Source of the DNA: Eledone cirrhosa
Lineage: Eukaryota
Direction: 5' to 3'
Assembly (NCBI GenBank): GCA_964016885.1
Contig: OZ024742.1
Location: 313,100,001 to 313,164,000 of the forward strand
DNA length: 64,000 bases
In this document: positions 1 through 64,000 of the stretch, piece by piece
Position numbering within the stretch: the stretch's first letter is position 1
Layout: each line of letters begins with the position of its first letter
Translations under genes and position numbers: made by a program
Notes under the pieces: generated by a model
What the model was told of the DNA's origin: nothing
Database searches by the model: none
Seen by the model: the letters and a program-made list of their open reading frames with translations, nothing else

Positions 1-225
1 ATTTATTATTATTATTATTTGGCTCCCTTGACTGAGTACTCTATTGACTTACATTCATCATGCAGAAACATCTGAATATTTCTACAAAGAACATACCCGT
101 ACCAAGCAGGATGAAATACCTAAAACTACGTCTCCATGAACCAAAGTATCGTCTTTCTGTCTTCCTTCGGTTGCAACATTTTTCAAAATATTTACTTCTG
201 CGTTCACAGATTGATTTTTTTTTTT

Positions 226-277
226 AGTTTCAGAAGATCCCATTAAGGGTGAAAGCAGCCGATTCTTTGCTTAAACT
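226..277 (+). ncRNA. Type I hammerhead-like ribozyme, CAGAAGA core variant
   Basis: AGTTT-CAGAAGA-T CCC attaa GGG T-GAAA-GCA..TGC-TT-AAACT; stems I, II and III all pair. Confidence 0.6.
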
Positions 278-599
278 TTAATCTGTTATTTTAATAAATA
301 TTTGCTCTACGGTTCTTATATATTTGATATATATTTATCCTTATCGAGCCATCTTTGGATGTTAGTCTTCAAATTTATTATTATTATTATTTGGCTCCCT
401 TGACTGAGTACTCTTTTGACTTATATTCATCATGCAGAAACATCTGAATATTTCTACAAAGAACATACCCGTACCAAGCAGGAAGGAATACCTAAAACTA
501 CGTCTCCACGAACCAAAGTATCGTCTAACTGTCTTCCTTCGTTTGCAACGTTTTTCGAAATATTTACTTCTGCGTTCACAGATTGATTTTTTTTTTTTT

Positions 600-651
600 A
601 GTTTCAGAAGATCACATTAAGGGTGAAAGCAGCCGATTCTTTGCTTAAACT
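600..651 (+). ncRNA. Second copy of the CAGAAGA hammerhead-like motif
   Basis: Same motif in the second tandem unit; one stem II mismatch (CAC/GGG). Confidence 0.5.
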
Positions 652-826
652 TTAATCTGTTATTTTAATAAATATTTGCTCTACGGTTCTTATATAATTG
701 ATATATATTTATCCCTATCGAGCCCTCTTTGTATTTTAGTCTTCATATGTATTATTATTACTATATGTGTGTGTGTGTGTGTTTATATAGATGTGTGTAT
801 GTGTATATATATATATATACATATTG

Positions 827-1108
827 AGAGCATTGGCCTTGCAATCGAAAGGTTGTGAGTTCAATTCTCACACCGGGTGATGTGTTGTTTCCTTGAGCAA
901 GACACTTTATTTTACATTGCACCAGTTTACTCAGCTGTAGAAATGAGATGATAGGACTGGGGTCCCTATCATTCCACTGCAAAGTGGTCGTGGAGGTGCC
1001 ACGGCAAAAAAGCACCCAGCCCACACTGTAAAGTGGATGTGGGGGTGCCACGAGAAAAAAGCACCCAGCACTCACTGTAAATGAGGTTGGTGTTAGGAAG
1101 GGCATCCA
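827..1108 (+). mobile_element. tRNA-head/CORE-like SINE with RTE-derived tail (truncated)
   Basis: B-box GAGTTCAATTC, CORE-like TTCCTTGAGCAAGACACTTT, tail GTTAGGAAGGGCATCCAG shared with the RTE 3' UTR. Confidence 0.8.
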
Positions 1109-1224
1109 GGAGCAGCTATTGCAATAGCCTGGGGTTCAAAGGCCCTCAACTTGGTTTTCAAAATTTAAATTTGTGTTTCCTCTTCATCAATGCTTCAAGC
1201 CAGCTATAAAACTCTGTTATATTT

Positions 1225-1603
1225 CATCATCATCATTTTATGTCAGTTCTACGCTAACATGAGTTGTCCTGTTGTGGGCAGTGTCTGGTCAGCTGACCTT
1301 GTCTTGCTCATATGGGAACTGATTCTGTCTTGATTTCTACAGCTGGATGCCCTTCCTAACACCAACCTCATTTACAGTGAGTGCTGGGTGTTTTGTTTTT
1401 TTTGCTGTGGCACCTCCACGACCACTTTGCAGTGGAATGATAGGGACCCCAGTCCTATCATCTCATTTCTACAGCTGAGTAAACTGGAGCGATGTGAAAT
1501 AAAGTGTCTTGCTCAAGGAAACAACACATCACCCGGTCCGAGAATTAAACTCACAACCTTTCAATTGCAAGCCCAATGCTCTAACCACTGAGCCATGTGC
1601 CTT
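1225..1603 (-). mobile_element. Same SINE family, full length, (GAT)n tail
   Basis: Reverse complement has A box TGGCTCAGTGG, B-box-like motif, CORE-like segment and RTE tail. Confidence 0.85.
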
Positions 1604-1605
1604 CT

Positions 1606-2585
1606 ATTGTTGGCAATGTTAGGTCAGGTGACCATGTCTTGCTCATAAAGAACTGATTTTGGCTTGGTTTCTACAGCTGGATGCCCTTCCTAATGCCAAG
1701 CTCATTTACAGTGAGTACTGGGTGTTTTTTGTTGATTCCTCCACGACTACTTTACAGTGTGGACTGGGTGTTTTTTACCGTGTCACCATCACGACCACTT
1801 TACAGTGTTTCGGCCTGTTCTCATGAAAGATATATTGGCGGGTGGGATGGAGTGTTGTATACTGTATGTATGTTTCAGCCTTGGCCTGGGCCCGTGGGAA
1901 GTTGGGGTTTCTGTATTACCTCATAACGCCATAGATCTTGGTCCTGTGTCATTGTCTTTCAGAGGTGCAATTGGGCAAGGTCGGCTTTTATCACTTCATC
2001 TCAAGTCTTTCTGGAACTTTATGTAGCTGTCATCCTTCATACGAATCACATGTCCATACCAACATAATCTCCTCTCCTGCACACATTTGATTCCTCTTAT
2101 GCCAAGTTTCTCTTTCAGTTTGTTTATGCTTTGCTGTTCGCGTATATTACTATTACACATCCATCGGAGCATACAAGCTCATTCCTTTCTAATCTACGCA
2201 AGTCTTCTACACACAGCGCCCAGCTCTCACTACCATGCAACATTGCCGTTCATATGCATACATCATACAGTCTACCTTTTATTCTGAGGGAAAAGCCTTT
2301 TGTATCCAGCTGTGGCAGTAGCTCCCTCAACTTTTTCCATCCCGTTCTTTCAGGACACCCCCCTCCGCTGCTAATTCGATATTGTTTTTACCAAGTCCTC
2401 CCAGACTTTGATGTCACTTGTTTTCAGTGATTGTTTGCTGCTTACTGTCCTGGTGCAACTGCTACATGTAAAGCCTACATTCTTAACTAAACTTCCTGAG
2501 ATCCCACTACATCTCTTGTGTACCCATAGTTTGCATATGGGGCAGAGGATGGAGTTTCTACCTACACCTCTCCTACATAATGAGC
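1606..2585 (-). mobile_element. Degenerate RTE-clade LINE 3' fragment (PHD-bearing family)
   Basis: CSLCRRGVGRNSILCPICKLWVHKRCSG and WYGHV motifs; homologous to 29921-31065 and 35258-37115. Confidence 0.85.
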
Positions 2586-2636
2586 ACACACACACATATA
2601 TATACACACACTCATATATATATATATATATATATA

Positions 2637-3428
2637 CTAGCCGAATTACTAGCGCCCTGCTGCGTTTCACACATTTTTTTTGTAAGAAAATGATGATTGA
2701 TTTTAAATCAGTGATATAATTTATGGAGACAAACTCAATATTACTCAATGTAAAATATAATGCACGAAAAATTGGAAAACATCATTTTTTGTAATATATC
2801 AAATCAAAATTGCATTATTAAATCTTATTCTTATTTTGTTTCTTGTAAATAATTTTTTTCAAAATATCAATTGAAAACTTTCGTGAATAGGCATCATATC
2901 TTGTTATTTACCTATGGTTTAAGTTTCATATAAATCAAAAGGGAAAAGTTTTCAGCGGGGGTTTGTACCCCCGGGGAACCCTAATAGGGGGTTTAAGCAC
3001 CATTAAGGTGTTTTATAGTATTGAAATTTTGTGAATAGGCATCATATCTCTTCATTTATCTATGGTTTAAATTGCATATAAATCGAACCGAAAAAATTTT
3101 CAGCGGGGATTTTGTGCCCCCTGGTGAACCCTAATAGGGGGTTTAACCCCCATTAGGGTATTGTAATTTTATTGAAATTTGCTGAAATGATGTGAATAGG
3201 CATCATATCTTGTCGTCTACCTATGGTTTAAATTGCATATAAATCGAAGGGAAAGTTTCAGCGGCGGTTTTGTGCCCCCGATGAACCCTTTGATTAAAAT
3301 GAAATATACTTATACAAGTACCCTGGGCAATGTAGTTTCAGAATATATATGGTTATGGGGGTCTATCTCCAAAACCATAGGAGGAGTTTGTAAAAACTTT
3401 TTACTATAGGGTGTCTTAATATTATTGA
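2637..3428 (-). mobile_element. Probable non-autonomous Helitron/Helentron-like element with three ~150-bp internal tandem repeats
   Basis: CTAG terminus beside a GC-rich hairpin at 2637-2670; GTGAATAGGCATCATATC-containing unit repeated three times (2870-3290). Confidence 0.45.
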
Positions 3429-3434
3429 AATTTG

Positions 3435-3480
3435 CACACACACACATTACACACACACACATATATATGTATATACACAA

Positions 3481-3513
<33 letters not shown>

Positions 3514-3518
3514 CACAA

Positions 3519-3551
<33 letters not shown>

Positions 3552-3556
3552 CACAA

Positions 3557-3589
<33 letters not shown>

Positions 3590-3612
3590 CACAAACACAC
3601 ACACACATATTT
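3435..3612. repeat. Compound (CA)n/(TA)n microsatellite
   Basis: Direct reading. Confidence 0.95.
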
Positions 3613-3792
3613 ATATCTTTTAGCAGAGCATTTTAATATTGCCACTCAATGAAAACCCTTTGTTTGGAATAAATGAATCTTAAAAATTAGGAGTGCCTGT
3701 CAGTGTGTATGTGTTTGACTACTTAGCATCAATTTACTACCCTCCCCTACCACCAGAAAATGTATAAATACCACCATATTACATTGACAGTC

Positions 3793-3844
3793 GGATTTTC
3801 TGATGATTTCCTCCGAATGAAACAGTTCTAGTCCTGTTGAAGCC
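3793..3844 (+). ncRNA. Type I hammerhead ribozyme motif
   Basis: CTGATGA(3800)-T TTC ctcc GAA T-GAAA-CAG ttctagtc CTG-TT-GAAGCC; stem I imperfect. Confidence 0.55.
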
Positions 3845-3879
3845 ATTTCTATATTAAATATATATATATACTCATTTAG

Positions 3880-4490
3880 CTGTTACATGCCATCCGGCTG
3901 AGACCATGATTGGGCACTGCCCTTGTTGCTACACATTCTATCTCCAGCCTGTGTTGGCTGGCCATTGATGTAAGAGGGAGTTCGTTGCTGCTGCCCTTAG
4001 GTTACCTTCGTACCGTGATGTGGGCTCATCCGGGATCCTGGATAACAGGGTGTTGAGAAGTTTCTTGAAAATATCCACGGCCACACCATGTAGAACTCTC
4101 AAATCCCTCGGCAGTTTGTTGAAGAGTTGAGGGCGTTTGAACCCCAGTCTATTGCAATATCTGCTTCTTGTTCTAGATGTGGAAGACGGGACCTTTGTCA
4201 CCACACAGTGACGTCCTGTTCGGGGGTTGGTCCCGCTCTCAATACCAAAGTTTGGCGCTAGTCCCTCCAGGATTTTCCATATGTATATCACTGCGTATCT
4301 CTCCCGTCTTCGTTCCAAGGAGTAGAGTTTCAGTTCTTTTAGCCTCTCCCAGTAGCTCATCTCATTCATCGTGCAATCCTCTTGGTGTAGCTTCGTTGGT
4401 TAGTTTGATACTATGGGGTGACCACAGCTGGGAGCAATAGTCCAGGCAGCTTAGGACAAATGGCCTTCATAGTATCAACATGGTCTCCCG
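3880..4490 (-). mobile_element. CR1-group LINE 3' fragment
   Basis: LDYCSQLWSP and SYWERLKELKLYSLERRRER...IWKIL, typical of the CR1/L2-group ORF2 C-terminus. Confidence 0.8.
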
Positions 4491-5339
4491 GTCTCTTATA
4501 TAGAAAACCTCAAATAAAAAGTCAAGATTTGTTAACAGAGCAGAAAGAATTCGCGTCAGAATATTCCAACCAATCCAGCCTATATCAGCTGAATAAATAT
4601 GTATATGGAGATATATATATACACACCCACATGCACATATATATATATATATATATACACACACACGCACGCACACACTCAAACACACACACATACATAC
4701 ACGCATGCATGCATACATGACGGCTGCCCCATCGTTATCGAGTATGGCCATTGCACGATATACCATTATTAATAATTATTAATTAATTCTATCGTGCAAT
4801 GCTTGTGCATGAAGATATTTTTTTTAATGAGGAAAGACTGTGCACTGAGCCAATCCCACTCTCTGAGCGACAGTAGCTATAACCCGAAAAGAAGAAAATA
4901 TCAACATCATCGGTAACTACTGAGCCGCAGGTTTTATATGGGAGTTATCCCAGTTTCCTGAGTTGCCTTCTCCTAGAAGAATGCCCTGACAAAGGCTAGG
5001 GGTCCTTCACTCCCAGTGGTTTAACCGCGCGATCGGGTGTCCAGCCCAATTATTTCTATATCTCCGCGCATGTACATACACATGCACCCATGTACATATA
5101 CATATACATACATATGTACATGTGTATATACATATTTACACACTTTTGGATGGCCGTTGACTCTTATGAGATCTTCCGCCCTTTGTCAGGTTTTGATTTT
5201 TGTCCTGCAAGGTGTCCAAAATCACCCTCCTCACCAAGTAAACTTGGTGGGGTTGCCGGTTTAGTCGCCGACGACCCGACCATGCGACAGGTTGTACCGG
5301 GTTACATGTTACCAATATCAGTCAAGAGTGACCCGACGA

Positions 5340-5420
5340 TACATACATACATACATACATACATACATACATACATACATACATACATACATACATACAT
5401 ACATACATACATAGATACAT
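5340..5420. repeat. (ATAC)n microsatellite
   Basis: Direct reading. Confidence 0.95.
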
Positions 5421-5424
5421 ACTA

Positions 5425-7872
5425 CATGATGGCTGCAAACTCGTGTTCAAGTATTGCCATCGCCCGATAAAATGTTCAAAAATGTTAAGCACAAATGTGA
5501 CTCTTTAAACCAGCCAAACTTTAGGTTCCCCCAAAACCTTCCATTGCTTTGTTCTGGCTGTATGTTCACATGTATCTTTTAAGACCTCCCATGCTTATAC
5601 ATTTCTTACACCTTTTCAGATCATAATCTACATGAGGTCTACTGATATGACTTTGTTCATGTCTAATCAAACCAGCTTTGCTCAGGCTGACTCGACCACA
5701 GTACTGGCAAACCAGATGATGTTCAACAGCAGGCAGTTCAGAACAGTCTCAATCCTCACCTTCCTTTTCAGTGTTAGGTGTTCTCTCCGACGAGTTTCAA
5801 AGTGTTCACCACCTGACTTGATCAAACGTCTCCACTTCACACGCTCGTCAGCCATTTTCTCCCATTCGTCAGATGAAATTCCAGCACAAGCCAAGGTGCC
5901 TCTGATACAGTCCCGGTACCGCCTTTTTGGTTTATGTGGTGGTCGCCTTCCTTCACACAATTCTCCATAGAGAAGTTGCTTTGGAATACGATCATCAGAC
6001 ATCCGGACCACGTGACTGCACTACCTCAACCGATACCGAAAGATTATGCTCTATAGTCACGAAAGATTATGCTCTATACCGAAAGATTATGCTCTATCTC
6101 TATAGTCACGCACCTGCTCCGTTCTAGAACTACCAGATCACTGGCGAACATTTTCCACCACACCCCAAGTAACTTATGAAGAGATTGTTGGTGAAATCTC
6201 TCCAGATCCTTGAGGTGCTTTCTGTATATGACCCACGTTTCACAAACATAAAGTAAAGAGGAGACGACACAAGTCAGATACACTTTCACCTTGGTTTCGA
6301 TAGTGATACCTTGTCTGGACCATAAACGTTGATGCAGCCGTCCAAAAGCATCACTGGCTTTCTTGATTCTTAAGAATATTTCATTACCATGTGTGCCTGA
6401 AGTGTTCAACGTACTACCAAGGTAAACAAACTTGTCAGCAACTTTTAGCCTCTTTCCGTACATGTACACACTTGGTGCAGTGTACTCGTTTCCAGGTACT
6501 GGCTGATACATCACAACAGTCTTTTCCAAGCTTATTGTGACGCCCAAAGTGCTGCAAGCTGCAGAAAAAGAGTTCATAATATGCTGCATGTCACTTTGTG
6601 AGTGTGCAAAAAGATCGCAGTCGTCTGCATACAAAAACTCTCGGATTATAGATGTTAATACTTTTGTGCTTGTACCAAAGCGCCTGGTGTTGAACAACCT
6701 TCCTGAAGTGCGATACCTGATGAAAACAATATTTGAATGCCATGAGAAACACTATCGTAAAATATAAGGAAAACAGAGTTGGAGCCGGAATATCCCCCTG
6801 CTTCACTCCATTTTCAACTGATATTGGTTCAGAGATGCTACCACCAATACTGACCAAAGCCTTCATGTCATCATGGATAAGATGCAGAATCTTCTACCCT
6901 ACCTTGGATTTTTTCCCACAACGCAGTTCGATTGACAGTGTCAAAGGCCTTTGTCAAGTCAACAAAGACCTGGTAAAGGTCCATACATTGTTCGATACAC
7001 TTTTCTTGCAGCTGCCGAGCAGAAACGATCATATCCACTGTTCCCCTTTCGTTTCTGAACCCACACTGCGACTCAGGCAACACATTCAGAGCAACTCTTG
7101 GGATCAATCTATCCATCAATATTCGACACGACTTTACCAACTACTGAAAGAAGGGATATGACATGATAATTGCCACATTTGTCCCTGCGCGTCCTTCTTG
7201 TGGGACATTCTCATCTTCCCACACCATTTTCATGAGGTCAGTCAGGCGCTGCGTGAAGTTTTCACCACCACACTTCAAAACCGCTCCACTCAGACCATCC
7301 ATACCAAGAGACTTACCACAGTTCAGCTTATGCACAACAGAAGTCCCCTCTGCAAGAGAAGATACATTAGCCATCTCATATGCTTCACTGGTTCAATAGG
7401 AATGGAACAAATGAAATCATCATCAACCTGGTTTAAGAGCTCATCAAAGTGATCTCTCTATCTGTCGAGTGTCTTTTGGGTCATGCAGTAATTGCTTGCC
7501 ATCTTTCGATCTCAAAGGGGCCACTGGAGAGCTTGAAAGGGCCATACACCTCTGTGAGTAGAAAGTGCGGCAGTTTCACATTGTTGCCGTCAGATGCCAC
7601 TTGAACTTCATCTGCTTTGTTGCTCCACCAGGTATTTTGCATAGCCCTGAGTTTCACCTGCACTTCCTTCTTTACCTGTCTGTAACGCTCATAATTGTCA
7701 CCAACAGAGCTACCACCTTTAAGAACTGCATCAAGTGCCTTTTGTTTTCTGTCTAGCAGAGCCTTGACCTCCTGGTCATTCTCATCAAACCAGTCCTTGT
7801 TTTCTTGTAACAAAGCCAAGGACCTCTGCTGAAGCCTCATAGACCGAGCTCCTGAAGTCCTTCCAGTTGTTC
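5425..7872 (-). mobile_element. Degenerate RTE (BovB-like) LINE, RT pseudogene
   Basis: QCGFR..RGTVDM, RQLQEKC, FVDLTKAFD, GVKQG, LYADD, FVYLGS and RIPKQLLYGEL across frameshifted ORFs. Confidence 0.9.
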
Positions 7873-8177
7873 TCATATACGCATACATACTTACATATAT
7901 ACATGTATACATACATGCATACATCCATACATACATGTATACACACATACCTACATCCATCCATCCATACGTGTATACATACATACATACAATGGTTAAA
8001 GTGTTTGACTGACGACCATAAGTTCATGGGTTCATATTTGGGACCGGGTAGTTATTGAATCAACCTGATATCAATGTTTATTATACAGCACACTTCCTCT
8101 TTGGTATAATATGACACATAGTAATATCTAACATAGTACCCATCTAATCTGTTATAATATGATTTACCGTTCCTCTG

Positions 8178-8390
8178 TGAAGGCACATACCTTAAGGGTT
8201 ACGGTACTGGACTAACCATTATAAAGTCATGGGCTCGTTTCTTCGATCCTGCAGCATGCTGCGTCCTTCAGTAAAATACTTTAGTTCGTGTAGCAGCATC
8301 TTCTACCAGGACTTGCGGCAGACAGATAATATCAGTAATGGAAAAAACCTTGTTTCATTAGTATGACCTGGAAATCAGTTCCACTCTATT
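8178..8390 (+). mobile_element. Degenerate tRNA-head SINE
   Basis: GAAGGCACATA..GGTTA head resembling 12597 and 38868. Confidence 0.45.
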
Positions 8391-8569
8391 TATCTTCTTT
8401 ATTAAAGGCAATCAAATTATTTTTTATTTTATTCTTTTTCTTATTTTTCCATGTTTGTTAAATAAATTCCAAAAAATCGAACTAAATTGAAATTTTGTAA
8501 TACAATTTCCATAAAAGTTAATGTTTACAATACAATAAAATGTAATAAAATGTATTGAAGTCGACGAAA

Positions 8570-8860
8570 TGTGGACCTTCATTTTTGAAAGATGGATAAT
8601 GCTATAAGCAGACCTTACAATATTGTACGACAATTTTCCTTTGTGCAAAAGTGGGCAGCCGAATTTAGGAAAGGATAGGGGATTCTTGAAGATGACCCAA
8701 TGTCTGGACGTCCTACAACTGCCACTACCGAGGAAAACATTGATCTCAGTACTGCTACACCGATGTAAGAAGTGTGTGGAACGCAAGGGAGATTATGTTG
8801 AAAAATAAACCTCATTTGGTCACATTCCATGAGAGTATCTTTGTCAACCCTCGTATCTAT
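8570..8860 (+). mobile_element. Internally deleted mariner transposase remnant
   Basis: VQKWAAEF..EDDPMSGRPTT (mariner HTH region) joined directly to the C-terminal RCKKCVERKGDYVEK*. Confidence 0.75.
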
Positions 8861-8890
8861 GCGCAATATACGTAAAGATACAGAATTGCG

Positions 8891-9316
8891 GGCACTACAA
8901 CGCTATTAGCTGTCATATTTGTTGGTGAAAAAAATTTGATTATAAAACTTAAATTTATGAATGACTTGTTTTCTACATTGATAACCATGACTTGTTTTCT
9001 AATTAACTTAAATTTGTTTTCTAATTTGGCCCTTTTAAGGGCCACCTATATTTTCATTTAAGTAACTCCACTTACATCGATATGCTTTATAACTAAGTCT
9101 TGTTTTCTATTTGTTTTCTATTTGTTTTCTAATTTGGCCCTTTTAAGTCTTCCCTCTCTCTCTCGTCCCTATCTCTCCTCTTCCCTCTCTCTCTCAAAAA
9201 AAAAAACGCGTGAAAATTCCACTTACGCGTGGTAGTAATACGGAAATAAACGATGTTGACGAGTATCGTCACCGCCTGTTTTCCACTGGACTGACAGCTA
9301 ATAGCGTTGTAATGCC
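8891..9316. mobile_element. MITE with 25-bp terminal inverted repeats
   Basis: GGCACTACAACGCTATTAGCTGTCA / TGACAGCTAATAGCGTTGTAATGCC; no TSD visible. Confidence 0.6.
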
Positions 9317-10620
9317 AAAATGTTTTTACATAAAAAAAAAATGTTCGTACTTGCATGTAAATTGTATAGTAGATAACGTAAAACATTTTTTTACATCAAA
9401 AAATAATAGTTTTGTACTTGACCGATTTAGCTTAAAATGGCTTTTCTAATCTTTTTTCATGCTTAATTTGCTAGTTTTCCATTGTCGCTTATGTTCTTGG
9501 TAAATCAACTGGTTGTATTTTTGTCCCTTATGTCGAGGAACCAAAAACTCAATTCTTGACAATGGACTTAAATCTGCTCCAACCAGGGTTCACAAGTTAT
9601 GTAAATAAAAGTATTAAGTTTTGGTTTTAATTTTTCTAAAAAAACATACTCTTCTTTGTCAATGCGTTTTTTTTTCTTGTGTTGACTGGCAACATTGTTA
9701 GAATGAGAAAACATTGAAATTTGGTAAAGTTCGCCCCCGCATTTCTCTGAATGTTGGTTAAGAATTATCTTTCTCGTGTGTGGGTCTTTGATTTGTTGGT
9801 AGAGAACTGTCATTCTTTGTCGAAGTTTATATCCTGTTTGGCCAAAGTAGCAACTCTTATATTAAGTTAAGTCGAATATTGATACAAATATGTGTTGGAT
9901 AAGAAGATGTTAAAGGAGATATTGTCGGGTGTCGGTGGGTTTGAAATATGTGTCAGTTTCTAGCCTTTTGTTTTGTTTTGTTATTAGTGTGTCTAAGAAT
10001 GGAAGGGAAGTTTTTCATTGCTGAAATCCATAGTGAATTGGATGTTAGGGTTCGTATTTTTGGTGACTGTTTGAAATTTCTTTAGTGTAAGATGTTCTCT
10101 CCACAAAATATAACAGTCATCCAGGTATCTTTTCCAGTTTCCTTTTATATAACAACTGAATTCGCTCACATAAATTTGTGAAGTGTGTTTGTTGATTTAT
10201 AATTCGTGGTATCCTATGACTAACTTGGTGTATGTTGGTGCTACTTTTGTACAGATTGACTATTCTTGACTTTTGTCGGTAGGCTTTTTCGTCGAACATG
10301 AAGTAATTGTTTTTTTAAAATAAATTGAAGACCGTTTATAATGAAATTTTTGTCAATACGGTTTGGTAGTTGATAGAGGAATGTTGTGAGCCAATATTTG
10401 AATACCTCGATTCTGAGCAACTGGCTTTGCAATCTGCACCTCATGATAAAGAAACTATACCTAAAAAATATTGGTTTGCTGACTCTCAAGAAAAATATGG
10501 TGGCATATATAACTAAGTTCATGTTGGAATTTCTTATGTTAGCACATACCTGTGTAGCTAGAGAAACATTTTTTTTTCATTTCTTAATAACATAAACGTT
10601 TTAACGTCTGCTTTTCCTGT
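9317..10620 (-). mobile_element. Degenerate Penelope-like element (RT + GIY-YIG remnants)
   Basis: NYFMFDEKAYRQ, DDCYILW, FLDTLI..TDTYFKPT and GQTGYKLRQRM...FLEKLKPKLN. Confidence 0.75.
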
Positions 10621-10975
10621 TAGTAAGCGTTGGACAGGTCTACATAGACCAAGTTAGTACTGAAGCGAGGCTACTGATCTCCCAGACAAGCCAGGGATCT
10701 GTTATGTCACGGTTGTATGGTCTCTTGTTCTACTGACTGTACAGGAGAGATTGTCATGTCTTTGACACAACTGAGGGTCCTCATAACCCTTTATTTCAAT
10801 GCCCTTCCTATCACTAACCACTTTATAGTATGTACTGGGTGCATTTATCGTGTAGATCACCAGCATTATGGAGGCTGTCATACCCTTGACACAATTGAAG
10901 GGTCCTCCTGACCCTTTGTTTGGCAAGCTTTCTATGGCTGGATGCCCTTCCTATCACCAGCCACTTCAGAAGTAG
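10620..10975 (-). mobile_element. Interspersed repeat sharing the RTE-type tail; related copy at ~28010-28270
   Basis: ACAGGTCTACATAGACCAAG..CCCAGACAAGCCA and GGCTGGATGCCCTTCC shared between the copies. Confidence 0.55.
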
Positions 10976-11149
10976 GGAGCAGCTAGGAATGAGTGTGGGA
11001 GGGGCGTGGAGTATGTGTGGTGAGAGTGGTGTAGGGATGTTGAGAAAAGTTGTTAGTGAGTGGTGGTGGAAGCGGAGACGCGGAGGGGGGTGTCAGAATC
11101 TAATTAAAAAGGCAAAACAAATAAATATTCAAATACTCCGAGAAACAAA

Positions 11150-11700
11150 AACAAAAAGAATGACAGTTCACCACCAACAAATCAAAGACCCATACATAAA
11201 AAAGATAATTCTTAACCAACATTCAGAGGAATGCAAAGGGTAAACTTTGCCAAATTTCAATGCCTTCCCATTCTACCAATGTTGCCAGTCAACATTAGAG
11301 AAAAAAACACATTGGTTAAGAAAAGTATGTTATTTTTTTTTAGAATAATTTAAACCAAAACTTAATGCACATAACCTATGATCCCTGGTCGGAGCAGATT
11401 TACGTCCCTTGTCGTCAAGAATTTGAGTTTTTTTCCTCGATATAAGGGGCAAAAAGAACAACCAGTTGCATCCGTTGTTTATAAATGACAATAACATTAC
11501 AAATGGAAAACTAGCAAATTAAGCATGAAAAAGTTTTGAAAAGCCGTTTTAAGCAAAACCGGTTAAGTACAAAACTATTATTTTTTTATGTAAAAAAATG
11601 TTTCACGTTGTCTGCAATGCACGTTACATGTAAGTACAAAAACTTTCTGTTTATGTAAAAAAACTTTTTTTCCCGTTTTGCACTATTCTAGTGATAAAGA
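11150..11700 (+). mobile_element. Penelope-like 3' end, inverted relative to 9317-9820
   Basis: RMTVHHQQIKDP..IILNQHSEEC and downstream sequence match the reverse complement of 9320-9820. Confidence 0.75.
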
Positions 11701-11712
11701 AGAAAACTATTC

Positions 11713-12502
11713 GGCGATATCCAATTTTAGCTGTCTAAATGCCGCTTACTTGCTGCAGTTGCTGCTTACTTCAATGTATGAGGCTATTCCAACAAATTTA
11801 CATTCCCCTTTTTTTTAGCCGTTAAAAGAAATATAGATTTTTTTTTTTTTTGTGTGTGTGTGATTTATTTGCCACTGGGGCATAGATTTCTTTATTTGCC
11901 CCTTTTTTATTTGTTTTTTTTTTTTGCGATTTATTAGCCTTTTGGGGTCACACACACACTCGTAGAAAGTGTGCGACCTTTCTGCCAGGGAGTACAGAGA
12001 GAGGGGGGTGCTCCCTTCTTCTCTTACCTGTACAAGCCGATATAGAGAGAGAGATGGCCCACTTACACGGGCCATTATTGCTACTTTCACCCGAAAAAGG
12101 CACTCAGTCCCAGCCAATTCCATGAAAGATGGGTGAAAGTAGCAATAATGGCCCGTGTTAGTGGGCCATCTCTCTATATCGGCTTGTACAGGTAAGAGAA
12201 GGGAGCACCCCCCTCTCTCTGTACTCCCTGGCAGAAAGGTCGCACACTTTCTACGGGGGCGTGTGTGACCCCAAAAGGCTAATAAATCGCAAAAAAAACA
12301 AACAAACAAAAAAGGGGCAAATAAAGAAATCTATGCCCCAGTGGCAAATAAATCGCAAAAAAATAAAAATAAATAAATCTATATTTCTTTTAACGGCTAA
12401 AAAAAGGGGGAATGTAAATTTGTTGGAATAGCCTCATACATTGAAGTAAGCAGCAACTGCAGCAAGTAAGCGGCATTTAGACAGCTAAAATTGGATATCG
12501 CC
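11713..12502. mobile_element. Foldback/MITE-type DNA element, ~380-bp arms, 38-bp loop, 8-bp TSD (Merlin- or Mutator-like ends)
   Basis: GGCGATATCC...GGATATCGCC termini; AACTATTC at 11705-11712 and 12503-12510; arms 11713-12092 and 12131-12502. Confidence 0.9.
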
Positions 12503-12596
12503 AACTATTCTTTTTGATGTAAAAAAAAATGATTTCGTTGTTTACTATACTCGTAATATGTAGGTAGAAAGCGAAAGATTTGCCTAAAACCTGCCT

Positions 12597-12838
12597 GTGA
12601 AGACATATGGCTTAGTAGTTAGAGCGTCGGGCTTACGATCATGAGGTTGTGAGCTCGATTCTTGGATGGGCTTTCCATTGTGTTCTTGAGCAAGACTCTT
12701 TATTTCATGTTGCACCAGTTCACTCAGCTGTAGAAATGAGTTGCGACGTCACTGGTGCCAAGCTGTATCGGCATTTTCCTTCCTTTGGACAACATCGGTG
12801 GCGTGGAGAACGGAGACTGGTATGCATGGGCGACTCGT
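12597..12838 (+). mobile_element. tRNA-head CORE-type SINE (second family)
   Basis: TGGCTTAGTAG A box, GCTCGATTC B box, TTCTTGAGCAAGAC core. Confidence 0.7.
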
Positions 12839-12992
12839 GATAAAGAAACTATACCTGAGAAACTTGAAGGCGGTCATCCAGACTGGCATCTACTGGCTCT
12901 GGCCACCTTCAGGTTTTAAACATTTCTCTCTACTTTTCAGCCCCTTGGATTGTGTCAACCATTATTATGTTCCTTTATTAGATAAATTTCGT

Positions 12993-13052
12993 AACACCTG
13001 ATGATGTCACCGGGTTCCTACAGAACCCGGTCATTGAAATGTGCATAGTGTT
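12993..13052 (+). ncRNA. Type I hammerhead ribozyme
   Basis: AACAC-CTGATGA-..ACCGGGTTC ctaca GAACCCGGT..-GAAA-TGTGCA-TA-GTGTT. Confidence 0.7.
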
Positions 13053-13119
13053 TGTAATAAATCTTTAAGGAATTTCACCAGTCCAGCCTCTTGTCATTTT
13101 ACTTAATGATATATATATC

Positions 13120-13690
13120 GTGTATACATATATTTATTCTTTTAATATCCAATTGAGTTCTTAAACACGTGGTTATAATACCTAACAGGTTTAAATGACC
13201 AGCGTATATATTGTTTTATATTTTAAGATGACCTCCCCTTACCCTCTTGAGGGCAGCGTGTATTTTATCTTTATAAGGACTGCTGGCCTTTCGAATCTAG
13301 CAGTCTCTTTAGCGCTGAAGGAGACCATCACTAATTTATTAATGTCGATGTAATTTTTATATCGATATTATTTGGGCATCCACTGATGAGTTTATAAGAG
13401 CCCGCTTGTGTATAAGACTACGGATTATATACAAGTTTCTACATAACCTGGACATTATTTATCCTAAATTGTAGAAATCTTATAACGAAACGATCGTCTG
13501 GAAGGAAAGAGAGATTTATTTAATTATGTCTTATATAAAATAATACAACCAACTATCCACGAAATACTGATTAGTTAGCACCCCAAACACTAAATTGGGA
13601 GAATACTTAGGTATATCCTAATGTTTGTTGAGTGAGATGGAGTTGGTCAGAGTATCGCTTAAGGCTTTCTCTGTTAATGTATTAAATATA
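13120..13690 (+). mobile_element. Hammerhead-bearing non-coding element (retrozyme/Penelope pLTR-like), 5'-truncated relative of 28749-29563
   Basis: Colinear homology to ~29000-29563; same 3' end CTCTGTTAATGTATTAAATAT. Confidence 0.7.
13379..13502 (+). ncRNA. Type I hammerhead with extended, branched stem II
   Basis: TCCA-CTGATGA-G(T)TTATAAG..CTTATAAC-GAAA-CGATCG-TC-TGGA; predicted cleavage after 13498. Confidence 0.75.
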
Positions 13691-14481
13691 TATATATATA
13701 TATACGATATTAAACAAATGGAAACTATATTTATAAAACCATATTTATTTCATTATACATATTTCAGGGATACCATATTAAAAATATGGCATGCCTTCTT
13801 CAGATAAAATACAATATATAAGCAGTTTTATAAATAAATTTGACGTACCATAAAATATTGATCAACTTCCATTTAAAAAAGTTGGTTTGGTAGTGAAATG
13901 TTTGTAAATATTTAGTGTTAAGCACAGTTAGAAAGAAAGACGGAGAGAAGGAATAAATGTATGTAAAGAAAAACAGAGAGAGATAGAGAGAGATATGGGA
14001 GAGAGAAATAGTGAGGAGGTGAAAAATGAGAGGCAGCTGAGGCAACAGATGAATAATAATTCATCGTACAAATTGAGAGATTTAGGAGGGAGGGAGTACT
14101 GTAATTATTTATTTATTTATTTATTTAGTTATAGTGTTAAGGAGACGGAGAGAAATAAAAAATAACTAAAGAGAAAACAGCGATACTTAAATTACATCAT
14201 GTATAGAGGGAGGAGAAGAAAGCTATATCTAGAGAGAAGGATGACAGACTTACAACTTTACGTTATGTCCTATCAATTTGAATTATCAATTCATATGAAT
14301 TGGGTATTATACTGTAAATATCAATATTCATGAATGAGACATAGATATATAATGTGTGAAAAATAATGACCATATGTTTAGTTTAAAAATTCTTAGGTCG
14401 ATATATCAAAAACCGCTCTGTACACAGCTAAGTATTCTATAAGTCTCTAGCTGTGTCGTTCTCGATAAAAGCACTGGATAT

Positions 14482-14524
14482 GTAATCCTGAAGATTTCTA
14501 ATAAGAATGAAACGCGTAGGTTAC
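14482..14524 (+). ncRNA. Minimal type I hammerhead (Penelope-type, palindromic CGCG stem III)
   Basis: GTAATC-CTGAAGA-T TTCT aata AGAA T-GAAA-CGCG-TA-GGTTAC. Confidence 0.75.
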
Positions 14525-14682
14525 TTCCCTTGCTTTTATCGAGAATCTCAAATTGTAATACGTGACGTATTCTATTCTATAGCGATTAGGTCTTCAAAAT
14601 GTTTATTATAAACATACAGAATATTTTCGAATATTCTATGTTTGTCTTCACATATATATCGCTATTTCAGAGCATTAAATCC

Positions 14683-14686
<4 letters not shown>

Positions 14687-14755
<69 letters not shown>
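14687..14755. repeat. (TA)n microsatellite
   Basis: Direct reading. Confidence 0.95.
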
Positions 14756-14759
<4 letters not shown>

Positions 14760-15039
14760 ATTATGTATGTATATACATATTGTGCAAGTGCTAGTATACT
14801 TTGTAAAGTGATTGGTTATAGGAAGGGCGTCCAGTTGTAGAAACCATGCTAAAACAAGAGCTGAGCGGACTCTTCAGTTGTGACAATGACATGACAACCC
14901 TCTAGTGCTGGAGAGTGTGGAGTGTAAGTAAGTGTGATGCAGCCCCTAGCTTATCTATGAGATCGGTAGATCTGATAAATTACTGACTTGGTTTATGCTA
15001 ACCTGTCCCTCATTTTCTTGCAGGGAAGACAGACGTTAG

Positions 15040-15665
15040 ATAATGATGATGATGGTGTTGATGGTGTTGATAGTGATGTTGGTAGTGGTAGTGATGGGGA
15101 TGATGATGATGGTGGTGGTGGTGATGGTGTTAGTGGTGATAGTGGTGGTGGGATGATGGCGATGGTGGTGGTGATGGTGTTGATAGTGATGGTGGTAGTG
15201 GTGGTGGCAGGGATGATGATGGTGGTGTTGGTGGTGGTGGTGCAATGATGGTGATGATGATGATGATGATGATGGTGGTGGTGATGGTGATAGTGGTGGT
15301 GGCAGGGATGATGGTGATGGTAATGATGGTGGTGGGGATGATGATGATGATGGTGGTGGTGGTGCTGATAGTCGTGGTGGCAGGGATGATGGTGATGGTA
15401 ATGATGGTGGTGGAAATGATGATGATGGTGGTGGTGGTGGTGGTAGTGATGATGGTGCTGGTGGTGATAGTGATAGTGGTGGGGATGATAATGGTGGTGA
15501 TAGTGGTGGTGGTAGTAGTGGTGATAGCGGTAGTGGCGGGGATGAGGTTTATGATGATGATGATGAAGGTGGTGGTGATGATGATGATGCTATTGGTAGT
15601 GATGATGGTGGTGTCAGAGATGGTGGTGGTGGTGATAATGGCGGGGATGATGATGATGATGATGA
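15040..15665. repeat. (GGT/GAT)n degenerate trinucleotide tract
   Basis: Direct reading; source of the poly-M/V/H ORFs. Confidence 0.95.
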
Positions 15666-15759
15666 TATTCATTCAGATTTCACGATCTGCTCTATCACTG
15701 CTCTGTTTTCTGCAGTCGTTCAGGTGACAAGAAGATGTAGTAAATTATCAGACTCAGTG

Positions 15760-15942
15760 TGGTGGATTGGCAGTGTCGGTAGAAGGTCGGACATGCTTTC
15801 AGCACAGTTACGTCCCTTTACAGACTGAGTTCAAATCCAGCCGAGGTTAACTTTACCTTTCATCCTTACAGGGTCGATAAAATAAAGTACCAGTAATATA
15901 CTGGGTAATTGCTGGCCTTGTGCCAAAAGTAGAAACAATTAT
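15760..15942 (+). mobile_element. Deu/Nin-domain-like SINE
   Basis: GAGTTCAAATCC B box, then CCTTTCATCCTT..GGTCGATAAAATAAAGTACC, ends AGAAACAATTAT. Confidence 0.8.
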
Positions 15943-16004
15943 CAGACTCAGTCAATACTCTGCTTCAAATGTACTCTTTCTCTTGTTTCTCCATTAAAAC
16001 ATAT

Positions 16005-16640
16005 TTATGTGTATGTATGTGTGCGCGTGTGAATGTGTGTGTATGTGCGTGTGTGTATGTATGTGTGTGTGCATGTGTATGTGTATGTGTGTGAACGTCA
16101 GTATGTGTATGTGTGTGTATATGCATGTGAATGTGTGTGTGTGTGTGTGTATCTCTGTGTGTGAATGTGCATGTAACTACTACAAATTGTATGTGTGCTC
16201 ACTTCTCTATTGGACATCAGCAGACATGACTGATCACATCAATGGTCGCCCTCTCTCTCTCGCCCTCTCTTTGTATCTAACTTCTCTCTCTCTCTCGTCC
16301 TCTCTCTCGTCCTCTCTCCCTCTCTTCCTCTCTCTCTTTCTCTCGGCCTCTCTCTTTCTCTCTTCCTCCCTTTGTATCTCTAACTTCTCTCTTTCTCTCA
16401 TCCTCTCTCTCTTTCTCTCTTTCTCTCTTCCTCTCTCATTCTCTTTCTCTCTTCCTCTCTCTCTCTTTCTCTCTTTGTATCTCTAACTTCTCTCTCTCTT
16501 TCTCTCGTCTTCTGTCTCTCTTTGCATCTCTAACTTCTCTCTCACTATCTCTCACTCCTGACTCTCTCTCTCTCTCTTGTCTCCCTCTCTCTATCACCCT
16601 TCTCTATCTCTGTCATGTCTCTCCCTCCTCTATCTCCCTC

Positions 16641-16684
<44 letters not shown>

Positions 16685-16910
16685 TCCTCCTCTATCTCTC
16701 TCACGTCTCTCTCCTTCTCTCTACCCCCTCTACCTCTCTCATGTCTCTCTTCCTCTCTCTATAACCCTCTTTTATTTCTCCCTTATCGCCCTCCCCTCTC
16801 ACTTTCTCTTGTCACTATCTCTATATATCCCCCTCCTTCTCCATTTCTTTCATCTCTATCTATATCTTCCCACCCCTTTTCTCTACCTATATCATCCCAC
16901 CCTCTCTCTT
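16005..16910. repeat. (TG)n then (CT)n-rich low-complexity tracts
   Basis: Direct reading. Confidence 0.9.
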
Positions 16911-17789
16911 AGCAACTTCATCTGAAACTTCATTCCAGAGAGTAATCAGCCATGATCAGTTCTGGTTCTTCATCAATATAGCCTATTATTCTCCATTTCT
17001 CAAGAAAATATACAGGGAGAGAGTTTGTTAAGTTTAATCTAAGTAAATTATTATTTCTATTACATTTATTAATATTGAGCATCATCCTTAACTGATAGAA
17101 ATTGTATGTATGCTCTCTTTATTGAACACCATGAAAACATGGGATTTTATGAATGGTGTGGGCCTCCTACCATTTTTGTTCTGTTTGGTAGATCCACCAT
17201 AAAAACTTAGTACTATCCATGGCTGGGGATTAACCATTAAGTAAAATAAGCAAATGCTGAGGGCATCGCATCAAGAGAAGATTGGCACCATTTTATCAAA
17301 ATTAAATAGCACCCAGTACTCACTGTAAATGAGGTTAGCACTAGGAAGGGCATACAATTGTAGAAACCAAGCTGAGGGCATCAAGAGAAGATTGGCACCA
17401 TTTTATCAAAATTAAATAGCACCCAGTACATACTGTAATGAGATTGGCATTAGGAAAGGCATCCAGTTGTTGAAACTAAGCCAAAATCAGTTCTGTATGA
17501 GCAAGACATGGTCACCTGACCTGACAGTGCTCACAAAAGGATAACTCGTCTAACCCATGCTAGCATGGAAAAGTGGAAGGTAAATGGTGATGATGATGAT
17601 TAGGACAACATAACCCTCTCTAAATATAAAAATATATTTGCAAGTTGCTCCAAAAATTATTTTTTGTAGACTTTATATATAGGGGACACCATAATTTTTA
17701 AGTACTTAGGTCCCAAAAAGGACTTAATCTTGTTCTGCCACCACCACCACCACCTTATCTAAATACAATGGAGACAGCTTCATTTCCAA

Positions 17790-18064
17790 CCGGCTGCTTC
17801 AAAACACTAAGGGCTGCTCTTGGCAAATTGTGACAGTCTCAAGAGATTTGTAACCATCTGGTGGAGACTTCTGGTGACCTTGGTCCTAGGGCTACCTCTC
17901 TGCTCACCATCATCGGCACAGAGCTGGAAACCCACAGGTGTGAGCCTCACAAGCAGGAAAAGCTCTTCCAGCGTGTCTCCCTCACCATCCTCTGGGGAAA
18001 TGCCTTCTCCTGTGCCGTCATAATGTTTTCCTTGATGTAAACCCTTTGTGGTTAATAAAAAAAA
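17790..18064 (+). mobile_element. 3' end of a CRE-like (restriction-like endonuclease) non-LTR retrotransposon
   Basis: Frame from 17858 reads LVETSGDLGPRATSLL...KLFQRVSLTILWGNA, stop at 18038-18040, then AATAAA and poly-A. Confidence 0.6.
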
Positions 18065-18430
18065 TCTGAGTTCAAATCCCACTGAGGTTAAATTTGCCTT
18101 TCATCCTTACAGGGTCAATAAAATAAAGCACCAGTAATGCACTGGGATAATTGCTGGCCTTGTGCCAAAGGAAGAAACAATTATTATTATTATTTGTTAT
18201 AGGTGGTGGATTGGCAAGATTATTGGAGCATCAGGTGAAATGCATTTTTGGTTTTTGTTCTAGTTCTTCTCATTCTGAGTAAAAATCTTGCTGAAGTTAG
18301 TTTTACCTTTCATCCTTATAGGATCGATAAAATAAGGCACTAGTAATGCAATGAGGTTGATTTAATCGTTTTTTTCCATGCATCCAAAATTGTTGGCTTT
18401 GTGCCTAAATCAAAAACCATTATTATTATT
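18065..18430 (+). mobile_element. Two tandem Deu/Nin-like SINE copies
   Basis: CCTTTCATCCTTA..GATAAAATAA motif twice, (ATT)n tails. Confidence 0.75.
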
Positions 18431-18884
18431 CTGGTGGCCATGGTAAAAGAGGTTGCATGGTGGATGCTTCTGAAAGGGTTGAAGACAGGCACTTTCCTCT
18501 TCGGTGATGCCCACATTAAGTTTTTCAGGTTTCACCTGAAAAGGAAAATCAGGGTGGAGAGGAAAGTGTTATCTTCCAGCCAGTTTGTAGAAAGGTGGGT
18601 GAGAAAGGCAAGAATGACCCATGTGAATGTGCCTGCTCTGAGCATATGTATCGTAGGAGGAAGACTGGATGAGGATGCTTGCCCTAGTAATCAGGGTAAC
18701 CGTGGCTTTTTTGTAGGCTTTCTCCATGAGTAACCCTCGGCAGTCACCCCCCTATTGGAGAATTTTTCCTTGTTTCTTTTTTCTACATATAATTTTGCTT
18801 TTGATTTTTTTACATGCTGAAATGCCCATTTGTACCGTCCTTAATGTTATACTTTATGTCAACCCTTGTAGTTAATAAAGAAAG
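18431..18884 (+). mobile_element. 5'-truncated Tx1-family LINE (ORF2 C-terminus + 3' UTR)
   Basis: VAMVKEVAWW..RKIRVERKVL..FVERWV; ends AATAAAGAAAG; flanked by CATTATTATTATT (18418-18430, 18885-18897). Confidence 0.85.
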
Positions 18885-18924
18885 CATTATTATTATTATT
18901 ATTATTATTATAATCATCATCAAT

Positions 18925-19140
18925 GGGTGGTGGATTGACAGAATCAGTAGAGCATCAGGTGAAATGCTTTTGTTCTGGCTCTTTACATTTTGAGTTCAAA
19001 TCCTGCCATGGAGAAGTTTACCTTTCATCCTTTCAGGATCGATAGAATAAAGTACCAATCAAATAATGCATTTGATATAATCAACTTTCTCTTTACCTAA
19101 ATAGCTGCCATTGTGCCAAAATTAGAAATTGTTATTATCA
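18925..19140 (+). mobile_element. Deu/Nin-like SINE
   Basis: Same head, B box and central motif. Confidence 0.7.
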
Positions 19141-19141
19141 T

Positions 19142-19203
19142 AACCCTAAACCCTGTCTTTGTATTGTCCCCTACATGTCGGACTTGTGGCCAATAAATTA
19201 AAT
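19142..19203 (+). mobile_element. Very short Tx1-family 3' terminus
   Basis: TTTGTATTGTCCC..CTTGTGGCCAATAAA resembles the reverse complement of 54525-54570. Confidence 0.5.
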
Positions 19204-19204
19204 C

Positions 19205-19242
19205 ATTATCATTACTATTATTCCTATTAATATAGTTAATAT

Positions 19243-19284
<42 letters not shown>

Positions 19285-19415
19285 TACTATCACCACCACC
19301 ACTACTATCACTTCTGCTACTATTACTACTACTACTATTAACACCACCATCACCACCACCACCACCACCACCACCACTACTACGACTACTACTACTACTA
19401 CCACTACTACTATCA
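19205..19415. repeat. (ACT/ACC)n trinucleotide tract
   Basis: Direct reading. Confidence 0.9.
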
Positions 19416-19674
19416 TCCTTCTCTCTCTCTCCTTCTTTTTCTTTCTCGCAGTGTTTTCTTCTTTTCTTCAACCTCATCACATGAAAGGAGGACAATAGAC
19501 AAAAAGTTTCCTTCCAGAAGATTCTTATCTAATCTTCACACCTAATCAGTGTGTAGTGTTGTTCTCCTTCTCAATACATTAAACAGCACATTCACAATGT
19601 TGATTACTACTGCACAACCCTTTGCCCCACATTTTCAATATACCATATTGGGGAAATTTCATTTGCCACTCATA

Positions 19675-19795
19675 TATGCACACACACACACACACACACA
19701 TACACACAAACACACACACACACACATGCATGAGTGTGTATGTGTATTTATCTTATCTCTCTTTCGCTCTCTCTCTCTCTCCCTCCCTCTCTCTC

Positions 19796-19839
<44 letters not shown>

Positions 19840-19951
19840 TATATATATATATATGTATATGTATATAGATATGTGTATATATATATATTTTTATATATGT
19901 GTGTGTATATGTATATAGATATGTGTATATATATATATATGTATATATGTA

Positions 19952-19982
<31 letters not shown>

Positions 19983-20280
19983 ATATGTATATATATATAT
20001 ATATGTATATATATATGTGTGTATATATATATATACATATATGTATACATATATATATATGCATATATATATATATATATATGTATATATATGTATACAT
20101 ATATATATATGTGTATATATATATGTATACATACATATATGTATATATGTATACATATATATATGTATATATATATGTATACATATATATGTATACATAT
20201 ATATATGTATATATATATATATGTATACATATATATATATGTATACACATATATATGTATATATATATATATGTGTATAC

Positions 20281-20312
<32 letters not shown>

Positions 20313-20953
20313 GTATACATATATATATATGTGTATATATATATGTGTATATATATATATGTATACATACATATATGTATATATATATGTGTATATATAT
20401 ATATGTATACATACATATATGTATATATATATATGTGTATATATATATATGTATACATACATATATGTATATATATATATGTGTATATTTATATGTATAC
20501 ATACATATATGTATATATATATACGTATACATATATATATATATATATGTATACATATATATGTATACATATATATATGTATATATATATATGTATACAT
20601 ATATATATATGTATATATATATATATGTATACATATATATATATGTATATATATATATATGTATACATATATATATATATGTATATATATATACATATAT
20701 ATATATATGTATACATATATATATATATATGTATATATATATACATATATATATGTATATATACATATATATATATGTATATATATATGTATATATACAT
20801 ATATATGTATACATATATATATATATATGTATATATATATACATATATATATGTATACATATATGTATATATATGCATACATATATATATATGTATATAT
20901 ATATATATGTATATATACACACATATATATATATATGTATACATATATATATG

Positions 20954-20998
<45 letters not shown>

Positions 20999-21007
20999 AC
21001 ATATATG

Positions 21008-21046
<39 letters not shown>

Positions 21047-21059
21047 GTATACATATATG

Positions 21060-21096
<37 letters not shown>

Positions 21097-21109
21097 GTAT
21101 ACATATATG

Positions 21110-21140
<31 letters not shown>

Positions 21141-21500
21141 GTATACATATATATATATGTGTGTATATATATATGTATATATATATATGTATACATATAT
21201 ATATATATATATGTGTATATATATATATGTGTATATATATATATATGTGTATATATATATGTGTGTATATATATATGTGTGTATATATATATGTATATAT
21301 ATATATATATGTATACATATATATATATATATGTATATATATGTATACATATAAATATGTGTATGAATATATGTGTATATATATATGTATACATATAAAT
21401 ATGTGTATGTATATATGTATATATATATATATATTGACAATGTATATGTATGTATGAAAGCATATATATATGTATATATACATGTATATAAATATTTATA

Positions 21501-21545
<45 letters not shown>

Positions 21546-21643
21546 GTATATATATATATATATGTGTGTATGTATATATATATATATATTGACTATATAT
21601 ATGTAAGCATATATATATGTATATATATATGTATATAAATATT

Positions 21644-21674
<31 letters not shown>

Positions 21675-21806
21675 GTATATATATATATATGTGTGTGTGT
21701 ATGTATATATATATATATTGACAATATATATGTATGTAAGCATATATATGTATATATAAATGTATATAAATATTTATATATATATGTATATATATATGTA
21801 TATATA

Positions 21807-21858
<52 letters not shown>

Positions 21859-21860
21859 CT
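19675..21860. repeat. ~2.2 kb compound (TA)n-rich microsatellite (TATG/TACA interruptions) after short (CA)n and (CT)n
   Basis: Direct reading; source of the long Y/I ORFs. Confidence 0.97.
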
Positions 21861-22181
21861 GACAATATATGCCCAAGAACTGGGCATGCATAGCATACAA
21901 ACACAATATATCTTCACTTTAAAAGGCAAAGAATTGGCTAAGATTAAAAGAATATGAATACCAAAGACATTTCATTCATCATGGAATTGGAGGAAATGAA
22001 ATGAATTGGATGAAATTAGATGTAGGGAATGGATGAAAGAGATGAATAAATTACAAAGGTGTGCTATCATAGGGAACTACTGGAATTTTGAAAATGTGTT
22101 GTTTCAGTCTTTTGAAGCCATTCTTGCTACTTTTATAATAATCCATTGTTTACACACTCAGACATTTCTCCCAATGGAAAC

Positions 22182-22423
22182 GGTGGTGGTGGTGGCGGCA
22201 GTGGTGGTCATGGTGGTGGTGGTGGTAGTGATGGTTATGGTCGTGGTGATGGTCATGGACATGGTGGTGGTGATGGTCATAGTGGTGGTGATGATGGTCA
22301 TGGTGGTGGTGGTCATGGTCATGATGGTGGTGGTGATGGTCATGGTGGTGGTGGTGGTGGTGGTGGTGGTGATGGTCATGGTGGTGGTGGTGGTGATGGT
22401 CATGGTCATGGTGGTGGTGATGG
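22182..22423. repeat. (GGT)n/GGTCAT tract
   Basis: Direct reading. Confidence 0.9.
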
Positions 22424-22611
22424 GGAGAAGGAGGTGTTTCTGGACCGTATTTTGTTTTTCCCCTCTGAGGAAGTAGAATGATTGGATAATAGACATGTTT
22501 GTTCAGTTACTTATATTATATTTCTTACTCTTGTTTTGTTGTTGTTGCTCTTATTATTTATTATTATTATTATTATTTATTATTATTATTATTATTATTA
22601 TCATTATCATA

Positions 22612-23085
22612 AGGGCAGGGGATTGGCAGAATCGGTAGACCATTGGACAACATGCTTTGTGGCATTGAGTTATGGCCCTTTATGGTGTGAGTTGAAATCC
22701 CACCAAAGTTAGCTTTGCTTTTCATCCTTATGAGATCGATAAAATAAAGTACCAGTAATGCACTGGGGACGATTTAATCAACTTTCTTCTTTCCACAAAA
22801 TTGCTGGCCTTGTGCCAATAGGAGAAACAATTATTAATATCATCATCATCAGGACAGTGGGTTGGTAAAATCCTTAGAGTGTTAGGTAAAATTCTTGTGG
22901 ATTTTATTCCTGTTCTTTACATTTTGAGTTCAAATTCCACCGAGGTCAAGTTTGCCTTTCATCTTTCTGGGGCTGGGTCGCTAAAATAAAACATCAGTCA
23001 CATACTAGGGTTGATTAAATTGACATTCCTCTTTGCTTCAAATTGCTGACCTTGTGCCAAATGTAAAAACAATTATTATTATCAT
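22612..23085 (+). mobile_element. Two tandem Deu/Nin-like SINE copies
   Basis: Family motifs at ~22720 and ~22955. Confidence 0.7.
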
Positions 23086-23099
23086 TAAGGTTAATTTTA

Positions 23100-24005
23100 T
23101 CACCATTGCACGTTTTGTGCAACATGTCTTTCCACAGCTCATATTGAATGAACTGCATCCCTGGGTCAAGTGGAGACCAAGGTTGGGTGACTTGCAATCT
23201 AGAATATTACCAGACACTCATGGCACTTTACCAAATGAACAATGCTTGCATGCAATAGAGGGTTAGTAGAAGGTTTGAGCAATAATGGTCTGGAATTGGC
23301 ACAGGGAATTGACAAGAGCAGTCAGAACAAGTTCTTCTGGAGAACTCTCAGGTTGGGGATTATGGACAATTTCCAAAAATTATTGGCATGACAGTGCTAC
23401 AGAGGAGTACTACCAGTTTGGAATGAGCTCTACAGCCAAGGAAGTACCAACAGCTGGACCTGTCCTAGTTGCACACTGGAAAACAAAACTGTCATGCATG
23501 CTATTACCCAGTGCTCCTTCATCACAGAGTTGTGGGCTTGCCTAAAAAAAAATGCTATCACATGTAGGACAGATCCAGCTATCAGCCAGATCTATAACAA
23601 TGATTAAACTGTCACTCCTTTAGAAAGGAGGTGTGGCAAATTTTCCTCTGCCTGGTAGCTATGGTAAAGGAAACTGTGTGGTGAACACACCTAAAAGGAT
23701 TGAGGACAGGAATCTTTTACTCTGGCCAAGCCCACATCAACTTCTTCGTATTTCACTTGTGGAAGAAGGTGAGGGTAGAGAGGGAGATACTGTCTTCCAG
23801 TGTGTTTTATGAAAGCTGGGTAAGAGCGGTAAATGGACGTACTCTGACTATGCTTTTCTGAGCAAAAGGAAGGAAACTGGGAGAGGACACTTTCAATGCC
23901 CATGAGGCAACAGAGTAGCCCAGGGTTTTGTGTCGGGGTTCTCCCTGGAATTAATCTAAAGTACAGTTCCCCTCACTATTGGGGAACTGGTCCTTGTTGA
24001 CGTTC
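23100..24005 (+). mobile_element. Old, degenerate Tx1-family ORF2 3' fragment
   Basis: FPQLILNELHPWVKWRPRLG, MDNFQKLLA*QCYRGVLPV, RKVRVE and 3' UTR CTATTGGGGA align to the 58-63 kb element. Confidence 0.75.
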
Positions 24006-24008
24006 ATT

Positions 24009-24196
24009 GGTGGATTGGCAGTATCGGTAGAGGGTCGGACGCCATGCTTTGCAGCACAGTTACGTCCCTTTACGGACTGAGTTCAAATCCCGCCGAAGTT
24101 AACTTTGCCTTTCATCCTTACGGGGTCGATAAAATAAAGTACCAGTAATGTACTGGGGTAATTGCTGGCCTTGTGCCAAAAGTAGAAACAATTATT
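24009..24196 (+). mobile_element. Deu/Nin-like SINE
   Basis: Closely matches the reverse complement of 31836-32019. Confidence 0.85.
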
Positions 24197-25883
24197 GTTA
24201 TTGTTTTCTATTGTTATGTATATTTACTACAAATTTCATTATTGTCATCCCTTTTGTTTTCTCTTCAGTGATGTCCCCTTTCCTTCGCTCAAGGTAAACC
24301 CTTCCCTGTTGTTTTCTTTTGTTCTTGTATCATGAACAATAAATAACATACTGTCATCATTACAATCATCACCACCACTGCTGCCATGATGATGATGATG
24401 ATGATCATCATCATTATTTTTATCATCATCAACAACAGTATTATCACTGTCTATTTTCCATACTTGCATGGGTTGGACAGGCTGTTGCTTTTTAAATCTA
24501 GACCAATCAAGTGATCATGACTCACTCATATGTTCAATTTTGACTTAGTTTCTTTGGCTGGATGCCATTCCTAGAAATAACCACTTTGTAGCATGGACTG
24601 GGAGCATTTTATCATGTCACCAGCACTACCACCTTACTGTATGTACTATATATAAATAATTCTTCACCAAGAATATTTTGTTTACAAAACCTTTATAAAA
24701 AGACATTGTCTTTCATACCTTAGCATCAGAACATAAGCAAGTGAGTGTTGATGAAATGTAATGACAGTGAAATGCATGCATCCACCACTTTTACCCTGTG
24801 ACATGATTACAGCTTAAAATACTCACAGTGAGAGTTTATGTATACTTATTCTGGTATGGTCTCATAACTCCTGATAGAGTCGTAGGGGCACCGTATTGAC
24901 ATCCGGCGTCTCTTGGGCTTTTCAAGTCTGGCGGAGCCCATCCCTCTCCAGGCCTGAGTACAGTAGATTTCTTCCATAGACAGAAAGAAACGACCCCAGT
25001 ACTAGACTGGTACTTTTTTTTTCGACTTCGAAAGGATGAAAGGCAAAGTTTACTTCAGCGGAACGGATACCATAAAGTATTCTAGCCAATGTTCTAACGA
25101 CTCTGCCAATTCACCACCTATATCTGTTATACATAAACATATTGTATATAGGCCTTTATTAATAGATTTTAAAGGATTTTATCTTATTTTAATATTATTT
25201 TTACACTTTCATAATATGAATGCTTTGTTATCCAATATTATATTATTAGACCATCATAAAAATATGATTGATTAGTTATCCAATAAACTGATAAAGTCTG
25301 TAGTCAACAATTCGAATGCTGAAAATGGCAAAGCAACTAAAAATGTTATCTTTAGTTGCAATGAAAGAGGTTTTTCGTGATTCTGAAATATTAAATTTAT
25401 TGCCTGACTGTTGGAAGAATTCCTTGCAAATATATTTTCTAAAAAAAAATAAATAAAATTATGGGATTGGTTGTTAAGAACAGAAAACTTGGCTGTTCTC
25501 ATATATTGTATGAATATGTCACAGTTGGGATTCTTTAAAATAAAATATTTTCACATTTCTTCTAAGTGACAAATGTACAAATTTACCACCACATGTAGAC
25601 TTGGGAAAAAAAGTCAGTAAGGTTGTCTACGAAAAATCAAAAGCAAGAAACAAAAATAAAACTAAAAGAAAATTCTCACACAAATGTAAATACAGTGTAC
25701 CCCTGACATTCGTGGTCCCAGCATTCACATTCCTGACATTTGCAGTCCCAGCATTCAGGGTCTCAGTTATTCATGGAATTTTCCTTAGATCCTAACTAAT
25801 AATTGTTTGTGGAAACCACCGCATATTTGCAGAATTGTAAATATCTTCCGCGATTTTTTAATGTCTTTTTTAACACTATATTA

Positions 25884-26037
25884 CTGTATTTCCTGGTGGT
25901 GTCAAAGACGTTACTTTTTTCCTAAAATAAGTCTAAAAAATCTACCGTGCATCCTGTTTATTTTTTTTCAAATTTTTGGTTGTCAAAATTAGGGTGCGTC
26001 CTCGAGGACGAAGCATCGTTGGTGCTGGGAAATACGG
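25884..26037. mobile_element. pogo/Tc2-like MITE with TA TSD
   Basis: TA|CTGTATTTCC...GGAAATACGG|TA. Confidence 0.6.
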
Positions 26038-26329
26038 TATTAATAATAGTATAACATATTTGCCGGCCTATTGGACGCCGCTTCACACAAGATCTCCCTC
26101 TTTTTTTATTATATTTTACGTTATATTTTGACATTTATAGCCATTTTTATGGACCATGTCCAATATTCGCAGTTTTTCACTCTTCTCGGGTGCTTTATGA
26201 ACGTAATCCCCATGAATAATGGGGACAACTGTATATTAAATGAAACCAAAAAGAAAACTTTTGTTACAGTTTTTATTAAAATTAATGAAAACTAACCAAT
26301 ATGATTTTAAACATGGTTTACAGTTTAGT

Positions 26330-26491
26330 AAAATGAAACCAGCTATTGTCAGATATGGTGAATGAAGCAGAGCCTCAAATTAAGAATAGAATCAGTTTAG
26401 GGAATTCATGATTTTCTGCATCTTTTGTTACAGAGCAGATTACCAAATCAACAAGAAATATAAATTTTAAGTAAAATTATTGTAAACAAAA

Positions 26492-26525
<34 letters not shown>

Positions 26526-26880
26526 CATCGTTATTATTATTATGATTATTATTATTATTATTCATGAAGCTTCATTAATTTCAAGGAAATTTATGCTTGC
26601 AATGTTTTTGAAATATGAATTAGAAGTTTGTTCACCAAAAACGTTCCTTGATTTGGTGGAATTCGAAGCAACCACAGCAGAAAATATTTATAACATGTTA
26701 TAAGGAATATTTATAGAAAAATTTGATTGCATTTTTCTCTGTCAGGGCAAATTCCCCGCTTGGACGAACAGCTGGAGTTGCTACAAGATTAATTCTTAAA
26801 TTTCCAGACATTATAATTTGGCAGTGTATAAGTCATCGATTACAACCTTGTACACGATGATGTTATTAATGAGATAAATA
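26330..26880 (+). pseudogene. hAT-superfamily transposase fragment
   Basis: IIHEAS (DEST-like), FLDLVEFEATTAENIY, GVATRL..FPDII..CISHRL (CxxH); interrupted by a microsatellite. Confidence 0.65.
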
Positions 26881-26987
26881 GGTTCCGATTTTTTTTTGTT
26901 TTTTTGTACAAGACCAGGTTGACTAGTTATATGCCATGATATGAAAATAAAACAGTCCATCAGTATAATAAGTATTATGACACTACA

Positions 26988-27162
26988 ATGGGTTGGCAGT
27001 ATCGGCCCTTTATGTTCTGAGTTCAAACCCCGCCGGGGTTAGCTTTGCCTTTTATCCTTACAGGGTTGATAAAATAAAGTACCAGTAATGCAATGGGGTC
27101 GATTTAATTAACTTTCCTCTCCCCCAAAGTTGTTGGCCTTGTGCCTAAATCAGAAACTATTA
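26988..27162 (+). mobile_element. Deu/Nin-like SINE
   Basis: Family motifs. Confidence 0.75.
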
Positions 27163-28748
27163 TGACCCTAATGTGGTGAGTGACCAGAGGCTGCAGTATC
27201 GGGCAATTGAATAGAGAAAATATAGGGTTTGAAAGGACTCTTAAGACTGGTTGAGCATATGACAACCCCTTTAGTGCTGGTACCACATTAAAATGAATTG
27301 GTGTGACACCCCATATGTGGCAAGGCTAGACCTTTAAATTACAGGTCCTGTCCATCCAACAGACATCCACACAGTTTCCATCTGCCTAATTTTGTCTCAC
27401 AAGGCTTTGGTAAATCTAAGACAATGATAAATACAGGTGCCCAAGACCTCATGATTGTGAAGCAAACTTTCTAACCACTTAACTATGCTTGCATAAATAT
27501 ATGAAAGCTTGTGTTATGTAAGGAATTGGCCCCAAGAAAAGTTACGGAGCAAGTGTTTCTGTAAGATGTTGAAGAAGGACGGTTTATGTCAAAATAATTT
27601 AGTTTTAAATCTTCATGTCCTATATTATTAGCAAGACATTTTTGAAAAGTACAAAATATCACTATGACTACACCACATTAAAAATTAAAGTCTTTACTCT
27701 AATACTACACGTTTTCCCAATGATCTGCTTACAAGTAAATATAATACACACATTTGAATTAACAAACTTTTAAAATCATTTTAAGCTAAATAATTACAGG
27801 ATGTTAAGAGTTAAGTTTGGTGTTAATTAGGAAAGGTTGGAGTGGGTTGGAGTGGGTGGTAGGTAAATATTCTAGTTAAGGTAGAAGTTTGTTTTAGAGT
27901 TGCTATTCATTTTAGTTGATAGATAATCACATCCAATTTAAGTTTGTCTTTAAAGATAAACTTTGGGTCAAAACATAGTAATTGTAATTCTGTGTATAAG
28001 AAGGATCTGCTAGCAAGGGTTGTACAGGTCTACGTAGATCAAGTCAGTACTGCAGCAGTACTACTGACCTCCCAGACAAGCCAAGGAGCCTGCATCTTGC
28101 TTATGTATGGCCATACGTTCTATCGAATGCATGGGAGAAGCTATCATGTCTTGTGACACAAACTGAAGGACCCTCCCAACCCTTTGTTTAGCAAGCTTTC
28201 TATGGCTGGATGCCTTTCCTAACACCAATCACTTTACAGCATTTACTGGATACTTTTATCATGTTGATCACCAGTGTGGCTATTGTAGTTGTTGATGCTA
28301 TTGTGATAAAAATAAATAAATGTTATAGTATTTATTATAAATCCTGATTGACTTTGCTTGTAAGATGCTTCATATTGTGAACAAATCACAAAGAGTAGTA
28401 TTGGTTAAATACATCAGATAATTGTGGTTGTAAAAAGCTGAAAATTGGGTCAAGTTTAAATTTTAGCTATAAAAATTTAAGGAAATATTAATGGAGCAGT
28501 CAGTATAAGGAGGTGTCACAGAAGTTTCTTAATTATGAAATGATGTATGAAAGTTAGAACGTTATTAAAATCATTCAAACTAAGGTATTTAGGTAGATGA
28601 ATATTTCTGATAGTGTTAGAGATAACACCATGTTTCAAGTAAAGTTTTAAGCAGTTAATTTGCCAACTTGTCTTCACCTCTGTTCCTCTAGTAGATTGAA
28701 TAAATTCATCATGATAATAAATTTTGCTTGGCCTAGGTGTAATGACGT

Positions 28749-29563
28749 TTGGGATTATACTAAGGTATATCCTACTGTTTGTTGAGTGAGACGGAAGCCG
28801 GTCGGAGTATTGCTTAAAGCTTTCTCTGTTAATGTATTAAATATTATACTCTTGATTTGGCCAGAGATGAATATTTCCAGATACTTTTTCGGTATGACTT
28901 TCTGTATTTATTCTTTGTATGAAATATTGATTGTTTTTCCGGTATCTTGTCTCTGTTTTTAGCCTAAGAAAATACCTATATGCGTGTATAAATAATACAT
29001 GCATATATTTATTTTTTATATCCAATTGAGTTCTTCACGCATGGTTAAAATTATTGAAAGAATTAATTGATCTGCATGCATATTATTTTATTCTTTTATG
29101 TTTTGCGATGACCTCCCCTTCCCTGCTTGGTGTCGGTGTGAGATTTCTCATTGTGAGACAGCTGGAATTTCAAATTTGGCGGTCACTCTAGCATGGACGG
29201 GTACCATTGCTGAATATTAATATCGGTAAGGTTTTTTTTATATCGATATTGTCGAGCATCCACTGATGATTTATAAGTGCCCACCTACATATATTCCTAT
29301 GGACTATGTGTAGGCTTCTACATAACCTGGACATTATTTTCCCAATTTGTAGAAAACTTATAATGAAACGATCGTTTGGAAAGAGAGATGTATTTAATTA
29401 TGTCTCATATAAAATAATACAACTGGCTATCCACAAAATACATATAGTTAGCACCCCAAACGTATAATTGGGATTATACTAAGGTATATCCTAATGTTTG
29501 TTGAGTGAGACGGAAGCCGGTCGGAGTATTGCTTAAAGCTTTCTCTGTTAATGTATTAAATAT
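28749..29563 (+). mobile_element. 719-bp hammerhead-bearing monomer with 96-bp terminal direct redundancy (retrozyme/Penelope-like)
   Basis: 28749-28844 repeated at 29468-29563; hammerhead at 29259-29380; no convincing ORF. Confidence 0.75.
29259..29380 (+). ncRNA. Type I hammerhead with extended, branched stem II (second copy)
   Basis: TCCA-CTGATGA-T TTATAAG..CTTATAA T-GAAA-CGATCG-TT-TGGA. Confidence 0.65.
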
Positions 29564-29703
29564 AATGCTTGTATGAAATATTGTGAAATAAATAATATTT
29601 AAGAAATCTGCTACAATAAAAATTTGAAATAAAAGAATGAAAACAAGTAAAACTAAAGCAAAAGAAGAGCAATGGCTTGCACTTTTAATTTCTGTTTCAC
29701 TAT

Positions 29704-31065
29704 TCAGATGTAGTGTGCAGGAGTGAAGACTATGCTGGTATGGTCATGTGATGCATATGATGAAAAAAGTGCAAAGAAACCCCAGTGGAAGGGAGCTACA
29801 GTAGAGGGAGGGCAAGACCTAGGCAGAAGTTGTAAAAGCTTATCCAAAATCACTTAAGCTCACAGAGGAGATGACAAAGGACTGCAGTGAGTAGAGAGAT
29901 GTGCTGGAAAGGATTGTCCAACCCATGAAGACGAGAAAACAGAACCCAGATCCCCTCAGGGAAATGGCCTTGCTCAGTATGTAGGAAAGGTGTAGGTAGG
30001 AATTCCATTCTCTGCCCCAAAGGCAAACAATGGGTACACAAGAGATGTAGCGGGATCTCAGGAAGCTTAATTAAGAATGTAGGCTTCACATGCAGCAGCT
30101 GTGCTGAGACAGCAAACAGCAAACAGCCACAGGAAACAAGTACCACCAATCTCTGGGAGGGCTCTGTAGAAACAGTAGACAGCTTCTGCTACCTAGGTGA
30201 CCGAATTAGCAGCGGAGGTGGGTGTTCAGAAAGTACAATAACTAGGGTAAGAACGGGATGGAAGAAGTTTAGGGAACTACTACCACTGCTAGCTGCAAAA
30301 GGCTTCTCCCTCAGAATGAAAGGCAGACTGTATGATGCGTGTATCCGAACAGCAATGTTGCATGGTAGTGAGACCTGGGCGCTGAAGGTCACTTACGTAG
30401 ATTAGAGAGAAACGAAGCCTGCATGCTCCGATGGATGTGTAACAGTAATATATGTGAACGACAAAGCATAAATGAATTGAGAGAGAGACTGAGCATAAGA
30501 GAAATCAAATGCTGTGTGCAGGAGAGGCGATTGCGCTGGTATGGACATGTGATGCGTATGAAGGATGACAGCTGCATAAAAAGGTGCAGAGCACTAGAAG
30601 TTGATGGAAACTGCGGAGTGGGGAGACCCAAGATGACCTGGGTTGAGGTGATAAAAGCCGACCTTACCCAATTACACCTCTCAAAGGCAATGACACACGA
30701 CCGTGACCGCTGGCGTCACGCAGTAATACAGAGTACCCAACCTCCCATGGGTACAAGCTGAAGCATATAGACAATATGGCCCCACACCCCCCACCGCAAG
30801 GTGGTCGTGGAGGTGCCACGGCAAAAAAGCACCCAGCCCACACTGTAAAGTGGACGTGTAGGCGCCATGAAAAAGCACCCAGCACTCACTGTAAATGAGG
30901 TTGGTGTTAGGAAGGGCATCCAGCTGTAGAAATCAAGCCAAATCAGTTCCTGTATGAGCAAGGCATGATCAGCTGACCAGACACTGCCCACAACAGGACA
31001 ACCCGTCTAACCCATGCTAGCGTGGAAGAACGGACGTAAAACGGTGATGATGATGATGATGATGA
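29704..31065 (+). mobile_element. RTE-clade LINE 3' part with 3' UTR and (GAT)n tail, preceded by an older RTE fragment
   Basis: KWPCSVCRKGVGRNS, YLGD, MLHGSETW, RLRWYGHVMRM, GRPKMTW. Confidence 0.9.
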
Positions 31066-31835
31066 AAGCATGGAAAGACATAAAATGGTGATGATGATAA
31101 TATTTGAGGGTTAAAACCCCTTTTAACAGAATTGTTAGTCTGTATAGCTGGTCATGTGTTGATTCGTTTATGCATGATTATTTTTTTTTATTTTTTTTAT
31201 GAGTAATTGAAGTTAGGGAAGTAATTTTCCCAACATATTGGTATCAAGTGATTAGACCAACAAGGAAACATGGCTGCTAATTATATATTTATTTGTAGCC
31301 AAGGAATGCTATAAATTCTTATGATGAACAATAACACATCAGAACACTTTAAAATAGCAACAAGCATAATGTTTTCATTAACATTATATTAAAATGTAAT
31401 TTTTTAGTTAGGAGTGGTTGTACTTGTAAATGCAATGTGATGTATCATAGAGATTTTTTTCAAAAGGGAGAGACTAAATGTGTGAATGCAGAGATGAGTA
31501 AGAGATATAGTTTTGTTGTCTGCTGTATTACTGACCAGTTGCCAGACAAAATAGCCAAGCCTCTTTTAACCAAAATCTGCAGTCACTTGATAGCAAGAAT
31601 GCTCTCAGCACCACCTTTTATATAAAAATATGATCCTTCAATGTACCTAGTAACCTACTAGAAATTGCTAAATGCATATAAGAAAATACAGTGTAGTTTT
31701 ATAAAACAACAATTACAAAATGTGGTTTCACTACACCAGACCTACCAACATCTAGAAATCCAAACGAGGAATACCATGAAAAAAAGTGCCCCAAAACGGG
31801 GATAAATGAAGCAAAATGAGGAGGTTTTACATAAT

Positions 31836-32019
31836 TGTTTCTACTTTAGGCACAACGCCAGCAATTACCCAGTGCATTACTGGTACTTTATTTTATCGAC
31901 CCCGTAAGGATGAAAGGCAAAGTCAACCTCGGCGGGATTTGAACTCAGATCGTAAAGGGACGTAACTATGCTGGAAAGCATGGCGTCCGACCCTCTACCG
32001 ATACTGCCAATCCACCGCC
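31836..32019 (-). mobile_element. Full-length Deu/Nin-like SINE with 12-bp TSD
   Basis: GTTTTACATAAT at 31824-31835 and 32020-32031. Confidence 0.9.
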
Positions 32020-32319
32020 GTTTTACATAATAAAAGCTATACCCATTTTCTCAAGAGAAGACATCTCTCACCCACCCCAAAGTGGGTGGGAGATCTCCCC
32101 ATCGGACGGGGGAGAGTTGACAGGTCTGACTACACCCTTATCAAGAAAATGCACAGATCAAAATAATCAAGTAGTTAGTTTTCAAACATTAACACTAGAA
32201 GAGCTTCAGCATATATAAACTTTGTTCAAACACTAACACTAGAAAAAGAGCTGAAGCATATGCAGACTTTGCTCAAATCAACTATGTTGTTTATTGACAG
32301 ATTTAGTTTATTCAACAGG

Positions 32320-33577
32320 ATAGCCTGCCCCTGGTTCTACAATACAACATTTTGTTTTAAAGTGTTTAACACCATCATCATTTTATATTCACTTTACTTG
32401 CTGACGTAGATTGGATATCATATTTATCTAAACACCTTCCATCATAATTTTATGCTTCTAACACCAGCTTAATAATGGGGAAGCTGTTTATATTACTACT
32501 TATTTTACTAAAGTCTTTATTATATTAAAACTGATTCGAAAATCATATGGCAGTGTCTCTCATTAGAAATATGCTAATGAAAAGGTTAATCTTTAAATTT
32601 CAATATTTCTTTCGGTGGCTCTAATAATAACCGTTATATCCTGCTTATAACAACTCTCCAGATGTTTTTAATGGAGGAAGCATTTGTATAAATGTGCTAT
32701 TTAATGCAGATGTGCCATTTACAAATGGTGCTACTGATGTAGATCCACTACATTTATTACAATCTATAGGCCTGTGAATATATGCTTTAACTTTGTCTAT
32801 TAATATTTCAATATGCATTGAAGAAAGTAAGGTTTTATGGTTCGAAATACCTCTTTCTGGTGTTAATCATTCTATTATCAACCCCGTGGATACCAAACCA
32901 CATGAAACCATCCCTGGTTCTGTGTTAGAAAACTGTTTACTTTAAACTGATTATATTTATCTAAAAACCATCCATCACAATTGATTAAATTATGTTCCAA
33001 ATACCAACTTAATATTGAGAAAGTTAAAGGTAGTTATATTACTAAATCCCTTTGAACTTTTGATTATTTTCAAAATTATTTGAAAACCATAGGCAATGTC
33101 TTTCATTAAATATATGGTAATGAAAGGGTTAAATAGAACCAAATCAGTTACTTCTTAGAATCGGTAGAGCACGGGTTTAATGTGTTGTGTTTATTTGCCT
33201 CTCTGTAAATTCTCATTTCAAATTCTGCTGATGTACTGTTTGCCTTTCATCTTTTTGATTTAAAAAAATGCCACTTAAATACTGGAATTGATTTAATAAA
33301 CTTTTCATTTCTACAGATTATATATGGCCTTGTATCAACAGAAGAAATTATTTACCCTATTGATACCAGCCAGCCTAAAGCCAGCTTTCATTCTATGAAA
33401 TAAAACTATTCAAGTTCAAGGATTCTTATCCATTTAAACTTTTCCAACATAACTTGACATAAAACCTTTTAATAAGTTATTAATAATGTTAGTAAATCCC
33501 TCAAAATTCTTAATTAATTAATGAATTAATTAATACACAGTGTATTTCATGAGAAATATGATAAGGAGAGAGTTAAA
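32320..33577. mobile_element. Three degenerate copies of a ~250-bp piggyBac-like MITE plus a decayed SINE
   Basis: Ends AAAGGTTAA, AAGGGTTAA and AGAGTTAA at ~32589, ~33132 and ~33577; shared body, also seen at 51645-52427. Confidence 0.5.
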
Positions 33578-33766
33578 TAGAACTGGTATCAATCTTTGAT
33601 TTTTAGATTTGCAGGTCTTATTCAATGTTATGTTATGTAGTCAGTAGAAAAACGTCCAACTTAAATCTACAGACCAGGTTTAGGGCACCATAACAATTTA
33701 GCACCTGTTTATAAGAGTGTGTATATGTGTGTGTATATATGTGCATATATATATGTGTGTGTGTAT

Positions 33767-34110
33767 CAGAGGCATAACTAGGGAAAATAGTACCTATGGC
33801 AAGCAGTGAAATTGTGCCCTTGCCCAGCACTGTATTTTTACCTATGGAGGCCTAATAATTTATGATGCCTAATAATTATGAGGCCTAATAATTTATTTTT
33901 ACCTATGGAGGCCTAATAGTTTAATGATCCAGCCACCATAGTGTTCTCACTCATGATAGAGACAGATCATACATCTGAAGGAGTTTCTTTTTTCACATTC
34001 CGAAGAGACTTATTTGACTTTAATAGAACGTGCTCCTAGTCCAAGTGGTGCCTCCTTCATGTGGGGCCCATTGCACATACCATGCTTGCCATACCCTAGT
34101 CACACTTTTG
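33767..34110. mobile_element. Degenerate hAT-like MITE
   Basis: CAGAGGCATAACTAGGG..TATGGCAAGC / GCTTGCCATACCCTAGTCACAC inverted ends. Confidence 0.45.
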
Positions 34111-34892
34111 GTGTGTGTGTGTGTGTGTGCACCTTGTATGTTTTTGAGTTCTAGAGAGTTCTAGATCTGCCCTAACCAGATAGACCTACAACCAAATGTA
34201 AACAATCCATAACAATTTTCTCTTATCCCCATCCAGGAATAATGTATCCCATACTACATTATCCAATGTATCTTTTTTAAGAAGGTAGGTTATGGTTTGA
34301 GGAAGATTTGGCTGTGATGTCTTGCAGGTCAAGTAATTACATAAAGGCCATCTCATTTACTTGTGGCTTCAACTAACATGATAACCTTTTATTATTTTCA
34401 TTAGATAAATCATGAAATAAATATTATTATTATCATTATTATTGGGAAAATGATAATGGTGATGATAATAATAACAGCAATGTCTGGATGAAACAAATAG
34501 AAAATGAATGAAATAAAAATAAAGAATTCTAAGCTTTCCTATCAGTTAATATGTAGCTTAATAGTTGTGGTTATTTTAGTCTGTGACAAACACAGAGTTT
34601 CTTGGACTTCTGATATCTCTGACTTACTAATCACACTCTTGTTATCAAAAATGGCTGCAAGAATAAAAATGCTTAGCAATCTAAAGTGGCTTCAGTTGAA
34701 AGTTTATTGCACAAGACCACATTCTTCGTAAATTACTTAATGACGTGGTGGAAGTTATCATACAACGAAAGATATTCTTAGTTTAACAATATACTGGCCT
34801 TTTATGAAGGAAAAACAAATCTCTGTGTACGATATCTTTCTTCTTATAATCCTCTCACCGAGAAACAAGATTCCTACATTAATGTGTATGCG

Positions 34893-34929
34893 TACACACA
34901 CACACACACATACACATATATAAATATAA

Positions 34930-34992
<63 letters not shown>

Positions 34993-35015
34993 AATAGATA
35001 GATATATATATATAA

Positions 35016-35081
<66 letters not shown>

Positions 35082-35257
35082 ATATTTCTATATATAAATA
35101 TATATATGTATACAAATATATATATGTATATAAATATATATATGTATATAAATATATATATATATGTATATAAATATATGTATATAAATATATATATATA
35201 TGTATATATATATATATGTATATAAATATATATATATATGTATATAAGTATATATAT
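34893..35257. repeat. (TA)n-rich microsatellite
   Basis: Direct reading. Confidence 0.95.
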
Positions 35258-37115
35258 CATCATCATCATCATCATCAGGTTTAGCGTCCGTGTTCCACGC
35301 TTGCATGGGTTTGGACGGGGGTTTTCCCACTTGAGGCAAGAGTGGTTGTCTTGCTCGCATAGGACTGTCTGGCGGGTTTTCTACAGTTGGATGCCCTTCC
35401 TAACACCAACCACATTTACAGTGTGGGGCTGGGAGGTTTTTACCGTGTTGCCTACACGGCCACATTACAGCGTGGACTGTCTGGCGGGTTTTCTACAGCT
35501 GGATGCCCTTCCTAACACCAACCACATTTACAGTGTGGGGCTGGGAGGTTTTTACCGTGTTGCCTACACGGCCACATTTACAGCGTGGACTGTGTGTTTT
35601 TTGTCGTGACACCTACACGATCTCATTTGTTTCGGCCTGGATGTTGTGGGACCAACATAACTTTACATTGAAAGGGGCGGTGTGGGTGGGGTGGAGGTGG
35701 TGGGACGGGGGTGTGTTTTGATAGAGATGCCTACTGACTGTAGTAGGTTTTTACTTTGTATTTAGGTAAGGCGGGTCTTCTCTATTACTGAGTACCGCCA
35801 AAGGTCTCGGTCCAGTGACATTGTCTTGGAGAGGTGTAAGCGTGTGAGGTCGGAATTTATCAGCTCGTCCCATGTTTTTCTGGGTCTGCCTACTCCGTGG
35901 CTACCGTCTATCTTTATTGCCCTGCACTTTGTTATACAGCTGTCGTCTTTCATGCGCATCACGTGACCGTACCAACGTAGCCTTCTCTCGAGTAAACAAC
36001 ATCTGATCCCTCATATTTCTAATTTTTTCCTTAGTTCGTTTATGCTTTGCCGTTCACGTATATTACTATTGCACATCCAGCAGAGCATCCAAGCTTCGTT
36101 CCTCTCTAGTCTGCGTATATCCTCTGCACACAATGCCCAGGTCTCACTGCCATGCAGCATTGCTGTTCGTATGCAGGCATCGTATAACCTGCCTTTCATT
36201 TTTAGGGAGAACCCTCTAGCGGCTAATAGTGGTATAAGCTCTCTGAACTTTTTCCATCCAGTTCTGACTCTAGCTACTGTACTTTCAGAGCACCCTCCCC
36301 CACTGCTGATTTTGTCACCCAGGTAACGGAAGCTGTCCACTATTTCTATAGAACCCTCTGCGCAGTTGAAGGAGCTAGTATTTTGTGGGCACTTGCTGCT
36401 ACTTATTGCACCAGAGCACCGGCCACATGTAAAATCTATGTTCTTAGTTAGCTTACCTGTGATCCCACTACATCTTTTATGAACCCATACTTTGCATTTG
36501 GGACATAAAATGGAGTTTCTACCTACGCCTTTCCTACACACTGAGCATGGCCATTTCCCAGATGGGACTGCCGCCTTATTTTCTTTCCTACAAACTAGAA
36601 CTTTAGTCTTAGCCAGGTTAATTTTAAGGCCTTTTGATTCTAAGCCGTGCTTCCATGTTTGGAATTTCTTCTCTAGTTCGGTCATTGATTCAGCTATGAG
36701 CGTTAGATCATCTGCGTGTAGGAGTTCCCATGGGCAGCCGGTCTTGAATCCTCTGTTATAGCCTGAAGGGCAATAATAAATAGTAGGGGGCTAAGAACAG
36801 AGCCCTGATGGACACCAACTTTTACGCTAAACTCTTCACTATATTCGTTGTTAATTCTAACCTTACTGACTGTTTCTTTATACATGGCTTGTATAGCTCT
36901 CACAAGCCATTCGTCAACACCTAGTTTTCTAAGAGCCCACCAGATAATGGAACGGGGGACTCTGTCGAAGGCTTTCTCCAAGTCGACGAAAGCTAAGTAT
37001 AGGGGTTTACTTTTAGCTAGGTACTTCTCCTGTAGTTGTCGTACAATGAAAAGAGCGTCTGTGGTACTTTTGCCTGACACAAACACGAACTGCATTTCAT
37101 CTAGATCGATTCTAC
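35258..37115 (-). mobile_element. 5'-truncated RTE-clade LINE: RT with embedded PHD-like finger, 3' UTR, (GAT)n tail
   Basis: RQLQEKY, FVDLEKAFD, GVHQGSVLSP, YADD (frameshifted), C4HC3 pattern, FRYLG, WYGHV. Confidence 0.92.
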
Positions 37116-37209
37116 ATGTATTTATATATATGTGTATATATATATATATCTTCATCATTTTATGTCCACTCTTCATTTTATGTCCACATTTTATGTCCAC
37201 ATTTTATGT

Positions 37210-37669
37210 TTACACCCCCGTCCCACCACCCCCACCCCATCCACACCGCCCCTTTCAATGTAAAGTTATGTTGGTGCCACAAAATCCAGGCCGAAACAAA
37301 TGAGATCGTGTAGGTGTCACGACAAAAAAACACACAGTCCACGCTGTAATGTGACCGTGTAGGCAACACGGTAAAAACGTCCCAGTCCCACACTGTAAAT
37401 GTGGTTGGTGTTAGGAAGGGCACCCAGCTGTAGAAAACCTGCCAGACAGTCCACGCTGTAATGTGGCCGTGTAGGCAACACGGTAAAAACCTCCCAGCCC
37501 CACACTGTAAATGTGGTTGGTGTTAGGAAGGGCATCCAACTGTAGAAAACCCGCCAGACAGTCCTATGCGAGCAAGACAACCACTCTTGCCTCAAGTGGG
37601 AAAACTCCCGTCCAAACCCATGCAAGCATGGAACACGGACGTTAAACGATGATGATGATGATGATGATG
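37210..37669 (+). mobile_element. RTE 3' UTR/tail copy inverted relative to 35258-35715
   Basis: Reverse-complement match, including the same internal ~115-bp duplication. Confidence 0.88.
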
Positions 37670-37726
<57 letters not shown>

Positions 37727-37742
37727 CATGTATTTATATATA

Positions 37743-37792
<50 letters not shown>

Positions 37793-37952
37793 TATATATA
37801 AATACATGTATATATATTTATAAATACATGTATATATATATATATATATACATATATATATAAATATATATATATATCAGATAGGGTGTAGTAAAAACAG
37901 ATGTAGCTGTCGAAATGGCCAGAGCTCAGCCGTCGGGGTCCTACTCGTTCCT

Positions 37953-37984
<32 letters not shown>

Positions 37985-38380
37985 ATGTGTGTGTGTATAT
38001 ATAGTCACACATTTCAACACAACCTGATCTCAATGTGATAATCGCCACAGACAGACGAATGCGAGAAAGTTCTCCAACCCAAGTTAACCAGGAATCTTTA
38101 AAATTCTTCCCACCGAAGTTAACAAAGAATTACTAGATCTACCAACTCATAATATTGTAATATTATAAAATTAAATCAAACATTTTTTAACACTACAAGT
38201 GAAGTAATTTTTTTCCTTTTTTTTTTTTTTTTTAGTAGAGAATTAGCCGTCGAAACGGCTTGACCTCAGCCGTCGGGGTCCTACTCATTCCTATTACCCA
38301 CTCTACTACCATAAGTATTGAGTACTTTGGTGCGTTATGGTCCACCTGGTTCCTTACCACATTTCCTTCATTATATATAT

Positions 38381-38694
38381 ATCATCATCATTTCATTTTA
38401 CGTCTGGTTTTTCCCTGCTTGCAAGGGTGGGACAGGAACTGATTCTGGCTTGAGTTCTACAGCTGGATGCCCTTCCTAACACCAACCTCATTTACAGTGA
38501 GTGCTGGGTGCTTTTTTGCAGTGGAATGATATGGACCCCAGTCCCTATCATCTCATTTCTACAGCTGAGTAAACTGGAGCAATGTGAAATAAAGTGTCTT
38601 GCTCAAGGAAACAACACATCACCCGGTCTGAGAATTGAACTCACAACCTTTCGATTGCAAGGCCAATGCTCTAAGCACTAAGCCATGTGCCTCC
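38381..38694 (-). mobile_element. tRNA/CORE/RTE-tail SINE
   Basis: Same family as 1225-1603 and 55485-55821. Confidence 0.88.
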
Positions 38695-38867
38695 ATATGT
38701 ATTATGCATGCTTTATTTTTATTGGTCTGTATTAGTTCTCTAATGAAGAAACAAGGTTTCTTTTATTTGATTCCAGACAGATATAATTAGTTAGTTACAT
38801 GCAAAACTTTAGAAAAGTTTTACATATTTTCTCTTCTCTACTTGGAAGATAATTAAACATTTTATCA

Positions 38868-41800
38868 TGAAGGCACATAGCCTAGAAGTTAGGGCTAGGC
38901 TCATGATTATATGGTCATAGGTTCAGTTCCCAGACAGTGTGATGTGTTGAGTCCTTGAACATGAAACTTCCTTTCTCACTGCTCTAGTTTATTTAGCTGA
39001 AAATGAGTACCAGCAACGGCTTAGGGTTAGCTCTGCAATAGACTGGCACTCCATCCAAGGGTTAGTGCTACAACAGGCTGGCTCTCCTTCCAAGGGTTAG
39101 CTCTACAACAGGCTGGCTCTCCTTCCAAGGATTAGCTCTACAACAGACTGGCTCTCCATAAAAGGGCTAGCTCAATAACAGACTGGCTCCCAATCCAAAG
39201 GCTAGCTCTACAACAGACTGGCTCTCCATCCAAAGGCTAGCTCTACAACAGACTGGCTCTCCATCCAAAGGCTAGCTCTACAACAGACTGGCTCTCCATC
39301 CAAAGGCTAGCTCTACAACAGACTGGCTCTCCATCCAAAGGCTAGCTCTACAACAGACTGGCTCTCCATAAAAGGGCTAGCTCTACAACAGACTGGCTCT
39401 CCATCCAAAGGCTAGCTCTACAACAGACTGGCTCTCCATCCAAAGGCTAGCTCTACAACAGACTGGCTCTCCATCCAAAGGCTTGCTCTACAACAGACTG
39501 GCTCTCCATAAAAGGGCTAGCTCTATAACAGACTGGCTCTCCATCAAAGGGCTAGCTCTACAACAGACTGGCTCTCCATCCAAAGGCTAGCTCTACAACA
39601 GACTGGCTCTCCTTCCAAAGGCTAGCTCTACAACAGACTGGCTCTCCATCCAAAGGCTAGCTCTAAAACAGACTGGCTCTCCATCCAAAGGCTAGCTCTA
39701 CAACAGACTGACTCTCCATCCAAAGGCTAGCTCTACAACAGACTGGCTCTCCATAAAAGGGCTAGCTCTATAACAGACTGGCTCTCCATCAAAGGGCTAG
39801 CTCTACAACAGACTGGCTCTCCATCCAAAGGCTAGCTCTACAACAGACTGGCTCTCCTTCCAAAGGCTAGCTCTACAACAGACTGGCTCTCCATCCAAAG
39901 GCTAGCTCTAAAACAGACTGGCTCTCCATCCAAAGGCTAGCTCTACAACAGACTGACTCTCCATCCAAAGGCTAGCTCTACAACAGACTGGCTCTCCATA
40001 AAAGGGCTAGCTCTATAACAGACTGGCTCTCCATCAAAGGGCTAGCTCTACAACAGACTGGCTCTCCATCCAAAGGCTAGCTCTACAACAGACTGGCTCT
40101 CCTTCCAAAGGCTAGCTCTACAACAGACTGGCTCTCCATCCAAAGGCTAGCTCTATAACAGACTGGCTCTCCATCCAAAGGCTAGCTCTACAACAGACTG
40201 GCTCTCCATCCAAAGGCTAGCTCTACAACAGACTGGCTCTCCATCCAAAGGCTAGCTCTACAACAGACTGGCTCTCCATAAAAGGGCTAGCTCTACAACA
40301 GACTGGCACTCCATCCAAAGGCTAGCTCTACAACAGACTGGCTCTCCATCCAAAGGCTAGCTCTACAACAGACTGGCTCTCCATAAAAGGGCTAGCTCTA
40401 CAACAGACTGACTCTCCATCCAAAGGCTAGCTCTACAACAGACTGGCTCGCCATCCAAAGGCTAGCTCTACAACAGACTGGCTCTCCATCCAAGAGATAG
40501 CCCTACAACAGACTGGCTCTCCATCCAAAGGCTAGCTCTACAACAGACTGACTCTCCATCCAAAGGCTAGCTCTACAACAGACTGGCTCTCCATAAAAGG
40601 GCTAGCTCTACAACAGACTGACTCTCCATCCAAAGGCTAGCTCTATAACAGACTGGCTCTCCATCCAAAGGCTAGCTCTACAACAGACTGACTCTCAATC
40701 CAAAGGCTAGCTCTACAACAGACTGACTCTCCATCCAAAGGCTAGCTCTACAACAGACTGGCTCTCCATCCAAGAGCTAGCTCTATAACAGACTGGCTCT
40801 CCATCCAAGGGCTAGCTCTACAACAGACTGACTCTCCATCCAAGGGCTAGCTCTACAACAGACTGGCTCTCCATCCAAAGGCTAGCTCTACAACAGACTG
40901 GCTCTCCATCCAAAGGTTAGCTCTACAACAGACTGACTCTCCATCCAAAGGCTAGCTCTACAACAGACTGACTCTCCATCCAATGGTTAGCTCTACAACA
41001 GACTGGCTCTCCATCCAAAGGTTAGCTCTACAACAGACTGACTCTCCATCCAAAGGCTAGCTCTATAACAGACTGGCTCTCCATCCAAAGGCTAGCTCTA
41101 CAACAGACTGACTCTCCATCCAAGGGCTAGCTCTACAACAGACTGGCTCTCCATCCAAAGGCTAGCTCTATAACAGACTGGCTCTCCATCCAAAGGCTAG
41201 CTCTATAACAGACTGGCTCTCCATCCAAAGGTTAGCTCTACAACAGACTGGCTCTCCATCCAAAGGCTAGCTCTACAACAGACTGGCTCTCCATCCAAAG
41301 GCTAGCTCTATAACAGACTGGCTCTCCATCCAAAGGCTAGCTCTATAACAGACTGGCTCTCCATCCAAAGGCTAGCTCTATAACAGACTGGCTCTCCATC
41401 CAAAGGCTAGCTCTATAACAGACTGGCTCTCCATCCAAAGGCTAGTTCTATAACAGACTGGCTCTCCATAAAAGGGTTAGCTCTACAACAGATTGGCTCT
41501 CCATCCAATGGCTAGCTCTACAACAGACTGGCTCTCCATCCAAAGGCTAGCTCTACAACAGACTGGCTCTCTATCCAAGAGCTAGCTCTACAACAGACTG
41601 GCTCTCTATCCAAGAGCTAGCTCTACAACAGACTGACTCTCCATCCAAAGGCGAGCTCTACAACAGACTGGCTCTCCATAAAAGGGTTAGCTCTACAACA
41701 GATTGGCTCTCCATCCAATGGCTAGCTCTACAACAGACTGGCTCTCCATCCAAAGGCTAGCTCTACAACAGACTGGCTCTCTATCCAAGAGCTAGCTCTA

Positions 41801-44800
41801 TAACAGACTGGCTCTCCATCCAAAGGCTAGTTCTATAACAGACTGGCTCTCCATCCAAAGGCTAGGTCTACAACAGACTGACTCTCCATCCAAAGGCGAG
41901 CTCTACAACAGACTGGCTCTCCATAAAAGGGTTAGCTCTACAACAGATTGGCTCACCATCCAAAGGCTAGCTCTACAACAGACTGGCTCTCCATCCAAAG
42001 GCTAGCTCTACAACAGACTGGCTCTCCATCCAAAGGTTAGCTCTACAACAGACTGGCTCGCCATCCAAAGGCTAGCTCTACAACAGACTGGCTCTCCATC
42101 CAAGAGCTAGCTCTATAACAGACTGGCTCTCCATCAAAGGGCTAGCTCTACAACAGACTGGCTCTCCATCCAAAGGCTAGCTCTACAACAGACTGGCTCT
42201 CCATCCAAAGGCTAGCTCTACAACAGACTGGCTCTCCATCCAAAGGCTAGCTCTACAACAGACTGGCTCTCCATCCAAAGGTTAGCTCTACAACAGACTG
42301 GCTCTCCATCCAAAGGCTAGCTCTACAACAGACTGGCTCTCCATCCAAGAGCTAGCTCTACAACAGACTGGCTCTCCATCCAAAGGTTAGCTCTACAACT
42401 GACTGGCTCTCCATCCAAAGGCTAGCTCTACAACAGACTGGCTCTCCATCCAAAGGCTAGCTCTACAACAGACTGGCTCTCCATCCAAAGGTTAGCTCTA
42501 CAACAGACTGGCTCTCCATCCAAAGGCTAGCTCTACAACAGACTGGCTCTCCATCCAAAGGTTAGCTCAACAACAGACTGGCTCTCCATCCAAAGGCTAG
42601 CTCTACAACAGACTGGCTCTCCATCCAAAGGCTAGCTCTACAACAGACTGGCTCTCCATCCAAAGGTTAGCTCAACAACAGACTGGCTCTCCATCCAAAG
42701 GCTAGCTCTACAACAGACTGGCTCTCCATCCAAAGGCTAGCTCTACAACAGACTGGCTCTCCATAAAAGGGCTAGCTCTACAACAGACTGGCTCTCCATC
42801 CAAAGGTTAGCTCTACAACAGACTGGCTCTCCATCCAAAGGCTAGCTCTACAACAGACTGGCTCTCCATCCAAAGGTTAGCTCAACAACAGACTGGCTCT
42901 CCATCCAAAGGCTAGCTCTGCAACAGACTGGCTCTCCATCCAAGAGCTAGCTCTACAACAGACTGGCTCTCCATCCAAAGGCTAGCTCTATAACAGACTG
43001 GCTCTCCATCCAAAGGCTAGCTCAACAACAGACTGGCCCTCCATCCAAGGGCTAGCTCTATAACAGACTGGCTCTCCATCCAAAGGCTAGCTCTACAACA
43101 GACTGGCTCTCCATCCAAAGGCTAGCTCTATAACAGACTGGCTCTCCATCCAAAGGCTTGCTCTATAACAGACTGGCTCTCCATCCAAAGGCTAGCTCTA
43201 CAACAGACTGGCTCTCCATCCAAAGGTTAGCTCTACAACAGACTGGCTCTCTATCCAAGAGCTAGCTCTACAACAGACTGGCTCTCCATCCAAAGGCTAG
43301 CTCTACAACAGACTGGCTCTCCATCCAAAGGCTAGCTCTACAACAGACTGGCTCTCTATCCAATGGCTAGCTCTACAACAGACTGGCTCTCCATCCAAAG
43401 GCTAGCTCTACAACAGACTGGCTCTCCATAAAAGGGCTAGCTCTACAACAGACTGGCTCTCCATCCAAGAGCTAGCTCTACAACAGACTGGCTCTCCATC
43501 CAAAGGCTAGCTCTACAACAGACTGGCTCTCCATCCAAAGGCTAGCTCTACAACAGACTGGCTCTCCATCCAAAGGCTAGCTCTACAACAGACTGGCTCT
43601 CCATAAAAGGGCTAGCTCTACAACAGACTGGCTCTCCATCCAAGAGCTAGCTCTACAACAGACTGGCTCTCCATAAAAGGGCTAGCTCTACAACAGACTG
43701 GCTCTCCATCCAAGAGCTAGCTCTACAACAGACTGGCTCTCCATCCAAAGGCTAGCTCTACAACAGACTGGCTCTCCATCCAAAGGCTAGCTCTACAACA
43801 GACTGGCTCTCCATCCAAAGGCTAGCTCTACAACAGACTGGCTCTCCATCCAAAGGCTAGCTCTACAACAGACTGGCTCTCCATCCAAGAGCTAGCTCTA
43901 CAACAGACTGGCTCTCCATCCAAAGGTTAGCTCTACAACAGACTGGCTCTCCATCCAAAGGCTAGCTCTACAACAGACTGGCTCTCCATCCAAAGGCTAG
44001 CTCTATAACAGACTGGCTCTCCATCCAAAGGCTAGCTCTACAACAGACTGGCTCTCCATCCAAAGGCTAGCTCTGCAACAGACTGGCTCTCCATCCAAAG
44101 GCTAGCTCTGCAACAGACTGGCTCTCCATCCAAAGGTTAGCTCTACAACAGACTGGCTCTCCATCCAAAGGTTAGCTCTACAACAGACTGGCTCTCCATC
44201 CAAAGGTTAGCTCTACAACAGACTGGTTCTCCATCCAAAGGCTAGCTCTACAACAGACTGGCTCTCCATCCAAGGGCTAGCTCTACAACAGACTGGCTCT
44301 CCATCCAAAGGCTAGCTCTACAACAGACTGGCTCTCCATCCAAAGGTTAGCTCTACAACAGACTGGCTCTCCATCCAAAGGTTAGCTCTACAACAGACTG
44401 GCTCTCCATCCAAAGGCTAGCTCTACAACAGACTGGCTCTCCATCCAAAGGCTAGCTCTATAACAGACTGGCTCTCCATCCAAAGGTTAGCTCTACAACT
44501 AACTGGCTCTCCATCCAAAGGCTAGCTCTATAACAGACTGGCTCTCCATCCAAAGGTTAGCTCTACAACTGACTGGCTCTCCATCCAAAGGCTAGCTCGA
44601 TAACAGACTGGCTCTCCATCCAAAGGTTAGCTCTACAACTGACTGGCTCTCCATCCAAAGGCTAGCTCTATAACAGACTGGCTCTCCATCCAAAGGCTAG
44701 CTCGATAACAGACTGGCTCTCCATCCAAAGGTTAGCTCTACAACTGACTGGCTCTCCATCCAAAGGCTAGCTCTACAACTGACTGGCTCTCCATCCAAAG

Positions 44801-47800
44801 GCTAGCTCTATAACAGACTGGCTCTCCATCCAAAGGTTAGCTCTACAACTGACTGGCTCTCCATCCAAAGGCTAGCTCTGCAACAGACTGGCTCTCCATC
44901 CAAGAGCTAGCTCTACAACAGACTGGCTCTCCATCCAAAGGCTAGCTCAACAACAGACTGGCCCTCCATCCAAGGGCTAGCTCTATAACAGACTGGCTCG
45001 CCATCCAAAGGCTAGCTCTACAACAGACTGGCTCTCCATCCAAAGGCTAGCTCTACAACAGACTGGCTCTCCATCCAAAGGCTAGCTCTATAACAGACTG
45101 GCTCTCCATCCAAAGGCTAGCTCTACAACAGACGGGCTCTCCATCCAAAGGTTAGCTCTACAACAGACTGGCTCCCTATCCAAGAGCTAGCTCTACAACA
45201 GACTGGCTCTCCATCCAAAGGCTAGCTCTACAACAGACTGGCTCTCCATCCAAAGGCTAGCTCTACAACAGACTGGCTCTCCATCCAAAGGCTAGCTCTA
45301 CAACAGACTGGCTCTCCATCCAAAGGCTAGCTCTACAACAGACTGGCTCTCTATCCAATGGCTAGCTCTACAACAGACTGGCTCTCCATCCAAAGGCTAG
45401 CTCTACAACAGACTGGCTCTCCATCCAAAGGCTAGCTCTATAACAGACTGGCTCTCCATCCAAAGGCTAGCTCTATAACAGACTGGCTCTCCATCCAAAG
45501 TCTAGCTCTACAACAGACTGGCTCTCCATCCAAAGGCTAGCTCTATAACAGACTGGCTCTCCATCCAAAGGCTAGCTCTACAACAGACTGGCTCTCCATC
45601 CAAAGGCTAGCTCTATAACAGACTGGCTCTCCATCCAAGGGCTAGCTCTACAACAGACTGGCTCTCCATCCAAGGGCTAGCTCTATAACAGACTGGCTCT
45701 CCATCCAAAGGCTAGCTCTACAACAGACTGGCTCTACATCCAAGGGCTAGCTCTACAACAGACTGGCTCTCCATCCAAGGGCTAGCTCTACAACAGACTG
45801 GCTCTCCATCCAAAGGTTAGCTCTACAACAGACTGGCTCTCCATCCAAAGGTTAGCTCTACAACAGACTGACTCTCCATCCAAAGGTTAGCTCTATAACA
45901 GACTGGCTCTCAATCCAAAGGCTAGCTCTACAACAGACTGGCTCTCCATCCAAAGGCTAGCTCTACAACAGACTTACTCTCCATCCAAAGGTTAGCTCTA
46001 CAACAGACTGGCTCTCCATCCAAGGGCTAGCTCTACAACAGACTGGCTCTCCTTCCAAAGGCTAGCTCTACAACAGACTAGCTCTCCATCCAAAGGCTAG
46101 CTCTACAACAGACTGACTCTCCATCCAAAGGTTAGCTCTATAACAGACTGGCTCTCCATCCAAAGGCTAGCTCTACAACAGACTAGCTCTCCATCCAAAG
46201 GCTAGCTCTACAACAGACTTACTCTCCACCCAAAGGTTAGCTCTACAACAGACTGGCTCTCCATCCAAAGGCTAGCTCTACAACAGACTTACTCTCCATC
46301 CAAAGGCTAGCTCTATAACAGACTGGCTCTCCATCCAAAGGCTAGCTCTATAACAGACTGGCTCTCCATCCAAAGGCTAGCTCTATAACAGACTGGCTCT
46401 CCATCCAAAGGCTAGTTCTATAACAGACTGGCTCTCCATAAAAGGGTTAGCTCTACAACAGATTGGCTCTCCATCCAATGGCTAGCTCTACAACAGACTG
46501 GCTCTCCATCCAAAGGTTAGCTCTACAACAGACTGACTCTCCATCCAAAGGTTAGCTCTATAACAGACTGGCTCTCAATCCAAAGGCTAGCTCTACAACA
46601 GACTGGCTCTCCATCCAAAGGCTAGCTCTACAACAGACTTACTCTCCATCCAAAGGTTAGCTCTACAACAGACTGGCTCTCCATCCAAAGGCTAGCTCTA
46701 CAACAGACTAGCTCTCCATCCAAAGGCTAGCTCTACAACAGACTTACTCTCCACCCAAAGGTTAGCTCTACAACAGACTGGCTCTCCATCCAAAGGCTAG
46801 CTCTACAACAGACTTACTCTCCATCCAAAGGCTAGCTCTACAACAGACTGGCTCTCTATCCAAGAGCTAGCTCTATAACAGACTGGCTCTCCATCCAAAG
46901 GCTAGCTCTACAACAGACTGACTCTCCATCCAAAGGTTAGCTCTACAACAGACTGGCTCTCCATCCAAAGGTTAGCTCTACAACAGACTGACTCTCCATC
47001 CAAAGGTTAACTCTATAACAGACTGGCTCTCCATCCAAAGGCTAGCTCTACAACAGACTGACTCTCCATCCAAAGGTTAGCTCTACAACAGACTGGCTCT
47101 CCATCCAAAGGTTAGCTCTACAACAGACTGACTCTCCATCCAAAGGTTAGCTCTATAACAGACTGACTCTCCATCCAAAGGTTAGCTCTATAACAGACTG
47201 GCTCTCCATCCAAAGGCTAGCTCTACAACAGACTGACTCTCCATCCAAAGGTTAGCTCTACAACAGACTGTCTCTCCATCCAAATGTTAGCTCTACAACA
47301 GACTGACTCTCCATCCAAAGGTTAGCTCTATAACAGACTGACTCTCCATCCAAAGGTTAGCTCTATAACAGACTGGCTCTCCATCCAAAGGCTAGCTCTA
47401 CAACAGACTAACTCTCCATCCAGAGGTTAGCTCTACAACAGACTGGCTCTCCATCCAAAGGTTAGCTCTACAACAGACTGGCTCTCTATCCAAAGGTTAG
47501 CTCTACAACAGACTGACTCTCCATCCAAAGGTTAGCTCTATAACAGACTGACTCTCCATCCAAAGGTTAGCTCTATAACAGACTGGCTCTCCATCCAAAG
47601 GCTAGCTCTACAACAGACTGACTCTCCATCCAAAGGTTAGCTCTACAACAGACTGGCTCTCCATCCAAAGGTTAGCTCTACAACAGACTGACTCTCCATC
47701 CAAAGGTTAGCTCTTTAACAGACTGGCTCTCCATCCAAAGGCTAGCTCTACAACAGACTGACTCTCCATCCAAAGGTTAGCTCTTTAACAGACTGGCTCT

Positions 47801-48030
47801 CCATCCAAAGGCTAGCTCTACAACAGACTGACTCTCCATCCAAAGGTTAGCTCTACAACAGACTGGCTCTCCATCCAAAGGTTAGCTCTACAACAGACTG
47901 ACTCTCCATCCAAAGGTTTGTTCTATAACAGACTAGCTCTCCATCCAAGGGTTAGTGTTGTGCCCTTGGTTTAATGCCTATGAAATTAGAATAAGCTCCG
48001 TGCTTCATCCTGTTTGGGAAAACACAAGTA
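38868..48030 (+). mobile_element. tRNA-head CORE-type SINE split by amplification of an internal 35-bp segment
   Basis: Head and core at 38868-39060; remainder (ATAAGCTCCG...) resumes after 47955. Confidence 0.65.
39025..47955. repeat. 35-bp satellite, ~255 copies, consensus GCTAGCTCTACAACAGACTGGCTCTCCATCCAAAG
   Basis: Direct reading; constant unit length, point variants only, no spacers. Confidence 0.98.
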
Positions 48031-48339
48031 AAAATGATAACTCATAACACATTTAACCTTTTTATGACTGTATTTCTAATGAAATATATTTTATTTCACT
48101 TAATTAATGAAGAAATTTGAAAGATTTATGAAAATTATTAATTATTTCACAATTAAGATAGTAACTTAACATATGGTTCCTACATAGTGATGAGTTTTCT
48201 CACTTTTATATGTATTCAAATACACTCTTCGTCTCAGAGACAACATTGTTTTTACATTTATATTGAAAGAATTTATTTTGAATAGGAACCCTTTAAAATG
48301 GATGGTTTTTCTTCATAGAACATGGGCTGGTATCTAACC

Positions 48340-48945
48340 TTGGTAGGATTGGGACTCAGAATGTAAGGGGCTGTAATTCTTTGCCACGAAGCATGATGTT
48401 CGACGCTCTACCAATTCTGCCAATTCCAAATAATTGTTTCTACCTTTGGCACAAGGCCAGCAATTATCCCAGTACATTACTGGTACTTTATTTTATCGAC
48501 CCCGTAAAGATGAAAGGCAAAGTTAACCTCTGCCAACTTACCACCAAATAATTGTTTCTACTTTTGGCACAAGGCCAACAATTACTCAGTACATTACTGG
48601 TACTTTATTTTATTGACCCTGTAAGGATGAAAGGCAAAGATAACCTCAGCGGGATTTGAACTGAGACCGAAAAGGGACATAACTATGCTGGAAAGCATGG
48701 CATCCGACCCTCTACCGGTACTGCCAATGGTGGTAAGTTGACAGAAATGGAATATCTTTGGATGAAGTGCCTTGTGACATATAGTTATATCCCTTTAAAT
48801 TCTGAATTCAAATCCTGTTGGGGGGGGGGGGGCATTCTTCTAGGGATCATGAAACAGGTAGCACTGATGTACTGGTCTTGATTTAATCACCCTTACCTCT
48901 CTTTTACATTATTTGTGGATTTGTGCTAATGTAAGAAATCAATAT
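48340..48945. mobile_element. Cluster of Deu/Nin-like SINE copies (three minus-strand pieces, one degenerate plus)
   Basis: GGTACTTTATTTTATCGACCCCGTAA..GATGAAAGGC repeated. Confidence 0.75.
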
Positions 48946-50229
48946 AATTGTTTAAATAATTGATAATGTAATCAAGAACATAGATCTTATATAGGTAAAA
49001 TCTAAATATATATAACTAGCATATAGAAGAAGCTGCAGGTTCTGAAATAATTGTTCATAAATGTTTTCTATTTATGGTGGCTTTGAATGTGACATTTCTG
49101 TCCACTTGGCAACTAACTTTCATAACACAACACATCTTTTCTTTCTAGAAGAACTTATCAGTTCCATTGTATTTGCATTTGATTGACATTTTAATTAGAA
49201 TGTTTCACCAATATTTCTAATGCTGAAAAGTATAGAGGTATTCAGCAATCAGTGGTATTTCTAATACTGCCTCTAGGGCAGTCTTTTCTATAGATGTCAT
49301 TGTAGATTGATTTTGCGATAACATCCTGACTCAATCATAGAAAGGTTACATTTTGATGGCATATTGGTTTAGCTGTTGATTGAGTTAGGTTTTCCGAGCA
49401 GATTTTGCACAGTTAACATTTCTTCTTATATATATTTTCAGAGTTTAGATGTTTGTTTATCTTCTTTTGGTTATAGGGTATTCTATATTTACTTTATGTT
49501 TCTAGATTTTGAAGTTACATTGTTTGAAATGTAACATGATATAATAATGATATCCAATATCCATGTGAAGTAACTTTACATAGTCAATATTGGCTTCATT
49601 TTCAGAGCATAAAGGATTCATATTCATACATAACCATTCCCCACTCCCATATATTGCACATTTCTCCTTTCCCAGTCATTTTAAAGATAAATCTGTTGTA
49701 TGCTGTGGCATGGAACATCATTAATATGCTTTGAATTATATTTTGATGAGTTTGCTCCTACTTCTCCTAATGTTTTAAACTTTTTAGAAATACCTTCAAT
49801 GGTTTTCCTGCATTAACCATGAACATCTAATGATCCAGAAAAAAATATCTAAAAATGTGTTTGTCAATTCAAATGTTTATAATATCTTTCTTAGTAAACA
49901 CATCTTTGTTAAAATTTGCAGTATTAGAGTAAAGACAGTAATTTTAAATGTGGTGCAGTTTCATACAGTTGTCTTCTACTTTTCAAAGAATGTCTTTCAA
50001 ATGTGGCTACTTGCAGTACAGGATGTTAAGAGATAAAATATTGGTATTGTCTACATATAGTAGTGATACAACATCTGAAGATTCTAAATCACTGAAGATA
50101 TTGATATGAACATTGAAATATATATATTCTTTATCACATGACTAAATCACTGGAGTAATTGTAGTGTCCATACTGAGGGTGATGTAAGGAAGCTATCCTC
50201 CAACAAAAGATCTGATCTGTGGATAATAA

Positions 50230-50665
50230 TTTTGGTCTAAATGTAGTCATCCTGGTCTGAATGTAGTCATTCTAATTTCAATGTGGAAAACTTGGACTGA
50301 ATGTAGTTATTTTGGCCTGAACTTGGACATCTTAGTCTGAATTAAATCATTTTGGTCTGAATGTAATCATCCTGGTCTGAATTTGGTCTGAAGGTGACCA
50401 TTCTAGTCTCAATGTGTTCCTCTCTGTGTGATTGTGGTCATCTTGGACTGAATGTGGCCATTCTAGTCAAGTCTCAATGTGGTAATTTTTGTCTAATTGT
50501 GGTCACCCTGGACTAAATGTGATGATCTTAGTCAGATTGTGGTCATCTTGGTCAGATTGTGGTCTTCTTGGTCTGGATCTGGTCATCTTGGTCTGGATGA
50601 GGTCATCTTGTTCTGGATGTGGTCATCCTACTCCGAATGTGGTCAAGTGGTCATGTGGTCATGGA
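50230..50665. repeat. Degenerate ~20-bp minisatellite (TGTGGTCATCTTGGTCTGAA-like)
   Basis: Direct reading. Confidence 0.75.
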
Positions 50666-51793
50666 ATATACCTACAAAATGCAATGAAAATTAAAACAAA
50701 ATGTTATGACATAATTCTTATTTGTTTCAACATTACATACAATCATTACATGTAATGTTGTATATTAGATATATATTTTCTATGCTAGGTGTTTCTAGAT
50801 TATTGGCAGATTCCTTAGAATGTGGAAAAACATGTCTTATGGTATTTGTTCTAATTTTCTACACTGAGTTCAAATCCTGCCAAGGTTAACTTTGTATTTC
50901 ATCTCAGAGTTGATAAAATAAAGCACCGGTCCAGAATAGTGGATTAATCAAACTTTTGGAGCACCAGGCAAGATACTGTTGGATATTTCTTCTGGCTCTT
51001 TGTATTCTGAGTTCAACTCTTGATGTAGCCTACTTGGGTGGTAGACTTAATCCTTTAGCATTTACATTGCTCTATATACATTGTTGTATTTTCATGGTAA
51101 AGGCTTTATCTTACACAATTATCTCTCATAATATCGAATCTATGAGATTTTGATATTATTTATTTTGAGAACAATATCTTAACATCAGTATGAGTAGCCA
51201 GTTATGATCAGTTTGAACAGAAAGAGGTGAGAGAATTCTGGCCGGATCTGACCTGTTTCGATGCTAAAGGGTTAATCAATTACCTGGTTTAACACCAACA
51301 TCTGGCCTTTAGGGTGCATTTAATGGAGTCCTTTCTGTTGCAAGAATTCAAGCTAGGTTTCTGGTTTGAGGATTCCTTCTGCCCTCCTCCTCACTAGTCC
51401 CAGAGGCCTTGAAAAGAGCCATAACCACTGCATTTTCCTCAGTAACTAAACTGCAAATAAATAAATAAATAAATAAATCATACCAGCTATTGTTTATTTT
51501 ACATTTAAAATGTTAACTAAAATAAAATCAAAAGTCAAATTCTTTGAGTACCAATACAAGGTTTCCATTATGGAGTAATATTTTCTAATTTTACATAGTA
51601 ATCTTCATAATTAATTTTTGGATTTAAAATTATTTCTTTATTGTTAGCCCTTTTCATACCAACACCTGAAACCAACCCTTGTTCTACTATACAAAACTGT
51701 TTAAAGTGTTATATTTATCTCAAAACCTATTTTCTGTAAGAATCCTTTTTATGTTATGCTCCAAATGCCAGTTCAGTAATAAGAAAGTTAGTT

Positions 51794-52323
51794 CTTGTTC
51801 TCCTTCTTCTTCCTTGCCCACCTATTTCTGAGAGGGTCATGGGGGCAGAGTCCTCAAACACTCCTTCCAGCGGATCCTGTCGGAAGCGACCATCTCCAAC
51901 TGATTTGGCTGGATCCCCAAGCAAGACCAGCCAAGCTCATGGATATTATCCAACCATCTTGCTCAGAGTCTACCCTTGGGTCTCCTACTGGTTGGTTTTG
52001 CCTGTAAAATGTGTCCAGTGATTCTTTCCTGAAATATTATAACCACATGTCCATAGTATCAGAGCTGTGATCTCTCAATTTGGAGAAGTAGCGGCTCAAC
52101 CTGAAGTGACTCTCTTATCTCTGAGCTACGCATTCCATCAAGTAACATTACTTCAAAGCCCCTTCGGAAGAACCCCATTTCAGCCGCTTGTATTCATGAT
52201 TGTATTTTTTGGGGTCATTACCCAAGATTCATGACCATAGGTAAGGGTTGGCATGAATACCAAATTGAAGATAGCGAGTTTTGCTTTTACGCCTACCTTC
52301 CTTCTTCTGATTACCATATGCTG
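51794..52323 (-). mobile_element. RTE-like LINE 3' fragment nested in a piggyBac-like MITE, 9-bp TSD
   Basis: EPLLLQIERSQL..YGHV..RRPKGR; AAGTTAGTT at 51785-51793 and 52324-52332. Confidence 0.7.
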
Positions 52324-52769
52324 AAGTTAGTTATATAACTAAATCTTTCCAAATTCTTGATTATTTTCAAAATATTGAAAACGATAGGCAGTGACTTTCA
52401 TCAGAAATATGGTAAGAAAAGGGTTAAATTAACTTCTTTCTAGTCTTCCCAGCTTCCATCCAGCTTTGTCATTTCAGAAAGACAAAACACCCTCTTTATG
52501 CTAGTTTGTAGAATTTCAATTAGTGATTGTGTAGTGGTTTAGATGTATTTCTGAAGGAATGTTGTAAATTTTAATCGACTCTAATCTAATGTCACTATGA
52601 ACGAAATGGATATTAAAATGATAATAATACTAATGATAGAGGAAACATACACACATGTGCACACTCATACAAACAAATACTTACACATAGACACATATGC
52701 ACACTCAAAAATATGTCTATATGTATATATTTATATATATATATATATATAATATATATGTCTCTCACT

Positions 52770-52801
<32 letters not shown>

Positions 52802-52946
52802 ATGTATATATATATATATATAGATATATATATATATATATAAAGTATTTCCGTAGGAAGGATAAAGGAAAGGAGAGTGCTCTATGTACAGAGCTATTTA
52901 TATATATATATATATGTGTCTCTCTATCTCTCTCTCTCACTCTCTT

Positions 52947-52983
<37 letters not shown>

Positions 52984-53739
52984 GTTAATGTATATAAATA
53001 TATGTTTGTGCATATATAAATATATATATATATACACACACACATAAAAGCTCTAAATACATGCATACATAGGTGTATGCATGTATGCATAATATGTTAG
53101 AATTGATAACTTCATTCTTTCTTTTCTCATACACAGCCTATTGCTATATACATAGGCAAAAATGCACATACATATACCAGTACATATATACGCACATGGG
53201 AATATATGTATTTGAGAATGTGTCATATATATAAACCTCTATATATACATGTGTACAGCACCAAATACACATTTTACATATCATTATAGAAACAACTACT
53301 TGCATCCCTATGTTTATACAGCAATCTTCACTGCTGCCTAGCAATATTTCCCTAAATTACATGGTGAAGTAATAAAAACACTTTATTTACGACACCCAAG
53401 CAACTTTAGCTTTCTATTTTGCTGGTATAACAAAGAATAACGCAGAATCAATGAGATGTCAAGGTGATTGGAATTGAAAAGAAAGACTAACAAAAGAATG
53501 GGTTCAGGAAATATTCAAGAATGGTGAAATTATCAAAATTGGGAGAAATATGAAGTGATATAGAGTTAAATAGATCTAACAATAGAGAGATAGAGATATA
53601 GAGTGTCATTTAGATGACTGAGAGATAGAAAGTTAGATATATGTAGTTATAGATAGAGAGTTATAGAAATGGAATAATAGAGATGAAATGATAGAGAATT
53701 AGATAAGTCTTGTTATATATAGAGAGTTATATAAAAAGA

Positions 53740-54312
53740 ATTGATAGATAGAGAGTTATATAGAAGGAATTGATAGATAGAGAGTTAGATGTTGTGATAG
53801 AGTTATATAGACGGAATTGATAGATAGAGAGTTTAGATGTTGTGATAGAGAGTTATATAGAAGGAATTGATAGATAGAGAGTTAGATGTTGTGATAGAGT
53901 TATATAGAAGGAATTGATAGATAGAGAGTTAGATGTTGTGATAGAGAGTTATATAGAAGGAATTGATAGATAGAGAGTTAGATGTTGTGATAGAGTTATA
54001 TAGACGGAATTGATAGATAGAGAGTTTAGATGTTGTGATAGAGAGTTATATAGAAGGAATTGATAGATAGAGAGTTAGATGTTGTGATAGAGAGTTATAT
54101 AGAAGGAATTGATAGATAGAGAGTTAGATGTTGTGATAGAGAGTTATATAGACGGAATTGATAGATAGAGAGTTAGATGTTGTGATAGAGAGTTATATAG
54201 ACAGAATTGATAGATAGAGAGTTTAGATGTTGTGATAGAGAGTTATATAGAAGGAATTGATAGATAGAGAGTTAGATGTTGTGATAGAGAGTTATATAGA
54301 TGTTGTGATAGA
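53740..54312. repeat. ~49-bp GATA-rich minisatellite (~12 copies)
   Basis: ATAGATAGAGAGTTAGATGTTGTGATAGAGAGTTATATAGAAGGAATTG. Confidence 0.92.
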
Positions 54313-54520
54313 TAGGTAGACAGTTAAATAGATGTAGTGTTAAACAGATAGAGAGACATAAATGAAATGACAGATACAGAATTAAATAGATGTTGTGGTG
54401 ATAGATAGAGAGTTATAAAGATGCAGTGATATATAGAGAATTAAATAGGTGTAGTGAGAGTTAGAGAGTTATATAGATGAAGTCAAAGCTAGAGAGTTAG
54501 ATAGATGTAATGATAGATAG

Positions 54521-55292
54521 GTTTCTTTATTTGCCACAAGGGCGCACAAGAAAAAAGGGACAATACAAACCGGGGATTTTACATACAGTCATGTAAAAAA
54601 TATAAAACAAACAATTACAACAATCGAAATCCCCAATAGGAGGGAAGCGCCACAAATGGGTTGTTTAATACCCCGTCGATAGAACAACCCTCAACTTCAG
54701 GAGGGTGTTGTGCAAGTGCTCCTTTCTTCCTTTTGCTCTCTTCCTCAACCTACAAGCTTATAAACAGAGAAGGCCAATCACTCGGGCCATTTTCGCTTCA
54801 TTCACCCACCTTTCAGTAAATTTACTGGGGTGCAGTGCCTCTCTCTCCACTCTGATTCTCCTTCTAAAGTGATATCTAAAGAAGGGAATGAGTTGTCCGG
54901 AGAGAAAGGCATCTGTCCTCAGTCCTCTCAATCTCGTCCACCATATAACCTCTTTCACCATAGCCACTGTACAGCAGAAAACCGCGTCTCTTTCGTTTTT
55001 GAAAGAGGCTGGCGGTTTGATCCTTACTATGGACTCGGCAGTCAACTGGATTTGTCCAATACGCGACAGCAGTTGTTCTGCATAGTTCCACATGTCGGTT
55101 ACGCCCGGGCAGTATACAATTGCGTGCAGGACGGTTTTCAATGTCCTGCTCGCATCTTGGACACATCCTCCGTGCCTGTAGATCTTGTCACGAACCGGTA
55201 GAGCTCCTCGGTAGCAGTGTCAGGCCAGGAACCTCTGGAAGTTGTCCATAGGTCCCAGGCGGAAAGTCCTACCAAACAGACTGGTGAGCTCG
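54521..55292 (-). mobile_element. 5'-truncated Tx1-family LINE
   Basis: MDNFQRFLA, CPRC, VAMVKEVIWWTRL, FTERWV; terminus GGCAAATAAAGAAA abuts GATAG repeats. Confidence 0.9.
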
Positions 55293-55371
55293 TGAGAGAA
55301 AGTTAGATAGATGAAGTGATAGATTGAGAATTAAATAGATGTAGTGATAGAGTTAAATAGATGTAGAGATA

Positions 55372-56682
55372 TCTTTCTTTATTTGCCACAGGAGCGTACA
55401 AAAATGGAACATTACAAGACGTGACGGCGGGGGTTTTATATAAAAATCTTATAACTTTAACATTAATAAATAACAATAAACTATCATCATCATCATCATT
55501 TCACGTCCGCCTTTCCCTGCTTGCAAGGGTGGGACGGGAACTGATTCTGGCTTGATTTCTACAGCTGGATGCCCTTCCTAACACAAACCTCATTTACAGT
55601 GAGTGCTGGGTGCTTTTTTTGCCGTGGCAACTCCACGACCACTTTGCAGTGGAATGATATGGACCCCAGTCTTATCATCTCATTTCTACATCTGAGTAAA
55701 CTGGAGCAATGTGAAATAAAGTGTCTTGCTCAAGGAAACAACACATCACCCGGTCTAAGAATTGAAATCACGACCTTTCAATTGCAAGGCCAATGCTCTA
55801 ACCACTAAGCCATGTGCTTCCAAACTATATATAATAAAATAACAATTGAAATCCCCAATAGGGGGGAACATTACTTCAGGGTTGTTTTACACCCCGTGAA
55901 TAGAACAACCCTCAACACCAGGAACACGTTTTGTAGGTGTTCCCGTCTTCCCTCTGTTTATCTTCCTCAACCTACAGGTTTATATACAGAGAAGGTCCAT
56001 TCACTCGGGCCATTTTCGCCACATTCACCCACCTTTCAGCGAATTTACTGGGGTGTAACACCTCTCTTTCCACTCTCACCTTCCTTCTGAAGTGGTACTT
56101 AAAGAAGGGGATAAGTTGTTGTCCGGAGAGAAAGGAGTTTTCCCTCAGTCCTTTTAACCTCGTCCACCATATTATCTCTTTCGCCATAGCCACCAGACAG
56201 AGGAAAACTGCCTCTCCTTCATTCTTAAATTAAGGCGACGGGTTGATTCTCATGATGGACTCGGCTGACAACTGGATGCATCCCACATGTGACAGTAGCT
56301 GTTCGACATAATTCCACAGGTCGGTCACCCCTGGGCACTGAACAATTGCGTGCAGAACGGTTTCGATGTCCTGCTCGCATCTTGGACAGGTCCTTTTGGC
56401 AGGATCTCTGCCAGGGCACCTGTGCCTATAGATTTTGTCTCGAACTGGTAGAGCTCCTCAGTAGCACTGCCAGGCCAGAGACCTCTGGAAGTTATCCATA
56501 GGCCCTGGATGGAAAGTCCCCCGAACAGACTGGTCAGTTTGTCCTCCCCGATGCCTAGAGTTTCCCCGAGAACGTTGTCGCACTTATCCTCCACTAATCC
56601 CCTATAGAATGTCGAAGTGGGAGTCTCCGCTGATTGCCGTTTCCGCTTGGTAGAGGGCTGTGAGCACCTGAAGGCACTCGAG
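55372..56682 (-). mobile_element. 5'-truncated Tx1-family LINE with a SINE nested in its 3' UTR
   Basis: MAKEIIWWTRLKGL..FAERWVNVAKMARVNGPSLYINL; same terminus. Confidence 0.9.
55485..55821 (-). mobile_element. tRNA/CORE/RTE-tail SINE with 7-bp TSD
   Basis: AAACTAT at 55478-55484 and 55822-55828. Confidence 0.9.
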
Positions 56683-56684
56683 GT

Positions 56685-58482
56685 TAGAGGGTTAGATAGA
56701 TGTAGAGCTGGAGAGTTAGATAGATGTAGTGATAGACAGAAAGTTAGATAGATGAAGTGATAATTAGAGAGTTAGATAGATGAAGTGATAATTAGAGAGT
56801 TAGATAGATGAAGTGATAATTAGAGAGTTAGATAGATGAAGTGATAATTAGAGAGTTAGATAGATGAAGTGAGAGTTTGAGAGTTAGCGAGATAGATAGA
56901 TAGATAGATGAAGTGAGAGTTTGGGAGTTAGATAGATGAAGTGAGAGTTAGAGAGATAGATAGATGAAGTGAGAGTTAGAGAGATAGATAGATGAAGTGA
57001 GAGTTAGAGAGATAGATAGATGAAGTGAGAGTTAGAGAGATAGATAGATGAAGTGAGAGTTGGAGAGATAGATAGATGAAGTGAGAGTTGGAGAGATAGA
57101 TAGATGAAGTGAGAGTTGGAGAGATAGATAGATGAAGTGAGAGTTGGAGAGATAGATAGATGAAGTGAGAGTTAGAGAGATAGATAGATGAAGTGAGAGT
57201 TGGAGAGATAGATAGATGAAGTGAGAGTTAGAGAGATAGATAGATAAAGTGAGAGTTAGAGAGATAGATAGATGAAGTGAGAGTTAGAGAGATAGATAGA
57301 TGAAGTGAGAGTTAGAGAGATAGATAGATGAAGTGAGAGTTAGAGAGATAGATAGATGAAGTGAGAGTTGGAGAGATAGATAGATGAAGTGAGAGTTGGA
57401 GAGATAGATAGATGAAGTGAGAGTTGGAGAGATAGATAGATGAAGTGAGAGTTGGAGAGATAGATAGATGAAGTGAGAGTTGGAGAGATAGATAGATGAA
57501 GTGAGAGTTGGAGAGATAGATAGATGAAGTGAGAGTTAGAGAGATAGATAGATAAAGTGAGAGTTAGAGAGTTAGAGAGATAGATAGATAAAGTGAGAGT
57601 TAGAGAGATAGATAGATGAAGTGAGAGTTGGAGAGATAGATAGATGAAGTGAGAGTTGGAGAGATAGATAGATGAAGTGAGAGTTAGAGAGATAGATAGA
57701 TGAAGTGAGAGTTAGAGAGATAGATAGATGAAGTGAGAGTTAGAGAGATAGATAGATGAAGTGAGAGTTAGAGAGATAGATAGATGAAGTGAGAGTTAGA
57801 GAGATAGATAGATGAAGTGAGAGTTAGAGAGATAGATAGATGAAGTGAGAGTTAGAGAGATAGATAGATGAAGTGAGAGTTAGAGAGATAGATAGATGAA
57901 GTGAGAGTTAGAGAGATAGATAGATGAAGTGAGAGTTAGAGAGATAGATAGATAAAGTGAGAGTTAGAGAGATAGATAGATAAAGTGAGAGTTAGAGAGA
58001 TAGATAGATGAAGTGAGAGTTAGAGAGATAGATAGATGAAGTGAGAGTTAGAGAGATAGATAGATGAAGTGAGAGTTAGAGAGATAGATAGATGAAGTGA
58101 GAGTTAGAGAGATAGATAGATGAAGTGAGAGTTAGAGAGATAGATAGATGAAGTGAGAGTTAGAGAGATAGATAGATGAAGTAAGAGTTAGAGAGATAGA
58201 TAGATGAAGTGAGAGTTAGAGAGTTGGATAGATGGAGTGAGAGTTGGAGAGATAGATAGATGGAGTGAGAGTTGGAGAGATAGATAGATGAAGTGAGAGT
58301 TGGAGAGATAGATAGATGAAGTGAGAGTTGGAGAGATAGATAGATGAAGTGAGAGTTAGAGAGATAGATAGATGAAGTGAGAGTTGGAGAGATAGATAGA
58401 TGAAGTGAGAGTTTGAGAGATAGATAGATGAAGTGAGAGTTTGAGAGATAGATAGATAAAGTGAGAGTTAGAGAGATAGATA
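56685..58482. repeat. 28-bp GATA satellite GAGAGTTAGAGAGATAGATAGATGAAGT (left part)
   Basis: Direct reading; + strand almost devoid of C. Confidence 0.97.
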
Positions 58483-58746
58483 TGTTTCTTTTATTTGCCA
58501 CCAGGGCATCAAAAGTGGGACAAGTACAAAGGGGGGAGTTTACAAAACAAGGCGTCCTCAATAAGGAGGAGGCAATAACAATATATAAAAATAAAATAAA
58601 ATATAACAAAAAATAAAATTTATAACAAAGTCCTCAATAGAGAGGAGGCGCCTTGGGGGGTTGCACACACCCCCGAAAAAAGTGTGCAACCCTTCTCCTC
58701 AGGAGCACAGAGAAGGGGTGCTCCCTTGGTCTTTCATCTTCCTCAC

Positions 58747-61700
58747 CTATAGTCTGATGTAGAGTGAAGGCCCATTCACACGGGCCATTCTCGCCACTTT
58801 CACCCATCTTTCATAGAAACAGCTGGGGTGCAGCACCTCTCTCTTCATCCTGATCCTTCTTCCGAAATGATATCGGAAGAAACGGACCAGTTGTTGGCCA
58901 GAGAGAAAGGTGTCTGACCTCAGTCCTTTCAGACGCGTCCACCATACAACCTCTTTCGCCATGGCTATTACGCACAGAAACACCGCCTCTCCTTCGTTTT
59001 TGAAGAGGGGAGGCGGCTTGATCGTTACAATAGACTCGGTGGTCAACCGGATCGGTCCCACCCTTGACAACAGTTGTTCGACATAGCCCCACAGATCGGC
59101 AATGCCCGAGCAGTGTACCAATGTGTGTGCAACGGTTTCCTCGTCGCACACGCATCTGGGACAGACCTTTTTCGATGGGTCCCTACCCGGGCGCCCGTGT
59201 CTGTAGAGCCTTTCTCGAACGGGCAGAGCCCTTCTGTAGCATTGCCAGGCCAGGGACCTCTGGAAGTTATCCATGGGTCCTGGGCTGAATGTCCTACCGA
59301 ACAGGTTGGCCAGTCGTCTTCCTCCATGCCTAGGGCTTCTCCGAGGGCGTCGTCGCACCTGCTAACCACCAGCCCTCTATAGAATGACGAGGTGGATTCT
59401 CCACTGACAGCCGGGTCCACCTGCCAGAGAGCCGTGAGCGCCTGGGCACACTCGGTGTGCCAGGCGCCCAGTTTTCTCGGTCTTTGCTTGACCCAGGATT
59501 GCAGCTCGGTGAGTGAGACGAGTCTGGGAAAGGCTCGCCTCACAAACGGGGCCCACACCGGTTGACCGGAGAGGAATACCTGAAGGTGCCGTAGCCTTAA
59601 TGCGTGTTTACGTATCATCAGCCACGGCATCCCCAGCCCTCCTTTCGAAGGGTGTTGACAGCAGATGGATCTCCTCACCATAGGAGCCCGCCTCTTCCAA
59701 AGGAATTGGAAGAGTGCGCGCTCCATTTTGGCGAGCGTTTCCCTTGGGCAAGGCACCACGGTCAGGCGGTAGTAGATGACGGACGCTATATAAGTGTTCG
59801 CCACCTCCGCCCGACCTTTCAGGGACAGTTTGCACTCGGCCCACTTCTGGGCCAGTGCAAACACCCTGCTCGTCACCTCACCCCAGTTCTTCTCCACCTG
59901 GAGGTCTGGTCTGAACCAGATCCCGAGCAATTTCACCGGGCCCTCCGTCCAGTGCCCGACGACGCCATCGGAGGGCATCGATCTGCCCCTCCACGTGCCG
60001 AGTTGCAGACCGATCGACTTGTCCCGGTTCAGCTTAGCCCCTGTAAACCTTTCGTACTCCTCCAGTAAGGTGCCGATCGCCCCGATTTCCGAGGCCGTCG
60101 ACACCATTACTGTTACGTCATCGGCGTAGGCTGACACCGCTTTCCGCAATCCCGGTTCCAACGGGATGCCCTGCAACAACTCCAACTTCCGCAGTAGTAG
60201 CTCTAGAGTCACTACATACAGAAGGGAGGAGAGAGGGCACCCCTGTCGGATGGACCGCGCGATTTCGAACGGCTCCGAGAGGTAGCCGTTCACCTTGACC
60301 CTAGAGCAGATGCGGCTGCTGTGCATAGCAGTGATCCAGCCCCTGAAAACGGGTCCGAAGCCTGCCGCCGCTAGCACCGCATCCAGGTAACCATGGTCGA
60401 CCCTATCGAATGCCTTAGATTGATCCAAGTTGATCAGGGCCCCACCAAAGCCGGGTTCGTTCCCAACCCTCTCTATGATGTATCGCATGAGGTGGAGGTT
60501 ATCGTGGATGGACCTGGACGGGATAGCACATGTCTGCGCATCTCCCACCAGGTTGCCCACGACAAGCGCCAACCTCTTTGCTAGCACCTTGGCCAAAATC
60601 TGTAACTCTGTATTTAGCAGAGTTATAGGCCTGAAATTATTTATATCGTCCCCCTTGTTCTCGTCCTTCCTCACTAGCGTGACTACGCCCTTGGTCACAG
60701 CACAGGGAATTCTCCCGTTCTGTTGCCAGTTGCAGTAGACCGCCTCGAGGAGTTCGGGGAACAAGTCCGGCATAGCTAGATATAGTTCGTATGGAAGACC
60801 ATCGAGACCTGGGGATTTGCGTTTGCCGCATTGGCTCAGCACGTCCTCTATCTCAGCGGCTGAAATCGGCTCCTCGCAGGACTTCGCCTCCCTGTCCGAG
60901 AGACGCGGCAGGCCGTCGAGGTATGGACCGAAGTCCACGTCCCCAACCGGCCCCCCGCCCCTTCCGAAGAATTCGGCAAAGTGCTTTTGAAAAGCCTCGC
61001 ACATCTGCTTAGGTTCAAGGATCACCCGTCCATCCTGGTCTCGCAAAGACCGGATAGTGGATCTGCTCCCTCTTTTGGCTTCTGTCACGCGGGCCCAGCT
61101 AACAGCTTTGGTCCCCTCGTTTCCCAGAGCACGTATTTTGCTTCGGACGATGCAGCCTTCGTGTTTCGCGTCGAAGAACTGGCCCAGGGCCGTTCTCGAC
61201 GCTAGCACTCTGGCCACGTCGCCGCTTCTAATTGCCTCTTCTACACTATCTACCAACTCCCTTTCCTTCCTATTTCTATTGGAGGCTAACTCCTTACTAA
61301 ATTCTATAGAGACTACTCTAATCTCTCTTTTGAGAGATCCCCACCACCTGCTGTTGACGATGGCGCCCGTCAACCGCTCCTTAACTAAAGTGCTAATCCG
61401 GTTCCTGTAAGCCTTACTTGCCGGTAAGGACAAGTTGAGCTTCCAGTAACCGGGTCCCTGTCTATGAGTTCTGTCAAGGTTGACCATGCAGGTCACTAAT
61501 TTGTGGTCTGAATAGCCAACCATGCGCATTTTTGGACAACTTAAAAAGTCCTTATCCTTAATTCTAACTAAGAACCTATCTAGGTATGACCTAGATGTTC
61601 CGCTACGATTTGCCCAAGTCCAGGTTGGCGCAGTCGGAAAATCTAGTCGATATCTATCGGCCAGGTCAAATCGACCGATTAACCCTTTGAGGCTATTACA

Positions 61701-62183
61701 CCCCTCTCTATCGGGACAGGCCCCTACGTAGTCCCAGCGTGCATCTAGGATACCATTCCAGTCCCCCACTAATAGCAAGGAGCGGGACGTCCCCAGAAAA
61801 GTCTCCAGACGATGGAAGAAGTCCGGCCGCATTGACCCGAAAGGGTCGTAGGCGGCTACCAACCTAAACGCTCCGCCTTTACCACTGCCAAGGTCCAGAA
61901 CCACTAGTCGACCCTCCGGGTCCAAATGTACCATCTGTGTTGCGAGACCCAGATGTTTTTGCAGCAGAACGACAACTCCACCCCCACCTTCGGGCTGACA
62001 GAGAGATGCGTGCATCTCAAAGTCATCAAAGGTGGGGGCCAGCTGTCGCACGTTGCTGATCCGGGCCTTGCAAATAACCATCACATCTATACGTTGTGAC
62101 CTGAGGTCATTTAGAAGCATTGCTTGCTTCCAAGTTGAGCCCAGGCCACGCGCATTTAAACAGCCTACTCTTAGCATAGCCAT
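58747..62183 (-). pseudogene. Tx1 ORF2: APE endonuclease, RT, C-terminal CCHC; one frameshift near 59315
   Basis: LNARGL, GDWN, LDRF, SDH; SPGLDGLP, RPITLLN, LDQSKAFD, RQGCPLS, YADD; CPRC..ETVAHTLVHC in the shifted frame. Confidence 0.93.
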
Positions 62184-62207
62184 GTTGGTGGTGAAGAGAA
62201 AAGGCAC

Positions 62208-63287
62208 TTACCTCTCTGCGTCCCGGGTATCGGGCTGCACAATTTCCATTAGGGTGGGGGATGGGTTGTTGGGTGGGGTGGTGGTTTGTGGAAGTGTAGG
62301 GGCATCAGTGTGTTGTGTGGTTGGGGAGCTTGGAGTTGTGTGGGTGTTTGGGGAGGGGGTGGGATAGTTTTTTAGGAGGACGCGGTTAATGGGCCCGACG
62401 CAGGGGGGACCCACGTCCTCTTTAAAATTGTCTTTTAAAGTTTTATAGGTGTCCTGTGGGGCCTTAATCATTTTGAGGTGGGGGAAATCCCCTGCCTGAG
62501 TGAAGTTAGGCCCTTGTGTGTTTATTAGATTGTTGTTGTACACAATGTTTAACAGTTTTTTGTTTCTTGTGTTTATGTATGTGTATGCATGTTTTTGTTT
62601 TTGTGTGGTGTTTTTTGTTTGCTGTTGTTGTGAGCTCTTTTGTGTTGGTGTCAGTGTTATGTTTTGGGGAGGGGTTGTTTTCATTTGTGTGTCTGAGGTG
62701 TGTTTTCTTTTTTTTCTTTTGATTGTGTGGAAGTGCTCCTCCTCGTCTGACGACGAACTAGGGTCATCTTCCGCGTTGGAGGGGAGGGGTATATTTTCGG
62801 GTTGTGTTTGCGGTACGGGTGTTTTGGAAATTGTTTTTGTTTTTTGAGTGGAGGGGATGGGTTGGACATTGTTTTGTTTTGGTTTGAGCTGTGGTGGTTG
62901 TTTTTGTAGTGGTAGTTGTGGTGATTGTGTTGGTTGTGCAGTTGTTGGTGGTGTAGGCAGGATTGGGGTTTTCTTATTAAGTTGGGGACAGACAGCCCTC
63001 AGGTGACCTCTGGTTCCGCAGAGGTAACACGAGGGCCGTCTACCCTCAACGGTAATGTTGATGAAGGTTAGATCATCCAGTATGACGCGTTCAGGGATCT
63101 GGGCGATCCTTTCGGGCCTCATTTGAACTACAAGTTCGAGGCTCGTTCCACTGAACGCGTCACCCGATGCCTTTCCCATGGACACCAGCATGTCATCCTC
63201 CAGGTCCAGAAAACCTGTCAAAACCCACCATATGTCCATAATCGGCAGGATGGTGTGGATTTTTATTTTTTGTGTTCTTCTACCCAT
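62208..63287 (-). CDS. Tx1 ORF1 (gag-like zinc-knuckle protein), probably 5'-truncated
   Basis: CYLCGTRGHLRAVC knuckle followed by a P/Q/T/K-rich region, directly upstream of ORF2. Confidence 0.8.
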   Translation of the reverse strand: MGRRTQKIKIHTILPIMDIWWVLTGFLDLEDDMLVSMGKASGDAFSGTSLELVVQMRPERIAQIPERVILDDLTFINITVEGRRPSCYLCGTRGHLRAVCPQLNKKTPILPTPPTTAQPTQSPQLPLQKQPPQLKPKQNNVQPIPSTQKTKTISKTPVPQTQPENIPLPSNAEDDPSSSSDEEEHFHTIKRKKRKHTSDTQMKTTPPQNITLTPTQKSSQQQQTKNTTQKQKHAYTYINTRNKKLLNIVYNNNLINTQGPNFTQAGDFPHLKMIKAPQDTYKTLKDNFKEDVGPPCVGPINRVLLKNYPTPSPNTHTTPSSPTTQHTDAPTLPQTTTPPNNPSPTLMEIVQPDTRDAER

Positions 63288-63297
63288 GTACGTAGGG

Positions 63298-64000
63298 TAG
63301 AGAGATAGATAGATGAAGTGAGAGTTAGAGAGATAGATAGATGAAGTGAGAGTTAGAGAGATAGATAGATAAAGTGAGAGTTAGAGAGATAGATAGATGA
63401 AGTGAGAGTTAGAGAGATAGATAGATGAAGTGAGAGTTAGAGAGATAGATAGATAAAGTGAGAGTTAGAGAGATAGATAGATGAAGTGAGAGTTAGAGAG
63501 ATAGATAGATAAAGTGAGAGTTGGAGAGATAGATAGATGAAGTGAGAGTTGGAGAGATAGATAGATAAAGTGAGAGTTAGAGAGATAGATAGATGAAGTG
63601 AGAGTTAGAGAGATAGATAGATGAAGTGAGAGTTAGAGAGATAGATAGATGAAGTGAGAGTTGGAGAGATAGATAGATGAAGTTAGAGTTGGAGAGATAG
63701 ATAGATGAAGTGAGAGTTAGAGAGATAGATAGATGAAGTGAGAGTTGGAGCGATAGATAGATAAAGTGAGAGTTAGAGAGATAGATAGATAAAGTGAGAG
63801 TTAGAGAGATAGATAGATGAAGTGAGAGTTAGAGAGATAGATAGATGAAGTGAGAGTTGGAGAGATAGATAGATGAAGTGAGAGTTGGAGAGATAGATAG
63901 ATGAAGTGAGAGTTAGAGAGATAGATAGATGAAGTGAGAGTTAGAGAGATAGATAGATGAAGTGAGAGTTAGAGAGATAGATAGATGAAGTGAGAGTTGG
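63298..64000. repeat. 28-bp GATA satellite (right part, runs off the window)
   Basis: Same unit as 56900-58482. Confidence 0.97.

What the first reader, a model, noticed from the sequence alone, without database searches (positions are those of the whole stretch)
11713..12502. Foldback DNA transposon carrying an inverted duplication of the Tx1 LINE 3' end: a mobile hairpin matching a retrotransposon
Seen: a 790-bp palindrome with GGCG..CGCC ends and an 8-bp TSD, so it inserted as a unit. The outer ~130 bp of each arm is TIR-like. The inner part (~11864-12352, including the loop) is Tx1 sequence: the + strand reads KALSPSQFHERWVKVAIMARVSGPSLYIGLYR* versus EVLHPSCFYERWVKVARMARVNGPSLYIRL in the 58-63 kb ORF2, followed by the 3' UTR hairpins and the GCAAATAAAGAAA terminus. 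Known: inverted-repeat transposon derivatives such as maize Mu killer make hairpin RNA that silences their family in trans. Inference: a LINE end was captured and copied into both arms, so read-through would give ~380 bp of dsRNA against the segment shared by all Tx1 copies, spread by a DNA transposase. It would also be a strong ADAR substrate.
Basis: partly seen in the sequence, partly recalled or inferred. Interest (0 to 1): 0.82.

Follow-up and report, generated by a model that had tools for sequence, protein, structure and literature searches.

The report
DNA transposon with LINE-built hairpin arms
This is a 790-base mirror-image jumping element whose long arms include two copies of a retrotransposon's tail, likely joined head to head in one insertion accident and then likely spread to about a hundred places by a cut-and-paste enzyme; nothing here shows that it silences the retrotransposon.

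Summary
The palindrome (arms 380 and 372 bp, 38-nt loop), the 8-bp target duplication and the Tx1/L1-type core are real. A paralogous empty site has one copy of the 8-mer. Public data from a related or identical animal show the same fold-back junction at about 70-200 times the depth of single ends, and the same terminus with other flanks. So it is very likely a multi-copy, non-coding cut-and-paste family (Merlin-like ends, partner not found), neither an artefact nor a one-off. Only 149 of 372 bp per arm is continuous Tx1 sequence. It is about 74% like the nearest Tx1 and gives no perfect 21-mer to 5 Tx1 ends in the window. Best reading: two 5'-truncated Tx1 ends were joined head to head inside a small TIR element during retrotransposition (two-sided priming or fold-back), and a transposase amplified the product. 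A second head-to-head LINE-end pair lies at 35.3-37.7 kb. Mu-killer-like silencing is unsupported: no RNA data, poor match to most Tx1, and molluscs (the likely host group) are reported to lack the endo-siRNA proteins. ADAR editing is likely wherever a copy is transcribed. New variant of a known kind; interest 0.5.

The parts
11705..11712 (+). left copy of the 8-bp target-site duplication AACTATTC
   Evidence: paralogous empty site has one copy
11713..11824 (+). left terminal inverted repeat proper (about 112 bp), starts GGCGATATCC; sub-repeats GCTTACTT x2 and TTTTAGC x2
   Evidence: no Tx1 similarity
11825..11936 (-). left copy of the A-rich linker with two to three tandem Tx1-terminus-like motifs
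11937..12092 (-). left, inverted copy of the Tx1 ORF2 end and first part of the 3' UTR
12093..12130 (+). 38-nt loop: unduplicated Tx1 ORF2 sequence; head-to-head junction at 12092|12093, no microhomology visible against window Tx1 copies
   Evidence: contig record 1 of run X1 spans 12093-12160 with no other letters over the 66 laid
12094..12195 (+). last 33 codons and stop of a Tx1/L1-type ORF2
12131..12279 (+). right copy of the Tx1 ORF2 end and first part of the 3' UTR (149 bp of stem)
12280..12390 (+). A-rich linker with tandem terminus-like motifs (GGCAAATAAA at 12316 and 12343), two of them followed by TCTAT; T-rich Tx1 UTR absent
12391..12502 (-). right terminal inverted repeat proper
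   Evidence: same end at 12502 with other flanks in runs X1 and X11
12503..12510 (+). right copy of the target-site duplication
11155..11704 (+). host repeat (Penelope-like 3' part, label from recalled motifs) into whose third 66-bp unit the element inserted; unit resumes at 12511-12562
   Evidence: 81% to 9317-9818 inverted; translation and unit alignment
58483..63297 (-). nearest Tx1/L1-type relative in the window (zinc-knuckle ORF1 piece; endonuclease, RT, zf-RVT), inside a 28-bp TCTA-rich minisatellite; a relative, not the donor (74%)

Best explanation
This is a non-coding cut-and-paste element, likely one of about a hundred copies and likely moved by a Merlin- or Mutator-type transposase, whose centre is two shortened Tx1 LINE ends joined head to head, likely made in a single retrotransposition event. 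Shown: palindrome, 8-bp duplication, Tx1 core with both 3' ends pointing outwards and ending at TCTAT, the motif that also begins the satellite units into which Tx1 copies in this window are inserted. Inferred step 1: a Tx1 endonuclease cut a small TIR element about 110 bp from its end. Inferred step 2: either both strands of a symmetric target in a palindromic parent primed reverse transcription and the two truncated cDNAs were joined at their 5' ends, or one primed end folded back and copied itself and the adjoining TIR. Inferred step 3: the two intact ends let a transposase in trans amplify the product. It most likely has no host function; copies that lie in transcripts would form about 370 bp of double-stranded RNA and would likely be edited by ADAR.
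For: TSD and paralogous empty site. Run X1 holds a 68-nt contig from 12093 to 12160 at depth 1422; 12160 is exactly where a 31-mer graph must break if the arm is shared with an inverted copy. Bin arithmetic needs 1,536-2,006 depth crossing the junction, starting near 12064 (predicted 12063-12065); without crossing, the bin would be at most 3,804 against 4,341 observed. Five X1 contigs that hold the TIR end have depth 10-22 (median 13), giving about 70-200 copy-equivalents. Inner TIR depth 3,812 is about twice the junction depth, as two arms per loop predict. Other flanks begin exactly after 12502 in X11 (64 reads, one start) and in an X1 contig that runs on into Tx1-UTR sequence. About 3 raw reads of X11 cross the junction by bin arithmetic; none in X10. 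Three left-arm/right-arm differences are alleles in X1 (12196 indel 71%, 12260 90%, 12406 81%), so they are not read errors. A second LINE-end pair, 3' ends out, 444 of 460 identical, lies in a symmetric (TA)n tract at 35257-37670. Tx1-clade elements are known to target DNA transposons and simple repeats (PMC4494074, passages). L1 insertion makes fold-backs and inverted duplications in human cells (10.1101/2024.12.14.628481, passages).
Against: No genome is held, so no second full copy with both flanks was seen. The A-rich linker 12286-12391 was skipped as a repeat, so no read or contig links TIR to core directly. The tool warns that contig depth is no copy number; depths at 12223 and 12260 (about 6,000) are 3-4 times the junction depth, which I explain by contig overlap or a residual source subfamily but did not prove. 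Organism A may not be the window's species: share of words 0.31, flank uncovered at 12580-12610, and G at 12223 in all X1 depth where the window has A. Run X4 (organism B) shows only the Tx1 ORF end (2 contigs). No parent element, no transposase. The A at 12223 in both arms of this copy suggests arm-to-arm copying, which is the rival mechanism.
Confidence: 0.6

Rival explanations
1. Same family, but the arms grew later: one ordinary Tx1 insertion in a TIR element, then template switching or conversion between the ends copied it into the other arm and deleted the centre, as in Galileo copies with recruited TIR sequence; or aberrant transposition made the duplication, as for Mu killer.
For: Both arms share A at 12223 where X1 has G at 6,025 of 6,025 depth, X10 in 6 of 6 and X11 in 15 of 16 reads, which suggests arm-to-arm copying (or a lineage-specific subfamily). 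Galileo recruits internal sequence into its TIRs (PMC3573991, passages). Both arms share the same rearranged terminus.
Against: No parent-derived internal sequence is left: the loop is pure Tx1 and abuts the inverted copy. The window holds a second head-to-head LINE-end pair with no TIRs at all.
Confidence: 0.27
2. A mobile silencer: copies in transcribed regions make hairpin RNA that yields small RNAs, or heavy editing, which lowers Tx1 activity in trans.
For: Very stable predicted hairpin. Likely about a hundred copies, so some may lie in transcripts. The piRNA pathway is present in molluscs (PMC11114477, passages). Coleoid editing is directed at repeats and proposed to curb retrotransposons (PMC9068888, passages).
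Against: 0 of 390 21-mers match any of 5 window Tx1 ends perfectly. The main Tx1 population differs at several sites in the 37 bp of stem that it shares. DICER2 and siRNA Argonautes are reported lost in molluscs, though the authors allow processing by the miRNA machinery (PMC11114477, passages). No host-gene domain among 148 of the ORFs scanned in 1-35 kb.
Confidence: 0.1
3. A one-off local rearrangement or an assembly artefact.
For: Single copy in the window. No full second copy was seen. Most arm differences lie in simple repeats, where read errors gather.
Against: TSD with a paralogous empty site; junction-shaped contig at depth 1422 and other flanks in independent runs; arm differences are alleles in X1.
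Confidence: 0.05

Closest known systems
Tx1L in Tx1D of Xenopus and Tx1-Mar/SINEU in Mariner-N4_AMi of crocodilians (PMC4494074, passages)
   Same: A Tx1-clade retrotransposon inside a non-autonomous DNA transposon.
   Different: There the LINE sits once, as a repeated target-specific insertion. Here two truncated ends lie head to head, form much of the inverted arms, and one junction appears amplified.
Galileo extended-TIR (2RT) copies of Drosophila mojavensis (PMC3573991, passages)
   Same: Non-autonomous copies made almost wholly of long arms, lengthened by inverted duplication of inner sequence.
   Different: Galileo recruits its own sequence, is P-type with 7-bp TSD; here the recruited sequence comes from a class I element and the TSD is 8 bp.
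Mu killer of maize (PMC3440606, passages)
   Same: Inverted duplication ending in two like TIRs; a hairpin if transcribed.
   Different: Mu killer is one locus, co-linear with its own target MuDR, and shown to silence it. This element is likely multi-copy, matches another class of element at about 74%, and no transcript or silencing is shown.
Multicopy Pack-TIRs such as Ssk-FB4 (PMC8277862, passages)
   Same: Foreign sequence between long TIRs, spread by later transposition.
   Different: Those carry one copy of a host-gene piece; here the cargo is a LINE end, duplicated into the arms.
L1-induced fold-backs and inverted duplications in human cells (10.1101/2024.12.14.628481, passages)
   Same: Truncated LINE at a fold-back junction, 3' end at the target site, some junctions without homology.
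   Different: Those are somatic and often destabilise chromosomes; here the product is small, inherited and likely transposed further.
Merlin superfamily (PMC8101967, passages)
   Same: Terminal GG, TIR within 24-462 bp, 8-bp TSD, internal repeats; Merlin families are annotated in Octopus vulgaris, 2 recently active (PMC13282606, first third of text and supplement search).
   Different: No transposase or autonomous partner was found; Mutator and P-type ends are not excluded.

Membership tests
Merlin (non-autonomous) | TIR of 24-462 bp with terminal 5'-GG | tested here: met
   GGCG start, about 112 bp proper, 372-380 bp with core; definition from PMC8101967
Merlin (non-autonomous) | 8- or 9-bp TSD | tested here: met
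   AACTATTC
Merlin (non-autonomous) | partner with the same TIR and a DDE_Tnp_IS1595 transposase | not testable with these tools
   no genome; TIR scans empty or chance
Mutator/Foldback | long TIRs with internal sub-repeats | tested here: met
   a longer sub-repeat variant in X10
Mutator/Foldback | TSD of about 9-11 bp | tested here: inconclusive
   8 bp here; FB4 has 9-10 bp; an 8-bp lower bound for some MULEs is recalled, not from a call
hAT | 8-bp TSD with short TIRs starting (C/T)A(A/G)NG (recalled) | tested here: not met
   TSD fits, terminus GGCGA does not
Multicopy Pack-TIR | same chimeric structure at several sites with different TSDs | tested here: inconclusive
   junction at high depth and other one-sided flanks; no second full copy seen
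Multicopy Pack-TIR | captured host-gene sequence | tested here: not met
   cargo is LINE sequence
Mu killer-type silencer | near-identity to the element that it silences | tested here: not met
   74% to nearest window Tx1; 0 of 390 perfect 21-mers; a rarer, closer source subfamily is not excluded
Mu killer-type silencer | transcribed, small RNAs made, target silenced in trans | not testable with these tools
   no RNA run was available to lay
Tx1 clade (source of the core) | endonuclease-RT-zf-RVT ORF2 and zinc-knuckle ORF1 | tested here: met
   Pfam PF03372, PF00078, PF13966; CCHC knuckle
Tx1 clade (source of the core) | target-sequence preference | tested here: met
   three termini at 54.5, 55.4 and 58.5 kb run into TCTA-rich satellite; the long copy has it on both sides; the copy at 18.9 kb ends in (ATT)n instead
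Tx1 clade (source of the core) | RT phylogeny with named Tx1 references | not tested
   homologues are almost all unnamed

The most novel reading that the evidence does not exclude
A retrotransposition accident built the long arms of a new foldback DNA transposon, and a transposase then scattered about a hundred LINE-matching hairpins that feed piRNA production or ADAR editing against Tx1: a mobile silencer that crosses from one class of element to the other. The first half alone (LINE priming as a way to make a foldback family) is much more likely, about 0.5.
Probability: 0.1. Interest if true: 0.85.

Novelty: new variant of a known kind. Interest (0 to 1): 0.5.

Why it matters
How foldback elements and MITEs get their long arms is usually put down to deletion or conversion of the transposon's own sequence. 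Here a LINE appears to have supplied much of the arms, and the junction looks like an inherited, amplified version of the L1 fold-back and inverted-duplication events so far described in human cells. The parent family should still be in the genome, so two-sided priming, fold-back and later conversion can be told apart by one genome search. If the host is an octopus, about a hundred dispersed near-perfect 370-bp hairpins are also a ready test set for ADAR editing of repeats and for what a mollusc without DICER2 does with long double-stranded RNA. I found no description of such an element in three literature searches or in the O. vulgaris repeat paper (first third of the text; one supplement searched); repeat libraries such as Repbase and Dfam could not be searched and may hold it unnamed.

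Tried and rejected
Whole genome: none held. TIR scans: 0 hits in viral contigs, metagenome contigs with a 27-letter pattern and prokaryote genomes; an 18-letter scan gave 16 loci, none extending beyond chance level (7-12 of the next 42 letters). No RNA holder listed; this is no evidence on expression. Loose ends at 12417 and 12492 in X10 and X11 (28-81 reads each, agreement 0.37-0.42) first looked like many flanks; they coincide with AATT sites and are most likely ligation chimeras of the RAD library, so I dropped them. Of 12 runs listed, 4 were laid; the shares of X4-X9 are small and only X4 was laid. The query included a SINE-like flank, so its shares do not measure the element. Left-arm differences as read errors: rejected for three sites. 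Microhomology at the junction: none seen against window Tx1 copies (by eye); the true donor is unknown. Host gene around the element: Pfam on the 148 longest of the non-repetitive ORFs in 1-35 kb (326 passed the filter in the whole window outside 38.9-48 kb) gave only transposon domains and one weak COX2_TM hit that lies in a Tx1 3' UTR and is spurious. Rfam: a MIR169 hit on the hairpin centre (33 bits, cut-off 80) reflects shape only. Earlier findings by sequence and place: none. Cluster look-up gave no names. The bacterial promoter scan is irrelevant. Ricksha as a precedent for retroelement capture is recalled; PMC5753468 (passages) lists it only as MuDR. The host is not identified: named hits with 59% identity are Octopus proteins, but cnidarian hits reach 50-54%, so 'octopus-like' is an inference. 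Supplements of the bioRxiv preprint were not seen.

Full report
Observation. The segment 11713-12502 is a near-perfect palindrome: arms of 380 and 372 nt with 358 matches, 14 mismatches and 8 gap columns, around a 38-nt loop. The outer 96 bp are perfect and only 1 of 277 columns outside low-complexity tracts differs. It folds at -656 kcal/mol as RNA, z -60. AACTATTC lies directly on both sides. The element sits in the third of three ~66-bp units of an older repeat (81% to 9317-9818, inverted; Penelope-like by recalled motifs). With the element and one 8-mer removed, that unit aligns better to its paralogues than with two 8-mers. So the duplication is a true target duplication and the element came in as a unit, recently.

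Anatomy. From each end inwards: about 112 bp unrelated to Tx1, with sub-repeats; about 110 bp of A-rich linker with two to three tandem copies of the Tx1 terminus motif, two of them followed by TCTAT; then the first ~85 nt of the Tx1 3' UTR and the end of ORF2; then the loop, which is unduplicated ORF2 sequence. The LINE pieces point their 3' ends outwards and meet at their truncated 5' ends (12093 and 12131). The T-rich middle of the Tx1 UTR is missing. The best match in the window is the long copy at 58.5-63.3 kb (74% over 181 nt), which has endonuclease, RT and zf-RVT domains and lies in a TCTA-rich 28-bp satellite. It is a relative, not the donor. The UTR part matches 1 of 5 Tx1 ends in the window.

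Is it a family? No genome is held. I laid 4 of 12 listed runs on 12040-12610. In X1 (contigs, organism A) the TIR has depth 7,000-13,000, its inner end 3,812, the core about 6,000 and the flank about 20. A 68-nt contig at depth 1,422 runs from the first loop base to 12160, with no other letters over the 66 laid; 12160 is where a 31-mer graph must break if the arm is shared with an inverted copy. Bin sums need a further 1,536-2,006 depth that crosses the junction and starts about 30 nt into the left arm. Five contigs holding the TIR end have depth 10-22. The ratio gives roughly 70-200 copy-equivalents; the tool warns that depth is no copy number, so this is an order of magnitude. The end at 12502 is followed by other flanks in X11 (64 reads, one start) and in X1 (one contig running into Tx1-UTR sequence, a likely nested insertion). 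About three X11 reads cross the junction by the same arithmetic, none in X10. Limits: the linker 12286-12391 was skipped as a repeat, so TIR and core are tied only by the window copy and by depth ratios; organism A may be a relative (share 0.31; G at 12223 where the window has A); organism B (X4) shows only the Tx1 ORF end. The many loose ends at 12417 and 12492 fall on AATT sites and were dropped as library chimeras. TIR variants at eight or more sites, and a longer sub-repeat form, show a wider, older TIR family.

Origin. Tx1-clade elements are known to prefer simple repeats and DNA transposons as targets (PMC4494074, passages). The termini here end at TCTAT, as the satellite targets do, which fits target-primed insertion into a small TIR element. 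Two routes then give the head-to-head form in one event. In the first, a symmetric site in a palindromic parent is primed on both strands and the two cDNAs are joined. The window holds a likely example without TIRs: at 35257-37670 two 3' ends of a PHD-bearing LINE, 444 of 460 identical (about 72% to another family copy), face outwards into (TA)n with unrelated outer flanks. In the second, one primed end folds back and copies the TIR, as in L1-induced fold-backs (10.1101/2024.12.14.628481, passages), and the transposase lifts the product out. The rival is later arm extension by conversion, as in Galileo (PMC3573991, passages). The A at 12223/11993 in both arms, against G in nearly all of organism A, suggests that arms do copy from each other. 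I give 0.6 to the one-event origin, 0.27 to later extension. All three origin steps are inferred.

Mobiliser. Terminal GG, 8-bp TSD and long sub-repeated TIRs fit Merlin as defined in PMC8101967 (passages); Merlin, Mutator and L1-Tx1 families are all listed as recently active in O. vulgaris (PMC13282606, first third). No partner was found. My odds: Merlin 0.55, Mutator/Foldback 0.3, other 0.15. The host looks like an octopus from its repeat landscape and named hits, unproven.

Function. The silencing idea is the weak part. Only 149 of 372 bp per arm is continuous Tx1. None of 390 21-mers matches any of 5 window Tx1 ends perfectly; 5 match the best with one mismatch, 10 with up to two. The large Tx1 population in X1 (depth about 136,000) shares only the ORF end and differs at 12141, 12144 and 12146, and the raw reads also differ at 12156-12161. 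Molluscs are reported to have lost DICER2 and siRNA Argonautes but keep piRNAs, and the authors allow processing by the miRNA machinery (PMC11114477, passages). Mu killer is co-linear with its target and shown to act (PMC3440606, passages). No host-gene domain was found near this copy. Editing is directed at repeats in coleoids (PMC9068888, passages), so ADAR action on transcribed copies is likely but untested.

Verdict. A real, young, very likely multi-copy foldback element. Its parts have precedents (Tx1 in DNA transposons, Galileo arm extension, Pack-TIRs, Mu killer geometry), but I found no report of a family whose arms are built from a head-to-head LINE end (searches; repeat databases not searchable). 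New variant of a known kind; interest 0.5.

Noticed in passing
window 35257-37670: Head-to-head pair of a PHD-bearing LINE: a 1.9-kb truncated copy on the minus strand and an inverted 459-bp copy of its own 3' end (444 of 460 identical, sharing a 112-bp internal tandem duplication), both (ATG)n tails facing out into (TA)n, with a short tandem filler at the junction. Likely two-sided priming at a symmetric target.
   Followed up: partly
window 9023-9067 (+): Histone 3' stem-loop at Rfam's gathering score (34 bits, E 6e-7), with a partial second copy near 9130; no histone ORF found upstream by Pfam.
   Followed up: no
window 53544-63998 (-): At least three Tx1/L1-type copies nested in TCTA-rich minisatellites (28-bp and 49-bp units), with the satellite on both sides of the long copy: a target-specific lineage. 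The long ORF2 has a frameshift near 59,350.
   Followed up: partly
window 12503 and run X1/X11 flanks: Three of the four element ends seen with a readable flank are followed by GAA (window left end read outwards, X11 flank, X1 joint), hinting at a target preference; the sample is tiny.
   Followed up: no
window 9317-10400 (-) and 11155-11704 (+): Two inverted, broken Penelope-like pieces (RT end and GIY-YIG-like motif by eye, recalled; no Pfam hit) with a 66-bp tandem unit at the 3' end.
   Followed up: partly
window 39028-47955: 8.9-kb tandem array of a 35-bp unit, 255 copies, 93% matches.
   Followed up: no
run X1, joint 12502 to 12208: One contig (depth 13.9) joins the TIR end to Tx1-UTR sequence at about 12198: likely a family member inserted into another copy's core or into a close Tx1.
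   Followed up: no
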